From Desulfobulbaceae bacterium (lineage in GTDB: Bacteria; Desulfobacterota; Desulfobulbia; Desulfobulbales; VMSU01): a DNA stretch of 64,000 bases. The notes below the pieces were generated by a model, which had not been told where the DNA came from, made no database searches, and worked only from the letters and a program-made list of their open reading frames with translations. Of the stretch, positions 1 through 64,000 are shown piece after piece. The stretch spans positions 23,544 to 87,543 of the forward strand of contig JADGBM010000001.1 of assembly GCA_015231515.1 (NCBI GenBank), in the 5' to 3' direction. Made by a program: the position numbers and the translations under genes. Within the stretch, counting starts at the first letter, position 1, and every line of letters begins with the position of its first letter.

Positions 1-210
1 TTTTCGGTCTTTTCAGTTTTCACATTTTTACTCTGCCTACAACATAGAGTTGTACTTTCAATTGAAATGGAGTAATCTTGCGCGCTTTAAATTACTGTGT
101 TTCATATAAGGCTATAATTCGCAATAGAAATATAAAATATGACGGCTTTTTAAATGTAAACAGTACTATTGATTTTTTACAATGAAATGATTTAAGGAGG
201 TTTGGGGAAA

Positions 211-1647
211 ATGGCAGATTCGGATAAAAATGAACAGTATCGAGGTCCTTGGGGACACATTGTCAGAGGGATGTGGAGATCACCGCTTGGAATAATCGGT
301 GTTATCCTCACAACTGTTTGTGCAACGCTCATGGTTGTAGGGCTTATAGTTGAACTTTTTGGTTTGAGCCACAATGTTTATGTTCCGCTGTTAGCCTTCC
401 TCGTTTTGCCTGGTGGTATGATTACCGGCCTTCTGCTTATCCCTCTTGCTGCCTTCCTGCGCAGACGTCAATGGCATAAGCACGGAATAGCTAAAGACCA
501 CCTTCAGGTAAATTTGAGCGACCACAAACACCGGAAACTGATGATTTACTTTGTTGTGCTCACTGTTCTCTTCTTTCTTTTACTTGCTGTCATCGGCTAC
601 GAAGGTTATCACTTTTCTGATTCCCCGTTCTTTTGTGGAAAGGTCTGTCATCAGGTCATGGAACCTGAGTATGATGTATATAAACGTTCACCACATTCAA
701 AGGTTGTATGTGTCGAGTGCCATATCGGACCTGGCGCTCAATGGTTTGTTCGTGCCAAGATCTCCGGACTTCGCCAGGTACTCGCAGTGGTGACCAACAG
801 CCACAGCCGTCCAATTCCCGCTCCTGTTGAGCATTTGCGACCGGCTCGTGACACCTGTGAAAACTGCCACTGGCCAGATAAATTCAGCGGCAAACGTATT
901 AAAAAATTCACCCATTTTTCTAACAGCGATCAAGAAACACCTGAAGTTAATGAAATCGCCCTCCATATAGGTGGCCACAATCCAGTAACTGAGGCTTTTG
1001 AAGGCATTCACTGGCATGTTAGTAACGATGTTAAAATTGAATATAAGGCTGTTGACACCCGTCGTTTAGTTATTTCCAATGTTCGTGTTACCCGACCTGA
1101 CGGCAGCCAGGATGAGTTTACTAAAACTGACCCTGAGCTTCCAGAAGGAACCGAACCTGCCGAAGGACTTGCTTTAGAATGGCGAACCATGGACTGTATC
1201 GATTGCCATAACCGACCAACACACGTCTTTGACCTCCCAGAAGAACGCGTTGACTTTGGCCTGTTAAGCAAAAAAATCAATCCAGAGATCATTGGTATCC
1301 GTGAGGATAGCCTTACGACAATCAACACTGAATTCAATACACGAGAGGAAGCTCAGAACAACCTTGTTAATCGTCTAGTTGAACTTCAGACAAATCGACA
1401 CGGCATTGACTATGTCAAGCGTTACGAAAAAGACCTGGCAACAGCAGGTGAATATCTCTTAGAGACTTATCTGGGCAATATCTGGCCAAACATGAACATT
1501 AAGTGGGGCACCTACGGAAGCCATTTAGGTCATCAACGCGCCGAAGAAGGCTGGGGTTGTTTCCGTTGCCATGATGAGGAACATGTAAATTCACAAGGTG
1601 AGTCAATTACCCAAGACTGTAGCCTCTGTCACGACGAACCTGAATAA
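211..1647 (+). CDS. Membrane-anchored multihaem c-type cytochrome (six CxxCH; NapC/NirT- or ImcH-like layout)
   Basis: ORF 202..1647. Six CxxCH motifs (CGKVCH, CVECH, CENCH, CIDCH, CFRCH, CSLCH) follow three N-terminal hydrophobic helices. The ATG at 211 lies 10 nt after AAGGAGG (194-200) and is preferred over the TTG at 202. Confidence 0.85.
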   Translation: MADSDKNEQYRGPWGHIVRGMWRSPLGIIGVILTTVCATLMVVGLIVELFGLSHNVYVPLLAFLVLPGGMITGLLLIPLAAFLRRRQWHKHGIAKDHLQVNLSDHKHRKLMIYFVVLTVLFFLLLAVIGYEGYHFSDSPFFCGKVCHQVMEPEYDVYKRSPHSKVVCVECHIGPGAQWFVRAKISGLRQVLAVVTNSHSRPIPAPVEHLRPARDTCENCHWPDKFSGKRIKKFTHFSNSDQETPEVNEIALHIGGHNPVTEAFEGIHWHVSNDVKIEYKAVDTRRLVISNVRVTRPDGSQDEFTKTDPELPEGTEPAEGLALEWRTMDCIDCHNRPTHVFDLPEERVDFGLLSKKINPEIIGIREDSLTTINTEFNTREEAQNNLVNRLVELQTNRHGIDYVKRYEKDLATAGEYLLETYLGNIWPNMNIKWGTYGSHLGHQRAEEGWGCFRCHDEEHVNSQGESITQDCSLCHDEPE

Positions 1648-1670
1648 CTGATACTTGCTCCTTAGCAATA

Positions 1671-1704
1671 AGCCTTGTCCCAGAAATGGTTCAGGGCTTT
1701 TTTT
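1671..1704 (+). terminator. Rho-independent terminator after the cytochrome gene
   Basis: AGCCTTG (1671-1677) pairs with CAGGGCT (1692-1698; one G-U pair). A run of 7 T follows, 24 nt after the stop codon. Confidence 0.55.
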
Positions 1705-1813
1705 ATGCGTATTTCTTGGTAAAAACGTCAATTTACGGTACATTGTCTAATGTTTTTCAATTCGCAAATCATCAAAACAAACGCCACACAAGCAACCTAC
1801 TTCGGGAGAAATC

Positions 1814-3589
1814 ATGTCTGACTCATTAAATAAAAACCTGGGAACTACTGAAGTTCTCTGGGAACTTAACGATCTCTATACCGGAGTCGATGCCAAAGAG
1901 ATAGATGATGATCTCGCAGCCTGTCAAATCGAAGCCAAAGCTTTGCATGATGAGTTTAGCGGTCGAGTCGCAGAACTTTCCGCTGACCAGATACTTAAGG
2001 TGATCGTGCGGCTTGAAAATCTGGCAACCGAACGTGGACGCCTATCAACCTATGCCTTTTTAAACTTCACCACCCAGACTCAAAACTCTCAAGCCACTGC
2101 TTTTCTGCAAAAAATCAGGGAAGAAAACAGCCGTATCAGCAAAAACACTGTCTTCTTTGAACTTGAATGGAATGACCTGTCGGATTCTCACACTGCCGAA
2201 CTTTTAAATAATGACATTCTTTCCCATTATCGACATTACCTTTCCTCTCTTCGCCGTTACGCCCCCCACATGCTTTCACGAGACGAGGAGACCTTACTTA
2301 TTGAAATATCGCCTGTTGGTCGCGGTGCCTGGACATTGCTTTTCGAGAAAGTGATGGGGCATCTTGAGTTTGGCGAAAAAAAACGGACTGAGGAAGAAGT
2401 TCTCGCCGATCTCTACCATCAGGATCAAACAGTTCGGCAGCAGGCAGCTAGAGACCTGACCGATGGTCTCAACAGTCAACTCCATGTTTTGACACACATC
2501 ACAAATACCCTGCTTGCCGATAAAATGATCGATGATCGTCTTCGCAAATACCCCGCCTGGGTAAGTTCAATGAACCTGTACAATGAACTTGAGGACAAAA
2601 CAGTTAATACGTTAATAGATACTGTCGTAAGTCGATATGATATCCCAAAACGTTATTATCACCTTAAGAAGAAGATTCTTGGCCTTAAAGAACTTTCAGA
2701 CTACGACCGTTATGCACCTCTGCCCGATCTTCCCTCTACCGTAGTTAGTTGGAAGGATTGCCGTAAAATGGTCATCGATAGTTTTACTGAGTTTTCTTCT
2801 GAACTCGGTGAAATAGCACAGCTATTTTTTGACAAAAACTGGATACACGCCCCCATTATCCCCGGAAAACGCGGTGGAGCATTCGCACATCCTTGCACTC
2901 CGGATGTTCATCCCTACCTGATGATCAACTACACAGGCAACCTTCGTGACGTTTCAACAGTTGCCCATGAGATGGGACACGGCATTCATCAATATCTATC
3001 TGCGAAACTTGGTTATTTAAACAGCGACACCACTCTGGTCCTTGCTGAAACCGCCTCTGTATTTGCAGAGTTACTCCTTTTCAAAAAACAACTTACTCTC
3101 TTACATAATCACGACCAAAAGATAGCCTTTATCTCTCAAAAGCTTGAATCTATATTCGCTACCGTTTTCAGACAGATCGCTATGAACCGTTTTGAGGAAC
3201 TTAGTCATACAGGCAGGCGGCAGCATGGAGAGTTATCTGCCGAGCAATTAGGTGAGTACTGGATACAAACCCAGCAGGAGATGTTTGCCGACAGTGTGAT
3301 CCTCACCAAAGACTACTCAACATGGTGGTCATACATACCGCATTTTTTGAGCACTCCGGGATATGTTTACTCCTATGCTTTTGGAGAACTTTTAGTTCTT
3401 GCACTCTACAATATATATCGTAAAGATACGGAGTGGTTTGTACCTAAATATATTGAACTATTAAAATCCGGCGGCAGCAGTACACCCTATGCCCTTGTTG
3501 AGCCCTTTGGAATTGACTTAAACTCATCTGATTTCTGGCAGGGAGGTCTTGAAGTCATTGATGATATGCTTAAAGATATAGAGCTATGA
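1814..3589 (+). CDS. pepF: Oligoendopeptidase F (M3B zinc metallopeptidase)
   Basis: 591 aa. HEMGH zinc motif (VAHEMGHGIH). Length and overall sequence are typical of the PepF/M3B family. Confidence 0.88.
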   Translation: MSDSLNKNLGTTEVLWELNDLYTGVDAKEIDDDLAACQIEAKALHDEFSGRVAELSADQILKVIVRLENLATERGRLSTYAFLNFTTQTQNSQATAFLQKIREENSRISKNTVFFELEWNDLSDSHTAELLNNDILSHYRHYLSSLRRYAPHMLSRDEETLLIEISPVGRGAWTLLFEKVMGHLEFGEKKRTEEEVLADLYHQDQTVRQQAARDLTDGLNSQLHVLTHITNTLLADKMIDDRLRKYPAWVSSMNLYNELEDKTVNTLIDTVVSRYDIPKRYYHLKKKILGLKELSDYDRYAPLPDLPSTVVSWKDCRKMVIDSFTEFSSELGEIAQLFFDKNWIHAPIIPGKRGGAFAHPCTPDVHPYLMINYTGNLRDVSTVAHEMGHGIHQYLSAKLGYLNSDTTLVLAETASVFAELLLFKKQLTLLHNHDQKIAFISQKLESIFATVFRQIAMNRFEELSHTGRRQHGELSAEQLGEYWIQTQQEMFADSVILTKDYSTWWSYIPHFLSTPGYVYSYAFGELLVLALYNIYRKDTEWFVPKYIELLKSGGSSTPYALVEPFGIDLNSSDFWQGGLEVIDDMLKDIEL

Positions 3590-4365
3590 TTAAACGTTAT
3601 CCCCGTTCAAAAAAGCAGGGAGTTCTTAGTTTTTTCAGCACCTTTTTTGATAAAAATTCTAAGACCGATATCGTCGTAAGGCGTCCGCCACGTGTTCACC
3701 TTGGCCATCTCCATTCTGTCAGCTTTGACATGGAGAGCCCCGAGAGGCAATCTGGTATTGGCCTTACGAATATTTCACGAACCGGAATTGGCTTCTTGGC
3801 CAGTCATTGCCAATGGCCTCAACCTGGAAGCTCCGTCCAGGGAACACTGAATATTTTGAACCATAAACTACCAACAACGCTTCGTGTTGTTCACTTAACC
3901 TCTGTAGTCGTTGGCTGCCATTTCACTGTTATCGGTCAAGAGTTTTCTGAAATTCTAAGTAGTTATTTTGATGCAGAACTCGACGCCTTACGTCTTGTGA
4001 AGGTTAGCCCCCAATACCTCAAGAAATGCCCTGCCGGAACACCTGTGTGGTATAAAGGGCTCGATAACAGCGAGCTTTTTATCGTTCATACAGACAACCG
4101 CATACATGAGTTCACTATGGTTTTCCTGGGCAACACAATACATTGGTCGGAACACTTGGAATCAGCACAATATGGTGTTTATCAAGGTTCTGAAGTTGAA
4201 CTGTACAGTCAAACAGCAACCTCTCTTCCCTCTTCCATAGTTCAACCTTCTGAGATTAACATCACTGCTATTAAGTTTATCCAAAATATCAAAGACCTTA
4301 AACGCGGCTTCACAGACCAGATTGAAAAAATCCTTAACATATCTTCATCTGCCAATCTCGGCTGA
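3586..4365 (+). CDS. PilZ-domain protein with an uncharacterised C-terminal domain
   Basis: RxxxR (RRPPR) and N-x-S-x-x-G (NISRTG) motifs at canonical spacing. The start overlaps the pepF stop (ATGA). Confidence 0.6.
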   Translation: MIKRYPRSKKQGVLSFFSTFFDKNSKTDIVVRRPPRVHLGHLHSVSFDMESPERQSGIGLTNISRTGIGFLASHCQWPQPGSSVQGTLNILNHKLPTTLRVVHLTSVVVGCHFTVIGQEFSEILSSYFDAELDALRLVKVSPQYLKKCPAGTPVWYKGLDNSELFIVHTDNRIHEFTMVFLGNTIHWSEHLESAQYGVYQGSEVELYSQTATSLPSSIVQPSEINITAIKFIQNIKDLKRGFTDQIEKILNISSSANLG

Positions 4366-4454
4366 CTGCGCTGAGCATTATTTTCATTTCCGCACCCTTT
4401 TTTTATTTGTTATTTAAAAGTCATTTTCACTGATTTATCTATTGGCACTTACAC

Positions 4455-5729
4455 CTAATGAACTGAGCATGAGATGCATGGGTCATAGGATCGAACCAGC
4501 ATTTGAGCCAACAACTCAATATCGCGATCATCTACATTAGTTTGAGAATACTGCATAGCCATTTCTTCAATATCATGGTGAATATTAGCGTGGTTCTGGC
4601 TGGTTGGAATAACGCAGTCGGCCTTTACGAGAGTACCTTTGGCGTTAAATTCATAATAGTGATACAAGATGCCTCGTGGAACTTCTATCGCACCGACACC
4701 ACAACCCTTTCTGGGTGAAACGGTTTGCCGATCTTCCTGTAAGGGGAGAGCTAACAGCTCATCGATAAGACTGATGCTATCATAAACGACGTGAACACAT
4801 TCAACCAGTTGGGCAACATTGCACATAAACGGGTTGTGACAGACCGGAGCGAAGGCAAGTTCTGACGCAACATTACGGGCTGCACTGTGCAACATTCCGA
4901 AATTATTATTCATCCTGGCAAGCGCCCCAACAGCAAACGATTTGCGAGAGAGTTTACTCCACTTCGACGTCGATCCCTTCACGCAGTATTCATTGGTCAT
5001 CTTGCGATAATCAGCCTCTTTATGTCTCACACCGTCTGAGGAGATCATTTCACCGCCAATAAAAGGGTAATCGTTTTCACCCTTAAGGGAAACAAATTCC
5101 GTTTCTCTTACAAAAGAAGGAGTTGCAAAGGATTTAAACAGTTCAGCAGAAGCAACAAGGTCAGGAGCAGCAGCTGCCAGTCTTTGACGGATACCATCAA
5201 GCTCCTTTTTCTGTGGCAACATGGTAAACCCACCGACAACCGTGCGGATCGGATGAATTCTTCGCCCACCAATTATATCACATGCGTCATTGGCTATCAT
5301 TTTCAAGCGAAGTGCCCTCTGAATTACATCAGGATGGCTATTAATCAAGGGGAGGACACTGCCAGTACCCAAAAAATCGGGAGCAGCCAGAAAATAGAGA
5401 TGCAAAATATGACTCTGCAAGGTTTCCATATGCTTGAGAAGCAGCCGCAGTCTGGCAGTTTGAACCGTAGGTTGTATCTGAAAAGCGTTTTCAATGGCAC
5501 GAATACTTGCCAAAGTGTGGCCGATAGAACAGATGCCGCAGATACGACCGCAGATATAAGGCGCATTCTCCCAGTGTTTGCCAACCAGCATTGCCTCGAA
5601 AAAACGTGGTGTTTCAACCACCTCCCACTTAGCCTCTACAACTTTACCATCGCTTATTTTTATTCTAATATTCCCATGGCCCTCCACCCTGGTAAGATGC
5701 CTGATATCAATATTGCAGGAGAGTTTCAT
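4455..5729 (-). CDS. hyhL: [NiFe]-hydrogenase large (alpha) subunit, group 3b (sulfhydrogenase/Hyh)-like
   Basis: N-terminal RVEGHG and RICGICSIGH (CxxC) motifs. C-terminal DPCISCSVH nickel-binding motif. 424 aa. Overlaps the small-subunit gene by 4 nt. Confidence 0.9.
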   Translation of the reverse strand: MKLSCNIDIRHLTRVEGHGNIRIKISDGKVVEAKWEVVETPRFFEAMLVGKHWENAPYICGRICGICSIGHTLASIRAIENAFQIQPTVQTARLRLLLKHMETLQSHILHLYFLAAPDFLGTGSVLPLINSHPDVIQRALRLKMIANDACDIIGGRRIHPIRTVVGGFTMLPQKKELDGIRQRLAAAAPDLVASAELFKSFATPSFVRETEFVSLKGENDYPFIGGEMISSDGVRHKEADYRKMTNEYCVKGSTSKWSKLSRKSFAVGALARMNNNFGMLHSAARNVASELAFAPVCHNPFMCNVAQLVECVHVVYDSISLIDELLALPLQEDRQTVSPRKGCGVGAIEVPRGILYHYYEFNAKGTLVKADCVIPTSQNHANIHHDIEEMAMQYSQTNVDDRDIELLAQMLVRSYDPCISCSVH

Positions 5730-6547
5730 GATCTGCCCTCTGTTTTTCTTTGTTCACAGGCTGCTTTAGTTCTGAGCTTAGAAGTGAAGTCTGTAAAGCC
5801 CCCAAAACATTCCAAACGGTCAATCAGCTCCACATTTTTAAAGCCGTAATTGTTAAATATCTCTTCCAGCTGATCCATATTGACAACCCCGGCTGGCCCA
5901 CGACATCCCCAGCAACCTCGTCGATTACTGGGGCACCAGGCGTCACACCCTGCCCTGGTAACAGGACCAAGACAGGGCTCCCCCAGTTCAAAAAGGCAGA
6001 TATTCTCCTTGGCTTTGCACTCCATACAAACCGGAAAATCGGGAATTTTAACCGATTTTCCCACTACCAGATTTGTAACAATCTGCTCCACCTCTTCCTT
6101 CTTGACCGGGCAGCCATAGATATTGAGGTCAACCGCAACATAATCAGCAATGGGGTGCACTTCATCTGTCTCTACCGGAAAATCTCCATAAACTTCCTTG
6201 GTAACCCAGTCCAAATCCGCAAAGCGGTTTTTGAGCTGATTAACACCGCCAAAGCAGGCACATGACCCGAAGGCAATCAGGATCCTGGCATTGCGCCTAA
6301 TCTCCAGTAGGCGTTCAACTTCATCACTCCGGCTGATCGAACCTTCAACAAAGGCAATTTCGTAATCATCACTACGCTCAGTCATGGCCTCTCTGAAATT
6401 TACTATCTCCACCAGGTTCAAAAAACCGATCAAGGTATGTTCATTATTAAGAATTTGTAACTGGCACCCTTCGCATGCTGTAAATTCAAAAAAAGCAACT
6501 TTCGGACGTTTCAAAGGAACACCAAGGAATGAAATTGGGCCAGCCAT
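5726..6547 (-). CDS. hyhS: [NiFe]-hydrogenase small (delta) subunit, group 3-type
   Basis: N-terminal FEFTACEGCQ motif and multiple Cys clusters (GSCACFGG, CPV, CMECK, CLGPVTRAGCDAWCP). Lies directly upstream of the large subunit. Confidence 0.88.
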   Translation of the reverse strand: MAGPISFLGVPLKRPKVAFFEFTACEGCQLQILNNEHTLIGFLNLVEIVNFREAMTERSDDYEIAFVEGSISRSDEVERLLEIRRNARILIAFGSCACFGGVNQLKNRFADLDWVTKEVYGDFPVETDEVHPIADYVAVDLNIYGCPVKKEEVEQIVTNLVVGKSVKIPDFPVCMECKAKENICLFELGEPCLGPVTRAGCDAWCPSNRRGCWGCRGPAGVVNMDQLEEIFNNYGFKNVELIDRLECFGGFTDFTSKLRTKAACEQRKTEGRS

Positions 6548-7477
6548 TCATATCGCCTCTTTCAGATTCATTACTGACCAGTAATCAAAAACTGGCCCAT
6601 CAAGACAGGTATAGGTAGATCCGATGTTACACCGACAGCATTTCCCTCGTCCGCAATGCATCCTCCGTTCAAGTGAAACAAACATTTTCCCCATGGGCAA
6701 TCCGGCATCCATCAACATATTACAGACAGAACGGAACATTACCGGAGGCCCACAAACGATGGCGTACGTAGTATCCGCAAGTGAAGCACTTTCGTTGATC
6801 CTCGGCTGAATAATTTCAGTAATCAAACCGACGTGGCCATCCCACGATTGGTCGGCATTATCGACAGTAACAGTCAAGTTTATGTCAAATCGACGCCATC
6901 CTTCATACTGATATGTAAACAAGAGCTGTTCGGGGCTTTTTGCACCATACATGATGTCAACCTGACCGTATCGGCTCCTGTTTTCAAGGACTGCAAGAAG
7001 GGGGGAACGTAGGGGGACAATACCAAGACCGCCGGCAATCAGAAGGATATTCTGGCCGACCATCTGTTCGACCGGGAAATGAGTTCCAAATGGTCCGGAA
7101 ATTCCTACTCGAGCTCCGCGCTGCACTTTATCCAGAAAGTTTGTCAAGTTGCCGACTTTACGAATACAGAGCTCAAACTTACCAGTGGTTGACGGTGAAG
7201 AAGAGATAGAAAAAGGGGCTTCACCAATGCCGGGCAGTTCCAGCATAACAAACTGACCAGGTTTAAAGGTAAAGCGATCGCCTAAATCAGGGTCGCAAAT
7301 TTGTATCTGGTAAAGTTTTTCATTTTGAGTAAGCGAGTAGATGTTTGTAATTTCTGCTTTGTAGGCATATTCAAAGGCCCCACCAGTATCGCCCTTTCGG
7401 CGGTTCATCTTGTTTTCGCTTAGAATATCTGTATAGGCAGACCGATTCAGCACAACACTAGACCTCGTTCCGGACAC
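6548..7477 (-). CDS. hyhG: Hydrogenase gamma subunit: FAD/NAD(P)-binding oxidoreductase with C-terminal 2Fe-2S site
   Basis: Ferredoxin-reductase-like fold (GQFVML..PFSISS, IAGGLGIVP). C-terminal Cys cluster CGRGKCCRC..C. The start is uncertain: GTG 7477 overlaps the beta gene by 20 nt, and ATG 7408 is the alternative. Confidence 0.8.
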   Translation of the reverse strand: MSGTRSSVVLNRSAYTDILSENKMNRRKGDTGGAFEYAYKAEITNIYSLTQNEKLYQIQICDPDLGDRFTFKPGQFVMLELPGIGEAPFSISSSPSTTGKFELCIRKVGNLTNFLDKVQRGARVGISGPFGTHFPVEQMVGQNILLIAGGLGIVPLRSPLLAVLENRSRYGQVDIMYGAKSPEQLLFTYQYEGWRRFDINLTVTVDNADQSWDGHVGLITEIIQPRINESASLADTTYAIVCGPPVMFRSVCNMLMDAGLPMGKMFVSLERRMHCGRGKCCRCNIGSTYTCLDGPVFDYWSVMNLKEAI

Positions 7478-8495
7478 TCGCTATAACTTCTGCGGGTGTA
7501 ATATCAGACAGACAGGACTCTCCACAACGACCGCATCCGACACAAAGTGCCTCTTCAAAGGCCTCTACGAAACCGCGGTGTTTATGATAATAACGATACT
7601 TTAACCTGGTGGCGCTTTCCGGTCTGAAATTATGGCCCCCTGCAACTGATGCAAAGTCCAGTAGATTGCAAGAGTGAAGTGTTTTAGTTTTTGTCGCACC
7701 CTTCAGGTCCATATCAACATTTTCCTCGACACCATAGCAGTAGCAGGTTGGGCAGACATTAGCGCAGGTTCCGCAAGACAGACACTTATCGCCCCAGATC
7801 TGCCAGGCCTTCGAGTCAAACTCCAGGTCAAGAATCTTAGTCAGATCGGAACTATCCACTGTGGTGGTAAACAGCTTATTCTTTTGGGAGGAAACATGTT
7901 TATAGCGCTGATGATCAATTTGGCTTGGTTCTTTGCCACTGATCTTTTTTATAAGCTCAAAGGCCTGAGAGGTTAAAATCTCGACAAAATATTTTTCACC
8001 AATGTCAGTAATAAACAGATCAAAACCATGCAGAGCAGTATCTGTCCCCATCGATTGGCAAAAACATTGAGGCTCGGGTGTGCAGTTTATACCAATAATG
8101 AACATGGATTTTCGTTTGCCAATGTAATATGGATTCGGATAAACACTTTCAGCCTGCACCATATCCAGTTTATTGAGAGCGTTAATGTCACAGGCATGCA
8201 TGCCAAAAAAAACCAGCGGTTTATAGACATTGATATCTGTATTTTTCTGCCAGTCTGAGGCACTTATTTCAAATGAGGAAAGATTCTCCTGGTACGGAAG
8301 GACAAAACGCTTAGCGGAGTGGATGGTAGAGGTATAACCGAGAACAAGCTCATCGAAACCGTAGACCACGTCAAAATCATAAAGAGATTTTCCGTCACGA
8401 TCTGTGCCTTTCAGGATGGGACCAACAACAATATTGTAGGCAAGCAGCTCGTAAAGTGATGACAGTTTTTTCTTCGGGAACACTTTGAATATCAT
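7458..8495 (-). CDS. hyhB: Hydrogenase beta subunit: 4Fe-4S dicluster protein
   Basis: CLSCGTCANVCPTCYC and CVGCGRCGESC ferredoxin-type motifs. First gene of a beta-gamma-delta-alpha operon, the arrangement of Pyrococcus-type sulfhydrogenases. AAGGTGA ribosome-binding site. Confidence 0.8.
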   Translation of the reverse strand: MIFKVFPKKKLSSLYELLAYNIVVGPILKGTDRDGKSLYDFDVVYGFDELVLGYTSTIHSAKRFVLPYQENLSSFEISASDWQKNTDINVYKPLVFFGMHACDINALNKLDMVQAESVYPNPYYIGKRKSMFIIGINCTPEPQCFCQSMGTDTALHGFDLFITDIGEKYFVEILTSQAFELIKKISGKEPSQIDHQRYKHVSSQKNKLFTTTVDSSDLTKILDLEFDSKAWQIWGDKCLSCGTCANVCPTCYCYGVEENVDMDLKGATKTKTLHSCNLLDFASVAGGHNFRPESATRLKYRYYHKHRGFVEAFEEALCVGCGRCGESCLSDITPAEVIASVRNEV

Positions 8496-8779
8496 CGGAT
8501 ATTCACCTTTAGCGGCATGAAAAAAAAGGAACTTTCACACACCACCCGGCTAGAATGAGTTTTACATTTTCATTTCGTAATTCGTTTGCACTTACTCAGC
8601 TACAGTCCTTTGGGTCTATATTTACTGGACACCACCTTAATAGTAAGATTCATTTACATTATGCTATCACAAAGTTAGTTTTAGTGTCATACTATTTTTA
8701 ACTTAGGCGATTTTTTTATGCATAATTGAAGAAACGAGACAGCCACTCTGCTGATCAATAGTGAGACAATCTGCAAATC

Positions 8780-9403
8780 ATGCCTAAAAATACCTCAAAA
8801 TTAGCAACGTACGCCCTCAATCCAATTCGCTCTCTTGGGCAATACTCCCTTTTCACCACTTCTGCCCTATTCCTGATTTTTCAAAGAAAACAGCTTCGAT
8901 CAATTGCGCAGCACATCTATTCTATTGGAGTGAGCTCAACCATAATTATCACACTGGTTGCCCTTTTTACCGGTATGGTTCTTGGCTTACAGCTCTACTA
9001 CACCCTAATCAAGTTTGGAGCAGTAGGAGCCTTGGGTTCTGCCGTCAGTCTCACCCTGATCCGTGAACTTGGACCTGTGCTAGCAGCTATCATGATCACT
9101 GCCCGTGCAGGTTCTGCAATGTCGACTGAGATCGGCGTCCAAAGAATAACTGAGCAAATTGACGCCTTAACAACCATGGGGATTAATCCGGTTCGTTATC
9201 TGGTCAGTCCGCGCCTTATGGCCGCAGTTATCAGTTTCCCGATACTGACTACATTATTTGACTTAGTTGGAATTATGGGGGCCTATCTGAGCAGCGTTCT
9301 CTTGTTAGGCCTAGACAAAGGAACGTATTTTTACCGTGTACAGTCAAGCATCGTGATGGAAGACATCCGCGGTGGATTGATTATCTTGGTTGCGCACTGG
9401 TGA
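8780..9403 (+). pseudogene. MlaE-type ABC permease, C-terminally truncated
   Basis: Aligns well by eye to the intact MlaE at 41611..42735 (IRELGPVLAAIMITARAGSAMSTEIG..EQIDALTTMGINP). Stops at ..RGGLIILVAHW, about 55 residues short. Confidence 0.6.
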
Positions 9404-9966
9404 CTGACCCTGAAATTGTCCTCTTTGATGAACCAACTACCGGCCAGGATATTATCCGAAGAAATGCGATCTTGAGCATGATTGCCGACACTTACTCTCT
9501 TCGATCGTTTAAAGCTCGTTACCAAAGCACATTAAACCGTAAATCACCTGACGAAAAGTACATCATTGCAGTTTTCACGCTCTCAGATTTCAGTTCTTTA
9601 TGTATGGCCGCAGGTCATGATGCAGGGCAAACAATCCTCAAAAAATTTGGCGACTATCTAAATGAATACTTTAATGATGTCGGTGCCTTTTCTACCCGCC
9701 AAAAACGTAATGTCTTTATTACATTTCTTACCTTTTCGGATATAACAGAGGCGACAAAACTTGTAGATGACTTTGTTATCTGGCTTGAAGATGCTGTCGG
9801 CAGGTCGCCTTTTCTCCCATTGCACAACAGCTCGAAGCGCTGCGTCATCAAAATCATGGCCGGAATCGCTGAAGGACTGCCTCGTCAAGATGCATTAAAT
9901 GATATTGTAACTTTGGCAGCAAAAAATCAGAAAGATATAGTATATATACCCTTAGGTGGTGATTGA
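9400..9966 (+). pseudogene. MlaF ATPase remnant (Walker B only) fused to a degenerate GGDEF-like segment
   Basis: ..ALVTDPEIVLFDEPTTGQD.. matches the Walker-B/D-loop region of the intact MlaF (ALNPSILFCDEPSAGLD). No Walker A or signature motif is present. The downstream part, IAVFTLSDFSSL..AGHDAGQTIL..STRQKRNVFITFL, resembles a GGDEF fold without GGDEF. Confidence 0.5.
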
Positions 9967-9967
9967 A

Positions 9968-10339
9968 ATGAAAAAGAACATTCAGGAACTCATAGCAGGG
10001 TGTTTTGTGCTGACTGGAATTACTCTTATTGTCTTCATGAGCGTTAAGCTGGGTAATATTGATCTGCTCAACAGCAACAGCTACCTGCTCTACGCAAAAT
10101 TCTCTACGGTCAATGGGCTCAGAACAGGAAACCCCATTGAAATGCATGGCATAAAAATTGGTGAAGTCAAATCATTTACCCTCGATCAGGAAAACCAGAT
10201 GGCCGTGACAGGGCTGAAAATTGACAAAGATATTAAGATTTTCGGTGATGCGATTGCCTCCATAAAAACGGCCGGACTCATTGGTGATAGATCTATCTGT
10301 AAACACCTGTCACCAGACACACAAAAAATACTGCCATGA
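9968..10339 (+). CDS. MlaD/MCE-domain protein, short (possibly truncated)
   Basis: N-terminal TM helix plus MCE core (FSTVNGLRTGNPIEMHGIKIGEV..IKTAGLIGD). Only about 124 aa. The ATG at 9968 follows GGTGGTGA. The stop overlaps the next gene (ATGA). Confidence 0.6.
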   Translation: MKKNIQELIAGCFVLTGITLIVFMSVKLGNIDLLNSNSYLLYAKFSTVNGLRTGNPIEMHGIKIGEVKSFTLDQENQMAVTGLKIDKDIKIFGDAIASIKTAGLIGDRSICKHLSPDTQKILP

Positions 10340-10953
10340 ACGAAGTAATGTATGAATTCTGGATCTGTTTTGTACCGCTTTTCGTCGCCGTTGATGCCAT
10401 AGGAATCCTGCCGCTGTTCATCAGCCTTACTAATGATCTGGAAACTCAACGTAGACGATATATTATTCTACAGTCAGTCTTCACAGCAGCACCGGTTGCC
10501 CTTCTTTTTCTTTTCACCGGCCCCACACTTCTGGTGTTTTTAGGTGTGGCTATCCCTGACTTCATGATAGCAGGAGGAATTCTACTTCTGACAATCTCTT
10601 TGGGAGACCTCTTGACGGGTGAAAAAAGGCAGCGCAAGCCTGACCCGGAAAGCCTTGGCGCTGTGCCGATTGGCATCCCCCTGATTACCGGACCTGCCGT
10701 ACTAACCACCTGCATTCTTTTAGCCAGTACTCATGGTAATCTGGTCACTGCCAGTGCCACAATAGCAAATATTGCTATAGCTGGAATAGTGTTCTGGTTT
10801 TCCGAACCATTGACTAAGTGGCTCGGACGAACTGGAACAAGAATTGTGTCAAAGGTTGCAAGCCTTTTACTGGTTGCTATTGCTATAATGCTGATCCGCA
10901 AGGGTGTATTTGAAACTATCACCAATTTTATATCTACCGTACCCTCACCATAG
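10336..10953 (+). CDS. MarC-family (UPF0056) integral membrane protein
   Basis: 205 aa with six predicted hydrophobic helices. N-terminal FVPLFVAVDAIGILPLFISLT is typical of the MarC family. Confidence 0.75.
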   Translation: MNEVMYEFWICFVPLFVAVDAIGILPLFISLTNDLETQRRRYIILQSVFTAAPVALLFLFTGPTLLVFLGVAIPDFMIAGGILLLTISLGDLLTGEKRQRKPDPESLGAVPIGIPLITGPAVLTTCILLASTHGNLVTASATIANIAIAGIVFWFSEPLTKWLGRTGTRIVSKVASLLLVAIAIMLIRKGVFETITNFISTVPSP

Positions 10954-11000
10954 CTGTCGCATACTTAAAATTGTCCAGATCAATAAAACCCATAATACTC

Positions 11001-11918
11001 TTATTGTCGCTGCGCTTCTTTAAACTTTTCAAGTAACTGCACCTCAATCGGCTTGCTCGCTTCACCAAAATAAATTGTCTGGTGCGGAAAAGGGATTTCT
11101 ATACCATTTGCATCAAAGGCCAGTTTAATTCGTCGCAAATATTCGCGCCCCACCAGCCATTGACGAATCGGTTTTGTTTTTATCCTTCCCTTAATGATAA
11201 CCGCTGAATTATCAAATTTATCAACTCCAAATATTTCTGGAGGTTCCAGCATATAAATCCCAAAATTCTCATCAGCCAGCATCTCCGTGCCGACCTTATT
11301 CATGACCTCAATAACCTGGTCCGTGTTTTCTTTATAAGCAACACCAATATCAAAAACGTATGCCGACCACTCATTGGTGAGATTACTCAATGTCTGGATA
11401 GATCCGTTAGGGAATATATGAACTATACCTGAGAGGTCGCGCAGAATAATTGTACGAAAATTTATTTTTTCGACTAAACCACCGGTTCCATTGATGATTG
11501 CAACGTCGCCAACTCGCACCTGGTTTTCGAGAATAAAAAAGAATCCCGATATCACATCTTTAACCAGATTTTGGGCACCAAAACCAATCGCCAAACCAAG
11601 AACTCCAGCACTCGCAAGTATTGGCCCAATTTCGACACCAACCTCTTTAAGAACAATTAAAACTACAGTAGTCCACAATGCCAACAGAGACGCCTGCCTG
11701 ACTAATCGAATGACAGTTTCAATTCTTTTTGCTGATTCGGTGGGTGGTTCGCCGGCTTCCTGCCCCTGAGTTAGAAGTTTCTTTTCCAGACGTAGAAGAA
11801 ATTTTTGCAGAAGAAACATACTGAGGCGGGCCAAAAACAGAATAATACTAATCTTAATGCATGTTTGTATTAAGCTCTCCCAACTGACTTTATGCAAATA
11901 TTCACTAATAAAATTCAT
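11001..11918 (-). CDS. Small-conductance mechanosensitive channel (MscS family)
   Basis: TM helices followed by the conserved GFGAQNLVKDVISGFFFILENQVRVGD..IILRDLSG..FPNG block. Confidence 0.88.
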   Translation of the reverse strand: MNFISEYLHKVSWESLIQTCIKISIILFLARLSMFLLQKFLLRLEKKLLTQGQEAGEPPTESAKRIETVIRLVRQASLLALWTTVVLIVLKEVGVEIGPILASAGVLGLAIGFGAQNLVKDVISGFFFILENQVRVGDVAIINGTGGLVEKINFRTIILRDLSGIVHIFPNGSIQTLSNLTNEWSAYVFDIGVAYKENTDQVIEVMNKVGTEMLADENFGIYMLEPPEIFGVDKFDNSAVIIKGRIKTKPIRQWLVGREYLRRIKLAFDANGIEIPFPHQTIYFGEASKPIEVQLLEKFKEAQRQ

Positions 11919-11957
11919 ATTTCCCCCTCCTATGAATGTCCAATATCGGCGCCTCTC

Positions 11958-12110
11958 TTAAGCAGTAGATTTACTACATCGACGAAAGGCTCTCATTAGC
12001 GAAATCCCAATTGATGAGATTATCAATAAATGAAAATCCAAGGTGTTGGAACTGATGTATGGAGCCAATCCATCTTTGTCGTACGGAAGCTTTGACAGGG
12101 TAATAGTCAT
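11958..12110 (-). pseudogene. Fe/Mn superoxide dismutase relic (N- and C-terminal fragments joined by an internal deletion)
   Basis: AGGAGA ribosome-binding site, then MTITLSKLPYDKDGLAPYISSNTLDFH (canonical SOD N-terminus). One frame over comes SFIDNLINWDFANESLSSM-stop (canonical SOD C-terminus ..NWDF..). The roughly 150 codons in between are absent. Confidence 0.7.
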
Positions 12111-12172
12111 TTTGTCTCCTTTTATTATCTCATTTGTTTACGCCAAATAGCACCTAACTTTGGTAAGCAGTA

Positions 12173-12418
12173 TTAAGGTTTGGGCGGCTTATCTGTCAGG
12201 CCGACATGTTCATTTTTATTATTCTCAATATGGGTAGCATAACTATGGAGAAGCCAGCCGACAATGATCCCAACGGCAAGAACGAGAAATATCAAAATCG
12301 CCCTGGAGACAGCCAAAGACCAGATAAAAAATTGAATTTCAACTATCGCGACATTTTGTACAACAAAAAGAACAGCCATGCCAACTAAGGTAAGAATGAA
12401 GATGAGCTTAATATTCAT
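12173..12418 (-). CDS. LapA-domain (DUF1049) small inner-membrane protein
   Basis: Two TM helices (FVVQNVAIVEIQFFIWSLAVSRAILIFLVLAVGIIVGWL). The start is moved to ATG 12418, which follows GAGGTGG. The longer track ORF would overlap the upstream gene. Confidence 0.65.
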   Translation of the reverse strand: MNIKLIFILTLVGMAVLFVVQNVAIVEIQFFIWSLAVSRAILIFLVLAVGIIVGWLLHSYATHIENNKNEHVGLTDKPPKP

Positions 12419-12474
12419 ATAACCACCTCTATTTGTCATTATTCTGTAGACAACTTTCAATTTCAGGTAACAGT

Positions 12475-13161
12475 TCAAATATTCACAGCACCACTATTTC
12501 CCTTTGGTGCCAGCACCTTGGGTGACACCATGCCACCAGATATAATTAATTTAAAGGCATCCTCAACGGTCATAGACAAGGGAATAACATCTTTATCCGG
12601 AACTAGAATGTAGAACCCGGAGGTCGGGTTGGGTGTAGTCGGAATAAAAATATTTAGGAGGTTGTGTTTTGTAATATCCTGAATTTCACCAGTCGCAACA
12701 CCTGTCATAAAGCCGATTGCCCAGACATCTTTTCTGGGGTACTCAAGAAGAACAGGTTTACGAAACCCCTTATTCCCCTTGCCAAGGGTTGTGTCCATAA
12801 CCTGTTTAAAGAGGGTGTAGATTGAGTTAACCAATGGAATACGCTGAACGATTCGATCAGCATAGAGAACAGCTTGCCTGCCCAAAAAATTGGTGGCTAG
12901 AAAACCAGTAGAAATAACAAGTATAAAACTTAGAATCAAACCAAAGCCTGGAATATGAAAGCCAAACAAACTATCCGGCTGATAGGCATGGGGTAAAATT
13001 TTATACAAAAATGAATCAATGCGGTTCACAAACCACTGGACAACCAGGAAGGTTAAACCAATGGGGGTAATAACAACAACTCCTGTGATAAAAAAGGTTT
13101 TCAGTTTGGTGAAACGGCCGGGGACACTGGTATTTTTGTTGTCAGGTTCTGTCATATTCAC
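12475..13161 (-). CDS. DUF502-family membrane protein
   Basis: 228 aa. N-terminal TM region with TPIGLTFLVVQWF.. and a conserved PTTPNPTSGF block typical of DUF502. Confidence 0.7.
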   Translation of the reverse strand: MNMTEPDNKNTSVPGRFTKLKTFFITGVVVITPIGLTFLVVQWFVNRIDSFLYKILPHAYQPDSLFGFHIPGFGLILSFILVISTGFLATNFLGRQAVLYADRIVQRIPLVNSIYTLFKQVMDTTLGKGNKGFRKPVLLEYPRKDVWAIGFMTGVATGEIQDITKHNLLNIFIPTTPNPTSGFYILVPDKDVIPLSMTVEDAFKLIISGGMVSPKVLAPKGNSGAVNI

Positions 13162-13253
13162 TCTTCAGATCATATGCTGATCAATGTTTATAGGTAACAA
13201 AAGATGTTTGGGCATATCATCACTCCCTCGTACTCTTTTAGAAAATCATCAGC

Positions 13254-15434
13254 TCAAAACGCCATGCCGATACTCAGGTGAAAAGCATATTCACTTTCGG
13301 TTTCAGGTCTGCTGTCTGGGTTAAAGGCCACATCGAACCTTGCTGGACCAATGGGAAGAAGATACTGGATACCGCAGCCAACTCCATATCGGAAATCACT
13401 GAAAAAATCCTTCCAGGTAGCATCAATGAGCTTTTGACGAGTATCGGCCAACGACGACACCCCATCATTGGTGGTCTTATTTGGCGATATATTACCGGCA
13501 TCAATGAAAAATGTCCCGGCTATATGAGTAGTAAAGGTGCGGCGAAGCTCAACTGAAATCGTATTAAACGCCGTACCACCAAGAGAGGCTCCGGAACTGT
13601 CCTTAGTACCGAGTTGTGACTCGCGAAAACTTCGAACTGAGTTTTCACCTCCATTAAAAAACCGTTCATCCAACGGAATGCCGTCTTGGCCTGGGCCAGG
13701 CAGAACAACACCCATATTGTATCGCATGGCTAATACCAATTGATCCTGAATTTTCTTAAAATTACGAACGCTTGTCGTAAAGCGCAGGTACGAAAGATCG
13801 CCACCGATTATTGTGTCAGCATATTCCAGTGAGACATTACCGTGATAGCCGCTTTTAGGGAGAAAAAAATCATCGCGGGTATCTCTGCTCAAGCTCAGGG
13901 TAAGTGCGGCATTAGTATAGTTATTGTCGATATACAGTGGATCAAGAGTAGTCTCAATGTCAGTGATCTTTTTAGCGCTGTACGAATATCCTCCGCTAAC
14001 TCGGGATTTATTGTCGAATTTTTTTGAGAGGAACATCCCAACGCCATTCTCTTCAATTGCGTAGTCAGGTTCTTTCCGGTAACGATAATAAATTGGGAGA
14101 TCCGCTAAAATAGTGGTATTCAGAAAGTAGTGGTCAGTAAATCCCGCCAATACCTGACTACTTTTTGATGATACATTATTATCTAAACGAAAGCTTCTGC
14201 CGGTACCAAACAGGTTTTTATCGGTATAACCGACCGCAACTCTCAGCAACTCATAGGAGCCCCACCCTGGTTCAATAAAGAACTCCTTTGCCGGTTTCTC
14301 TTCTACTTCAACTATCAGCTTCTTATTGCCTGGTTTATCGAGCTGTTCAAGCGCAAAATGCACCTTGGCAAAAAGACCGGTCTGGTAAAGCCCAGAGAAG
14401 CTGGCTCTCTCAGTTTCCAAGGTGTAAGGCTGGCCGACAGCAAGCTTAATTCTCCTGCGGATATACTCTTCAGAGATCCCATCGTTACCCTGCACAACAA
14501 TCTCCTGTATCGATGTTGGCTCGCCTTGTTGGACATCAACGACAAGATCCATCACTTTTGTTTCTGGTCGTTTAATTGTATCGACTGCCGTGCTCACATC
14601 ACTAAAACCCTTATTTTGAAACTGTTCCTGAATCCTGCTTCTCAGCAGAAGTTTCAGCCGAGGATTGTAGGCAGTGTTCTCAAATGCGGCGGTAATATCC
14701 TGGATCTGATCCTGGATATCAGCTGAGCTGCGAATTTCACCAACCCTGTATTGTGGGCCTTCGTTAATTAGTATATTGATCAAAGCAAACGTCTCTTCAG
14801 TAGCATCTGCAATCAGTTCAGGCAAATTTACTGTAACATCAAGAAAACCTTCCGCCAAATAAAAATCAACCAGACTGCCAGCAAAAGACTGAAGCTGTTG
14901 CTCCACATAAGGAAACGGCACCTGTTTGTCCAACTGGGCCATCAGTTTCTTATCCAACCCAAGAAGATACCTTTCCGTATACGAACTATTTCCTTCAATA
15001 TGCACTGATTTCAGTAAAACACGCCCCCATTCAAAAACTGAAAAAAGAAGATCGTATTGACCTTGTTGCTCAGATATATGATAGGTCACAAGTACTGCGG
15101 GATAACCAGCCAGACGATAGGCTAACTCCATCTTAAAAGCAGCGTCGTCAACAGCGGTTTTTTTCATGCTGTTTGTCTCAAATATCTGCAACTCTTCCTG
15201 GGCAAAAGCAATAAGCTCGGCGTCCTTGAAAAAGGTATTACCATCAAATCGTAACGAGAAGGAAAACTGCTTACTTTCCTGATGTGGAAATAGAGTTTTA
15301 AGAAAAGCCGTACCGTCTACCGCCAGACAGAATCGGCTTGGAACCATTAACGCCATGAGCAGAATGAAAAAAAAGACGTAAAAGGCTCTATTTTTAGAAA
15401 TGATAGGTATCACAACATTAGTGAGTAAACGCAT
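13254..15434 (-). CDS. tamA: TamA/BamA-family outer-membrane protein (POTRA repeats plus Omp85 barrel)
   Basis: 726 aa with a signal-like N-terminus. C-terminal Omp85 motifs (RFFNGGENSVRSF, FxDxGN) and a terminal aromatic residue. Lies 3 nt downstream of tamB. Confidence 0.8.
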   Translation of the reverse strand: MRLLTNVVIPIISKNRAFYVFFFILLMALMVPSRFCLAVDGTAFLKTLFPHQESKQFSFSLRFDGNTFFKDAELIAFAQEELQIFETNSMKKTAVDDAAFKMELAYRLAGYPAVLVTYHISEQQGQYDLLFSVFEWGRVLLKSVHIEGNSSYTERYLLGLDKKLMAQLDKQVPFPYVEQQLQSFAGSLVDFYLAEGFLDVTVNLPELIADATEETFALINILINEGPQYRVGEIRSSADIQDQIQDITAAFENTAYNPRLKLLLRSRIQEQFQNKGFSDVSTAVDTIKRPETKVMDLVVDVQQGEPTSIQEIVVQGNDGISEEYIRRRIKLAVGQPYTLETERASFSGLYQTGLFAKVHFALEQLDKPGNKKLIVEVEEKPAKEFFIEPGWGSYELLRVAVGYTDKNLFGTGRSFRLDNNVSSKSSQVLAGFTDHYFLNTTILADLPIYYRYRKEPDYAIEENGVGMFLSKKFDNKSRVSGGYSYSAKKITDIETTLDPLYIDNNYTNAALTLSLSRDTRDDFFLPKSGYHGNVSLEYADTIIGGDLSYLRFTTSVRNFKKIQDQLVLAMRYNMGVVLPGPGQDGIPLDERFFNGGENSVRSFRESQLGTKDSSGASLGGTAFNTISVELRRTFTTHIAGTFFIDAGNISPNKTTNDGVSSLADTRQKLIDATWKDFFSDFRYGVGCGIQYLLPIGPARFDVAFNPDSRPETESEYAFHLSIGMAF

Positions 15435-15437
15435 CAG

Positions 15438-18400
15438 TTATTTGAATTTAAAAACCAGGCGAAGACCGCCATTATATTTATCCCACACATCTTTTTCACC
15501 GGTCAAAAGCAGAGCATTTTGACCATTTCTAATATTTTCAGCCAGGACAAATTGCGCCTCTATAGTCTCTTCACCCTGTTGAGTAATATTTTTGCCGATT
15601 TCAATCTGTAAACGATCTGGAACAGTTGTCTCATTAGTATCGCTACCCCAGATACTCTTCAGCAAGTTTTCACCAAGGTAGACAGCAACACCTGAATAGT
15701 TTTTTGACTGATTCTGAGGGTTGTTAAGTCCTGATGGACGCTTACCAGCTAAAAGTAACATCAAAAGCTCTTCATTTGACAAAGAAGGTGTGGAGGAAAG
15801 CATAATAACAGGTGCATCATACACACCTGATATGCCTATGACGATATCATAGCCCATCATTTTTGCTGTACCATTTAATTCAAGAACAGGCCTATCCGGA
15901 TCAGTTTCTAAAAACTGCACAACTCCGGCATCCATCTTTACCTTTCCAGCCGGTAAGACAAGATTAGTCTCAGCTATATAGATTTTCCCTGTTAAAAACG
16001 GCACTTCACCGGTGCCATGCAACTCAAGTTGTGGGGTAATTTTTCCCCGCAGCATATTATTGGCTATAGCAACCGGCTCTTTAGATGTAAGCGTCAGGTT
16101 AAAAACAGCATCCCGCAAGGGCGGATCGGTAAAGGCCGGAAACTGTGGCGGCGGGGTTGCCCGAGAAGAAAATCCTGAAAGTAAAGACGATATAAAATCG
16201 ATGTTTTTGGTAACTCGAGTATCGGTAAGGACAATGCTACCATCTATGGAAGGGCGATCAGAAATACCGTAAACCTTTAATGACGCATCTCCCCGAATTG
16301 TAACACCCTCTGACCTGTAAAAAAGGAGATCACTTCCACTAACCTGAAGATCAAGAGAAACCTGCCCATCATCTCCAAGCAGAGAAATTGTCCCCTTACC
16401 CATGAGAGGGGCGCCCCCAAGACTGCCGGCAAAATGACTGATCGTAACAACTGAGTCAACTATCTTGGCCTGTAAGCCAACTTCTTGTAGGGCGGGCATA
16501 TCATTACTAAAGCGCATTGCCCCATTCCGCAGGGAGATTTGCGCATCGACAAGTGGGTTTGCCAAAGTTCCGGTAAGCTTAAAGTCGGCATCTGCCCGGC
16601 CAGAAATACGGCGTAACAGCTCAAGACGGTCAGCCAGCCAGCTGATATCTTTAAAGGTAATAGTTCCTTTAAGATCAAGACCAGCGTCCAGAACGGACTC
16701 TTTCCCATCCGCCCAAAACTCATTATCAAGCAGACCATTAGCGAAAATTGATCCCTGGAGCACAATAGAGGAACTATCAGAAACAATTGTAGATTGAGCC
16801 ACAGATATTTTGTTCTTTTCGCCTTTTACGGCAATATCCACCGATATTGGTTCTGAGGGCAACCAACCGGAGCTGTCTTGTAGTATGAGATTGTCTGCCT
16901 TCAACTGCAAGACGCCAAGGGGATTCTGCCGTGTACCGTGAAGATCGATTTTACCTGAAACTGTACCTACTTGGACAATCTTATCATGAAAAAACCATGA
17001 AATAAGTGGAGATGACTGCAGATCAATATCTCCAAATAGCTGCAGTGGGCCATTGGTAAACTCTATTTTTCTGTCTTCTATCGATATCGGCAACTCCCCA
17101 TGCAGCTGCAGTCTCGGAGAGACATCATCGCTCAAAACGAATTTAATAATTTTCAGAGTACCAGCAGCTAACGAAACATCAAAAAAGCCATCAAGGGGAG
17201 GGGCATCTTTGGCTTTAATTTGTTTGATGTTTCCTGAAAATTTAATTGCAGGATCTTGAAGGCTACCTTTTATTCCAACCTTCATTGAAGCCGTTCCAAA
17301 GGAGAATTCCGGTTGGCCAATACCAACCATGAAATCAGCACCATCAGCTATATCGCCTGTTAACCGCAAGTCAACCTGGTCAGTTGACGCCAGTCCTGCA
17401 ATTGAAGCTCTCCCGGCCTCATACTGGAAGACGATCGGCTCTAGCGTCGATATTTGTCCGGTTTGATAACTAAATTGGGCCGAATTCAGCAAGACAATAT
17501 TCTTCCCTCTATAGGTTGATGAAAAACTGTTTAGATAAGCCACAAATTGGTCCCATTCCCGGTTAAAGGCAATTTCCCCGGCAAGAGATGAGACAGTAAA
17601 ATCCTGACCAGGATATCGACCAGTAAAGGATCGAATTGTGAGATCGTTACCTGACAGTTGTGCATCAACTTTGATCTGTTCAATTCTTTCCCCAGTATAA
17701 GAAAGTGAGTCAGAATCAAATGCAAATTCCCCTGAAAAACGTCCATTTACCCTTCTAAAATCCAATTCCCCAGTTAAATCACCCTGCAGTTGACTTTGCT
17801 CTCTTATGCCTTCCGACAGATAGTTATCAATTTCAAAAACCTTGACTTTAAACGTTCCCGTTGTGTCGTTAGGTCTCATAAAACTATAACTGAGGGCACC
17901 CTCTAGTGCGTCTTGACCTTTTACCGCCCTGATTGCGTCAAAATCAATTTCCCTATCACGAACTGTCCCGCTAAGATCAAGAAAATCTAAGTTCGTTTTC
18001 TTATATGTAATTTTCTGTCCTTGAATTGAAAAATCAGTTATCAGATCACCGATCTCACCTCCAAGCTGCAGATTTGCCTTTAAGATCCCTTTGAATGGAC
18101 CAAATTCCGGTATAAAATCGGTAAGGTAGTCAGCATCTGTCGAATCAATTTGTATGTCCGCTTTAATCGGCACCGCCTGCCAACTTTTTGAAGCAGACCA
18201 AGGGTTGAGGTCTGCCTCAATACCATTAGCACGTAAAGAAACTTTTTCTGAATTAAGCAGAAGATGAGGAACCGATAAAACACCCTCGTTCAATTTGCCA
18301 CTGGCTTGAAAGGTATCAACTTTATGTCGTTCTATAATGGCGTTCACTTGCTCCGGAAGCTGCGTTTCATACTTTCCCAGACGTGCAATTGACAATTCAA

Positions 18401-19559
18401 AGTGCCCAATTGCTTTTCCAACCAACTCCGACCAATTTCCGGAGAGAACAGGTTCCAGCGGCAGGACATTTTTTTCAATATGTATCTGATCTTTCTGCGC
18501 TTTCAGACTAAGTTCAGTTATCTGCAGCTGACCATCTGCGGCACTGGCCTGTAAACGAAATATATCGATAGGAACCCCAAACAACTTTCCTTGTTCAAGT
18601 AAAAAAAAGACCTCGCCGGTCAGGCGATATGGTTCTGCCATCGGGAAAGCGAGAACGCCACGTCCTTCTAGATTTCCTGTTTTTTCAATAGTGTCTCCGG
18701 AACTAACAACATCAATTTTCTTTAGGTTAATTCCTGAAATCGAAAAAGTGACTCGGGCCTCTTCTGCTATTACCGCCTCAAAGTTAGACCTACCTTCCCA
18801 AACTGTCACTTCAGCCTTTACGGAGATGTTCTCGCCATCACTTTTAACTATTAGATCGCGAGCAAGTTCTTCTCCGCCAACAGTTAACAGAGCAACTTCG
18901 TACGAACCAGGACGATACAAGGAGTCAACCCGAACCTCTTCGGCAGATGTTTCATAGTGTCCAAAAGAAAGATCAATACGTGAAGCTGTGACACCTATTG
19001 GCAGTACACTATTCTCGGTTGTAACAGATTGAGACGAGACCGATATCTCCCCTGCCCGTAATCCGATAGTCGTATCTGCTCGGGCAATGACCACACTCTC
19101 AAATCTGATCAAAAATGAAGGCAGGGGAAATGAGATACCCGGGAGATCAAAACCATATGACGAAGAAGTTGAAGAAGCTGATTGAAGATCGAATCTTGCA
19201 GATTGAAGGTCGGCAACAATCCGTGCCTTAGAGATTAGGGTTGAAAGATTTATTTTCAGATCAGAAAGTGCGAAATTAACCTGTAGCTGTGGCAGGTCAG
19301 TGTGAAGATTACTGCCATCTTCGAGGCGATAATCAACTAGTATGTTTTTAAATTCTATGGATGAAATAAGATCAGAATGGACAGACGCTATTGTCAGATC
19401 GAGGCCTGGCAGATACTTTTCAGCAAAAGGAATGGCAATGGATTGAACAGCAAAATTAACCAGGAGAAAACGACTACCATAAATCAGTCCGGCAAGAACA
19501 AGGAGAACGCATGCTGGAAAGACCAGAGTGCGCAGGATAAATTTCATGTAGTGTTTCAT
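15438..19559 (-). CDS. tamB: TamB-like translocation and assembly module protein (AsmA-like, DUF490 C-terminus)
   Basis: 1373 aa. Single N-terminal TM anchor and a long beta-rich repetitive body. C-terminus ..GGLRLVFKFK is typical of the DUF490 end. Adjacent to the Omp85 partner. Confidence 0.8.
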   Translation of the reverse strand: MKHYMKFILRTLVFPACVLLVLAGLIYGSRFLLVNFAVQSIAIPFAEKYLPGLDLTIASVHSDLISSIEFKNILVDYRLEDGSNLHTDLPQLQVNFALSDLKINLSTLISKARIVADLQSARFDLQSASSTSSSYGFDLPGISFPLPSFLIRFESVVIARADTTIGLRAGEISVSSQSVTTENSVLPIGVTASRIDLSFGHYETSAEEVRVDSLYRPGSYEVALLTVGGEELARDLIVKSDGENISVKAEVTVWEGRSNFEAVIAEEARVTFSISGINLKKIDVVSSGDTIEKTGNLEGRGVLAFPMAEPYRLTGEVFFLLEQGKLFGVPIDIFRLQASAADGQLQITELSLKAQKDQIHIEKNVLPLEPVLSGNWSELVGKAIGHFELSIARLGKYETQLPEQVNAIIERHKVDTFQASGKLNEGVLSVPHLLLNSEKVSLRANGIEADLNPWSASKSWQAVPIKADIQIDSTDADYLTDFIPEFGPFKGILKANLQLGGEIGDLITDFSIQGQKITYKKTNLDFLDLSGTVRDREIDFDAIRAVKGQDALEGALSYSFMRPNDTTGTFKVKVFEIDNYLSEGIREQSQLQGDLTGELDFRRVNGRFSGEFAFDSDSLSYTGERIEQIKVDAQLSGNDLTIRSFTGRYPGQDFTVSSLAGEIAFNREWDQFVAYLNSFSSTYRGKNIVLLNSAQFSYQTGQISTLEPIVFQYEAGRASIAGLASTDQVDLRLTGDIADGADFMVGIGQPEFSFGTASMKVGIKGSLQDPAIKFSGNIKQIKAKDAPPLDGFFDVSLAAGTLKIIKFVLSDDVSPRLQLHGELPISIEDRKIEFTNGPLQLFGDIDLQSSPLISWFFHDKIVQVGTVSGKIDLHGTRQNPLGVLQLKADNLILQDSSGWLPSEPISVDIAVKGEKNKISVAQSTIVSDSSSIVLQGSIFANGLLDNEFWADGKESVLDAGLDLKGTITFKDISWLADRLELLRRISGRADADFKLTGTLANPLVDAQISLRNGAMRFSNDMPALQEVGLQAKIVDSVVTISHFAGSLGGAPLMGKGTISLLGDDGQVSLDLQVSGSDLLFYRSEGVTIRGDASLKVYGISDRPSIDGSIVLTDTRVTKNIDFISSLLSGFSSRATPPPQFPAFTDPPLRDAVFNLTLTSKEPVAIANNMLRGKITPQLELHGTGEVPFLTGKIYIAETNLVLPAGKVKMDAGVVQFLETDPDRPVLELNGTAKMMGYDIVIGISGVYDAPVIMLSSTPSLSNEELLMLLLAGKRPSGLNNPQNQSKNYSGVAVYLGENLLKSIWGSDTNETTVPDRLQIEIGKNITQQGEETIEAQFVLAENIRNGQNALLLTGEKDVWDKYNGGLRLVFKFK

Positions 19560-19684
19560 CCAAGATGCCAGACAACTTTATAACTTTAGCGAAAACCACG
19601 GCGCTGCCCGTTTGAGTTCATTTCAATAGACTTAAAGAGCGTGATCTATCGGTTGAGAGAATGGTCTTCATAAGTGAAGTGCCA

Positions 19685-20404
19685 TTAAAAAACCAAGGTA
19701 AGGCTGTGTATTTTCCCGGAGGTTTTTTCTTTGATCTGCACTTTGAGTTCCTTGGCAGTCTCAGCTTCTGCTGGGAAAAACAAAAAACCATTGGCCAGAC
19801 TGTCATTCGGAAAGCTCTTCCCTTCAAGTCCTTTATCACGAATATCGTCGGCAATTGTGCGCCGTTGTTTAGGATCTGTACCTTTTTTTGTGCCGCCGAT
19901 AACCGCTCCGCCGGCACCACCAACAGCAGCCCCTTTTCCGGCTGATTCAAGTACATTATCCCCGGAAAGAATTCCGAACGCTGCTCCAAGTATTGCACCA
20001 CCAGCGGCACCTAGAGTTGCCCCCTTCGTTGCCCCTGAGGCAAAAGCTCCCATCTCTGTAGCTTCAGACACACGCTCTACTGCAGCCTGATTCGGGATAA
20101 GAGTCCAGTAGCGATTGTTGTTGTCGACTAAAAAGGTCTGACCGCTGACAACCTCCATACTCTCGCCAGACTTATTATCCATAACAACTTGAACAGGCAA
20201 AAGCCCGGCTTTTTTAATATCAAACCCAAATGCCTGTTTGGCCTCTTTATTATCGGCAAAAGCCTCTGCTCCAATGGTAGCACCAGCCACCGTATGGGAG
20301 TTAGGATAATCAGAAGCAGGCCTGAAACCCACGTATTGTGTTGTATAGGTTGAACAGGCAGACATAAGAAAAAGAAAAACAAACAGATACACATATCGTT
20401 TCAT
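19685..20404 (-). CDS. Lipoprotein with C-terminal glycine-zipper region
   Basis: Lipobox LMSAC. Gly/Ala zipper GATLGAAGGAILGAAFGILSG..GAAVGGAGGAVIGG. Function unknown. Confidence 0.6.
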   Translation of the reverse strand: MKRYVYLFVFLFLMSACSTYTTQYVGFRPASDYPNSHTVAGATIGAEAFADNKEAKQAFGFDIKKAGLLPVQVVMDNKSGESMEVVSGQTFLVDNNNRYWTLIPNQAAVERVSEATEMGAFASGATKGATLGAAGGAILGAAFGILSGDNVLESAGKGAAVGGAGGAVIGGTKKGTDPKQRRTIADDIRDKGLEGKSFPNDSLANGFLFFPAEAETAKELKVQIKEKTSGKIHSLTLVF

Positions 20405-20549
20405 TGGATAGCCCTCGTTTTATAGTATTTCAAAATAAGAATTGAAGAGTTGATTATAAGTATTCCTCTATCCTTGTCAAAAGAATTACGTAGCTGATAT
20501 TTATTTTCACAGGATATAGACCATTATAAAATGAAGAAACTTAAAGCCA

Positions 20550-21599
20550 CTAATAAAAGAAGGATAGTGTCAATGAGCCAAAACTATGATTGTCCGGTTG
20601 CTCTTTAAATTCCCGAGAACGTAAAACCTGGGTCCAGGTGATCTTGTACCCTGCGAAGTAAATTGCCAGACCACCGGCAAAATCTGCGACAAATGGTTCT
20701 TTCGTAACACTCTGACTATCAGTAAACGTATTTCCGTCTAAAAAAATATCCTGCAAAACAGCACGCCCGTTAACGGCTCCAAAAATATAGGCCGTTTTGC
20801 CATTTTTTATGGTGAATCTGGTATTTCCGGCTGGTCGGATCAGAGAAACACCAAAATCTTCCGGCAGATTCCACCCCAGGCGCATCTCCAAGCCGCCATT
20901 GGCGTAGGTGTAAACATTGCCAAGAGCACCGCCAGCGTGTGCGATGGAATCGAAGTTGGGTATGCTTGCCCTGTAAAGAAACGGCAGCCGCCATTTTCTC
21001 TCATAAATTGCAGCAACTCCCGGTTCATTTTTAAGTTGATTGTCCCATCCGTTAGGTCGTTGCAGGTTTCTTAATTCGTGCACACTCTTTTGAGATTCTT
21101 CGGCAAAAGACTCTGGCCCAATCAAACCAAATTGAAACTCGAAAGTATCCATTATGGCTTTACTTTTGCTGTGAAATGCCGCCCCAAAGTATGTCCAGCC
21201 GGCATATGGCCGATCGTCAAGGATCCGGTCTTTACGAATGATATCCGAGGGCGTATACATATTTTGTCCTAATGAAAACTCGACACGACGAATGAGATTC
21301 GGCTCATTTATAAAGGGCAGTTTATTTACATAGTCGATACTCCATTGGGGCAATTTACCGCTTTCAACGAACCTTTTGAGATCAGGAGAGATAAGAGAGA
21401 TTTTAACGCCGTTCGTGTAGTTGCTGTCGGTTCCATTAAACAAATCATTCTCAAAATAAAAACTGAGCGTCCAAGGATTTTTACCTTCAGTAGCATTTGC
21501 AGGTGGGGGGAAGACAACGACGTAAAAAAAACAGTATACAATAGCAAAACAATTCCAGAGATAGCATTTTTTCCAAATAGGCTTCATGTGAGATTCCAA
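20550..21599 (-). CDS. lpxR: LpxR-family lipid A 3-O-deacylase (DUF2219) outer-membrane protein
   Basis: Signal peptide, then the YFENDLFNGTDSNYTNGVKISL motif characteristic of LpxR/DUF2219. Beta-barrel-like C-terminus ending FFY. Confidence 0.7.
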   Translation of the reverse strand: MESHMKPIWKKCYLWNCFAIVYCFFYVVVFPPPANATEGKNPWTLSFYFENDLFNGTDSNYTNGVKISLISPDLKRFVESGKLPQWSIDYVNKLPFINEPNLIRRVEFSLGQNMYTPSDIIRKDRILDDRPYAGWTYFGAAFHSKSKAIMDTFEFQFGLIGPESFAEESQKSVHELRNLQRPNGWDNQLKNEPGVAAIYERKWRLPFLYRASIPNFDSIAHAGGALGNVYTYANGGLEMRLGWNLPEDFGVSLIRPAGNTRFTIKNGKTAYIFGAVNGRAVLQDIFLDGNTFTDSQSVTKEPFVADFAGGLAIYFAGYKITWTQVLRSREFKEQPDNHSFGSLTLSFFY

Positions 21600-21629
21600 A
21601 GGACATTACGAGGTACGTATCCCATAGTA

Positions 21630-23090
21630 TTAAAGATATGGTGTAAACAGTTTAAAAAACCGATTTCTCAATATTACGAAAAATCCTCTCCCCTCAAGCT
21701 CCCGAAGAGTTGGTCTTGTAGAGTTAACTCCTTTGGTATCGAGAATACCCTCCACTGTCCGGGCAAGCTTTGTATTATAACATTCAACATTGAACTCAAA
21801 GTTGAGCAGCAGACTTCTGGCATCCCAGTTCGCCGAACCGAGCAACACCCACTCACCATCCATTACCATTAGCTTTGAGTGATCAAACGGGGCAGCAGTA
21901 TAAAGCACCTCGCAACCAGATCGAACCAGTTCCACGAGAGACGCATCTGAGGCCCATTTAACCATGCGAAGATTTGTTTTGCCGGGAAGTAGAATTTGGA
22001 CCTTTACACCCCGCAGTGCAGCAATCTGCAGGGCCGTGATCATTTCGTTGTCCGGCACAAAATATGGTGTAGCAATCCTTATTGAAGAACGGGCACCCGC
22101 AATTGCCCCCATCATTACAAATCTGAGCTTATCAAAATCTTCATCAGGGCCGTCTGATATTCCACGGGCAATCACATCGCCTTGGGTCTCAGAAACGGGG
22201 AACCAGGCAGGACCCTGGAGATTTTCTCCGGCGTTAAACAGCCAGTCTTCGACAAAGACCTGCTGTAGTTCAGCAACCACATGCCCCTGAATCTTAAAGT
22301 GAATATCCTGAACAGTGTAGTTTTTATTGTTTGCAGTAACACAGAATTCTGTAATATTTATCCCACCGGTAAAGCCGATAATTCCATCTACCACCATTAT
22401 CTTTCTGTGATTACGCAGGTTGAGATATCGAAACCTCCATGGCAGCAGTGTTTTCATAAATCTGGAAACGCGAACACCGTCTCTCTTAAGCCCACCAATG
22501 ATGGATGGAATTGAATACCGAGCCCCTACAGCATCAATCAACACCCTAACATCAACTCCTCGCAGTACAGCCTCTCTAAGAGCTACTCTGAATTTATTGC
22601 CTAATGAGTCATTAGCAAAAATATATGTGGACAGGGAAATTGAAATTGTAGCGCCCTCGATAGCTGTTATCATTTCGTGATACGCCTGATCACCGTTAAT
22701 GAGGGGGGCAATTGCATTACCGCTCAAAAGCGGCCGCATAGTCACCTTTTCGGTTAAACGGCAGAGCGCACTTACGGAACGTTCCTGACCAAAAATAGTA
22801 TCAATCTGATGCGGAGAAACAACAAAATCCTGTGAAGGAATTCCCAGCGCCTTCCTCTCTCTGGAAAATTTCTTGGCCCGACGCTGTATTCTGTTTATTC
22901 CAAATAACCAGTACAAACATACACCAAATATCGGGGCAAACCAGATCAGACCCAACCAGCCAACAGCCGCCCGAAAGTCACGCTTCAGCATAACTACATG
23001 AACTGCAGTCATCATCATAGCCAGAAGCGTAAACGCAGTTATTAAAAAATGAGGCCAGAACTCATGAATCAACTGCAAATTCGTATTCAT
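21630..23090 (-). CDS. cls: Cardiolipin synthase (PLD superfamily, two HKD motifs)
   Basis: Two N-terminal TM helices. HKD motifs HRKIMVVDG and HSKLMVMDGEWVLLGSANWD. 486 aa. Confidence 0.9.
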   Translation of the reverse strand: MNTNLQLIHEFWPHFLITAFTLLAMMMTAVHVVMLKRDFRAAVGWLGLIWFAPIFGVCLYWLFGINRIQRRAKKFSRERKALGIPSQDFVVSPHQIDTIFGQERSVSALCRLTEKVTMRPLLSGNAIAPLINGDQAYHEMITAIEGATISISLSTYIFANDSLGNKFRVALREAVLRGVDVRVLIDAVGARYSIPSIIGGLKRDGVRVSRFMKTLLPWRFRYLNLRNHRKIMVVDGIIGFTGGINITEFCVTANNKNYTVQDIHFKIQGHVVAELQQVFVEDWLFNAGENLQGPAWFPVSETQGDVIARGISDGPDEDFDKLRFVMMGAIAGARSSIRIATPYFVPDNEMITALQIAALRGVKVQILLPGKTNLRMVKWASDASLVELVRSGCEVLYTAAPFDHSKLMVMDGEWVLLGSANWDARSLLLNFEFNVECYNTKLARTVEGILDTKGVNSTRPTLRELEGRGFFVILRNRFFKLFTPYL

Positions 23091-23302
23091 GGTTTCACGC
23101 TATTTATCCCTGAGCCATTGCATTGTTTGTTAGAATACCATTTCAAGAAAATTGAGTATCTGACAGTACCATATCTATCTAACGATATATTGATATATTA
23201 TATATTTACTTTTTACTTGACTTAATCTGAAAGCTTAGGGCAAAGTTAGTATAGTAAATTTAAACCACCTCATAATAAAGAAAGCAGAAAGGAGTATAGC
23301 CA

Positions 23303-23485
23303 ATGAAAATGACAGAGATTAAAACAATAGCCAAAAATATTGGTGTAGCACCGGGCAAATTAAAAAAGAATGAACTGATCCACGCCATTCAGAGCAAGGA
23401 AGGCAATGTCGCCTGTTTTCAAACCGGGATAACTATTTGTGATCAATACCAATGCTGTTGGCGAGGCGATTGTTTACCCGAATAA
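23303..23485 (+). CDS. Small SAP/Rho-N-like domain protein with Cys-rich tail
   Basis: 60 aa. MTEIKTIAKNIGV..KKNELIHAIQ helix-extended-helix pattern, then C..C....CC...C. GGAG ribosome-binding site upstream. Confidence 0.5.
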   Translation: MKMTEIKTIAKNIGVAPGKLKKNELIHAIQSKEGNVACFQTGITICDQYQCCWRGDCLPE

Positions 23486-23538
23486 ATGAGTGCATAATAG
23501 CGTTAGTCTTCCTTCTGAGAGGCCGGCCGAGGTTTGGT

Positions 23539-24324
23539 CTATTTTGCCGATGGATGTTCACCGTTAATCAGTAACTGAAGGTCAGCAATAACAGGCAAAT
23601 GATCACTTGCCACTTTAGAGACCATAAGACGGCATCGCCAACTATGGAGGGACTCTATTTCACCACGGCAAAAAATTTTGTCCAGCCCCACTGCTGGAGC
23701 AAAAGAGGGGAAGGTCAGCATGGGTTTTCGGCTATGGCTCCCATGGTCGGTGGCACATTTAAAAGAGTGCCGATCGATAAAAATCGGTGTTAATACTGTC
23801 CTCCAGTCATTGAAATCTCCGGCAACCAGACACGGTGCGGAAGATGTCGTTTTTAAAAACTCAGTGGAACTGAATAAAAGTTCCAACTGCTGCAACCTTT
23901 CCCGGGCAACAAGACCAAGGTGCAAATTGAAGACAGCCAGTCCCAATGCCCCCCAGCCACTTTTTGCCTCTGGCAGCTCCAGTCTGGTAAACAGGCATCC
24001 GCGAGACTTCCGGAAGCCAATTGTCAGATCAATATTTCTTTCATCAACAATTGGAAATCGACTCAAGGTTGCATTCCCGTACATTCCATTCCGTAGTTTG
24101 ACGTTCAGGCCGATCGCATGGTATGGATATTTGAGCTGTTTGGCAATTTCATCGCCAAGATTTAGCCTTTGTGACCTGGGAACACCCACATCAACCTCCT
24201 GCAAAAGGACAATATCAGCGTCGTAATGGTCAAGTATCCGGATGATGCGCTCTAAGCGAAAACGCCTGTCAAGGCCAATCGCACGGTGCATATTGTAGCT
24301 CAAAATCCTTAAATTCATTGCCAT
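23539..24324 (-). CDS. Endonuclease/exonuclease/phosphatase (EEP) family protein
   Basis: N-terminal LRILSYNMH.., internal LLQEVD, and C-terminal SDHLPVIADL motifs typical of the EEP fold. Confidence 0.8.
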   Translation of the reverse strand: MAMNLRILSYNMHRAIGLDRRFRLERIIRILDHYDADIVLLQEVDVGVPRSQRLNLGDEIAKQLKYPYHAIGLNVKLRNGMYGNATLSRFPIVDERNIDLTIGFRKSRGCLFTRLELPEAKSGWGALGLAVFNLHLGLVARERLQQLELLFSSTEFLKTTSSAPCLVAGDFNDWRTVLTPIFIDRHSFKCATDHGSHSRKPMLTFPSFAPAVGLDKIFCRGEIESLHSWRCRLMVSKVASDHLPVIADLQLLINGEHPSAK

Positions 24325-24395
24325 CCCTTGGGAACAAAGTGTCCTAAAGCATCCTCTACGCCTAGCGTATTCAAAAACATTTAAGGAGCGTCATC

Positions 24396-24989
24396 ATGAA
24401 TGAACGTATTGATAGCCTGCTGGAAAAAATTAAAACGCTTCAGGCTGGGCTCCATATTGAATTCGAAGAGGAGCTGAAAAAGGCACAAAAAAAACTCAAT
24501 TACAGTTTTCAAAAGAATAAAATTATATGGGAGAAAAAGGCACTCCAAGCCCAAAAGGAGTTCAAAGAAAACCTCTATAAGTTTTTTAGAAACTCAAATA
24601 TACTTTTCATGATAACTTCACCAATTATCTATAGCCTTATCATTCCCCTGGTTTTTCTCGACCTGTTCATCTCTGTTTATCAGGCTTTATGTTTCCCTCT
24701 TTACGGCATTACTAAAGTCAAGCGTTCAGACTATCTGATCATTGACAGGCACCACCTCGCCTACCTGAATATAATTGAAAAGCTCAACTGCATTTACTGT
24801 GGATACGGTAACGGACTTTTATCATACGGAATGGAGATTGCGTCACGCACAGAAGAGTTCTGGTGTCCGATCAAGCACGCAAGGAAAGTCAAAGACGTTC
24901 CCCCCAGATATCATCACTATGCAAACTTTGGTGATGCCGAGAAATACCGCCAAAAAATACAACAGATGCGAGAACGAAAAAGCCTTTAA
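24396..24989 (+). CDS. Hypothetical membrane protein (coiled-coil N-terminus, one hydrophobic hairpin, CxxC..C..H C-terminus)
   Basis: Good AAGGAG ribosome-binding site. No family recognised. Confidence 0.4.
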   Translation: MNERIDSLLEKIKTLQAGLHIEFEEELKKAQKKLNYSFQKNKIIWEKKALQAQKEFKENLYKFFRNSNILFMITSPIIYSLIIPLVFLDLFISVYQALCFPLYGITKVKRSDYLIIDRHHLAYLNIIEKLNCIYCGYGNGLLSYGMEIASRTEEFWCPIKHARKVKDVPPRYHHYANFGDAEKYRQKIQQMRERKSL

Positions 24990-25612
24990 GAGCGGATCTT
25001 TTTAATACAGTTGACTATTGATTCCGAGTAAAAGCAGCCAAGCATACCTATGACAGTAGATACTGTTGTAACCCAGAACAAGGTAAGGTGAAGAGTTTGA
25101 TTTTTATAATAAAACAGATCGAGAATAAAGAGGATAATACCAAGATGCATCGCCGATGAACCAACCCTGACCCAATACCCTTTTTTCTCAAAATGCAGAT
25201 ACTGATTGCCAATCAACGCCAGGCACAGCACCGCAAACTGTGCAGCAAGCGCCACCATCAGATTGATCTTTAAGGCCGTTATGATCCCATAGTAAAAAGA
25301 GACTACACCCAAAAGAACAACAAGCGCCAGGGTGAACCAGTTCAAAATTGTAGTTGGCAGCAGCCGCTTGGGAACACAGATGCCAATCAATAAAATAAGA
25401 CAGATAATAAACGGACTCACGACCTCATTCATAGAGTTCATGTACTGGGCTTTAAACAGGGGCTGCATGTTCTGAATCTGGGCATGTTTAAAATAAAACA
25501 TCCCATAAATGCAGATGGCGGAAATAATTGCTAAGACAACTGCTGTCGCAAGAATCAGATAAAAATCATAGGAAGCTTTTTGGGTAGGTCCTGTGTTTTC
25601 CATATACATCAC
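24986..25612 (-). CDS. Polytopic membrane protein, unknown family
   Basis: 208 aa with about six hydrophobic helices. Translationally coupled (4-nt overlap) to the upstream CcsA-family gene. Confidence 0.4.
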   Translation of the reverse strand: MMYMENTGPTQKASYDFYLILATAVVLAIISAICIYGMFYFKHAQIQNMQPLFKAQYMNSMNEVVSPFIICLILLIGICVPKRLLPTTILNWFTLALVVLLGVVSFYYGIITALKINLMVALAAQFAVLCLALIGNQYLHFEKKGYWVRVGSSAMHLGIILFILDLFYYKNQTLHLTLFWVTTVSTVIGMLGCFYSESIVNCIKKIRS

Positions 25613-26640
25613 TGAAATGTGTGTTCACCTGGGAAAAAGAATGAGCTTACAAAAGTAAATAGCATCGCTAAAAAACATAAGATCCCAAGAATTGAGGTAA
25701 AATACCACATACTTTTTTTGTTAGCATATAACCGAGTATGCAGATAGGTGCTGTATATAGCCCACATCATAATTGAACTGCATATTTTGGGATCCCACCA
25801 CCAGTTTGGCCCCCAAGCCTTTAGAGCCCAGGGATATCCGAGAAGCATTCCCAAAGTCAGCATAAAATAGCCAAACTTAGCAAAATCGTACCCTAGAATT
25901 TCGACCTCAAGCTCCCTGTTAATCAGCATAAACGATGAGGTGATAAAGGTTATAGTTATGGCTGCATATGACAAAAATAGCATTGGGGGGTGAAGCCACA
26001 TATAACTGGCATTATAGTAAAATATCATTTTAGGATAGAGCTTCATGAACAGACCAAATTGTTCCATCGGTGCCAAACCCTTTTGAAACCATGGTGTGAT
26101 TTCAGCAAAAAACTGTGGTAATGGATCAACAAATGGATTCGTCACAAAAAAGATTATCAGAATCTGAGCAGCCAAGAACAGCAGCAAAGCCCCTTGAATC
26201 CGGTGATTCTTGAGACGATTAAAGGCGGCTTGAGCCATTGCTGAGTAGCACATAAACCAGAAGAAATATTTTTCGTTTTCAATCCATAACGGGATCGCAT
26301 ATCGAGGAGGACTGTTGGCATCATAAAGGGCAAAACTATAGGCGGCCTGACTGTTCATGGACGTAATCTGCTTATTAATCCATCCCGACAACGACTCAGG
26401 AAGAAGCAGAGGGAGTTCCGTATAAATTCGGTAATGCAGCCAGCAGATCAGTCCAAATCCAAGGAGGAAGAGGATGTTGGAACTGTAAAGCAGATAACGA
26501 CTATAGGCCGTTCCGACAGGCGATTTACTGAAAATATTGGTAGTGCCCAATAAGCCGGCAAGAATACCTATTAAGAACAAGCCATAAATGACAGGGTTGC
26601 CATAAAGTGCAATTTGACCGGTAATTTCCACAAAATCCAT
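25609..26640 (-). CDS. Cytochrome c assembly protein, CcsA/ResC family (haem-handling WWD protein)
   Basis: Trp-rich motif WGPNWWWDPK followed by the conserved YLH. Polytopic, 343 aa. Confidence 0.75.
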   Translation of the reverse strand: MDFVEITGQIALYGNPVIYGLFLIGILAGLLGTTNIFSKSPVGTAYSRYLLYSSNILFLLGFGLICWLHYRIYTELPLLLPESLSGWINKQITSMNSQAAYSFALYDANSPPRYAIPLWIENEKYFFWFMCYSAMAQAAFNRLKNHRIQGALLLFLAAQILIIFFVTNPFVDPLPQFFAEITPWFQKGLAPMEQFGLFMKLYPKMIFYYNASYMWLHPPMLFLSYAAITITFITSSFMLINRELEVEILGYDFAKFGYFMLTLGMLLGYPWALKAWGPNWWWDPKICSSIMMWAIYSTYLHTRLYANKKSMWYFTSILGILCFLAMLFTFVSSFFFPGEHTFQ

Positions 26641-27182
26641 CTATAGCCTACCCCTGGATGTATTTATATCTTATGCTGATTCGAAGATTAGCCGATATAG
26701 ATTAAAAATCCAACTCTTAACCTTCCTTATATCAGCAGAGTTTAAACTACGCATGCATCTTTGGCAAATTAAACAAAATAAGAAAATTTGGCTATGCAAC
26801 GTTTGCCTTCGCAAACTGACCTCTGTTGTCATGCTTGGCAACTGGCAATGGATAGATGAGGTGAACGACCACAGCGTTTGCTGCGACAAGTGCCGATGCA
26901 ACGACTACACCGCAGAAAAATACGGTAAGTTCCGTTGCTTCTTCCGTTATTTCACTCAGAACCACCTGCACAAACCAGGTCGACTAAAGGCATACCGAAG
27001 AGCTATCTTGTAGGTATCAACTCGTATCTCGCCTTCAACCAATCGTAATAGACCCCATTGTATAGATCGTAAACATCGCTTTTTTTTGTTTTTTTGTTCA
27101 TGTACCCTGTAAAAAGTAGTACAGTTACAACTGAATGACAACCGCCCGACATAAATTATCCAACATCTAAAGTAGGCATATA

Positions 27183-27461
27183 ATGACAGATCAAGAACGA
27201 CGAAGAGCTATCAGGCGCCAGTGCGATAACCACTGGATTGACGTTGTGATTCAAAACGCCCATAATCCATCAGCCTGCGGACCTGAACTGAAAGTTAGAG
27301 TTGAAAATATCTGTGACACCGGGATGTGTTTGATATCTTCCTCACCATTTGAGTTGGGGCAGGTACTCTCTTTTTCAGCTGACGACCTCCCCTGTCAGGG
27401 TACTGTTGTCTGGACATGCCAGTCGAAGGTTGAATGTAAGGCTGGTGTACAGTTTTCGTAA
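27183..27461 (+). CDS. Stand-alone PilZ-domain protein
   Basis: 92 aa. RxxxR (RRAIR) and N-x-C-x-x-G (NICDTG) at PilZ spacing. Lies 49 nt upstream of the AsmA-like gene. Confidence 0.6.
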   Translation: MTDQERRRAIRRQCDNHWIDVVIQNAHNPSACGPELKVRVENICDTGMCLISSSPFELGQVLSFSADDLPCQGTVVWTCQSKVECKAGVQFS

Positions 27462-27510
27462 TTCAGGCGATCAGTTGCCTTATGGATACTGTCGAGAATC
27501 TTAATCGGAA

Positions 27511-30500
27511 ATGAGAAAAAGGACGGCACTACTTTTACTTCTGGTTATTGCTTTAACAGCACTCTATTTCACCCCCAAACTCCTCAACCAAAAACACTTT
27601 CAGGATCGCATAACCCGGGACTTGATCACAACATATGGTCTTGATTGCCGGTTTGCCGCTATCAGGTGGCACTGGTTACCATTTCCTGCTCTGTACATTG
27701 AACATTTCGAATCCAAATCAGACCTATTCACCTTAGAAGTTCCTCTCATACAACTCACTCCTCGCTTAAAATTTATTTTTGATGACAAAGGTCAGTTAGG
27801 CCGCATCAAGCTCATTAAGCCAGTCCTGCACTTTAAACATCTGCCAACTGCCGATAACATCAGAAGCAAATCAGCAATACCAGATTTGAACTTTGCTATT
27901 TCGGAAGGATCCATAACATTACCCCGAATTGACACAATTGGCGGCACGAACATCTCTCTCCAACCACTGGAAATTACTGACTTTAACCTGAAAATTAAGA
28001 GTACCAGTAACCGACTAAAATTTAATGGGAACTTTCAATCAAGTTTTAGTGATAAAATTGAAGCAATTGGCCGCATCGATCTCAACAAAAAATATTACCG
28101 TCTCGATTTAAGTGCCAACGAGACAAATATTGCCCCATTATTCAATCAGGCAGACAAAAATTACCAGATAAATGACTCACGAATATCCCTTAGGATGCAT
28201 TGTGAAGGTTTAGGTAAAGACAATTTCAAACTGAACTTTTCTGAAATCAATACCCCTTTCTCCCTTACTGCATATGGAGAGAGCTACAAAATACGCTCTA
28301 TTGGCAATGTTGCCTTCACTAAACTTGCCAATGAATTCTTTTTTGAGTTCGACCGTTTTGATTTTGAAGATCCTGCCGCAAGCTTTTCAGGTAAAGTGTC
28401 TAAACGTAATAACTCTCTTCAGAAAGAACCCGAGTGGACACTAGATATTTCAGGAAATGATATCGATCTCGCCTCTGTTCGGACACGGATTTTATCGTTA
28501 TGGCCTGAAAATGAAACCGCCACCACAACCTGCTCAGTTGTTAGAGGTGGTTTTGCCAAAACTGCCCGTTATATTTTCAAAGGACCGACCACAGACTTTG
28601 AATATCTTGATAAAATGAAAATTTGGGCTGAAGCTGTTGATGTTCCACTTTACATTTCGGATATTGGTCTTGCCATTGATCGTGCCAGCGGACCAATCAG
28701 TATTATCAATGGCTACCTTGCCGGAAAAAACCTGATGGCCGACATTGGCTCCACCCACGGCAAAAAGGCCTCTTTATGGCTTGATCTTATTGAACAAGAT
28801 GATGCCTTTTATCTCGATATTAATCTGGACGCTGATCTTCAGGATCTCCAGGATGTGCTTGGAATAATCATTGAAGATGACGCCTTTCAGAACGAACTCT
28901 GTCAATTTTCCGAAATTTCCGGCAGAGCAAAAGGCAACCTTACCCTTGGCAACACACTCGGTAATGTCGAAACAACTGTTCAGATATCGTATCTGTCTGC
29001 TGCCGGATTTTACGACAGACTGCCGTGGCCTTTTAAACTCGATGGCCGAAAGCTTGATATTTTACCCGACAAAGTTGTATGGGATGATTTTCAAGCGCAA
29101 GTTGGCGGGCAGACAATCAAAAAAACCTCCGGTTCAGTTGAGTGGGCAAATGAGATCAGTATACAAGTTACTGAACTTGATGCCACTGCTAACCTCGAGA
29201 CTCTTTTCGATCAGTCATTCCTTCAGGTGAACACCGGCAAAGCCTATCTTAAAAACGCCCTTCACGAAGTCATCACAGCAATTACTGGAGTGGCTGATTT
29301 TTCCAACACACAGTTTTCGGGGCCAGCTCTCTACCCTGAAAAATGGAAATTTGAGACTGCATTCGTACTAAACAACACAACAATTCATAGTCCGTACCTG
29401 CCTCCCGCTATTGTCAGTGAAATAGTTCAGGGAACTTTATCATCAAAGCAGGTTCGCTTTTCAGGAATTTTCAACTCTTTCGACCAGAATTTATTTATGT
29501 CCGGCACCTATAGCCACACCTTGCTTGACAACTGGCATGGCCGTATTGATCTGAATGGCATCGTTAAACCTAAACTTGGACAATGGCTGCGATCTACAGG
29601 CTGGATTCCGGATGAATTCTTTCCACGGCTACCGCTGACTTTAAATAATTTTCAAATAGCCAACACGGCGCCGTCTTTTGATTCGTTTCATCTTAATGGT
29701 GAGATAATCGCCCAGATCAATCAATCCGATACCAAATCAATGCTGATCGATATCAGTAAACAAAAAAATATATCCCTGAGCAGTTTGAATTTTAACGATG
29801 GTGTTATGCAGGGCAAAATCACCTACCTGGATCAATCGAAAAGCGGTCGATCACTGCTGACCTGGCAGGGCGGCATTACTATGAAAACCTTAGACTCATT
29901 TTTTGAGAAGAATATATTTAAAGAGGGTCAGATCAACGGTGTCTTCAGTCAACTATCCACTAAAAAACCAACTAAGGATACGACCTATGCCGGATACCTT
30001 GAGATCAATGATCTCTCCTGGAACTACCTACCCGACACCCCTCCCCTTATTGCCAGAAACATTCGGCTTAACGGAGAAGGAAACACCATACAGTTAAAAC
30101 AGTTCACTTCAGAAATTGAGGGTGACACCCTCGATGCAAAAGGCCAAATAACCCATTCAACAGATAAATTTCTTCTCGATATCTCCCTTCATTCAGAAAA
30201 TCTGACTTTCAATAAGATTAAAACCGCCTTTGATCTTCACAAAGAATTTATTAAAAAGAATCTGCAACCCACAAATTCGAATGGTCTGTTATCTCAGGAA
30301 GAACATACCGACTTTATTGATCAGCTCTCAGGCAAACTCGATTTTGACTTTTTTCGGCTGAACTATATCAAACAACCTGCTGACACAGAGAGCTTACCAA
30401 GCCAACCACCACATGTTTACACCTGGAAAAATCCCTATGGCACGATTTCATTTGATTCCGGCGACATAAAACTGCAATTTTTCCCAAGTGATCTATGCGG

Positions 30501-31245
30501 CATGAAAATGTCTGCCACCTATTATAATGGCGATAACGAATCGAAAAGTTTTTTTGATTTTATCTCGGGCACTGATGAGATTAACTTCGAGGAGTTTCTG
30601 CCCTGCATGGGGCAACAAAAAAGTATCATAAAAGGCCCTTTCAAAATAAAAGGGCACATAGAAGGTTTTCCCGGCAACTGGAACACTGGCGACCTGTCAT
30701 TAACGTCAGAGGGCGGCATTATTAAAAAAATGAATATTCTCTCCAATATTTTCAGCGTTATTAATTTCACTGAACTTTTTGCCTGGGGTGAGCCACCCGA
30801 TATCGACGGCAAGGGCCTTATGTATAGCGACCTGGTCTTAAAATCATATATTGACAAGAATACGCTGGTACTTGAACGTGCCGTTTTAAAAGGAAAAGGC
30901 GTAAATCTAACTGGTCGTGGTTCAATTGACCTGGCCGACAACGAATTCAATACTGATCTGACTTTTTTTGTTGCGCCTTTCAAGATGATAGACAACGTTA
31001 TTACCAACGTTCCTTTGGTCGGCAAGGCAATTGGCGGTGAGAAAGAATCTATTTTCACCTTTCCAGTCGGTGTTTCAGGCCCTCTTGCTAATCCTGAGAC
31101 CACAGCACTTCAGCCCAGTGCTGTCGGAAGTGCGGCAGTTGAATTCATACTTGACACCTTAACGCTGCCTTTTAGAATATTTATTCCTGATCTCACAAAA
31201 AACAAAAGACCAATTCCCATCGATGCCGAACCGATTAACGAATAA
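27511..31245 (+). CDS. AsmA-family giant envelope protein (YhdP-like)
   Basis: 1244 aa. N-terminal TM anchor plus an AsmA-type start. C-terminal block GKGVNLTGRGSIDL..VPLVGKAIGG..FPVGVSGPLANPE is typical of YhdP/AsmA C-termini. Confidence 0.7.
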   Translation: MRKRTALLLLLVIALTALYFTPKLLNQKHFQDRITRDLITTYGLDCRFAAIRWHWLPFPALYIEHFESKSDLFTLEVPLIQLTPRLKFIFDDKGQLGRIKLIKPVLHFKHLPTADNIRSKSAIPDLNFAISEGSITLPRIDTIGGTNISLQPLEITDFNLKIKSTSNRLKFNGNFQSSFSDKIEAIGRIDLNKKYYRLDLSANETNIAPLFNQADKNYQINDSRISLRMHCEGLGKDNFKLNFSEINTPFSLTAYGESYKIRSIGNVAFTKLANEFFFEFDRFDFEDPAASFSGKVSKRNNSLQKEPEWTLDISGNDIDLASVRTRILSLWPENETATTTCSVVRGGFAKTARYIFKGPTTDFEYLDKMKIWAEAVDVPLYISDIGLAIDRASGPISIINGYLAGKNLMADIGSTHGKKASLWLDLIEQDDAFYLDINLDADLQDLQDVLGIIIEDDAFQNELCQFSEISGRAKGNLTLGNTLGNVETTVQISYLSAAGFYDRLPWPFKLDGRKLDILPDKVVWDDFQAQVGGQTIKKTSGSVEWANEISIQVTELDATANLETLFDQSFLQVNTGKAYLKNALHEVITAITGVADFSNTQFSGPALYPEKWKFETAFVLNNTTIHSPYLPPAIVSEIVQGTLSSKQVRFSGIFNSFDQNLFMSGTYSHTLLDNWHGRIDLNGIVKPKLGQWLRSTGWIPDEFFPRLPLTLNNFQIANTAPSFDSFHLNGEIIAQINQSDTKSMLIDISKQKNISLSSLNFNDGVMQGKITYLDQSKSGRSLLTWQGGITMKTLDSFFEKNIFKEGQINGVFSQLSTKKPTKDTTYAGYLEINDLSWNYLPDTPPLIARNIRLNGEGNTIQLKQFTSEIEGDTLDAKGQITHSTDKFLLDISLHSENLTFNKIKTAFDLHKEFIKKNLQPTNSNGLLSQEEHTDFIDQLSGKLDFDFFRLNYIKQPADTESLPSQPPHVYTWKNPYGTISFDSGDIKLQFFPSDLCGMKMSATYYNGDNESKSFFDFISGTDEINFEEFLPCMGQQKSIIKGPFKIKGHIEGFPGNWNTGDLSLTSEGGIIKKMNILSNIFSVINFTELFAWGEPPDIDGKGLMYSDLVLKSYIDKNTLVLERAVLKGKGVNLTGRGSIDLADNEFNTDLTFFVAPFKMIDNVITNVPLVGKAIGGEKESIFTFPVGVSGPLANPETTALQPSAVGSAAVEFILDTLTLPFRIFIPDLTKNKRPIPIDAEPINE

Positions 31246-31445
31246 CAACCGTTAATTTGACACAGAGCAGTTCTTTGAGTACTCCCATAAAAGTATCTTA
31301 TTGCACAATTGTTACACCTGATAGAACCGGAACAAAGATTTACAGCAGCTCCATTGCCTGACCATATACTGGCATTAATAATTATTGCGTTATGCCAAAA
31401 TATCGTTTATGTTCGTACTTTATAAACTTTAACAATGAGCCGTAA

Positions 31446-32978
31446 ATGCCGAACAAGAGAATACTTGCCATAGATGACGAACCATCAATTATCTATTCAA
31501 TAAAGAAAGCATTAAGCTTACTGCCCTACGAGTTGCACTCTGCCTCAAACGGATTTGAAGCAATTAACATGCTCAAGCATCTGGTTCCGGATCTGATTCT
31601 TCTAGACCTGTCAATGCCTCAAATGAACGGCATTGAGTTTCTTAAAGCCATCAATCTTAAACCTGATGACCCTTACGCTGTGATAATTTTAACTGGTCAT
31701 GGTAATGATGATGAGATGCGGCAGTGTTATGAACTAGGCGCCCATTTTTTCTTTCGGAAACCTTTTGGCATCACAGATCTGACCTGCCTGGTAGAACGTT
31801 GCACAAGGTTTAAGGATCTTGAACGTGAATCCATTAATTATCGGCACTATCTTGAGGAATCAGTTGAAAACCAAAACTCTTATATCAGCAAGCTGTCATT
31901 AGCTCTTGATAGTAGTTCAACCTCCATCATCATGACCAATGACGAGTTCAAAGTGACTTATATTAACAGATCGTATTCGACTAAATCAGGATTCAGCCTT
32001 CATGATATACAAGGAGAAGACATCTCGAGGCTATTTGCCTCTGAAAACCGTCCGCAATTTGCAGATATCAAGCAGCAGCTTCTCTCTGGCAATGCCTGGA
32101 AGGGTGAACTGCAATCGCTTAGTACCAACGGCCGCACGTTTTGGGTTGCCCTATCCATCAGCCCTATAAAAGATCCTGTCAGCAAAATCACAAATTTTAT
32201 TCTTATCCAAGATGACATTTCCGTCTTGAAGGAAGTAGAAATCGAAAAGAAACTCTTAGCTCAATTAGCAGAACAACATCGTCAGGACAAACTTAATTTC
32301 AGTAACAATATGAGCCATGAGTTTTTAACTCCGATTCACATTATCAGCACGACAGCTACCGTACTTGAGTTAAAAATCACAGACAAATCACTACACAAGT
32401 ATGTTGACTATATTCACAAAGCTGTCGATGATCTTACCTCAAGCACCATTCGAATTCTTGACCTGAAACGCCTCAACTCTCAGATGCTTCGACCGAACCT
32501 CTCTGAAGTTTCTTTGAAGAGCCTGTTTAACCATATTACCCATTCACAGATGCCGAAAGCTGCCGCAAAAAACTTGCAACTTAGTTACACTCTCGAAGAG
32601 AACACTCCAGAACAGTTCATCACCGATGAGATATTTCTGGTGCAGATCATCAATTATCTTGTCGACAATGCAATTAAATTCACTGAATCCGGACAGATTA
32701 CAATTACAGGTACAAAGGACAATGAGCACAACTGCCTTATAGTTGACATAACGGATAGCGGCATTGGGATAATCGATTCAAAACTGCAAATAATTTTCGA
32801 GTCATTCAGTCAGGCAGATGGCTCAAACTCCAGACCGTATAACGGTCTCGGCCTTAGCCTAACTCTTGCCCAGAAGCTTACTGAAGCCCTGGGAGGCAAA
32901 ATCACCGTTAAAAGTGTCATTAATGAAGGCAGCTGCTTCAGTATCATCCTCCCTCTATCGCCAGAAAGTTTCAAATAG
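31446..32978 (+). CDS. Hybrid sensor: N-terminal receiver, PAS, and HisKA/HATPase histidine kinase
   Basis: REC (ILAIDDEP..LLDLSMPQMNG..K). PAS (SSTSIIMTNDEF..W.GE). H-box SHEFLTPI. G-boxes DSGIGI and GLGLSL. Confidence 0.85.
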   Translation: MPNKRILAIDDEPSIIYSIKKALSLLPYELHSASNGFEAINMLKHLVPDLILLDLSMPQMNGIEFLKAINLKPDDPYAVIILTGHGNDDEMRQCYELGAHFFFRKPFGITDLTCLVERCTRFKDLERESINYRHYLEESVENQNSYISKLSLALDSSSTSIIMTNDEFKVTYINRSYSTKSGFSLHDIQGEDISRLFASENRPQFADIKQQLLSGNAWKGELQSLSTNGRTFWVALSISPIKDPVSKITNFILIQDDISVLKEVEIEKKLLAQLAEQHRQDKLNFSNNMSHEFLTPIHIISTTATVLELKITDKSLHKYVDYIHKAVDDLTSSTIRILDLKRLNSQMLRPNLSEVSLKSLFNHITHSQMPKAAAKNLQLSYTLEENTPEQFITDEIFLVQIINYLVDNAIKFTESGQITITGTKDNEHNCLIVDITDSGIGIIDSKLQIIFESFSQADGSNSRPYNGLGLSLTLAQKLTEALGGKITVKSVINEGSCFSIILPLSPESFK

Positions 32979-33147
32979 CAGATCGGCTACAGTTCATTAG
33001 GTAGCCAAACCCATTCCACCATCTTCTTTAAAAACATTTTTCAAATAACATTTGACATCAATCAGCATGTCATTGTCTAATGAATGCAGTCGATTACAAT
33101 CTGTCAATCTTTATATCAACTGCCACTAACTTACGATTGGAAACCAT

Positions 33148-33729
33148 ATGAAAAATCTCTCGTTCACAAAAAACTTGTCACTGCAAAACATCTTATTCGA
33201 CGAGTATTTCTCTAATTTTTGCAACATCACTATCGTTGCCTATAACTACGACGGAAACGGCAATGCCTTATGTGAGTGCGACGGCGCAATTACTGAGCTT
33301 GAGGCTGACACAGTTAAAAAAATTATATTTGGAGCACCTAAAATCTCTGTCGAGAACTACCTGAAAAGTATCTTTGATCCCGACTCACTGGCCGATTTTA
33401 AAGGTACCACTGAAGGACACCTCAAATTTAACCTGCCAGAGCTCAAAAAACTTAAAAAATACGACGTACTAAATCTGGCAAAAACCACATTGAAAACGTT
33501 CTCTGCCTATTCAGATGACACCCTACACTATTATACTAGGACTGAAAAACCGGCTTCTGCTGCCGCATGTCAAACCTGCAGCACTGCCTTATACGCTAAC
33601 ACTAAGAGTAAGGTATTCCACAAAACCGACTGTAAAAGCTTTAACTCAATCACCTGTACTTCACTTTTCAATTCACATTCAGAAGCTGTTAGTGCAGGTT
33701 TTAAACCCTGTAGAATCTGCAAACCATAA
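33148..33729 (+). CDS. Hypothetical protein with C-terminal Ada-like Cys4 metal-binding motif
   Basis: The last 45 residues or so (KVFHKTDCKSF..AVSAGFKPCRICKP) resemble the Ada-type Zn-binding/'sunset' motif. The N-terminal 140 aa are unrecognised. Confidence 0.4.
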   Translation: MKNLSFTKNLSLQNILFDEYFSNFCNITIVAYNYDGNGNALCECDGAITELEADTVKKIIFGAPKISVENYLKSIFDPDSLADFKGTTEGHLKFNLPELKKLKKYDVLNLAKTTLKTFSAYSDDTLHYYTRTEKPASAAACQTCSTALYANTKSKVFHKTDCKSFNSITCTSLFNSHSEAVSAGFKPCRICKP

Positions 33730-33779
33730 CACTGTTTTCATTCCGGCACCTATGGCCGTGATATTACCAAACAAACTTA

Positions 33780-34850
33780 ATGCTTACCTGGCCCTATAGA
33801 TATCACCTGAGTACACGTCTTCGTCTGCGTCGCTCCCTCTACGAGGTGTTGCGCGACCAGTTGGACAATAATCTCGCTAAAATTGCCCTCATTGACTCGT
33901 ACCGTAATTTCTGCCAAGCTGGTATTCCCTACCCCTTCGTACTTAAACGCGAGTTAAAACCACGAGCTCGCGTTGCAGAACAAGAGTTTGCCATGCAGAA
34001 CCATTTCTTTATTATATTCTGCGAAGGAACCGTACCCAACAACTTTAAAAAATTTCTCCGTTTCTTTGATTCAAACAAAGTAACCAAGGAGACCATTGAA
34101 CAACTTCCATATATTTCGCTCAACAAGACATATACGAACAACCTTCGGTACTTCAACAACCCTGGCTTTGTCAATTTTGTCGATACTATCAGGCCCGTTG
34201 ACTATGCCTTGCTTATCCAGAACGACCCATCAATCAAAAAAGAAAATCGCTATATGATGACGCATTTTCACGTGCGGGTAGACTGGCCGATTGACGAAGC
34301 GACAGAGGATATGGCTTTAAGCCTGCGCTATATTGCCAAAGATTTATATGAACGTGGCGAAAAATACGCAGAACATCTCCATCATAAACTTTTTGAAAAT
34401 TACGGATTTCATCACTCGGTAGGAGGACGGAGAACTGCGGCTGTTGTTGCTGCCCAATTATTAAAGAAAATGAACTTTATTTCAACTATCTACGTCGCCA
34501 GTGCAGAGGCGAGAACACTGACCAGAATAAGTGAGCGTGGTGTTAGCAAGTATGTACTCATTCGCGTTCCATTAGGAGATATGTTTCAACTTGCCTATGA
34601 GCACGGCCTGAAGTTTGACACACTAGTCGAACGCTACATGATTGACATGAAAGATGATCATGGAGTTGCTATGCTGCACGTAGTTTACAGAAACTCAATT
34701 TACTCAAAACCTCCTGAAGACGGCAAGCTGCATCGTCTGCGCCCGGAATACCAGTGGCTTAATGTTCACGATCAACTCCTGATCCCTTCACCAGATCATG
34801 TTGATGACTTTCCCATCAGATATAACACTATTTACTCATCAGACACCTAG
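33780..34850 (+). CDS. Hypothetical protein, no recognisable family
   Basis: 356-aa ORF with no TM segments or signal peptide. The 3' end overlaps the livF 3' end by 12 nt (convergent). Confidence 0.4.
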   Translation: MLTWPYRYHLSTRLRLRRSLYEVLRDQLDNNLAKIALIDSYRNFCQAGIPYPFVLKRELKPRARVAEQEFAMQNHFFIIFCEGTVPNNFKKFLRFFDSNKVTKETIEQLPYISLNKTYTNNLRYFNNPGFVNFVDTIRPVDYALLIQNDPSIKKENRYMMTHFHVRVDWPIDEATEDMALSLRYIAKDLYERGEKYAEHLHHKLFENYGFHHSVGGRRTAAVVAAQLLKKMNFISTIYVASAEARTLTRISERGVSKYVLIRVPLGDMFQLAYEHGLKFDTLVERYMIDMKDDHGVAMLHVVYRNSIYSKPPEDGKLHRLRPEYQWLNVHDQLLIPSPDHVDDFPIRYNTIYSSDT

Positions 34851-35546
34851 ATACGCCTCTTTAACCGCATTATTTGACACCAAGTTAGCAGAACTATCTG
34901 CAAGAACAATCCCGCCATGTTCCATCACATATCCCCTATGGGAAACCTGTAAAGCCAAGTTAGCATTTTGTTCGACAAGAAAAATCGTTGTTTTATGGTC
35001 ACGATTGATCTTCAAAATTATATCAAATATCTGTTTCATAACTATTGGAGCAAGGCCAAGAGAGGGTTCATCAAGCAGCAAAAGTTTTGGCTTCGCCATC
35101 AGGGCTCGTGAGATGGCGAGCATCTGCTGTTCACCACCACTCAAGGTCCCCCCATCTTGTCTTTTTCGTTTTTCCAAGATTGGGAATAAATCGAAGACAT
35201 AGTGTAGATCTTTTTTAATCTCAACAGGATCCTTACGAAGAAAGGCACCCATTTCAAGATTTTCCATCACGGAAAGTTGTGGAAATATATGTCGTCCCTC
35301 AGGAACCTGGCTTATGCCGAGTTCCACAATTTTATTCGGAGGCAGACCGTGAATCGGTCGACCTCTAAAATAAATACTGCCTGACCTCACGGGGATAATA
35401 CCGCAAATAGTCATCAGAATTGTCGATTTACCCGCACCATTAGCGCCGATTAAGGCAACGATTTCGCCTTCAGAAAATTGAATTGAAACATCTCTGACAG
35501 TTACAATATTTCCATACCCTGAGAAGACCTTCGAGAGGTTCAGCAC
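34839..35546 (-). CDS. livF: Branched-chain amino acid ABC transporter ATPase
   Basis: Walker A GANGAGKST, signature LSGGEQQ, Walker B LLLLDEPS. Last gene of the liv-type operon. Confidence 0.88.
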   Translation of the reverse strand: MLNLSKVFSGYGNIVTVRDVSIQFSEGEIVALIGANGAGKSTILMTICGIIPVRSGSIYFRGRPIHGLPPNKIVELGISQVPEGRHIFPQLSVMENLEMGAFLRKDPVEIKKDLHYVFDLFPILEKRKRQDGGTLSGGEQQMLAISRALMAKPKLLLLDEPSLGLAPIVMKQIFDIILKINRDHKTTIFLVEQNANLALQVSHRGYVMEHGGIVLADSSANLVSNNAVKEAYLGV

Positions 35547-36325
35547 GGCGCTTCACCCAGATATGCTTTAATAACCGCAGGGTTATTACGAATTTCTTCG
35601 GCAGTTCCTTCAGCAATTTTTTCGCCACAATCCATTACATAAATTCGATCAGATACATTCATAACTAATTTCATATCATGCTCAATCAACAAAACAGAGA
35701 CCTTATTTATATCTCTGATACTGACAATTAAATCATTTATTTCAGACGTTTCATTGTGGTTTAAACCAGCAGCTGGTTCATCAAGAAGCAGTAGAATTGG
35801 ATCTGTTGCCAAAGCTCTGGCTATTTCAAGTCGTCGTTGTGCACCATAAGGCAAGTTTCCAGCCAGCTCATCGTCGCAATGATCCAATCCCATCTGTTTT
35901 AACAAGGCATAGCTTTTATTAACTACAAGTTGCTCTTCTTTCCTGGTTGAAGCAAATTTGAAAATCGCTGCGACAATACCGGCTTTGCTTCGACAATGAC
36001 AGCCAATCATCACATTTTCCAATACGGTCATACCGGAGAACAAGCGGATATTTTGAAAGGTTCTGGCGACACCATTTTCAGTGATCGTATTAGGCTTCAA
36101 ATCATTAAGGCGCTGGACCTTGCCGTCCCTGTTTGTAACAAAGATATCTCCAGAGCTGGGTGCATAAATGCCTGTTACACAGTTGAAAATGGTGGTTTTC
36201 CCAGCCCCATTTGGGCCAATCAGAGCAACTATCTCTCCACTGCCTACTTCCAGATCAACGCTGTTGATAGCTCTTAAACCACCAAAGAACATTGAAAGTT
36301 TTCGGACAAGCAAAACATCACCCAT
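35540..36325 (-). CDS. livG: Branched-chain amino acid ABC transporter ATPase
   Basis: Walker A GPNGAGKTT, LPYGAQRRLEIARAL, LLLLDEPAAG. Confidence 0.88.
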   Translation of the reverse strand: MGDVLLVRKLSMFFGGLRAINSVDLEVGSGEIVALIGPNGAGKTTIFNCVTGIYAPSSGDIFVTNRDGKVQRLNDLKPNTITENGVARTFQNIRLFSGMTVLENVMIGCHCRSKAGIVAAIFKFASTRKEEQLVVNKSYALLKQMGLDHCDDELAGNLPYGAQRRLEIARALATDPILLLLDEPAAGLNHNETSEINDLIVSIRDINKVSVLLIEHDMKLVMNVSDRIYVMDCGEKIAEGTAEEIRNNPAVIKAYLGEAPC

Positions 36326-37550
36326 CGTAAAACCCTTTATCTGCCGACCTTGTATAACTATATGAGCGTCTGACTTTCCGAATAATTCCCTGTGGCCGGT
36401 AGATCATCATGATGACCATAATGGCACCGAAAAGGAGCATTCGATAATCGGAAAATGCCCGAAGATATTCAGGCAATAAGATAAAAACCAAAGCACCAAC
36501 AATTACTCCTACAGTTGAGCCCATGCCGCCAAGTACAACAATCGAAAGAATAATAGCCGACTCCAGAAAGGTAAAACTGGCAGGGTTTATAAATGTTGTT
36601 TTCGCAGCAAAAAAAACACCTACCAGACCAGCCCACGTTGCCCCTAAAGCAAAGGCGCTCAGTTTAGTTTTAGTTCGGTCTATCCCCATAGCCTGACAGG
36701 CGATCTCATCCTCACGCAGGGCAATCCATGCTCTGCCTATCCTGGAATTTTGCAGCCTGTCAACTACGAATATCGTAAACAGCACAAGCAATAGAGCCAA
36801 AAAATAGAGGTAAATGGTGGTCGATTCTATAGAAAAGGTGGTTCCAAAAAAAGTTGGCTTAGGAATATTGGCAATGCCACTGGGCCCGAACGAAAATTCA
36901 TTCCAGTTTTCAAGTATCAGTCGAATAATCTCGCCGAAACCAAGGGTAACAATGGCAAGATAGTCACCGCGGAGCCTGAGAACAGGAAAACCCAACAAAA
37001 CGCCAAAAGCTGCGGCCAATACGGCACCTATTGGCAGTGCTGACCAGAAGCCAAGGCCAAAGTGTACATTCAATAAGGCGTAGCTGTAGGCGCCTACCGC
37101 ATAAAAAGCCACATAACCCAAATCCAATAATCCGGCCAGCCCAACCACGATATTTAACCCTAAGCCCAAAACAACATACAGTAACGCTGTGGTCATAATA
37201 GTTGTTTGATAACTGGAGAATACAAATGGAAACACTACGGTAAAGAGACACAAAACCACAATCAAGAGGAGATTAAGCCTTGGAGTACGATAAGTGGATT
37301 GAAATGAATCATATTGATTAGCAACCGTTTTTTGGATGCTGATTTTACTCCGTTGAGATTCTTTATTGCGGATCAGGTGGGTAGCAGATGAAAGAATAAA
37401 AACTGAGATACCTACAAAAGCGAGATTATACCATCGCCACAATACCGTCTTTTCAAACGGGTCAACCTTAATGACCAAAATCGGGAAGGTTAAAAACATG
37501 AACCATAAGGCAATATAAAGGGATTTTTTCAGTTCGGTAGTAACCCGCAT
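36318..37550 (-). CDS. livM: Branched-chain amino acid ABC transporter permease
   Basis: 410-aa polytopic protein with conserved GLLDLGYVAFYAVGAY and LRGDYLAIVTLGFGEI blocks. Confidence 0.85.
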   Translation of the reverse strand: MRVTTELKKSLYIALWFMFLTFPILVIKVDPFEKTVLWRWYNLAFVGISVFILSSATHLIRNKESQRSKISIQKTVANQYDSFQSTYRTPRLNLLLIVVLCLFTVVFPFVFSSYQTTIMTTALLYVVLGLGLNIVVGLAGLLDLGYVAFYAVGAYSYALLNVHFGLGFWSALPIGAVLAAAFGVLLGFPVLRLRGDYLAIVTLGFGEIIRLILENWNEFSFGPSGIANIPKPTFFGTTFSIESTTIYLYFLALLLVLFTIFVVDRLQNSRIGRAWIALREDEIACQAMGIDRTKTKLSAFALGATWAGLVGVFFAAKTTFINPASFTFLESAIILSIVVLGGMGSTVGVIVGALVFILLPEYLRAFSDYRMLLFGAIMVIMMIYRPQGIIRKVRRSYSYTRSADKGFYDG

Positions 37551-37553
37551 CAG

Positions 37554-38456
37554 TTAAACCTTTTTAGCCTCCTTCCGACCCAAAATCCCATTGGGCTTAA
37601 AAATCAAGATGAGTACCAACAGTGAAAATGCAAACACATCTTCATAATCACTAGACACGTAGCCCGTGGCAAAACTTTCTGTCCAGCCCAGAAGCAATCC
37701 ACCTAACATAGCCCCAGGCATGCTGCCAATCCCGCCTAGAACTGCAGCTGTAAAGGCCTTTATGCCGGCCAGAAAACCTATATAAAAATTAATTTGGCCA
37801 ACATGCGAGGCAATAAGCAGACCGCCGATAGCCGCAAGCCCTGAGCCAATAACAAAGGTTGCAGAGATCACCTTATTAACATCAACCCCAATCAGAAGTG
37901 CCATTTTCTTGTCTTGTGCTGTGGCTCTCATTGCTTTGCCAATTCGAGTAAATTTAATAATAAGAGTAAGCAAAAGCATGACAACAAAAGTTGTCACCAT
38001 TATTACCAAATCAGAAGAGCCAATAATATGGGCAACAGGTTCCATAAAGTCAAAATCAGGGATTAAAGATGGGAAAGGCATAAAGTCGGAGGTCTGAGCA
38101 AGAAGAACATAGTTTTGCAGAAAAATTGACATGCCAATCGCACTGATCAGCGGTGAGAGACGTGGTGCGTTTCTCAATGGTTTATAGGCAATTTTCTCTA
38201 CTGTATATCCATAGGCACAGGAGTAAATTACGGCCGCTGAACCGGCACAAATAAGAATCGCAGCGGTGGGCCAGCCCCACACCGTAAGTAGATTAGCGAA
38301 TATAAGAGCGGTAAATGCACCTATCATATAAATCTCACCATGGGCAAAATTAATAAGCCCAATTATGCCGTATACCATGGTGTAACCGAGGGCGATAAGA
38401 GCATAGATACTGCCTCGGGTAAGACCGCTCAAAAAAAGTTCAATAAAATATTCCAC
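37554..38456 (-). CDS. livH: Branched-chain amino acid ABC transporter permease
   Basis: 300 aa. N-terminal GSIYALIALGYTMVYGI..NFAHGE motif. Confidence 0.85.
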   Translation of the reverse strand: MEYFIELFLSGLTRGSIYALIALGYTMVYGIIGLINFAHGEIYMIGAFTALIFANLLTVWGWPTAAILICAGSAAVIYSCAYGYTVEKIAYKPLRNAPRLSPLISAIGMSIFLQNYVLLAQTSDFMPFPSLIPDFDFMEPVAHIIGSSDLVIMVTTFVVMLLLTLIIKFTRIGKAMRATAQDKKMALLIGVDVNKVISATFVIGSGLAAIGGLLIASHVGQINFYIGFLAGIKAFTAAVLGGIGSMPGAMLGGLLLGWTESFATGYVSSDYEDVFAFSLLVLILIFKPNGILGRKEAKKV

Positions 38457-38528
38457 CAGGCAGCCATAAAATCATAACATTGATAGAACTATCTATTAAC
38501 TTTGACTGATGCACTTTTCGTTCAACCA

Positions 38529-39641
38529 CTATTTAACCTCGACAAATGCCGAGTTCCTAACCTGATATACAGAAAAACCAACCCCTATCGCATCACCATG
38601 TTTATCAAAACTAATTTTCCCGACTGGAGTTTCTACATATTCACTCCGCAGGGCATGCACCAATTTGTCGTAATCGGTTGAATCGGCTTTGTCGATTGCA
38701 TTCAAAAGTGCTAAGGCTGCAGAATAGGCATTTTCAAAAAAATTACCGGGGTCTTCGCCGTAAACCTTTTTCAAATCATTCTTGGCTTTTATCATAACAG
38801 AATTCTGTGAGGTGTCCGCTTGTCCAGTAGCATAAATACCTTCAGCATTCTGTGCTGCAACTTTAATAAAGGTGTCAGCTTTAACACCATCACCAGAAAT
38901 AAATAATGTCTTCATTTTTTTCTTTCGCATTTGAGTAATAATTTTTGAGGCCTCAGGGTGATATCCGCCATAAAGAACGATTTCAGCCTTAGAGCGTTTG
39001 ATCTTTTGGACAATTGCGGAATAATCCACAGCCCCGGAAGTTACCCCTTCAAAAAGCACCACTTGTGCCCGTCCGGATTTTTCAATAAATTGTTTAGCAA
39101 ACTCGGCAAGACCTTTTCCGTAATCCTGCTTATCATGAACAACTGCGATTTTTGTAAGTTTCAAGTTATTCAAAATAAAATCAACCTGGGTACTTGCCTG
39201 CAAATCGTCAGAAGCTATCGTACGAAAGAAATTTGGATAGTCCCCGCTCTGAGTTAATTCAGGATTTGTGGCTGACGGAGAGATAGCTACCAGATTGGCA
39301 TTTTTGTAAATTCCCATAGCGGCCTTTGTAGCACCACTGCATATATGGCCGACAATTGCATCAACTTTCATAGAAACAAGTTTTGTGGCTGCATTGGTAG
39401 CAACTTCAGGTTTACAGGCATCATCTTCAGCATAAATTTCAACCTGTCTGCCGTTAACCCCGCCGCCGGCATTAATCTCCTTCACGACAAGTTCAACTGC
39501 TTTAATGGTTGGCAGTCCATATGAAGCCAGGTCTCCACTATGAGCCCCGGGAACACCTATTTTAATCGTTTCAGCTGAGTAGCTTTGCACACCAAACAGT
39601 AAAACAAAACAGACAACAAGAAATACGGTACGGTTCAACAT
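38529..39641 (-). CDS. Periplasmic branched-chain amino acid-binding protein (type I PBP)
   Basis: Signal peptide. IKIGVPGAHSGDLASYG, VGHICSGAT and the rest are typical of the LivJ/LivK family. Confidence 0.85.
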   Translation of the reverse strand: MLNRTVFLVVCFVLLFGVQSYSAETIKIGVPGAHSGDLASYGLPTIKAVELVVKEINAGGGVNGRQVEIYAEDDACKPEVATNAATKLVSMKVDAIVGHICSGATKAAMGIYKNANLVAISPSATNPELTQSGDYPNFFRTIASDDLQASTQVDFILNNLKLTKIAVVHDKQDYGKGLAEFAKQFIEKSGRAQVVLFEGVTSGAVDYSAIVQKIKRSKAEIVLYGGYHPEASKIITQMRKKKMKTLFISGDGVKADTFIKVAAQNAEGIYATGQADTSQNSVMIKAKNDLKKVYGEDPGNFFENAYSAALALLNAIDKADSTDYDKLVHALRSEYVETPVGKISFDKHGDAIGVGFSVYQVRNSAFVEVK

Positions 39642-39942
39642 GTCGTTAGCTTGCCTCCTTTTCTCCGTTATATAAGTGGTTTATTAATTTTATATAATAG
39701 GCGAAAACATTTCAGTCAAGGCACGTTTCACACTGAAATTCTTTAACTTCAGTTACGTTTTGGTGGTTTTCGCAATTTTGGGCCACCACAGAAATAACAA
39801 GTTACATTTTTCTTTACCTTTTATGTTTGAGAACCGAATATGTTATAGTATCACTAGATTTTAAGGTTGATTGTCACAAACCGACAACATCCGCAATTTA
39901 TTTTTTTTCGCCCATGCCTCAAAAAATTAGGAATTATGCCTT

Positions 39943-40365
39943 ATGCGTCTTTTCAACCTTACAGTTATTCTTTTGATACTACTGTTGAACAGTGCGTACG
40001 CCGGCGATGTCAGCTCACTTGTAGCTTTGGCGCAAAGCTCTTCAGAGTCTGGACATCACCATGAATCATTTGAAACATATTGGCTCGCCTTCAGACAAGA
40101 ACCCGACAATATTGAAATAAATTTTAATCTCGGCATTGAGGCTGCGGCAATATCAGATAACGAATCTGCAGTAATGGCCTTTGAACGGGTATTACTGCTT
40201 GATCCAGGCGCTACTCAGGCAAAAATTGAACTTGGCAAGGCCTTTTACAAACTTGGCGCACTAAAAACGGCCCGCCACTATTTTTCGGAGGTCTTAAGCG
40301 CTGATGACCTACCACAACAGGCTCGAATAAACATACAACACATTTTAGACACGTCAGGGAACTGA
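39943..40365 (+). CDS. Secreted TPR-repeat protein
   Basis: Signal peptide (..LLNSAYA). About three TPR-like units (AxxAFERVLLLDP, GKAFYKLG..A..YF). Confidence 0.6.
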   Translation: MRLFNLTVILLILLLNSAYAGDVSSLVALAQSSSESGHHHESFETYWLAFRQEPDNIEINFNLGIEAAAISDNESAVMAFERVLLLDPGATQAKIELGKAFYKLGALKTARHYFSEVLSADDLPQQARINIQHILDTSGN

Positions 40366-40382
40366 TACTACTATTTATTCTC

Positions 40383-41441
40383 ATGCAATTACTTTTATCA
40401 CTGACGATCATTATTCTGCTTTTACCTTCGAGCTTGCTTGCAGCTGATAATCTTCTTATGCCTGTCGCCTCGGTGATTGCCCTTAGAGGTGACGTTCAAG
40501 CCATTAACAAAGATGGATTATCACGACAATTACACATAAAAGACCCGCTACAACTTCATGATTCAATCAGAACCGGTATTAATGGGCGCCTACAGATTTT
40601 ATTCACAGATAACACCATTATCAGCCTGGGCACAAAAAGCATTTTTGAAATTTCAGATTATTATTTAGCCGACGATAAAACCGGCAAACTTACCACTACC
40701 GTCTCTGAGGGTGTTTTCAGGGTGATGGGTGGAATATTGACCAAAACATCCCCCAACAAATTTATCACAGAGACCCCTTCCGGGAATATCGGCATCAGAG
40801 GCTCCATGTATGCCGCTCAGGTAACCGGCTCAAATCTCTCTGTCGTCTTTGAAGGCGGTAGTGGTATTACCGTAAGTAATAACACAGGTATCGTTACTAT
40901 TTCTGAACCGGGCTCGGGCACAAACACTTCCGGCATCAACCAACCCATTCAAGCTCCACATATTTTCAGTGATGCAGAATTAAACTTTGTCAGACAGAAT
41001 CTTTCCCTTAGCCGACACCCTACCAACTCACCAGCACCCAACAACCAGAACCTACAGGTGACGCCACAGTTCTCACCAGGCGATATTAATTCTCCCAAAG
41101 AGCCCTCTGCTCAAATCAGCCCTGTTCAAAATAGTAATAGCGACCAGACCGAAGAAAGCCTCACTGACAGTGCAACTGAAAATGAGTTTGAAAGTGATTT
41201 CGTAGAGTTATCCAACCAGATTAAAAACAACCAGGAAATTGCCGCCCAGATTTTCAGAAATGCGGTGTCAAATAGGGGTATGGCAGTCGACAGCGCCTTG
41301 AATGCTGTGCTCATAGGCATGACAAACTCCAATAAAATTGCCTTTGACTCTTTAATGAATGAGGCAATCGAGATGGGAATTACAGCAGAGCAAGCAAGAG
41401 AAATTGCAAAAAGCCTTCGTTCAAGCGATGTCTGCAAGTAG
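40383..41441 (+). CDS. Secreted FecR-domain protein with low-complexity linker and helical C-terminus
   Basis: Signal peptide. The V.ALRGDVQA...G....L...D.L...D.I.TG..GRLQILF.D...ISLG pattern matches the FecR domain. Confidence 0.6.
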   Translation: MQLLLSLTIIILLLPSSLLAADNLLMPVASVIALRGDVQAINKDGLSRQLHIKDPLQLHDSIRTGINGRLQILFTDNTIISLGTKSIFEISDYYLADDKTGKLTTTVSEGVFRVMGGILTKTSPNKFITETPSGNIGIRGSMYAAQVTGSNLSVVFEGGSGITVSNNTGIVTISEPGSGTNTSGINQPIQAPHIFSDAELNFVRQNLSLSRHPTNSPAPNNQNLQVTPQFSPGDINSPKEPSAQISPVQNSNSDQTEESLTDSATENEFESDFVELSNQIKNNQEIAAQIFRNAVSNRGMAVDSALNAVLIGMTNSNKIAFDSLMNEAIEMGITAEQAREIAKSLRSSDVCK

Positions 41442-41610
41442 TCTGGTGCCTAAACAACAAACCTGTTCTTTAGTAAAGCCATTGTCAGAAAATAACCTGG
41501 CCGTTTTATCTAGTCATATGGCATAAGGAGCCATAAGGTAATGCATCGTAAATAGCCATGTTGTTTTTTGACGGCACCTAATCTAATACCGATATCCAGG
41601 AAAAATAGGT

Positions 41611-42735
41611 ATGTCATCAGAACCTCTTTTTACTCTTACTGATAACAGAAACAACGAACTCACCATGGCCATAGAGGGTGAATTGAACACCTCAAATACT
41701 GCCAGGTTCACGCAATTAGCAGAAATTGAAATCTCCTCAAAAAGACCATCTTCATTAATTGTCGATCTCTCTGACCTCAAAGCCATTGACGATTACGGCA
41801 TCTCATCGCTTGCCTGCATAAAACAGAAAATCCTATCGTCTGGAGGCAATTTTTATCTCACAAACGTTTCCGACACTATCAAAGAGTTATTCAAAATTCA
41901 CAGTTTTGACAAATTAACCGCCCCTCTTGCCTCTCCATCATCTTCACCGGATATATTTGTCAAAATCGGGTCTTCCACTTTAGTATCGATTAAGAAATTC
42001 TCTTTTGGCATGACTTTTCTGGGCGAAACGATATTCTCATTTTTTCGGCTCTTAGCGTCGCCTAAATCGTTTCGAACTGATGACACCATTTATAATATGC
42101 GCCGTGTTGGTGTCGATGCCCTGCCCATTGTTGCCCTTATAAGTTTTCTACTGGGCCTGATCATGGCTTTTATGTCCTCAGTGCAGCTCAAGCAGTTCGG
42201 AGCAAATATTTACGTTGCCTCGTTAGTTGGTTTAAGTATGACCCGTGAACTTGGGCCTATCATGACCGCTATAATTGTGTCTGGCAGATCCTCTTCAGCA
42301 TTTGCAGCAGAGATTGGTTCAATGAAAATCTCTGAGGAGATTGATGCTCTTTTCACAATGGGTATAGATCCGCATCAGTTTTTGGTGCTACCACGAATTA
42401 TCGCCACGGTGTTGATGGTTCCTCTCCTCATTTTATTTTCAGACATATTTGCCATCTTGGGGGGGCTGATTGTCGGTATCACCATGCTTGGTCTCACCGT
42501 AGATGGTTACATCACTCAAACAATTAATACTCTTAGACTTTTTGATGTATTCTGGGGGGTCTTTAAAGGGGGAATATTTGCTCTGTTTATCTCATGGATC
42601 GGCTGCCTGCGAGGATTTCAGGTAAAAGAAGGCGCAGCCGACGTTGGCAAAGCCACAACTTCTGCCGTAGTTACCAGCATATTCATGGTCATTGTCATTG
42701 ACTCTATCATGGTCGTTATTTTGAGGTACTGGTAA
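41611..42735 (+). CDS. STAS-domain / MlaE-type ABC permease fusion
   Basis: The N-terminal 100 aa or so are anti-sigma-antagonist-like (LTMAIEGELN..LIVDLSDLKAIDDYGISSL). The C-terminal part is the MlaE core (TRELGPIMTAIIVSGRSSSAFAAEIGSMKISEEIDAL). Confidence 0.8.
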   Translation: MSSEPLFTLTDNRNNELTMAIEGELNTSNTARFTQLAEIEISSKRPSSLIVDLSDLKAIDDYGISSLACIKQKILSSGGNFYLTNVSDTIKELFKIHSFDKLTAPLASPSSSPDIFVKIGSSTLVSIKKFSFGMTFLGETIFSFFRLLASPKSFRTDDTIYNMRRVGVDALPIVALISFLLGLIMAFMSSVQLKQFGANIYVASLVGLSMTRELGPIMTAIIVSGRSSSAFAAEIGSMKISEEIDALFTMGIDPHQFLVLPRIIATVLMVPLLILFSDIFAILGGLIVGITMLGLTVDGYITQTINTLRLFDVFWGVFKGGIFALFISWIGCLRGFQVKEGAADVGKATTSAVVTSIFMVIVIDSIMVVILRYW

Positions 42736-43508
42736 TGACTATGTTCCGCGAAAAGCCCCGATCCCTGATTCAGGTTCGAGATCTTACCTGCGGCTTTGAA
42801 AATCAGATAATTCTTAAAAGTATCAATTTTGATGTTAATGCCGGTGAAATATTCATTATTTTAGGCGGCAGTGGGTGCGGGAAAAGCACCCTTCTTAAAC
42901 ACATGATCGGATTACTTCAACCCCTTTCCGGAACCATAGTCATTAACGAGATGGATGTTACTGGAGGCTCAAGTAAAACTCTTCATACCGTATTGCGACA
43001 ATGCGGTATTTTATTTCAGAGCGGCGCCCTGTTCGGCTCTATGACCCTGGCTGAAAATGTTGCGCTTCCATTACGTGAATACTCCGGCCTTCCTGAAGAA
43101 AACATTCAATGTCTGGTCAAAATGAAACTTAATATGGTGGGTCTATTGGGCTATGAAAACCATTTCCCAACTGAAATTTCAGGGGGCATGAAAAAAAGAG
43201 CCGGCCTTGCACGCGCCATGGCCCTTAACCCCTCTATTCTTTTTTGTGATGAACCGTCGGCCGGGCTTGACCCGATTACATCTGCAGAACTTGACCGCCT
43301 ACTGCTCCATATTAATCACACTTTAGGCACTACCATGATCATCGTAACACACGAGTTATCTAGTGTTTTTAACATAGCTGACCGGGTCATAATGCTTGAC
43401 AAAAACATTAAGGGAATTGTCGCTGAAGGTGATCCCTTTCAACTCCGAGACCACAGTCTTAACAGCTACGTACAGCGCTTTTTTAGACGAAAACCTGAAG
43501 CACCATAG
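42735..43508 (+). CDS. MlaF-type ABC transporter ATPase
   Basis: Walker A GGSGCGKST, signature SGGMKKR, Walker B ILFCDEPSAGLD. The start overlaps the permease stop (TAATG). Confidence 0.88.
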   Translation: MTMFREKPRSLIQVRDLTCGFENQIILKSINFDVNAGEIFIILGGSGCGKSTLLKHMIGLLQPLSGTIVINEMDVTGGSSKTLHTVLRQCGILFQSGALFGSMTLAENVALPLREYSGLPEENIQCLVKMKLNMVGLLGYENHFPTEISGGMKKRAGLARAMALNPSILFCDEPSAGLDPITSAELDRLLLHINHTLGTTMIIVTHELSSVFNIADRVIMLDKNIKGIVAEGDPFQLRDHSLNSYVQRFFRRKPEAP

Positions 43509-43534
43509 CAACGTAGAGATCTCGATTTATTATT

Positions 43535-44497
43535 ATGAACGATAAGAAAACCAAATTTATAGTAGGCTTCTTTGTGGCCTGCGGTCTTTCCATTATTGTG
43601 GTCACTGTTATCTGGCTTGGAATGAGTAATTTTTTCCAAAAAGGTGATCTCTATTCGATTTTTTTTGATGAATCTGTCCAGGGTCTTACAGTGGAGGCAC
43701 CGGTAAAGTATCGAGGTGTGCCTATTGGCAGGGTTCAGCGTATTAAAGTAGCTGCAGACTCCCATTTAATCGAGGTTGTCATTGAGCTTTCACATGATTT
43801 CACGCTCCAGCATAAAGTCGTTGCCCAGCTCAAGGTTGTCGGTATTACAGGCAATATGTTCATTGAGCTTGACCACGATACAGATGAATCTTCAGGTCAA
43901 ATTATTACTCAGCTGAATTTCCCCACCGAATATCCCGTTATTCCGGCGCGCTCATCAGATATCAAGCAACTTTTTAGCAGTGTGGAAGAGATTGTTACGA
44001 AATTGAAAACCATCGATATCGCCGGTCTCGCTACAGATGTAAAAAAGACCATAAACCATATTGACAAGGCAATTACCGATACTGACATTACAGGTCTTTC
44101 GACTCAAATCCAATTGACCTTTGAACAGTTCAACTCAACTCTCTCCAACTCAGACCTCCCTCAAATAACCGCACGATTAAACTCTTTACTTGAGCACCTT
44201 GATAAATCTGTACAGGCTTTAGATATTACCGAGCTCAGTACTGAGGCAAAAAACACATTACATGCCCTGCGCCAGGATACCAACGAACTGCTTATTGCCA
44301 CTCAACCACTTCTCATCAAGGCATCCGACACGATAGGCGCTGCTGAAAACACTATTGATATTTTCAACAAACAGCTTCTTATTATAAGCCAACAAACACA
44401 ACGAACGAACAGCAAACTAAACGACCTGATCGACCAACTCAACGACCAGCCATCACAGCTACTCTTTGGGGATGCCCCGGCAAGACGCATACAATAA
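43535..44497 (+). CDS. MCE-domain (MlaD-like) protein with extended helical repeat tail
   Basis: TM anchor plus MCE core (FDESVQGLTVEAPVKYRGVPIGRV). Then about four tandem 21-22-aa repeats (IDIAGLATD.., TDITGLSTQ.., SDLPQITAR.., LDITELSTE..) at roughly 44009-44285. Confidence 0.8.
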   Translation: MNDKKTKFIVGFFVACGLSIIVVTVIWLGMSNFFQKGDLYSIFFDESVQGLTVEAPVKYRGVPIGRVQRIKVAADSHLIEVVIELSHDFTLQHKVVAQLKVVGITGNMFIELDHDTDESSGQIITQLNFPTEYPVIPARSSDIKQLFSSVEEIVTKLKTIDIAGLATDVKKTINHIDKAITDTDITGLSTQIQLTFEQFNSTLSNSDLPQITARLNSLLEHLDKSVQALDITELSTEAKNTLHALRQDTNELLIATQPLLIKASDTIGAAENTIDIFNKQLLIISQQTQRTNSKLNDLIDQLNDQPSQLLFGDAPARRIQ

Positions 44498-44503
44498 TCC
44501 ATT

Positions 44504-45181
44504 ATGAGTATATCCATGACGCCTTATTATCGACTCAAACCCCGCATAATCAGCAAGTTCCCAAGTAAAATCGCCTTCACCTCAGCCATTGTCATTTTGT
44601 GTACTCTGCTGTTTTATGGCTGTCTTCCATCAAAACAGCCACCCATTACTATCGACTATTATACCCTCGACTATGAACCGCCACCGGCTAATGAGGCCCC
44701 TGTTATTCCGGTAATTATAGCAGTTGATCGTTTTTCTTCATCTCCGGAATATCAAACGGACAAGATGCTCTATCAAGAAAAAAAAGCGACAATATCCGCC
44801 TACACCTATCATCGATGGCGAACAACCCCGGCCGATATTGTTTCATATTATCTGGCCAGAGATCTGCAAGCCTCCAAACTTTTCCTGGCCGTTACTTCTC
44901 CATCAGGACGCCTGAGGCCGACCCATCGTCTTGAAGGTGTAGTCGATAAATTTATTGAATCCGATGAAGAACCATACTGGTATGCTGTAATTTCTGTCAC
45001 AATTACTGTCGTGAAGGAGGCTGAACCAGACGTTACAAAACAGGTATTGACCCAACAATCTTTCAGCTCAAAAATCCGCTGCCAGGAAAAAAGCCCTTTA
45101 GCTGTTTCACAGGCCATGGCTTTGGCAATGGCGGAAATCACACACGACATAACTATCTTGCTGGCAAAAAAACTACGATGA
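44504..45181 (+). CDS. ABC-transport auxiliary lipoprotein (DUF330 / PqiC-YmbA-like)
   Basis: Lipobox LFYGC. Size and position after an MCE gene are typical. The Y..H.W...P pattern (YTYHRWRTTPADIV) matches the family. Confidence 0.65.
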   Translation: MSISMTPYYRLKPRIISKFPSKIAFTSAIVILCTLLFYGCLPSKQPPITIDYYTLDYEPPPANEAPVIPVIIAVDRFSSSPEYQTDKMLYQEKKATISAYTYHRWRTTPADIVSYYLARDLQASKLFLAVTSPSGRLRPTHRLEGVVDKFIESDEEPYWYAVISVTITVVKEAEPDVTKQVLTQQSFSSKIRCQEKSPLAVSQAMALAMAEITHDITILLAKKLR

Positions 45182-46488
45182 TTAGAATTCAACAGTTGAT
45201 CAACGATCAATCCTTAAGTCATTTTCTGGAAACTTACAGCGAGAGCAAGCCTGTCTTTTTAGAAGGTGATGATTCAAAAGACATTTTTATTCTTATTCAT
45301 GGCAGCTTAAAGCTTTTAAAAAACAAAAAACAGATTGGCGAGATTTATCGTTCTGGTGAGTTGTTTGGTGAGATGAGTTATCTGCTCGACACCAATCGCA
45401 CGGCTTCTGTTGTTGCGCAAACAGAGACAAGACTGCTTAAAATCCCTGAAGATTCTATCCCCGAATTTCTCCGTAAATACTCGGAAGTTTCACAGGAAAT
45501 TATTCACACACTCGCCCAGCGCTTAAAAGATACAACCCAGGTTGCTCATGGTTTGAAAGAGTTTTGTGACCAATTGCCAGATGCTGTGGTTATGACAGAT
45601 ACCAGCAATAAAATCATGGCCTGGAATAAAGCAGCTGAAATCCTGCATGGCAGGGTCTGGCAGGAGATGAAGGGCCAATCCGTCTCAGATGTATTTCAGA
45701 ATCCGGAAGAGTATCGCCAATTTATTGAAGATGTCCAGGCCGGCAAACACCTTACCGAAAAAATATTACTGATCCGATGTCCTGATGGCGACGAGCGCTA
45801 CGTATCGACAAGCACAACCGTGATTTACGATGGTCACTTTAATATAGCGGGCTATATTTTCTTAAGCCGAAACGTTACCAACCTGGTCAGGCTGGAAGAA
45901 AAATACCGTAAACTAAAACATATTTTCCTGCCAACCTTTGCTGTTCTTGCTTCACTTCTGGTCGTTCTTTCCGTCGGACTTAGCAACTTTTCTAAGGGAA
46001 TACAGATACTTGACCACAAAAAGCAAAGCTTCCAGAATAGGATCACCAATGACTATAAACTCTTATACAGTGACATAAGTCCGATATTACCAATAGAGGA
46101 CAGATCACAGGTTCAAAAAACAATCGAACGATATTTTAAAAAAACACACCCAGAACAATTCTCAATAAATGGTATTTTAGTGCTTAATAACCTTAAACTT
46201 GTTACCCATGGTTATACCGCCAATGCGCCAAAAAATGATGTTAGTGTTAACACACATTACAGCGGTATTAATTTTACTGGCGACAAGAAGAAAAATTTCA
46301 AAATCCTAAATTTATACCGAACCGGCGCAGACGGTGCTCAAGGAAGCAAAGAGACTGAACTGGCAATTGAAATAAAAAATAACAACAATGAGATTTCCAA
46401 CTGGATCGTGTTTCAACTTGACATGGAGAGCCTTGAAAAGGAGTTCGGCATTACACAGAAAATGTTATATAAAATGACTTTCAATTAG
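45178..46488 (+). CDS. Cyclic-nucleotide-binding, PAS and TM protein with an unknown C-terminal extracytoplasmic domain
   Basis: CAP_ED motif GELFGEMSYL..RTASVVA. PAS (LPDAVVMTDTSNKIMAWNKAAEILHG). One TM helix (IFLPTFAVLASLLVVLSVGL). No recognisable output domain. The start overlaps the previous stop (ATGA). Confidence 0.7.
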   Translation: MIRIQQLINDQSLSHFLETYSESKPVFLEGDDSKDIFILIHGSLKLLKNKKQIGEIYRSGELFGEMSYLLDTNRTASVVAQTETRLLKIPEDSIPEFLRKYSEVSQEIIHTLAQRLKDTTQVAHGLKEFCDQLPDAVVMTDTSNKIMAWNKAAEILHGRVWQEMKGQSVSDVFQNPEEYRQFIEDVQAGKHLTEKILLIRCPDGDERYVSTSTTVIYDGHFNIAGYIFLSRNVTNLVRLEEKYRKLKHIFLPTFAVLASLLVVLSVGLSNFSKGIQILDHKKQSFQNRITNDYKLLYSDISPILPIEDRSQVQKTIERYFKKTHPEQFSINGILVLNNLKLVTHGYTANAPKNDVSVNTHYSGINFTGDKKKNFKILNLYRTGADGAQGSKETELAIEIKNNNNEISNWIVFQLDMESLEKEFGITQKMLYKMTFN

Positions 46489-46524
46489 TGCCGTACTTAA
46501 AAAAACTCAGCGCCCAATGAATAA

Positions 46525-47295
46525 ATGCCACCAAAGGAAAAAACCACTGTGACACCTTTAAATTTAACCAAAGTCAACCCCAAAGCAGTAGAGACGATAC
46601 GGCCTTTTTTTGAGCAAATCCTTTCAACGCACCAGGCAAAGATTCACTCCCTGGTCGTTACCGGCTCCGCTATTACTGAAGATTTCAACAGTTCCAAATC
46701 GGATGTCAATTCTATAATTATTTTAAAAGATATGGACTTAAAATTTTTAGAGGAAATTGCCCCACTTGGTAAAAAATTTGGCAAGAAAAAGGTCGCTGCT
46801 CCTCTTATAATGACCCCGGACTATATCACCGAGTCACTTGATGTTTTTCCCATTGAATTTCTCAATTTCAAAATTATACACCAGACAGCATATGGCAACG
46901 AAATTCTCGATAGCATTGAGATTGAACGGCACGACCTTCGGCATCAATGTGAGAGGGAGATAAAAACTAAATTGATCGGGTTGCGTCAGGGGTACCTTTC
47001 ATCACAGGCCGACCCACAATTATTGTCTGAGAAATTCATCGCAGTCATAACCAGCGATATCCCTCTCTTTCGGGCGCTTATGTTCTTACTTCGGCAAGAA
47101 TCGGTGATACAAGTAAATAAAGTCATACAGACCCTATCAACTGCTGTCGCCATCAATACTGATCCGTTTTTTAAAGCCCAGCAAATTAAACAAAATGTAC
47201 TGAAACCATCAATGGCTGAATTTAACACCATATTCGAAAACTACTATAGTGCTTTTGAGAAATTAGGAAAGATAGTTAATGAAATCAGTATCTAA
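46525..47295 (+). CDS. Nucleotidyltransferase-fold-like protein (motif degenerate)
   Basis: TGSAITEDFNSSKSDVNSIIIL resembles the minimal NTase G-S-x(9-13)-D-h-D signature, but with DVN in place of DxD. The start codon is uncertain. Confidence 0.4.
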   Translation: MPPKEKTTVTPLNLTKVNPKAVETIRPFFEQILSTHQAKIHSLVVTGSAITEDFNSSKSDVNSIIILKDMDLKFLEEIAPLGKKFGKKKVAAPLIMTPDYITESLDVFPIEFLNFKIIHQTAYGNEILDSIEIERHDLRHQCEREIKTKLIGLRQGYLSSQADPQLLSEKFIAVITSDIPLFRALMFLLRQESVIQVNKVIQTLSTAVAINTDPFFKAQQIKQNVLKPSMAEFNTIFENYYSAFEKLGKIVNEISI

Positions 47296-48049
47296 ACTTT
47301 TAACTCTATTAATTATTCTGCTACTAAGTACTGCTTCTTCAATCCCTGCAGCAGTTACCATTCCGGCTCAACCTGCAAACTACGTTGTTGATCTGGCCGA
47401 TATTATTAACGTCAACGCAGAAACATCCCTGAACAGTTACCTCAAGGAGCTTGAACAAAAAACATCTGCCCAGGTTATTGTACTCACTATTACCTCCTTA
47501 GATGGCGATTCTATAGAGGATTTTTCCATTAATCTCGCTCATGACAAGTGGAAACTCGGACAAAAGGGCAAAGATAATGGCTTACTGTTTGTTGTTTCAA
47601 CTCAGGACAGAAAATACCGGTTTGAAGTCGGATACGGTTTAGAATCAATACTGCCAGACAGCCTGGTTGGCTCTATCGGACGCCAATATCTTGTGCCGTA
47701 TTTAAAAAAAGGTGATTATTCTAACGGTATTCTATCATCAACTCTCGCTGTTATAAAAATTATAGCAAATGATGCCGGCGTTACCATTGGCGATCTTCCG
47801 CCAATACCTGCAAGTAATGATTATGGAAAACAACAACTCAAACCCAAATCCCCTCTTGAAAAACTTCTTCCCTTTCTCATTTTAATTATCATGATCTATT
47901 TTATTATCAGGCATCCTCGCTTGGCCCTTTTTCTGCTCATGATGAATATGGGTGGTGGTAGAAGTCGGGGGGGCTGGAGTGGTGGAGGTGGTTTTGGTGG
48001 AGGAGGCGGCGGTGGTTTTGGCGGTGGCGGGGCCTCGGGCGGCTGGTAA
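47279..48049 (+). CDS. TPM-domain (YgcG-like) protein with TM segment and Gly-rich tail
   Basis: Signal peptide. TPM core (VVDLADII..LE..T.AQVIVLTI.SL.G..IEDF....KW.LG.KGKDNGLLFVVS..DRKYRFEVGYGLE). C-terminal GGGRSRGGWSGGGGFGGGGGGGFGGGG. Confidence 0.8.
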   Translation: MKSVSKLLTLLIILLLSTASSIPAAVTIPAQPANYVVDLADIINVNAETSLNSYLKELEQKTSAQVIVLTITSLDGDSIEDFSINLAHDKWKLGQKGKDNGLLFVVSTQDRKYRFEVGYGLESILPDSLVGSIGRQYLVPYLKKGDYSNGILSSTLAVIKIIANDAGVTIGDLPPIPASNDYGKQQLKPKSPLEKLLPFLILIIMIYFIIRHPRLALFLLMMNMGGGRSRGGWSGGGGFGGGGGGGFGGGGASGGW

Positions 48050-48072
48050 ATTTAACAAACTGGAGAGTTTCA

Positions 48073-48648
48073 ATGTCAAAAGGACTTAAAACAGTATTAA
48101 TTGTCGCGGGAATACTACTATTTTTGGCGTTCGCAATATTCAAATGGTACGTGGGCGGCTACAATAAGGTTGTCTCTATGGATGAGAATGTAAAAGGAAG
48201 TTGGGCTGAGGTAGAGAATCAGCTAAAACGTAGATATGATCTTATTCCCAACCTGATAGAAACCGTCAAAGGCTATGCCTCTCATGAGAAGGAACTTTTT
48301 CAATTTATTGCAGAGGCCCGTACGAAATATTTCAGTGCTCCAACAGTTAAGGGTAAAATTGAATCATCTAACCAATTAGAAGGTGCTCTTTCAAAGCTTC
48401 TGCTCCTGCGAGAACAGTATCCACAGCTTAAGGCCAATGAATCCTTCCTCAAGCTGCAAGATAGTCTGGAAGGAACAGAGAACCGCATTGCAGTCGCCAG
48501 AAAACGATATAACGATTCCGTGCAGCTCCTCAACACCTACATCAGAACTTTCATGGGCCGATTTTTTGCGGGCTTTGCCGGGGTAACTAATGCTGAATAC
48601 TTCAAAGTGCCCGAAGCGGAACAGGCTGTGCCGCAGGTTAAATTTTAA
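48073..48648 (+). CDS. LemA-family protein
   Basis: N-terminal TM helix. Conserved W.EVENQLKRRYDLIPNL..TVKGYA.HE and NRIAVARKRYND blocks. Confidence 0.85.
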   Translation: MSKGLKTVLIVAGILLFLAFAIFKWYVGGYNKVVSMDENVKGSWAEVENQLKRRYDLIPNLIETVKGYASHEKELFQFIAEARTKYFSAPTVKGKIESSNQLEGALSKLLLLREQYPQLKANESFLKLQDSLEGTENRIAVARKRYNDSVQLLNTYIRTFMGRFFAGFAGVTNAEYFKVPEAEQAVPQVKF

Positions 48649-48657
48649 GGATAAATT

Positions 48658-48999
48658 ATGAATATAGACTGGGCTTACATGCGAAAAGGCTGAAAATCTT
48701 GTCAAAAAGCACAGGCTGTGCTTGATCACAACAACTCGGCAATACATTCAATTGCTGATGCTCGTGTGGATAAACTTGAATCAAATGACGCTTGGGAAAT
48801 ACTGAACAAATCGTCTAATCTTATTATCGCCAAGGGAAAAAAGACCTTGGAGTTTGTTCCTTCAACCAAGAATAAGGCGGAAATACTCTCTCATGCTATT
48901 GGCAGAAGCGGCACATTACGAGCGCCGACGTTGATCATTGCCGATAAAATTGTTGTCGGCTACCAGGATGAGCTTTATACCAACCTGTTCAGCAAATAA
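48658..48999 (+). CDS. Candidate selenoprotein: ArsC/Spx-fold thioredoxin-like protein with U-x-x-C (in-frame TGA at 48691-48693)
   Basis: ATG 48658 lies 6 nt after AAGGA. It reads MNIDWAYMRKG-TGA-KSCQKAQAVLD.. in frame with the track ORF 48718..48999. The C-terminus LRAPTLIIADKIVVGYQDELY is ArsC/Spx-like. A SECIS-like hairpin lies just downstream of the TGA. Confidence 0.6.
48699..48731 (+). promoter_or_regulatory. SECIS-like stem-loop downstream of the in-frame UGA
   Basis: Lower stem TTGT (48699-702) pairs with ACAA (48728-731). After a 4x4 internal loop, upper stem AAGCACA (48707-713) pairs with TGTGCTT (48717-723). The apical loop is G-rich (GGC). The structure begins 6 nt after the UGA. 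Confidence 0.45.
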
Positions 49000-49179
49000 G
49001 GCTGTGTGCTGTCATGGTTATTGAGTTCGGTTGAGACAAGTTACAATAGCATGTTTTTAATAGAGATCTCTTGGACATAGAGACGTGAATCACTAGTTAT
49101 AGAATTCGAGCTGTCTCATTTTTAAGACAACTTTACAATCATCTTCTTTCACAGATTAAATTTTTATATTGGAACCACA

Positions 49180-49995
49180 ATGACACTCTTATCAAATTTT
49201 ACTTTTTGTCTGTTCTGCACACTTATCATAACCGGCTGTGGAACAAAGAACCTCGAAGATGCGGTTGAAGATGGGGCTCAGAAACTCAATGGAATTGCAA
49301 TTCAGAATATAATCAGCGGAAGCAAGGTAACTGCCTCAGGTTACGGGCAAAAGGCAGAAATACTTTTTCACGAAAACCACAAACTTTCTGCTACGAACAC
49401 CAGTAAAGACACCGACACCGGAAACTGGAAAATCGATGATGATCAACTTTGCATGCGTTTTTACCAGTGGGGGGAAAAACAGACACTGTGCTATTTGGTT
49501 TATGAGAGTAATAACGATTTTTTACTCTTTAATAACAAAGGAATGCAGTTATACAGTTTTACCCTATTGGAAAAGGGCTCGACAAATTTTGAGGAGGGAA
49601 TAAGTCATACCTCTTCTAAAACAAATGCAAACAACTCCGCAGATGAAGCAATAAAGGATGCACATCAACCTGAAAAGATTACCATTACCCCAAAAACAAC
49701 CGAAGACGTTCAGTTTATTGTTCGACAGACTGCACAGAATTGCCCTGGATGCAACTTGGCCAAAGCAAGGCTGGCCGGTCAGGTCCTAATCGGAGCAAAT
49801 CTTGAGGGCGCAAATCTCGCCGAGGCTGATCTAAGCAATACTGTTTTAAGACGGGCTAATCTCAGAGGGGCCAACCTGTACAAGACAAACTTGCAAGATG
49901 CTAACCTGATGGGTGCTGATCTTACCGGTGCAAACCTCACGGAAGCAGTCTTAACCGGTGCCCTCACACAAGGGGCAATCGGCTACACTCAGTGA
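49180..49995 (+). CDS. Lipoprotein with C-terminal pentapeptide repeats
   Basis: Lipobox IITGC. C-terminal A(N/D)LxG repeats ([49 protein letters not shown]). Confidence 0.7.
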
Positions 49996-50176
49996 CCACA
50001 TTTGTGCACTGGTAATAGTTGCGCAATCAATTAAGCATGCTCTTGATCTGCCACCAGGCAGTGTAACTCCCCCATTATTCAGTAGTTCTATACTATTTCC
50101 GTCATTCCCTAAATATCTCCCCTCCCAAGCCCAACCTCTCCCTTTTTTAAGCACAATCAGATTAGTTAATTTTTCT

Positions 50177-50191
50177 TGGCACGTCATTTGC
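50177..50191 (+). promoter_or_regulatory. Sigma-54 (-24/-12) promoter
   Basis: TGGCAC-gtcat-TTGC is an exact match to the TGGCAC-N5-TTGC consensus. It lies 85 nt upstream of the ATG at 50276, in a 280-bp intergenic region. Confidence 0.65.
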
Positions 50192-50275
50192 TTATGCATT
50201 GAAAAACGAATGGCGGTTCATTCAATATTTTGTTATGAAAAATTAAATTATAATAAGAAAAACATTATTTAGTCT

Positions 50276-52111
50276 ATGAAAGCACCTGAACTCGAAAAAC
50301 ACCCTCACATATACCAATCCACATCTTTTCTAAAATCTTTATTACTGTTATTTTCTGTAATCCTCACCTCCTGCAACGGTGGAGGCGGTGGAGGCGGCGA
50401 CGGATCATCAATCAGTTCAGCAACGGGCAATATAGCAGGTGTTGCCGGAGTTGCTTTGGGTGGGAATGTCAGTGATGGACCGATCACTGGCGGCGCAATC
50501 AGTATTTATGACGTTTATGACCAGTTCTGCAACTCTAGCGATACCAATGATGACGCAACGTACTCTCTCACTATTGAAAATACCTGCAAGCCTCCATATA
50601 AAATTGAATTAACTGGTGGGGTTGACCTGATAACCGATCTCAGCAATGCTACCACTATGTACTCCCTCTCCCTCTCTAGTGGTCAGATTAATGCCTCCCC
50701 GTTGACCACTATCATCTATCATGCCGCTTTAGCCAGAAGCGGTGCAGACCTCGCTATGGTGAGAAGCGAAGATATTGAACTGATTACAGGATGGGTGATC
50801 AGTAAATTTAATTTTGGTATAGATGCCGCTAATCCTGAGTCAGGAGGGTTCAATCCACTAACAACCAGCATTGACGATACCAACTCAATTATTTTTGTTA
50901 AGGCCAATGAGGGGTTAATAGAAACTACTAGAAGAGTAACTCTGCTTATGTGGAATGGTGAGGTGACTGACCAGACCATAGGAGCTGTCCTGGCATCGTT
51001 AGGAGAGGACATCTCAGATGGACAACTAGATGGCAGAAATTTTAATGGAACGACATCTGCTGAGATGTCTCGAATAGCTACGTTGTGGGAGCTGACCACC
51101 GCCACTGTATCAATGGAAATGATGTTGAATCAGATGAGCGTAACCCTTACCGATAATCAAATTATCGAACGACAGGAGTTAGGACTCCAGTATCTGGAGA
51201 TGTTGGATTATGATTTTGTTAATGCCCGTTTCGCAATAGCTATAAGCGCAATCTCAAACCATACAGTTGATACAGCAGCATCTGGCTTACTGAACATCCA
51301 ACCAACCAGACAGTTTATCAACCAGGCAAAAGCGGCGGCAATGGCAGCCTTAGTACTTGCCTACCAGGCAAATGTGGATTTATCATACTACGTAAGCTTT
51401 ATTAATGCCCTTAACTCCATGAAAGCAGCTCTTGAGGCAAATGGCAACACAACTACACCGGTAACGGGACTTGATGCGCCAAACTTGCTTTCTAATATGT
51501 CAGACGTTGCAGCTTCTATCACTCCCCCTGTTGATAGCAATATTGAGGTATATAACGAGGCTCTATTTGAGTCCGCTACAACAATGACTGTATCAACACC
51601 AATTGTAGAGAATCGACGCCAAGTCCTGGTGAAGTGGTCATACCCAACATCTAGTACCAGCCATGATGGCTTTAAAATTTTCCAAGAGGGTGTAGTCGAG
51701 CCGCTGTGCATCATCAACAATCCTGAAGTTCGAAGTTCAGAGGGGTTTGACTGTTTTATCTCTAATGCAAACCCTGGTGAAGAAATAACCATTTATATGT
51801 CAGCTTACAGCAACACTCTCAATGCTGAAAGCAAACGATACTCAAACACAATGCCCCTTGCACATTTCAGTACACAATATGCGGTCACGGCAACCTGCCC
51901 GCTTGATGTCCAATTTGAAGCGAATGAGGGGGCACTAAGAGAATATACGTGGTCTTTTGGTGATGGCGTAAATTACGACGGCTTTAATACTGTTGACCAT
52001 ATATATGATGCGGCCGGCACCTACTCCATTAATCTGTCGGTTACCGATACCGATATCGAAGGCATATTCAGTATCAGCAACCAAGCCAGCATTGATGTTA
52101 CATGCTGGTAG
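50276..52111 (+). CDS. Lipoprotein with Gly-run linker and C-terminal PKD domain
   Basis: Lipobox LTSC followed by GGGGGGGDG. The C-terminal 80 aa or so (V.F.A......YTWSFGDG......HIYDAAGTYSINLSVTD) match the PKD signature. Confidence 0.7.
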   Translation: MKAPELEKHPHIYQSTSFLKSLLLLFSVILTSCNGGGGGGGDGSSISSATGNIAGVAGVALGGNVSDGPITGGAISIYDVYDQFCNSSDTNDDATYSLTIENTCKPPYKIELTGGVDLITDLSNATTMYSLSLSSGQINASPLTTIIYHAALARSGADLAMVRSEDIELITGWVISKFNFGIDAANPESGGFNPLTTSIDDTNSIIFVKANEGLIETTRRVTLLMWNGEVTDQTIGAVLASLGEDISDGQLDGRNFNGTTSAEMSRIATLWELTTATVSMEMMLNQMSVTLTDNQIIERQELGLQYLEMLDYDFVNARFAIAISAISNHTVDTAASGLLNIQPTRQFINQAKAAAMAALVLAYQANVDLSYYVSFINALNSMKAALEANGNTTTPVTGLDAPNLLSNMSDVAASITPPVDSNIEVYNEALFESATTMTVSTPIVENRRQVLVKWSYPTSSTSHDGFKIFQEGVVEPLCIINNPEVRSSEGFDCFISNANPGEEITIYMSAYSNTLNAESKRYSNTMPLAHFSTQYAVTATCPLDVQFEANEGALREYTWSFGDGVNYDGFNTVDHIYDAAGTYSINLSVTDTDIEGIFSISNQASIDVTCW

Positions 52112-52149
52112 AATAAAACAAACACTTTTAGTAAATACAGCCCAGTAAT

Positions 52150-54528
52150 CTACTCAACAAACACCTTACTCAGGGCATCACTGATTTCCTGGACAAAGTG
52201 AAACTTCACGCCCTTTTTGGCGTTTTTGGGAATCTCCAGCACATCTTTTTCGTTTCTGGCCGGTAAAATCAGTACTTTAATATCAGCCCGAACAGCGGCT
52301 AATACCTTTTCTTTTATTCCTCCTACCGGCAGCACATCACCACGTAAGGTTATTTCACCTGTCATGGCCACATCCTTTCTGACAGTCTTTCCTGTCAGTA
52401 ACGACGTTAAGGCCACTACCATTGCAACACCTGCCGATGGCCCATCCTTGGGCGTCCCACCCTCAGGTACATGAACATGAATATCAGATGTTGAAAAAAT
52501 CTCATCATCAACAGATAGTGCCTCAGAGTGCGAGCGGATATAGGTCAATGCCGCTGTTGCTGACTCCTTCATTACATCCCCGAGCTTGCCGGTCAGCGTT
52601 AACCCACCCTTCCCTTTCATTTTAGCGGCTTCGATAAATAACAGAACTCCACCTACTGGCGTCCAAGCTAAACCGGTTGCCAATCCCGGCCCCCAGTTTC
52701 GAGCGGCACTTTCAGGGGAATATTCAATGGGGCCAAGTAAACGTTCAACTGCTCTTTCGGTAATGACTTTTCGGTTCGTATCACCACCAACAATTTCCTT
52801 TGCCACACCACGACAGATTGCTCCGATTCGACGTTCAAGGTTACGAACACCAGCCTCACGGGTATAGGAACGAATCAGTTCTCGCAGCGCCTTATCTTGA
52901 AAAATTATATTATCAGATGTCAAGGCATGGGCACTCAACTGTTTTTCAATAAGATGACGTTTGGCGATCTGTACTTTTTCATCCTCGGTGTAGCTTGTCA
53001 GTTCGATAACTTCCATCCTGTCTCGTAACGGGCCAGGAATATTTTCAATATAGTTTGCGGTGGTAATAAACATAACTTTCGAGAGATCAAAAGAGATATC
53101 AAGATAGTGATCTGCAAAGGTATAATTCTGTTCTGGATCAAGAACTTCCAGCAGTGCCGAGGATGGGTCGCCACGGAAATCGGCACCGAGTTTATCAATT
53201 TCATCCAGCATAAAAAGTGGGTTATTGGAGCCTGCTTTTTTTAAACTCTGAATAATCCTTCCAGGCAATGATCCGATATAGGTTCGCCGATGACCTCGAA
53301 TCTCCGCTTCATCACGAACCCCACCCAAAGAGATCCTGACAAACTTCTTCTTCATTGTTCGAGCAATAGATTGCCCTAGCGAGGTTTTTCCAACACCCGG
53401 AGGACCTACAAAACAGAGAATCGGACCATGAAGATCATTTTTAAGTTTAAGTACCGCAAGAAATTCAAGGATCCTATTTTTAATTTTTTCAAGACCATAA
53501 TGATCGTCATCTAGAATTTGTCGCGCCTTAACCATATCAAGACTGTCTTTCGTAGATTTCATCCAGGGCAGATCTAAAATCCACTCTATATACGTCCTCG
53601 ACACTGTATACTCAGGTGACGATGACGGAATACGTGCCAGACGTGCAAGCTCTTTTGCGGCGGTTTCTCGGGCTTCCTTAGTTAATTGTGCGTTTTTAAA
53701 GCGCAGTTGCAAGTCATCAACTTCAACATTGGTATCATCTTCACCAAGTTCTTTACGAATAGCCTTGAGTTGCTGACGGAGAAAAAACTCGCGCTGCTTT
53801 TTGGTAACGTCTTCCTTAATGTTTTTCTGAATTTCCTGACTAACCTCCAGGGTTTCCAGTTTTTTATTCAACTCACGAGTAACTTTATCAAGTAGTTTTT
53901 CAATATCCTCGATTTCAAGAAGCGCCTGTTCGTCCTTTAGCGAAAGACCCAACTGCGAGCCGACTAGATATCCAGCGTGAAATGGATTATCAAGCGACAT
54001 GATGGTCATCACCAACTCTTCAGGCAGTTGGGATAGCTCTGCTAAACGCTTAAACTGGGTTTGCAGGTTAAGAATCAGGGCCTCGACTCCCTGACTTTTA
54101 ACCGGCACCATCTCAATTGTTTCTATGGTAGCTTTATGATACGGCTCATATTGTGAATATTCCAAAACTCGAATTTTTTTAACGGCACTGACCAGTACTT
54201 GATAGGTGTCATCTTTTCCCTTTACAAGTTTATGAATATAGCCAAGCGTACCCACATCAAAGAGGTGCTTTGCCAGCACAGGTCGCTTTTGTTTACCTTT
54301 AAGCGGACGATGAACAACCATTCCAATTAAACGATCTTTTTCAAAGGCCTCATCGACAAGCTGTTTTGAACCAGGATGGGTAATTTGAAGAGGGAACCCC
54401 ATCCCTGGAAAAAAGACAAAGCCCTGCAGGGGCAGAACGGCAATAAATCTGGGAACAGGCAAATCTTCAGGATCAACTCCAACGTGTCGATTCTGATTGA
54501 TATTTTTATCATCTATTTTGGCCGGCAT
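52150..54528 (-). CDS. lon: ATP-dependent Lon protease
   Basis: 792 aa. LON N-domain, Walker A GPPGVGKTS, Walker B LFMLDEIDK. Protease-domain catalytic Ser context PKDGPSAGVAM. Confidence 0.95.
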   Translation of the reverse strand: MPAKIDDKNINQNRHVGVDPEDLPVPRFIAVLPLQGFVFFPGMGFPLQITHPGSKQLVDEAFEKDRLIGMVVHRPLKGKQKRPVLAKHLFDVGTLGYIHKLVKGKDDTYQVLVSAVKKIRVLEYSQYEPYHKATIETIEMVPVKSQGVEALILNLQTQFKRLAELSQLPEELVMTIMSLDNPFHAGYLVGSQLGLSLKDEQALLEIEDIEKLLDKVTRELNKKLETLEVSQEIQKNIKEDVTKKQREFFLRQQLKAIRKELGEDDTNVEVDDLQLRFKNAQLTKEARETAAKELARLARIPSSSPEYTVSRTYIEWILDLPWMKSTKDSLDMVKARQILDDDHYGLEKIKNRILEFLAVLKLKNDLHGPILCFVGPPGVGKTSLGQSIARTMKKKFVRISLGGVRDEAEIRGHRRTYIGSLPGRIIQSLKKAGSNNPLFMLDEIDKLGADFRGDPSSALLEVLDPEQNYTFADHYLDISFDLSKVMFITTANYIENIPGPLRDRMEVIELTSYTEDEKVQIAKRHLIEKQLSAHALTSDNIIFQDKALRELIRSYTREAGVRNLERRIGAICRGVAKEIVGGDTNRKVITERAVERLLGPIEYSPESAARNWGPGLATGLAWTPVGGVLLFIEAAKMKGKGGLTLTGKLGDVMKESATAALTYIRSHSEALSVDDEIFSTSDIHVHVPEGGTPKDGPSAGVAMVVALTSLLTGKTVRKDVAMTGEITLRGDVLPVGGIKEKVLAAVRADIKVLILPARNEKDVLEIPKNAKKGVKFHFVQEISDALSKVFVE

Positions 54529-54804
54529 AGTAATTCCTTAATTATATAATTCGCAGTTTAAAACTTCTTATACCCCATAATAGTCATATGTGTGGTTAAA
54601 ATGCCATACTATATTTTAATTTCTTCATCAAATTAGGTAGTTCTACTCGAATAGTGCTTTAAATTTTCAAACTGTTCTGTTAGACATTATTGGCGTTTTT
54701 AATGTTTAATACTGCGAATCTCTTTTTGCACAGGGTATTATCATAAAAATTGCACTCGGCACTACCTGTTTTAGCGGCACGATAACAAAAAAATGAGGGA
54801 CAAT

Positions 54805-56154
54805 ATGACTGTAAAGAAAATCTTTTTGCCTGAAAATGAAATGCCAACCCAATGGTACAATGTAGGCCCAGATATCCCCAATGGCCTCAAGCCTCCGCTG
54901 GACCCCGCCACTAACGAACCAATGGGGCCTGACAAATTGTCAGCAATTTTCCCCATGAATATTCTTGAGCAGGAGATGAGTGAAGAAAGCTGGATAGATA
55001 TTCCTCAGCCGATACTTGATGTTTATAAAATATGGCGACCATCTCCTTTAATCCGTGCTGACAATCTGGAGCGTGCTATTGGAACCAAGGCAAAAATTTA
55101 TTTTAAGAATGAAGGCGTATCTCCAGCTGGTAGTCATAAGCCTAATAGTGCAGTCGCGCAAGCCTACTACAATAAAGAGGCAGGAATTAAACGAATAGCG
55201 ACAGAGACAGGCGCAGGTCAATGGGGCAGCGCCTTGTCTTTTGCTACTCACAAGTTCGGCCTTGAATGTAAAGTATATATGGTTCGAATCTCCTATGACC
55301 AAAAACCGTATCGAAAGAGCATGATGAACACCTATGGTGCCGAAATCGTTGCCAGCCCCAGCCAGGACACCGAATTTGGCCGAATGATGCTTGCTAAAGA
55401 TCCTAACTCAAATGGTTCTCTTGGCATTGCAATCAGTGAAGCGGTCATTGATGCCGCCTCACGTGAAGATACCAACTATGCCCTCGGTTCCGTATTAAAT
55501 CATGTGCTTTTGCATCAGTCCATTATCGGTCTTGAGGCCAAGAAACAGCTGGCAATGATTGGGGCTACCCCTGATGTTATTATCGGATGTTGTGGCGGCG
55601 GTTCTAACTTTGCCGGTATAGCCAGTCCATTTTTACGTGATAAGCTTGACGGTAAAAAGATCCGACTCGTCGGTGTAGAACCAGCTTCATGCCCAACTCT
55701 GACCAAAGGGAAACTCGCCTACGATTTTGGTGATGTTGCCAAGACAACGCCACTGTTATACATGCACACCCTTGGACATGATTTTATGCCGGCTGGTATC
55801 CATGCCGGTGGCCTCCGTTATCATGGAATGGCCCCAATAGTCAGTGCCATGGTCAGAGAAAATCTGGTTGAAACAATGAGTGTACATCAGCTTGAATGCT
55901 TTGAAGCTGGTCGTCTTTTTGCCGAAACTGAAGGGATTATTCCTGCTCCTGAAACGTGCCACGCTATTCGGGCAGCGATCATTGAGGCAACAAAGGATAA
56001 AAATGAGCCCAAAACTATCCTGTTTAACTTCTCCGGTCATGGTATGCTGGATCTTGCAAGTTATGATAAGTTCTACGCCGGTGCCTTACACAATTATGAG
56101 TACCCAGAGGGTGCGATAGCAGACGCCTTAGCCTGTCTGCCAATAGTTGATTAA
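54805..56154 (+). CDS. TrpB2-type tryptophan synthase beta-like PLP enzyme
   Basis: N-terminal [12 protein letters not shown]-Lys context GSHKPNSA, and the GGGSNFAG loop are typical of the TrpB2 clade. The ATG at 54805 follows GAGGGA; the track start at 54793 is the alternative. Confidence 0.85.
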
Positions 56155-57478
56155 ACATAGCTCTCTTATAAATGCCTTCAGAGATCCGGCAAGCTCAGTT
56201 CTTTACTGGGTTTGCCGGACTTTCCACACCCCAGTGTTAGTTTCTCACGTTCGATTTTTCTTACTAATCACGGTTTTTTTCTGCCTGCATCTGTGGGCAG
56301 AACAAGGCTTTGGTGCTGAGGGGAATCCACCTGCGCCTGCAACCATTGATACCCATCAAGTCAGTCCCTTCCACAAAGCTGTTGCCACCTTAATTGACAA
56401 TGGTGGTTTCATCTTTACTACCACCGGCAACAAATTGGTTGAACATAATCGTTATACCCTGTTCACACCAGCGTCTATCCTCAAGATTGCAACAGCCTCT
56501 GCCGCCGTTGCTGTCCTTGGGCCTCAATATCGTTTCAGGACAGCTTTTTATCAAGACCAGAACAATGATCTGTTCATCAAGGGCTATGGTGATCCTTTTT
56601 TAACATCTGAAGAGATCGCAGCCATCTGGAATACTCTTACCAAACTGGGCATCCGCCCTTTTAAGCGGCTGTATATTGACAACTCCTACTTTAACCTTGA
56701 GTCGTCAACAACCGATGGAGCCAAGGGCTCCAAAAATCCATATGATGCGCTTAACGCATCTCTTTCTGTAAATTTTAACGCTTTACCAATTAAAGTCACA
56801 AATGATGGTGTTGTCTCCCTTGAACCGCAAACGCCGTTCATCCCCTTAATGTCTGAATACGCAGTTGGTCTATCTCAAGGAAAACACAGAATAGCTATAT
56901 CGAAAAACAAGCAGGATATAGCAGCCTACGTTGGGCAACTCTTTGTTCATTTAGCTCCTTTTAACAGTCCTGAACCAATACGTATCGAAGAAAAAACCGT
57001 ACCGCCTGGATTTACAGCCATTTACGAACATCAATCGACAAAATCATTAGCTGAAATTATCAGTTCCTTACTGCTTTACTCCAATAATTTTATTGCAAAC
57101 CAGCTTTTTTTATCCTGTGGAGCCGTACAATATGGCCCACCTGCCACATGGAAAAAAGGACGGGATACTTTAGAACTGTTTCTCTCTGAAAATATCGGAA
57201 TCGTAAAAGATCAATTTGTTATTGAAGAAGGATCAGGGTTATCTCGCAAAAACAAGCTGACTCCGGAGGCGATGCTTCGAATTCTTGAGAATTTCAAACC
57301 ATATTCGAACCTGCTGCCACGAGAAAACTCCTTATCGATAAAATCAGGAACACTTAAGGGCGTTTACTCCTACGCTGGTTACGTTAATAACGATTCAGCC
57401 CCGGCACCTTTTGTGATCATGTTGAATCAGAAGAGAAACACACGCGACGCCATTATCAGAAAATTAACCATAAAATAA
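56147..57478 (+). CDS. dacB: D-alanyl-D-alanine carboxypeptidase/endopeptidase (PBP4, peptidase S13)
   Basis: SxxK (ASILK), SxN (YSNN) and K(T/S)G (KSGTLKG) motifs at S13 spacing. Hydrophobic N-terminal leader. The start codon is uncertain. Confidence 0.8.
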
Positions 57479-57523
57479 TGATTCATACCGTTACAGGGTC
57501 AAATTTTATGGTTGAATTTTATT

Positions 57524-57538
57524 TAGTAATAATTACTA
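57524..57538. promoter_or_regulatory. Candidate Fur-family (PerR/Fur-type) 7-1-7 operator
   Basis: Perfect inverted repeat TAGTAAT-a-ATTACTA, 45 nt upstream of the rubrerythrin start. Compare the 7-1-7 Fur-family consensus TGATAAT-n-ATTATCA. Confidence 0.45.
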
Positions 57539-57582
57539 TAGGTTTTCAGAAATGCAACAACCTATAATAAAGGAGAGAAAAG

Positions 57583-58077
57583 ATGAGTAAAACTATTGAT
57601 AATCTATGGACTGCCTTTGCAGGAGAATCGCAAGCGAACCGAAAGTACCTTGCCTTTGCCGCCCAAGCCGACAAAGAGGGACACCCGCAAGCAGCAAAGC
57701 TGTTTCGTGCTGCTGCTGCTGCAGAAACAATTCATGCCCATTCACACCTAAAGGCGCTGGGAGTGGTAGGGACAACCCTTGACAATCTCAAAGCCGCGGC
57801 AGCTGGTGAAACTGAAGAGTTTGAGGATATGTATCCGGCTATGATTGTCACAGCAGAAGAAGAAGGCAATAAAGCGGCCCGACAATCATTTACCTTTGCT
57901 AACGAAGTTGAAAAAACTCATGCAGCACTTTACCAGAAGGCAATTGACGGTATCGATTCGATGACTGAATGCGATTACTATATCTGTAAAGTGTGCGGAC
58001 ATACCCACGAGCACAACGCACCAGAAAAATGCCCTGTATGCGGCGCCAATGCCCGTGCTTTTTTTAAGGCAGAATAA
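57583..58077 (+). CDS. rbr: Rubrerythrin
   Basis: Di-iron ferritin-like N-domain (ESQANRKY, ExxH motifs). C-terminal rubredoxin-like CKVCGH..CPVCG. AAGGAGAG ribosome-binding site. Confidence 0.9.
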   Translation: MSKTIDNLWTAFAGESQANRKYLAFAAQADKEGHPQAAKLFRAAAAAETIHAHSHLKALGVVGTTLDNLKAAAAGETEEFEDMYPAMIVTAEEEGNKAARQSFTFANEVEKTHAALYQKAIDGIDSMTECDYYICKVCGHTHEHNAPEKCPVCGANARAFFKAE

Positions 58078-58096
58078 CAGTTACCCTTCAAATTTG

Positions 58097-58137
58097 AAAA
58101 AAGTCCAGGTTGACAGAGATCTCAACCTGGACTTTTC
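58097..58137. terminator. Bidirectional rho-independent terminator between convergent rbr and cbiK
   Basis: Perfect 12-bp stem AGTCCAGGTTGA (58102-113) pairing with TCAACCTGGACT (58122-133), flanked by an A-run on the 5' side and a T-run on the 3' side. Confidence 0.8.
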
Positions 58138-58140
58138 AGG

Positions 58141-59202
58141 TTACCGTTCCAAGGCCTCAAGGTTTTTAATAATTTGCCGGATGAACATCCTGTTAATTCC
58201 AGGATAAAACCCTAAGCCCTTAAAAAACGGCTCTCCCTTAAACTCTTTCATAACAGAATCAACCTGTACACCGCCCGCCTCAAGCTCCATCGACCAGGAG
58301 GCCTCACCCTCAACAACTTCTGTAGCCATGATATCGTTCATTATATGATCTCCGGCGACATACATAAAGGGTATCAACCTGACCATCTTCGGGTTACATT
58401 GTTTAGCCTGACCAATGGCCTGATTACGAGTCAAAACCCCATCGACACCACCAATATAGACATTTTGATAGGCAGATGACAGATACCGATCAAGCCCGAG
58501 GTAGGTAGAAGTTGAACCAGAAAATGTCTCTGGTGTTCCGTGTACAACGAGTATATTGCAACCTTCTTTACTGGAGAGAAACTCTGGCTCAACTTGACTG
58601 ACCGCCTCAAACACAAACGGCCATTCATGAAGCAGTGTTCCTCCAATAGTAATGTGAAGCCCAAGAAGTTCAAATGCCTCTGCTGCTTTTTCAACCTCTT
58701 CAAACTCTTGACCGGGAAAGATATGTAAAGACTGAACAACTATCTCCCGGTAGCCCTCATCGTCCAAGTCGGCAAGGGTCTGCGCCAAACTTATATAACG
58801 TCTATCCAGACCAGCCTCTTTAAATTTCTTATTTGCTCGCTCCCGCACAATTTCCGATGTAAAAGCCCAGCGAATTTCGTGATTTTTGTACTTTTCTGGG
58901 AGTTCATGCCTGAGTTGCTCCTCAAAAAAATCATAAGTAACTCGGGCCTTGGTCGTTGTACCAAATGCAGCTATAACGATGGCCGGATCACCCTTAATAG
59001 TTCGGCTCATCGCCTTTACATCCTGACCAAAGCCGCACCAGAGAATAGCAGTGACCACAATTATACAGCTCTTTATCAAGATAGTCATAGTAGGCCTGAC
59101 AACCTTTTCCCTAAATGCTTTACGTAAAATTGATTGATAAACATCCCAATCATTAGTGTATCGAATAGCTTGTTTCACATAACAAATTTCCTGCTTACTC
59201 AT
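58141..59202 (-). CDS. cbiK: Sirohydrochlorin cobaltochelatase CbiK-type, with N-terminal hydrophobic/signal-like extension
   Basis: CbiK core begins ..AIVIAAFGTT. and includes ..SLHIFPGQEF and ..HGT.. blocks. The ATG at 59202 follows GAGGAG with 6-nt spacing. ATG 59088 is an alternative start giving a classical signal peptide MTILIKSCIIVVTAILWCGFGQDVKA. Confidence 0.75.
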   Translation of the reverse strand: MSKQEICYVKQAIRYTNDWDVYQSILRKAFREKVVRPTMTILIKSCIIVVTAILWCGFGQDVKAMSRTIKGDPAIVIAAFGTTTKARVTYDFFEEQLRHELPEKYKNHEIRWAFTSEIVRERANKKFKEAGLDRRYISLAQTLADLDDEGYREIVVQSLHIFPGQEFEEVEKAAEAFELLGLHITIGGTLLHEWPFVFEAVSQVEPEFLSSKEGCNILVVHGTPETFSGSTSTYLGLDRYLSSAYQNVYIGGVDGVLTRNQAIGQAKQCNPKMVRLIPFMYVAGDHIMNDIMATEVVEGEASWSMELEAGGVQVDSVMKEFKGEPFFKGLGFYPGINRMFIRQIIKNLEALER

Positions 59203-59237
59203 AACAATCTCCTCATCCATGGTTTCAAGCAGGTCTG

Positions 59238-59276
59238 AAAAAAAAATCCCAGACCAATTTTAATAATTGACCTGGG
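59238..59276 (-). terminator. Intrinsic terminator forming the riboswitch expression platform
   Basis: On the minus strand, CCCAGGTC pairs with GGTCTGGG (8 bp, two G-U pairs) and is followed by A plus 9 U. It lies between the aptamer and the cbiK start. Confidence 0.6.
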
Positions 59277-59299
59277 TATCCCAATTTTTCCGCAGAATC

Positions 59300-59495
59300 G
59301 TAATTACAGCCTTATATCCTCGAGGCTGTGTTGTATTTTAGGCAGGTCTTCTGACTTTTCCGCCTTTACGACAGCCTTCCCAACCAGTATCGGTCAGTGG
59401 CAATAATCGGTCGTAAAGTTCCAACAGATACATTCGTTGGACGGAATTACAGCGGCGGGCCCGCTCCTGATTCTCACAGGATTCCCTATTAAGCT
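59300..59495 (-). promoter_or_regulatory. Cobalamin (B12) riboswitch aptamer
   Basis: The minus strand reads ..GGGAATCCTGTGAGAATCAGG..CCCGCCGCTGTAA..TTGCCACTG..GGGAAGGC..AAGTCAGAAGACCTGCC. The last element matches the B12-box consensus AGYCMGGAGACCKGCC. Confidence 0.85.
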
Positions 59496-59592
59496 AAGCA
59501 CCTAAAATTGATATAAATACCAACTAATCGAATTAAGCTTTCTTGCCAACAGAAAAATCAGATACTCGGAGATTTTTATTTTGTTAGTTATT

Positions 59593-61788
59593 TTAGCAGT
59601 CGAGATGGTTTGGAAGAAAACCGTAGTGATTGAGACCGTCAATGATTCCGGCAGCATACTTTTCGGGGCTGAAATAGATGCGGGGTTTCCCCTTGAGGTC
59701 TTCAAGTTCACGGCTGTGGTTGCCAACCACAACCCCACAGCTTCGGCCGCGAAGCATATCTTCGTCGTTTCCGGAATCACCTGCAACCATGACATTTTGG
59801 GGAGAAATTGCCCACTTATACTGAAGATATTTGATTGCTTTTCCTTTTGATGCACGATAGGGCAGGATATCTAAAAACTGGCCATGGGAAAATATTACCT
59901 GACAAAGAAGTTTCGCTGCCGCAAGGTGCTGGTGCACACGGGCCAGCAGTTCCGGGTCGTCTTTCATGTAGTAACTTATTTTAAAGGCCCTTTGTCCTTC
60001 TTGACCCTGGAGTCCGAGGAAATCAAGCCTTCCAAGAACGTCTCGTATCTGTTCCGGTTTCCAGTTTTTTGAGAGATGCTGCTGCCAGCCGCGATCAATA
60101 CGCAGGTTTGGCCCATAATAGATCTCAGTACCGACTGAGCAGATAAGGACATCCGGAATTGGGATAAGCTGTTCGTTCATAATGTCGATTGTCAGCTCAA
60201 GACTTCGACCTGTGGCCACTCCCCAGGCCAACTTTCGGCTATTGCCTCGAAGAATATTGAGCAGCTGTTTTAAACTTCTTTTGTCGCCGGCCAGGGTATT
60301 GTCAATGTCTGAGATCAAAATTTTCTTTACAAGGTTCAGTCTCTGACCATAGGAAAGGGTTGCCCCTTCACCTTTGTTCACCACCGGCGGAACCTTTTTA
60401 TCCGGTAAAAGCGCGATAAACTCTTCGACGCTCTTTTCACAGTGGGCATCCCAGGAATAGTGCTTCCCGACGCCGTTGATGCCGTTTTCTGAAAAGTGTT
60501 GCCACATGCTCCGATCGACAAGAATTGCTTTCAGCGCCTTAGCAATCTCCTCCGGGTTTGAAGGGTTGATCAGGGTGCCGTTTTGGCAGTTGGCGATAAT
60601 GTCGATAGGGCCCCCATCATTGGTTGCCACCAGTGGCACGCCGCAGGCAGCCGCTTCAATGAGGGTAATGCCAAAAGGCTCCACCATGGCAGGATTGACA
60701 AACACACCGCCGCTTTCCGCGCATATTCTGTAAAGCTCTGGAACCTCAGAAGAAAAATCATGCTTTTTGGGGATGGCTAATTTGCCGTAGAGGTCAAATT
60801 GATCCATCAGGAGCAGCATGTTGGTGAGGACGTTCCGTTCATTGTCCTCCATGGTGGCAATATCTTTTCTAATGCCGGCAAAGACGGCCAGGTTGGCCAT
60901 GGCCTGTAGTTCCTTATCCTGGCCATAGGCGGTGATCAGGCCGCAGATGTTTTTCCGGTGGTCAGGGCGGCAGAGCACAAGAATGAATGGTTTTTTGGGA
61001 ACCGACCAGAAGCGGTGCAGTTCGCGGCGCAAAGCCACTCGGGCCTGCTTTGTACCTTCATCAATACTCTCCGGGGCAATCTCGTTATTATAATAGGGGT
61101 AGAAAACATCAAGGTCGATTCCCGGCGGAATGATTTTGAAAGACTTTATTTTAGAAAAATTACCATAGAGGCCATATTGCTTTTCGATCTCCTGATTGGT
61201 TGAGGTTATAATCAACTGGGCCGCCTCCATAATCTCTTCTTCAACGGCAATACGGGTTTTCATCTTAAGGTGTTCGTTGATTTTATCCTGTGCGATTCCA
61301 TCTCCGAGCAGATTCACCTCTTTATTGCGCCCCAGCGAGTGACCGGTAAAGACAAAGGGGGCGGCAAAGGTTTCAGCCAGATTCATGGCAGCATAGCCCC
61401 CGTCCGCATAATGACCGTGAAAAATGTCCGGTAAGCGAAGTTGTTTTTTCAAAAAACGAATGGTTCTATCGACGAACTCCTCCATATGGGGCCAGAGCAG
61501 TTCTTTGCGGATATACTTTCTGGGCCCGCATTGTATCCTGACAATTCGGGCTTTTTCGCTTAAGGGCTCAATCTCTTCTGCATATGCAGGGGAAACCCTT
61601 TTGTCGATGATTAGTCTTGTGACAAGATCAACCTGGGAGACTAAAGGGTGCTCAGCAAGAGATTTGGCTAGTTCAAGAACATATTTTACCTGACCTCCGG
61701 TGTCGGCATCTCTGCCAAGTTCAGGAGAGTCTCCTCGTATGAGGCCGTGAATGCTGAAGAGCTGAATATAAAATCCTTTTGAGTCCAT
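59593..61788 (-). CDS. sps: Sucrose-phosphate synthase (GT4) with C-terminal sucrose-phosphatase-like HAD domain
   Basis: N-terminal FSIHGLIRG..LGRDADTGGQVKYV. GT-B core EPFG(I)TLIEAAA.G.P. C-terminal HAD motif I ISDIDNTL. The start is set at ATG 61788 (GGGAGAG ribosome-binding site), not the track's 61986. Confidence 0.85.
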   Translation of the reverse strand: MDSKGFYIQLFSIHGLIRGDSPELGRDADTGGQVKYVLELAKSLAEHPLVSQVDLVTRLIIDKRVSPAYAEEIEPLSEKARIVRIQCGPRKYIRKELLWPHMEEFVDRTIRFLKKQLRLPDIFHGHYADGGYAAMNLAETFAAPFVFTGHSLGRNKEVNLLGDGIAQDKINEHLKMKTRIAVEEEIMEAAQLIITSTNQEIEKQYGLYGNFSKIKSFKIIPPGIDLDVFYPYYNNEIAPESIDEGTKQARVALRRELHRFWSVPKKPFILVLCRPDHRKNICGLITAYGQDKELQAMANLAVFAGIRKDIATMEDNERNVLTNMLLLMDQFDLYGKLAIPKKHDFSSEVPELYRICAESGGVFVNPAMVEPFGITLIEAAACGVPLVATNDGGPIDIIANCQNGTLINPSNPEEIAKALKAILVDRSMWQHFSENGINGVGKHYSWDAHCEKSVEEFIALLPDKKVPPVVNKGEGATLSYGQRLNLVKKILISDIDNTLAGDKRSLKQLLNILRGNSRKLAWGVATGRSLELTIDIMNEQLIPIPDVLICSVGTEIYYGPNLRIDRGWQQHLSKNWKPEQIRDVLGRLDFLGLQGQEGQRAFKISYYMKDDPELLARVHQHLAAAKLLCQVIFSHGQFLDILPYRASKGKAIKYLQYKWAISPQNVMVAGDSGNDEDMLRGRSCGVVVGNHSRELEDLKGKPRIYFSPEKYAAGIIDGLNHYGFLPNHLDC

Positions 61789-61883
61789 ACTATACTCTCC
61801 CGTATGCTTGTGATCTGAATTGAGCGATACCAAAATGTAATCTGTTCTGCCTCTCACATGGTAATGTGAGACGATCCTTCCCT

Positions 61884-62747
61884 TCAGGACAAATCGTCTT
61901 GGATGTGCTTCATTACAGGTGTTGCGCCATGCTGAGAAGCAACGAAGGCGCCCCGTTTGTTGGCTTGGACAAGGCACTCCTGCCAATTGCGTTTGCGCAG
62001 AATGCCATTAATGAGAGCAGCAAAAAAGGCGTCACCGGCCCCGACGGGGTCTGCCACCTTTACCGGAAACCCGCCATGTTGAAACACACCGTCATGACAG
62101 ACAAGCATGGCCCCTTTTCCACCAAGCGTGACGGCGAGAACCTCCAAATGGAATTTATCCAGAACCGCAAGAGCCATCTCTTCCAAGCCCCCTTCAGGAA
62201 GAGACGACCATTTATTTATGACCGCAAGTTCGTCTTCGTTCACCTTTCCAACATTGGCCTGCTCAAGCGAGTTGAGGACACATTCCCGGGGGGTGTAGGG
62301 CGGCCTTAAATTGACGTCATAGAAGACGGTCTCTGCCCCGGCTTGAAGGCTTCGGATGGTGGATTGGCTTATTGCTGAGCGCTGGGCCAAGGTGCCGCAG
62401 ACCAGATGATAAGAGTTCTGGGTGAGTCTGCTAATCTCCGAGAGATGAATAAAGTCCCAGGCGGCCGGGGAGAGTATTTCAAAAGAGGGCTCGTTGGTGT
62501 CGTCCAGATGGACCAGAACCTGGCCGGTCGGATATTTGGGGTCGTACTGGATTGTATTAACTGTGAGGCCAAGCTGCTCGATTTTCTGAATGGCGGCTTG
62601 GCCGTATTCATCGTGGCCGACCTTACTTATGATGCGGGCGTTTTGCCCCATATCCTGCAAATGGTAAGCAACATTGAGCGGCGCGCCCCCTAATGCCTTT
62701 TTTGATGCAAAGATATCCCAGACAATTTCCCCGATGCAAATAATCAT
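61884..62747 (-). CDS. PfkB-family carbohydrate kinase (probable fructokinase)
   Basis: N-terminal ICIGEIVWD..GGAPLNVA and C-terminal DPVGAGDAF motifs. Position within the sucrose cluster. AAGGA ribosome-binding site. Confidence 0.8.
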   Translation of the reverse strand: MIICIGEIVWDIFASKKALGGAPLNVAYHLQDMGQNARIISKVGHDEYGQAAIQKIEQLGLTVNTIQYDPKYPTGQVLVHLDDTNEPSFEILSPAAWDFIHLSEISRLTQNSYHLVCGTLAQRSAISQSTIRSLQAGAETVFYDVNLRPPYTPRECVLNSLEQANVGKVNEDELAVINKWSSLPEGGLEEMALAVLDKFHLEVLAVTLGGKGAMLVCHDGVFQHGGFPVKVADPVGAGDAFFAALINGILRKRNWQECLVQANKRGAFVASQHGATPVMKHIQDDLS

Positions 62748-62765
62748 ATTTATCCTTCATTTAAT

Positions 62766-62785
62766 CATCGTTTAACATCGTTTAA
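62766..62785. repeat. Perfect tandem 10-bp duplication (CATCGTTTAA x2) in the fructokinase leader/promoter
   Basis: 62766-62775 and 62776-62785 are identical. The flanks extend this to three imperfect TTTAA(C/T)..CG units across 62760-62789. Confidence 0.7.
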
Positions 62786-62914
62786 CAGGTATGATACCAT
62801 AAAACAGATAAATAACGTGAAATAATTGTCCCAGGGAATTATGGTCATCAAACAGGTCTTTGTCTATCAGGACCAAATTTCTTTTGACGAGATTTACAAA
62901 CCAGGGAGGGATTC

Positions 62915-64000
62915 ATGCTATCGCAACTAACTGAATTTATTTTAAAAAACCGTGAAATCGTAGACAAACTTTTTCGGCGCTACCAGACCTCTGGGAAGAG
63001 TTTTTTGCTTAGAACCGACCTCTGGGATATATTTCAGGACTTTTGCAACGAAAATAACTCTTGTACACTTTTGCACTCCTCTTTCAGCCAAGCGATAGCA
63101 AAAACCCAGGAAGCAGCGATCTCCGATCAGTGGCTCTACCTTGACATTCGACCAAAAGCCGCCACTTGGCAACGTCTGCGCTATCACTTTGAGACGATGG
63201 AATTTGAAGAAATTCCCATTAGCGAGTTTTTATATTTCAAAGAGCAGCTTATTAACGGTCAATCCCATAAAAGGCCGTTGGTGGTCGACTTTAAACCCTT
63301 TGAACGATATTTACCAAAAATGAACCAGTCCAGTTCGATTGGCCGCGGTGTTGAGTTTCTGAATCGTCGACTTTCGGGGAGACTTTCCCATGATCTCATA
63401 AAAGGAGAGGCGCTCCTTCTCTCCTTCATGAAGGTCCACAATTACCAGGGCACGCCATTCATGATCAACAATCGGATTGACACGATTTCCGATCTTCGAA
63501 AGGCATTACAGCGAGGCATTGAGTTAACTGCTTCGGCCCAGGGTAATAAGAACTCAGGCCTGGGAGCACGTCTTCAGCAGTTTGGCTTTGAGCCAGGATG
63601 GGGGCGCACAGCAAAACAGATCCATGATAAATTCAGGTTGTTAGCAGATATTCTTGAGGCTCCAGACCATAGGAACCTTGAGCGGTTTCTCGGGAATATC
63701 CCGATGATCTTCAATATCGTTATTTTCTCCCCGCACGGCTATTTCGGGCAGGAGAATGTTTTAGGTCTGCCCGACACAGGAGGGCAAGTAGTCTATATTC
63801 TGGATCAGGTTCGTGCCCTCGAAAAGGAGATGAGAAAAAAGATTTATAGTCAGGGACTTGATATCGAACCAAAGATAATCATTGTGACCCGTTTAATTCC
63901 AGAGGCAGGTGATACTACCTGTGATCAGCCTCTGGAAAAGGTTGTGGGCACTGAAAATGTTCATATCCTTCGCGTTCCCTTTCGTGATGAGGGCGGGGCG
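62915..64000 (+). CDS. susA: Sucrose synthase (5' portion; runs off the window end)
   Basis: ATG 62915 follows GGGAGGG. The frame stays open to the window end. ..FSPHGYFGQENVLGLPDTGGQVVYILDQVRALE.. is the hallmark SuSy GT-B N-domain motif. Absent from the ORF track because there is no stop codon in the window. Confidence 0.85.
   Translation, partial: MLSQLTEFILKNREIVDKLFRRYQTSGKSFLLRTDLWDIFQDFCNENNSCTLLHSSFSQAIAKTQEAAISDQWLYLDIRPKAATWQRLRYHFETMEFEEIPISEFLYFKEQLINGQSHKRPLVVDFKPFERYLPKMNQSSSIGRGVEFLNRRLSGRLSHDLIKGEALLLSFMKVHNYQGTPFMINNRIDTISDLRKALQRGIELTASAQGNKNSGLGARLQQFGFEPGWGRTAKQIHDKFRLLADILEAPDHRNLERFLGNIPMIFNIVIFSPHGYFGQENVLGLPDTGGQVVYILDQVRALEKEMRKKIYSQGLDIEPKIIIVTRLIPEAGDTTCDQPLEKVVGTENVHILRVPFRDEGGA

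Follow-up and report, generated by a model that had tools for sequence, protein, structure and literature searches.

In a 64,000-nt stretch of DNA from a Desulfobulbaceae genome (hereafter referred to as the window), an ORF of 93 aa apparently starts at the GTG of 48718–48720 (+) and ends at the TAA of 48997–48999. In the same frame, an ATG lies further upstream (48658–48660), and only one in-frame TGA (48691–48693) occurs between this ATG and the stop. The question raised by this locus is whether the gene is the short ORF or whether translation begins at the ATG and passes through the TGA. The evidence presented below makes the second answer very likely: the region 48658–48999 (+) would encode a 113-residue cytoplasmic selenoprotein of the NF041106 family, in which the UGA at 48691–48693 is read as selenocysteine (Sec) under the direction of a stem-loop lying inside the coding sequence.

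The reading frame and the column of the TGA

The ATG is preceded at a distance of 6 nt by a Shine-Dalgarno-like AAGGA (48647–48651), which lies within 10 nt of the end of the LemA ORF (48073–48648); the ATG itself is located 10 nt past the stop codon of that ORF (48646–48648). An earlier note on this DNA had described this arrangement of the AAGGA, the ATG six nucleotides on, the lone TGA and the 93-aa ORF from GTG 48718, and we confirmed it. The peptide that the note had read through the TGA was also reproduced by our translation, in which the complete product from ATG to TAA has 113 residues (MNIDWAYMRKG-U-KSCQKAQAVLD...LRAPTLIIADKIVVGYQDELYTNLFSK, the translated end being ...YTNLFSK). In this product, the TGA is codon 12 and provides the first residue of a UxxC motif, the TGT of 48700–48702 encodes the probable resolving Cys of U-K-S-C, and the GTG that appears to be a start codon is really the codon of Val21.

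The truncation by gene callers that had been anticipated for this gene is real: its public record in nr is MBF0220670.1, a hypothetical protein of 77 aa. A word-indexed protein search gave seven relatives, two of which (P0003 and P0004) start at "MLD" and are thus cut at the same place as the 93-aa ORF; at the column of the TGA, Trp is written in two others (P0001 and P0006) and Cys in one (P0005). At the DNA level, this column was TGA in L001, L002, L003, L005 and L006, and TGC in L004. An HMM search of 1.84 billion cluster representatives then provided 580 family members at E values up to 1e-3. When the best 150 of these 580 were inspected at the column, 96 were found to begin after it, 43 have Cys, 10 have Trp and 1 has Arg. 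A start past the column, as in these 96 representatives, is the characteristic mark left when a gene caller cuts a gene at its Sec codon. The single Arg belongs to P0139, a library representative of 74 aa with the sequence MRKGRTSC, and may have arisen either by mutation of TGA to CGA or AGA, or from an error in the sequencing of a fragment.

A broader view of the codon usage at this column was obtained from a scan of one genome per species, which found 321 relatives. Eighty of them were fetched and, together with the earlier loci and the window gene, make up a set of 87 homologous loci. Since the scan pattern sits upstream of the Sec column, this set is unbiased between TGA and TGC. The codon was TGA in 85 loci and TGC in the remaining 2. 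The hosts are mostly MAGs and isolates of Desulfobulbales (Desulforhopalus, Desulfopila, Desulfotalea and Desulfofustis), and Planctomycetota, Myxococcota and a few others are also represented. Cultured carriers of the gene include Desulforhopalus singaporensis DSM 12130 (L074) and Desulfopila sp. IMCC35008 (L069). The Cys located at +3 from the column is present in 86 of the 87 loci. The sole exception at +3 is L061 10034 (a Desulforapulum autotrophicum MAG), which carries U-V-S-T, namely, a Sec without the resolving Cys. The only two loci with the TGC, or Cys, form are L004 49 and L068 10034.

The 11 codons preceding the TGA (48658–48690; MNIDWAYMRKG), which are dropped by gene callers, are informative about the position of the gene start. 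The earlier note had left their conservation as a point to be checked, and across the 87 loci they proved to be strongly conserved at the amino acid level: Trp, Arg and Lys occur in 87/87 loci, Gly in 84/87, Asp in 81/87 and Ile in 78/87. At the same time, synonymous codons are used freely, with Arg encoded by CGC, CGT, CGA, AGA or AGG, Gly by all GGN codons and Ala by all GCN codons. Conservation of the amino acids combined with free synonymous change indicates purifying selection on a translated sequence, and thus the gene start is not GTG 48718.

This result bears directly on the reading in which the true gene begins at GTG 48718 (the 93-aa ORF) or corresponds to the 77-aa product in nr, and the stretch from the ATG to the TGA is an untranslated leader. 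Such a reading is what the mechanical ORF list and the public annotation (P0002, P0003 and P0004; MBF0220670.1) provide. We nevertheless regard it as quite improbable, because it does not account for a leader that is conserved as amino acids while its synonymous third positions vary in the 87 loci, and because the NF041106 model aligns with the product from model position 1. In addition, no Shine-Dalgarno-like sequence is found ahead of 48718, and in the predicted fold, a start at Val21 would remove strand β1 together with the active-site motif and the larger part of helix 1.

The stem-loop downstream of the UGA

If the gene indeed starts at ATG 48658 and its UGA is read as Sec, an RNA element directing this decoding should be sought close to the UGA. 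In bacteria, the SECIS is a stem-loop located just 3′ of the UGA, and its apical loop is small and carries a guanosine (PMC1088965). In the MFE fold of 48685–48750, a SECIS-like stem-loop was found within the coding sequence (48689–48740, +). It consists of an outer stem (48689–48693 paired with 48736–48740), a middle stem (48699–48702 with 48728–48731) and an upper stem (48707–48713 with 48717–48723), which is closed by the apical loop GGC (48714–48716), 20 nt after the UGA. The presence of this G-containing loop downstream of the UGA agrees with the published description. The MFE is −15.7 kcal/mol with a z-score of −2.43, and equal or better folding was obtained in 5 of 200 shuffled sequences. 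Taken alone, this z-score is modest, and the hairpin becomes convincing only because of the family-wide folding and covariation.

The 45 nt following the UGA were therefore compared among 83 sequences of the family. Their mean z-score was −1.23, and 40% of the sequences fell below −1.5; for comparison, five control offsets within these genes gave means of about 0 to −0.4, with 8–15% below −1.5. The best ungapped stem was centered 21–27 nt past the UGA in 75 of the 87 loci, and it was formed by several different stem sequences. Within the 41 sequences of the largest register group, 87% of the cells were paired, a percentage that is inflated by the selection of this group by its stem register, and changes on both sides were found at 5 of the 8 pairs. 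For example, pair 24–36 is AU in 25 sequences, GC in 10, GU in 2, UA in 2 and CG in 1. The covariation score of this group was reached by 0 of 500 shuffles, and slid registers gave scores 2 to 7 times lower. When RNAalifold was applied to the ungapped alignment of the 83 sequences, no consensus structure was obtained, because the stem register shifts by 1–8 nt between clades; the position-specific z-score test and the pair counting within register groups described above were used in its place. Thus, the hairpin noticed earlier downstream of the UGA is real, and it recurs in the family at the same position with compensatory changes.

In the small clade to which the window gene belongs, the hairpin is almost invariant, and it is kept in the Cys-form locus L004. 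There, its conservation is inseparable from that of the encoded K-A-Q-A-V-L. L004 is close to the window gene, and the retention of the GCACAGGCUGUGC hairpin in it is consistent with either a recent Sec-to-Cys change or a constraint on the peptide.

By analogy with other bacterial systems, the stem-loop would present its small G-containing apical loop approximately 20 nt downstream of the UGA, at the position of a bacterial SECIS, where the loop would be bound by SelB loaded with Sec-tRNA(Sec) when a ribosome stands at the UGA.

The distribution of the TGA and the behavior of the hairpin are also relevant to the explanation that the locus is a pseudogene, in which a Cys-form redoxin gene has suffered a nonsense mutation from TGC or TGT to TGA. 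The TGA is one substitution away from either of these Cys codons, and no Sec machinery was found within the 64-kb window, as would suit such a mutation. However, TGA occupies the same column in 85 of the 87 loci, which come from several phyla and otherwise have an intact frame, and a position-specific, covarying hairpin would have to accompany the mutation. For these reasons, we consider a pseudogene to be very improbable.

Family membership and predicted fold

The affiliation of the read-through product was examined by profile comparison, with U written as C in the query protein. NCBIfam NF041106, "ArsC family (seleno)protein", scored 116.1 bits, above its curated cutoff of 85 (E 1e-33), and this match spans model positions 1–107 of 107 and query residues 3–107. 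For Pfam ArsC (PF03960), the score was 15.5 bits, below the gathering threshold of 24, although the alignment extends over residues 7–108; this combination points to a distant superfamily relative rather than a Pfam-level member. The scores for the Spx/MgsR models (TIGR01617, 19.8 vs 75.05; NF002459, 15.1 vs 123) and for the ArsC reductase model (NF008107, 13.2 vs 121) were all under the respective cutoffs, the glutaredoxin models also remained far below theirs for the 113-residue product, and TIGR00014 was absent among the model hits at E values up to 1. The identity of an arsenate reductase was therefore rejected on the score of NF008107 and the absence of a TIGR00014 hit, and that of an Spx regulator on the scores of TIGR01617 and NF002459, which lie far under the cutoffs; accordingly, neither arsenate reduction nor Spx-like transcription control is supported. 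The full-length match to NF041106, together with the sub-threshold scores of the other models, assigns the product to one particular selenoprotein family for which a curated model already exists. Judging from the sequence comparisons, this family is a distant branch of the ArsC/Spx superfamily.

Structural information was obtained from an AlphaFold2 model of the Cys homologue P0005, which is 52% identical to the window protein, based on a six-sequence alignment (pLDDT 93, pTM 0.85). The order of the elements in this P0005 model is β 2–8, α 13–24, β 28–34, α 42–49, β 54–59, β 62–66, α 70–84, β 91–94, β 97–100 and α 104–108. The first strand corresponds to the residues encoded before the TGA, and residue 12 stands directly before helix 1. 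The position before helix 1 is the classic nucleophile site of the thioredoxin fold. In a Foldseek comparison of the model with the PDB, the top matches were Spx, a Brucella ArsC-related protein, YffB and a Bacteroides ArsC-family protein, with TM-scores of 0.50–0.57 and a probability of 1.00, and these were followed by NrdH and glutaredoxins. The sequence profile likewise found Spx (E 1.2e-5) and placed the Sec column on the first Cys (Cys10) of its CxxC. The product is thus predicted, through the model of its homologue, to have the thioredoxin-like fold of the ArsC/Spx superfamily, with the active-site residue N-terminal to helix 1. The relationship to ArsC/Spx proteins that the earlier note had suggested holds as that of a distant superfamily member, by the Pfam/NCBIfam scores, the Spx profile match and the fold match alike. 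Its further claim that the TGA stands where a catalytic Cys would be expected is borne out by the 2 TGC loci, by the 43 Cys representatives among the best 150 of 580, and by Cys10 of Spx.

Among the solved structures, Spx (Bacillus subtilis and streptococci; PDB 1z3e, 3gfk, 3l78 and 6ghb) is the best match in both profile and fold. The two proteins have in common the CxxC position at the N-terminus of helix 1 and an R-x-P motif before the last strands. However, beyond the low TM-scores, the window protein is about 20 residues shorter, the place of part of the Spx helical subdomain is taken by a β-hairpin (54–66) in the P0005 model, and nothing points to RNA polymerase binding by the window protein. 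The glutaredoxin-coupled ArsC and its UxxS selenoprotein form ("Arsenate reductase 1", TIGR00014/pfam03960; PMC1088965, PMC2398784) belong to the same superfamily and have their nucleophile at the same structural position, but the motif in the window protein is UxxC, not UxxS.

In the predicted structure, Sec12 would be located at the N-terminus of helix 1, three residues before Cys15. From what is established for CxxC redoxins, the protein would most likely work as a selenol/thiol oxidoreductase. An initial attack of Sec12 on an oxidised substrate would be followed by a selenenylsulfide between Sec12 and Cys15, to be recycled by a cellular reductant.

According to the remaining explanation, the UGA would be decoded as an amino acid other than Sec, through an alternative code in which it means Trp or through near-cognate read-through. 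This explanation finds its support in the Trp written at the column by some metagenome gene callers (P0001 and P0006; 10 of the best 150 of 580), but it is hardly credible, since 13 of the 40 Pfam-supported ORFs in the window use TGA as their stop and 175 TGG codons there specify Trp, since Cys is the only sense-codon alternative in the genomic loci and outnumbers Arg by 43 to 1 in the best 150 of 580 representatives, and since the column aligns with a redox Cys of Spx. This stop-codon usage, together with the TGG-encoded Trp, indicates the standard code, and an alternative genetic code was thus rejected.

The Sec-containing reading of 48658–48999 places the gene in a class that has been described under several names; the earlier note had mentioned ArsC-like proteins among the known UxxC thioredoxin-fold selenoproteins. 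"ArsC-like" selenoproteins, including one of Desulfotalea psychrophila, were listed by Zhang et al. (2006, Table 3; PMC1794560). In the GOS data, "Arsenate reductase 2, cd03032, UxxC" comprised 42 Sec forms and 238 Cys homologues (2008; PMC2398784), and the name in a 2026 review is "Arsenate reductase-like protein, UxxC" (PMC13188914). NF041106 is the family designated by the latter two names, and as far as the review reports, no member has been tested experimentally. The window gene shares with NF041106 the full-length match above the cutoff, the UxxC at the same column, the mixture of Sec and Cys forms and the coding-region hairpin after the UGA. There is no substantive difference, except that the window copy stands behind a TPM/LemA pair, while many Desulfobulbales copies are associated with cox, ferritin and AhpC genes. 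The Desulfotalea psychrophila protein (PMC1794560) comes from the same order-level lineage, Desulfobulbales, and probably belongs to NF041106 as well. In a Desulfotalea sp. MAG, a locus of this family (L019) likewise has TGA in the Sec column. The gene is therefore a re-annotated addition to a known selenoprotein family and not a new kind of system.

Accordingly, our understanding of selenocysteine decoding is unchanged by this gene, and its practical value lies in annotation. MBF0220670.1 is a 77-aa fragment without the active site; approximately two thirds of the best 150 of the 580 representatives from the 1.84-billion library are truncated similarly, and some others carry a spurious Trp. 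A well-delimited example, together with the data on the neighborhoods of its relatives, could aid the choice of a system for biochemistry.

Selenium use and gene neighborhoods

Judging from the presence of this selenoprotein gene, the organism probably uses selenium. Within the window, selA, selB and selD were absent from the approximately 40 Pfam-annotated ORFs, and ARAGORN detected no tRNA in the 64 kb and no tRNA-Sec in 40 relative loci. Besides the gene at 48658–48999, nothing credible was found in the window among other TGA read-through ORFs. The large subunit of a [NiFe]-hydrogenase (4455–5729, −) was considered as a second selenoprotein and rejected; it ends in DPCISCSVH and is thus the Cys form. 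With neither Sec machinery nor a second selenoprotein gene in the window, Sec decoding at this locus rests on the arguments from lineage and family. The lineage, Desulfobulbales, uses Sec: for Desulfotalea psychrophila, 12 selenoproteins are listed, including SelD and the ArsC-like protein (PMC1794560).

The gene order around the locus is FecR, MlaE/F/D, a cNMP-PAS protein, an unknown ORF, TPM phosphatase, LemA and the selenoprotein gene, followed by genes for a pentapeptide-repeat protein, a PKD-domain protein, Lon, PALP, peptidase S13 and rubrerythrin. No convincing promoter was seen in the gap between the LemA and selenoprotein genes. Given this and the short distance of 10 nt from the LemA stop to the ATG, the TPM-phosphatase, LemA and selenoprotein genes probably share a transcript. 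The association with LemA/TPM does not amount to a conserved operon, because the gene neighborhood in the window is syntenic only with that of the nearest relative, L002; the pentapeptide-repeat neighbor is also retained in L004 and L005. The TPM-phosphatase-domain protein encoded upstream of LemA (47279–48049, +) has a long Gly-rich tail, ...GGGRSRGGWSGGGGFGGGGGGGFGGGGASGGW.

A different arrangement was found in 24–30 of 81 family loci, in which the gene is located directly downstream, on the same strand, of genes for COX1/COX2/COX3/COX4 and a UbiA-family prenyltransferase. This arrangement, within 4 kb of the Sec gene, is represented by L030, L050, L056, L070, L071, L072, L074 and about 25 others. 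Ferritin is often the adjacent upstream gene in these loci, and the genes for AhpC, an FAD protein and RecA follow downstream, with AhpC close by. The neighborhood of cox, ferritin and AhpC genes gives a hint of a role related to oxygen or oxidative stress, but this synteny could equally be an inherited gene order within one bacterial order, Desulfobulbales. The window copy is without such a neighborhood, and the rubrerythrin gene is 8.6 kb off. It is conceivable, though we consider it rather unlikely, that, instead of being arsenate reductases or Spx-type regulators, the proteins of this family are compact selenol redoxins dedicated to handling oxygen or oxidative stress in anaerobes.

Several other features of the window were also observed. 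The hydrogenase large subunit mentioned above belongs to a four-gene [NiFe]-hydrogenase cluster (4455–8495, −) encoding NiFeSe_Hases large, Oxidored_q6 small, FAD/NAD-binding and Fer4_22 subunits, which resembles a cytoplasmic group-3-type enzyme. Genes for outer-membrane lipids and biogenesis are abundant (8780–9403, +; 41611–45181, +; 13254–19559, −; 27511–31245, +) and include two MlaE-type systems, an Omp85/TamB pair, a YhdP/AsmA-like protein of 1244 aa, LpxR and a cardiolipin-synthase-like PLD protein. A cobalamin riboswitch (59324–59520, −; Rfam RF00174, 95.9 bits) is located directly upstream of the ORF of the CbiK cobalt chelatase (58141–59220, −), which is an ordinary B12-regulated arrangement. 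Finally, a sucrose gene set occupies 59593–63997 of the window in this Desulfobulbaceae genome: it is composed of a fused sucrose-phosphate synthase/phosphatase (59593–61986, −), a PfkB sugar kinase (61884–62747, −) and a sucrose synthase that starts at 62954 (+) and runs off the end of the window.
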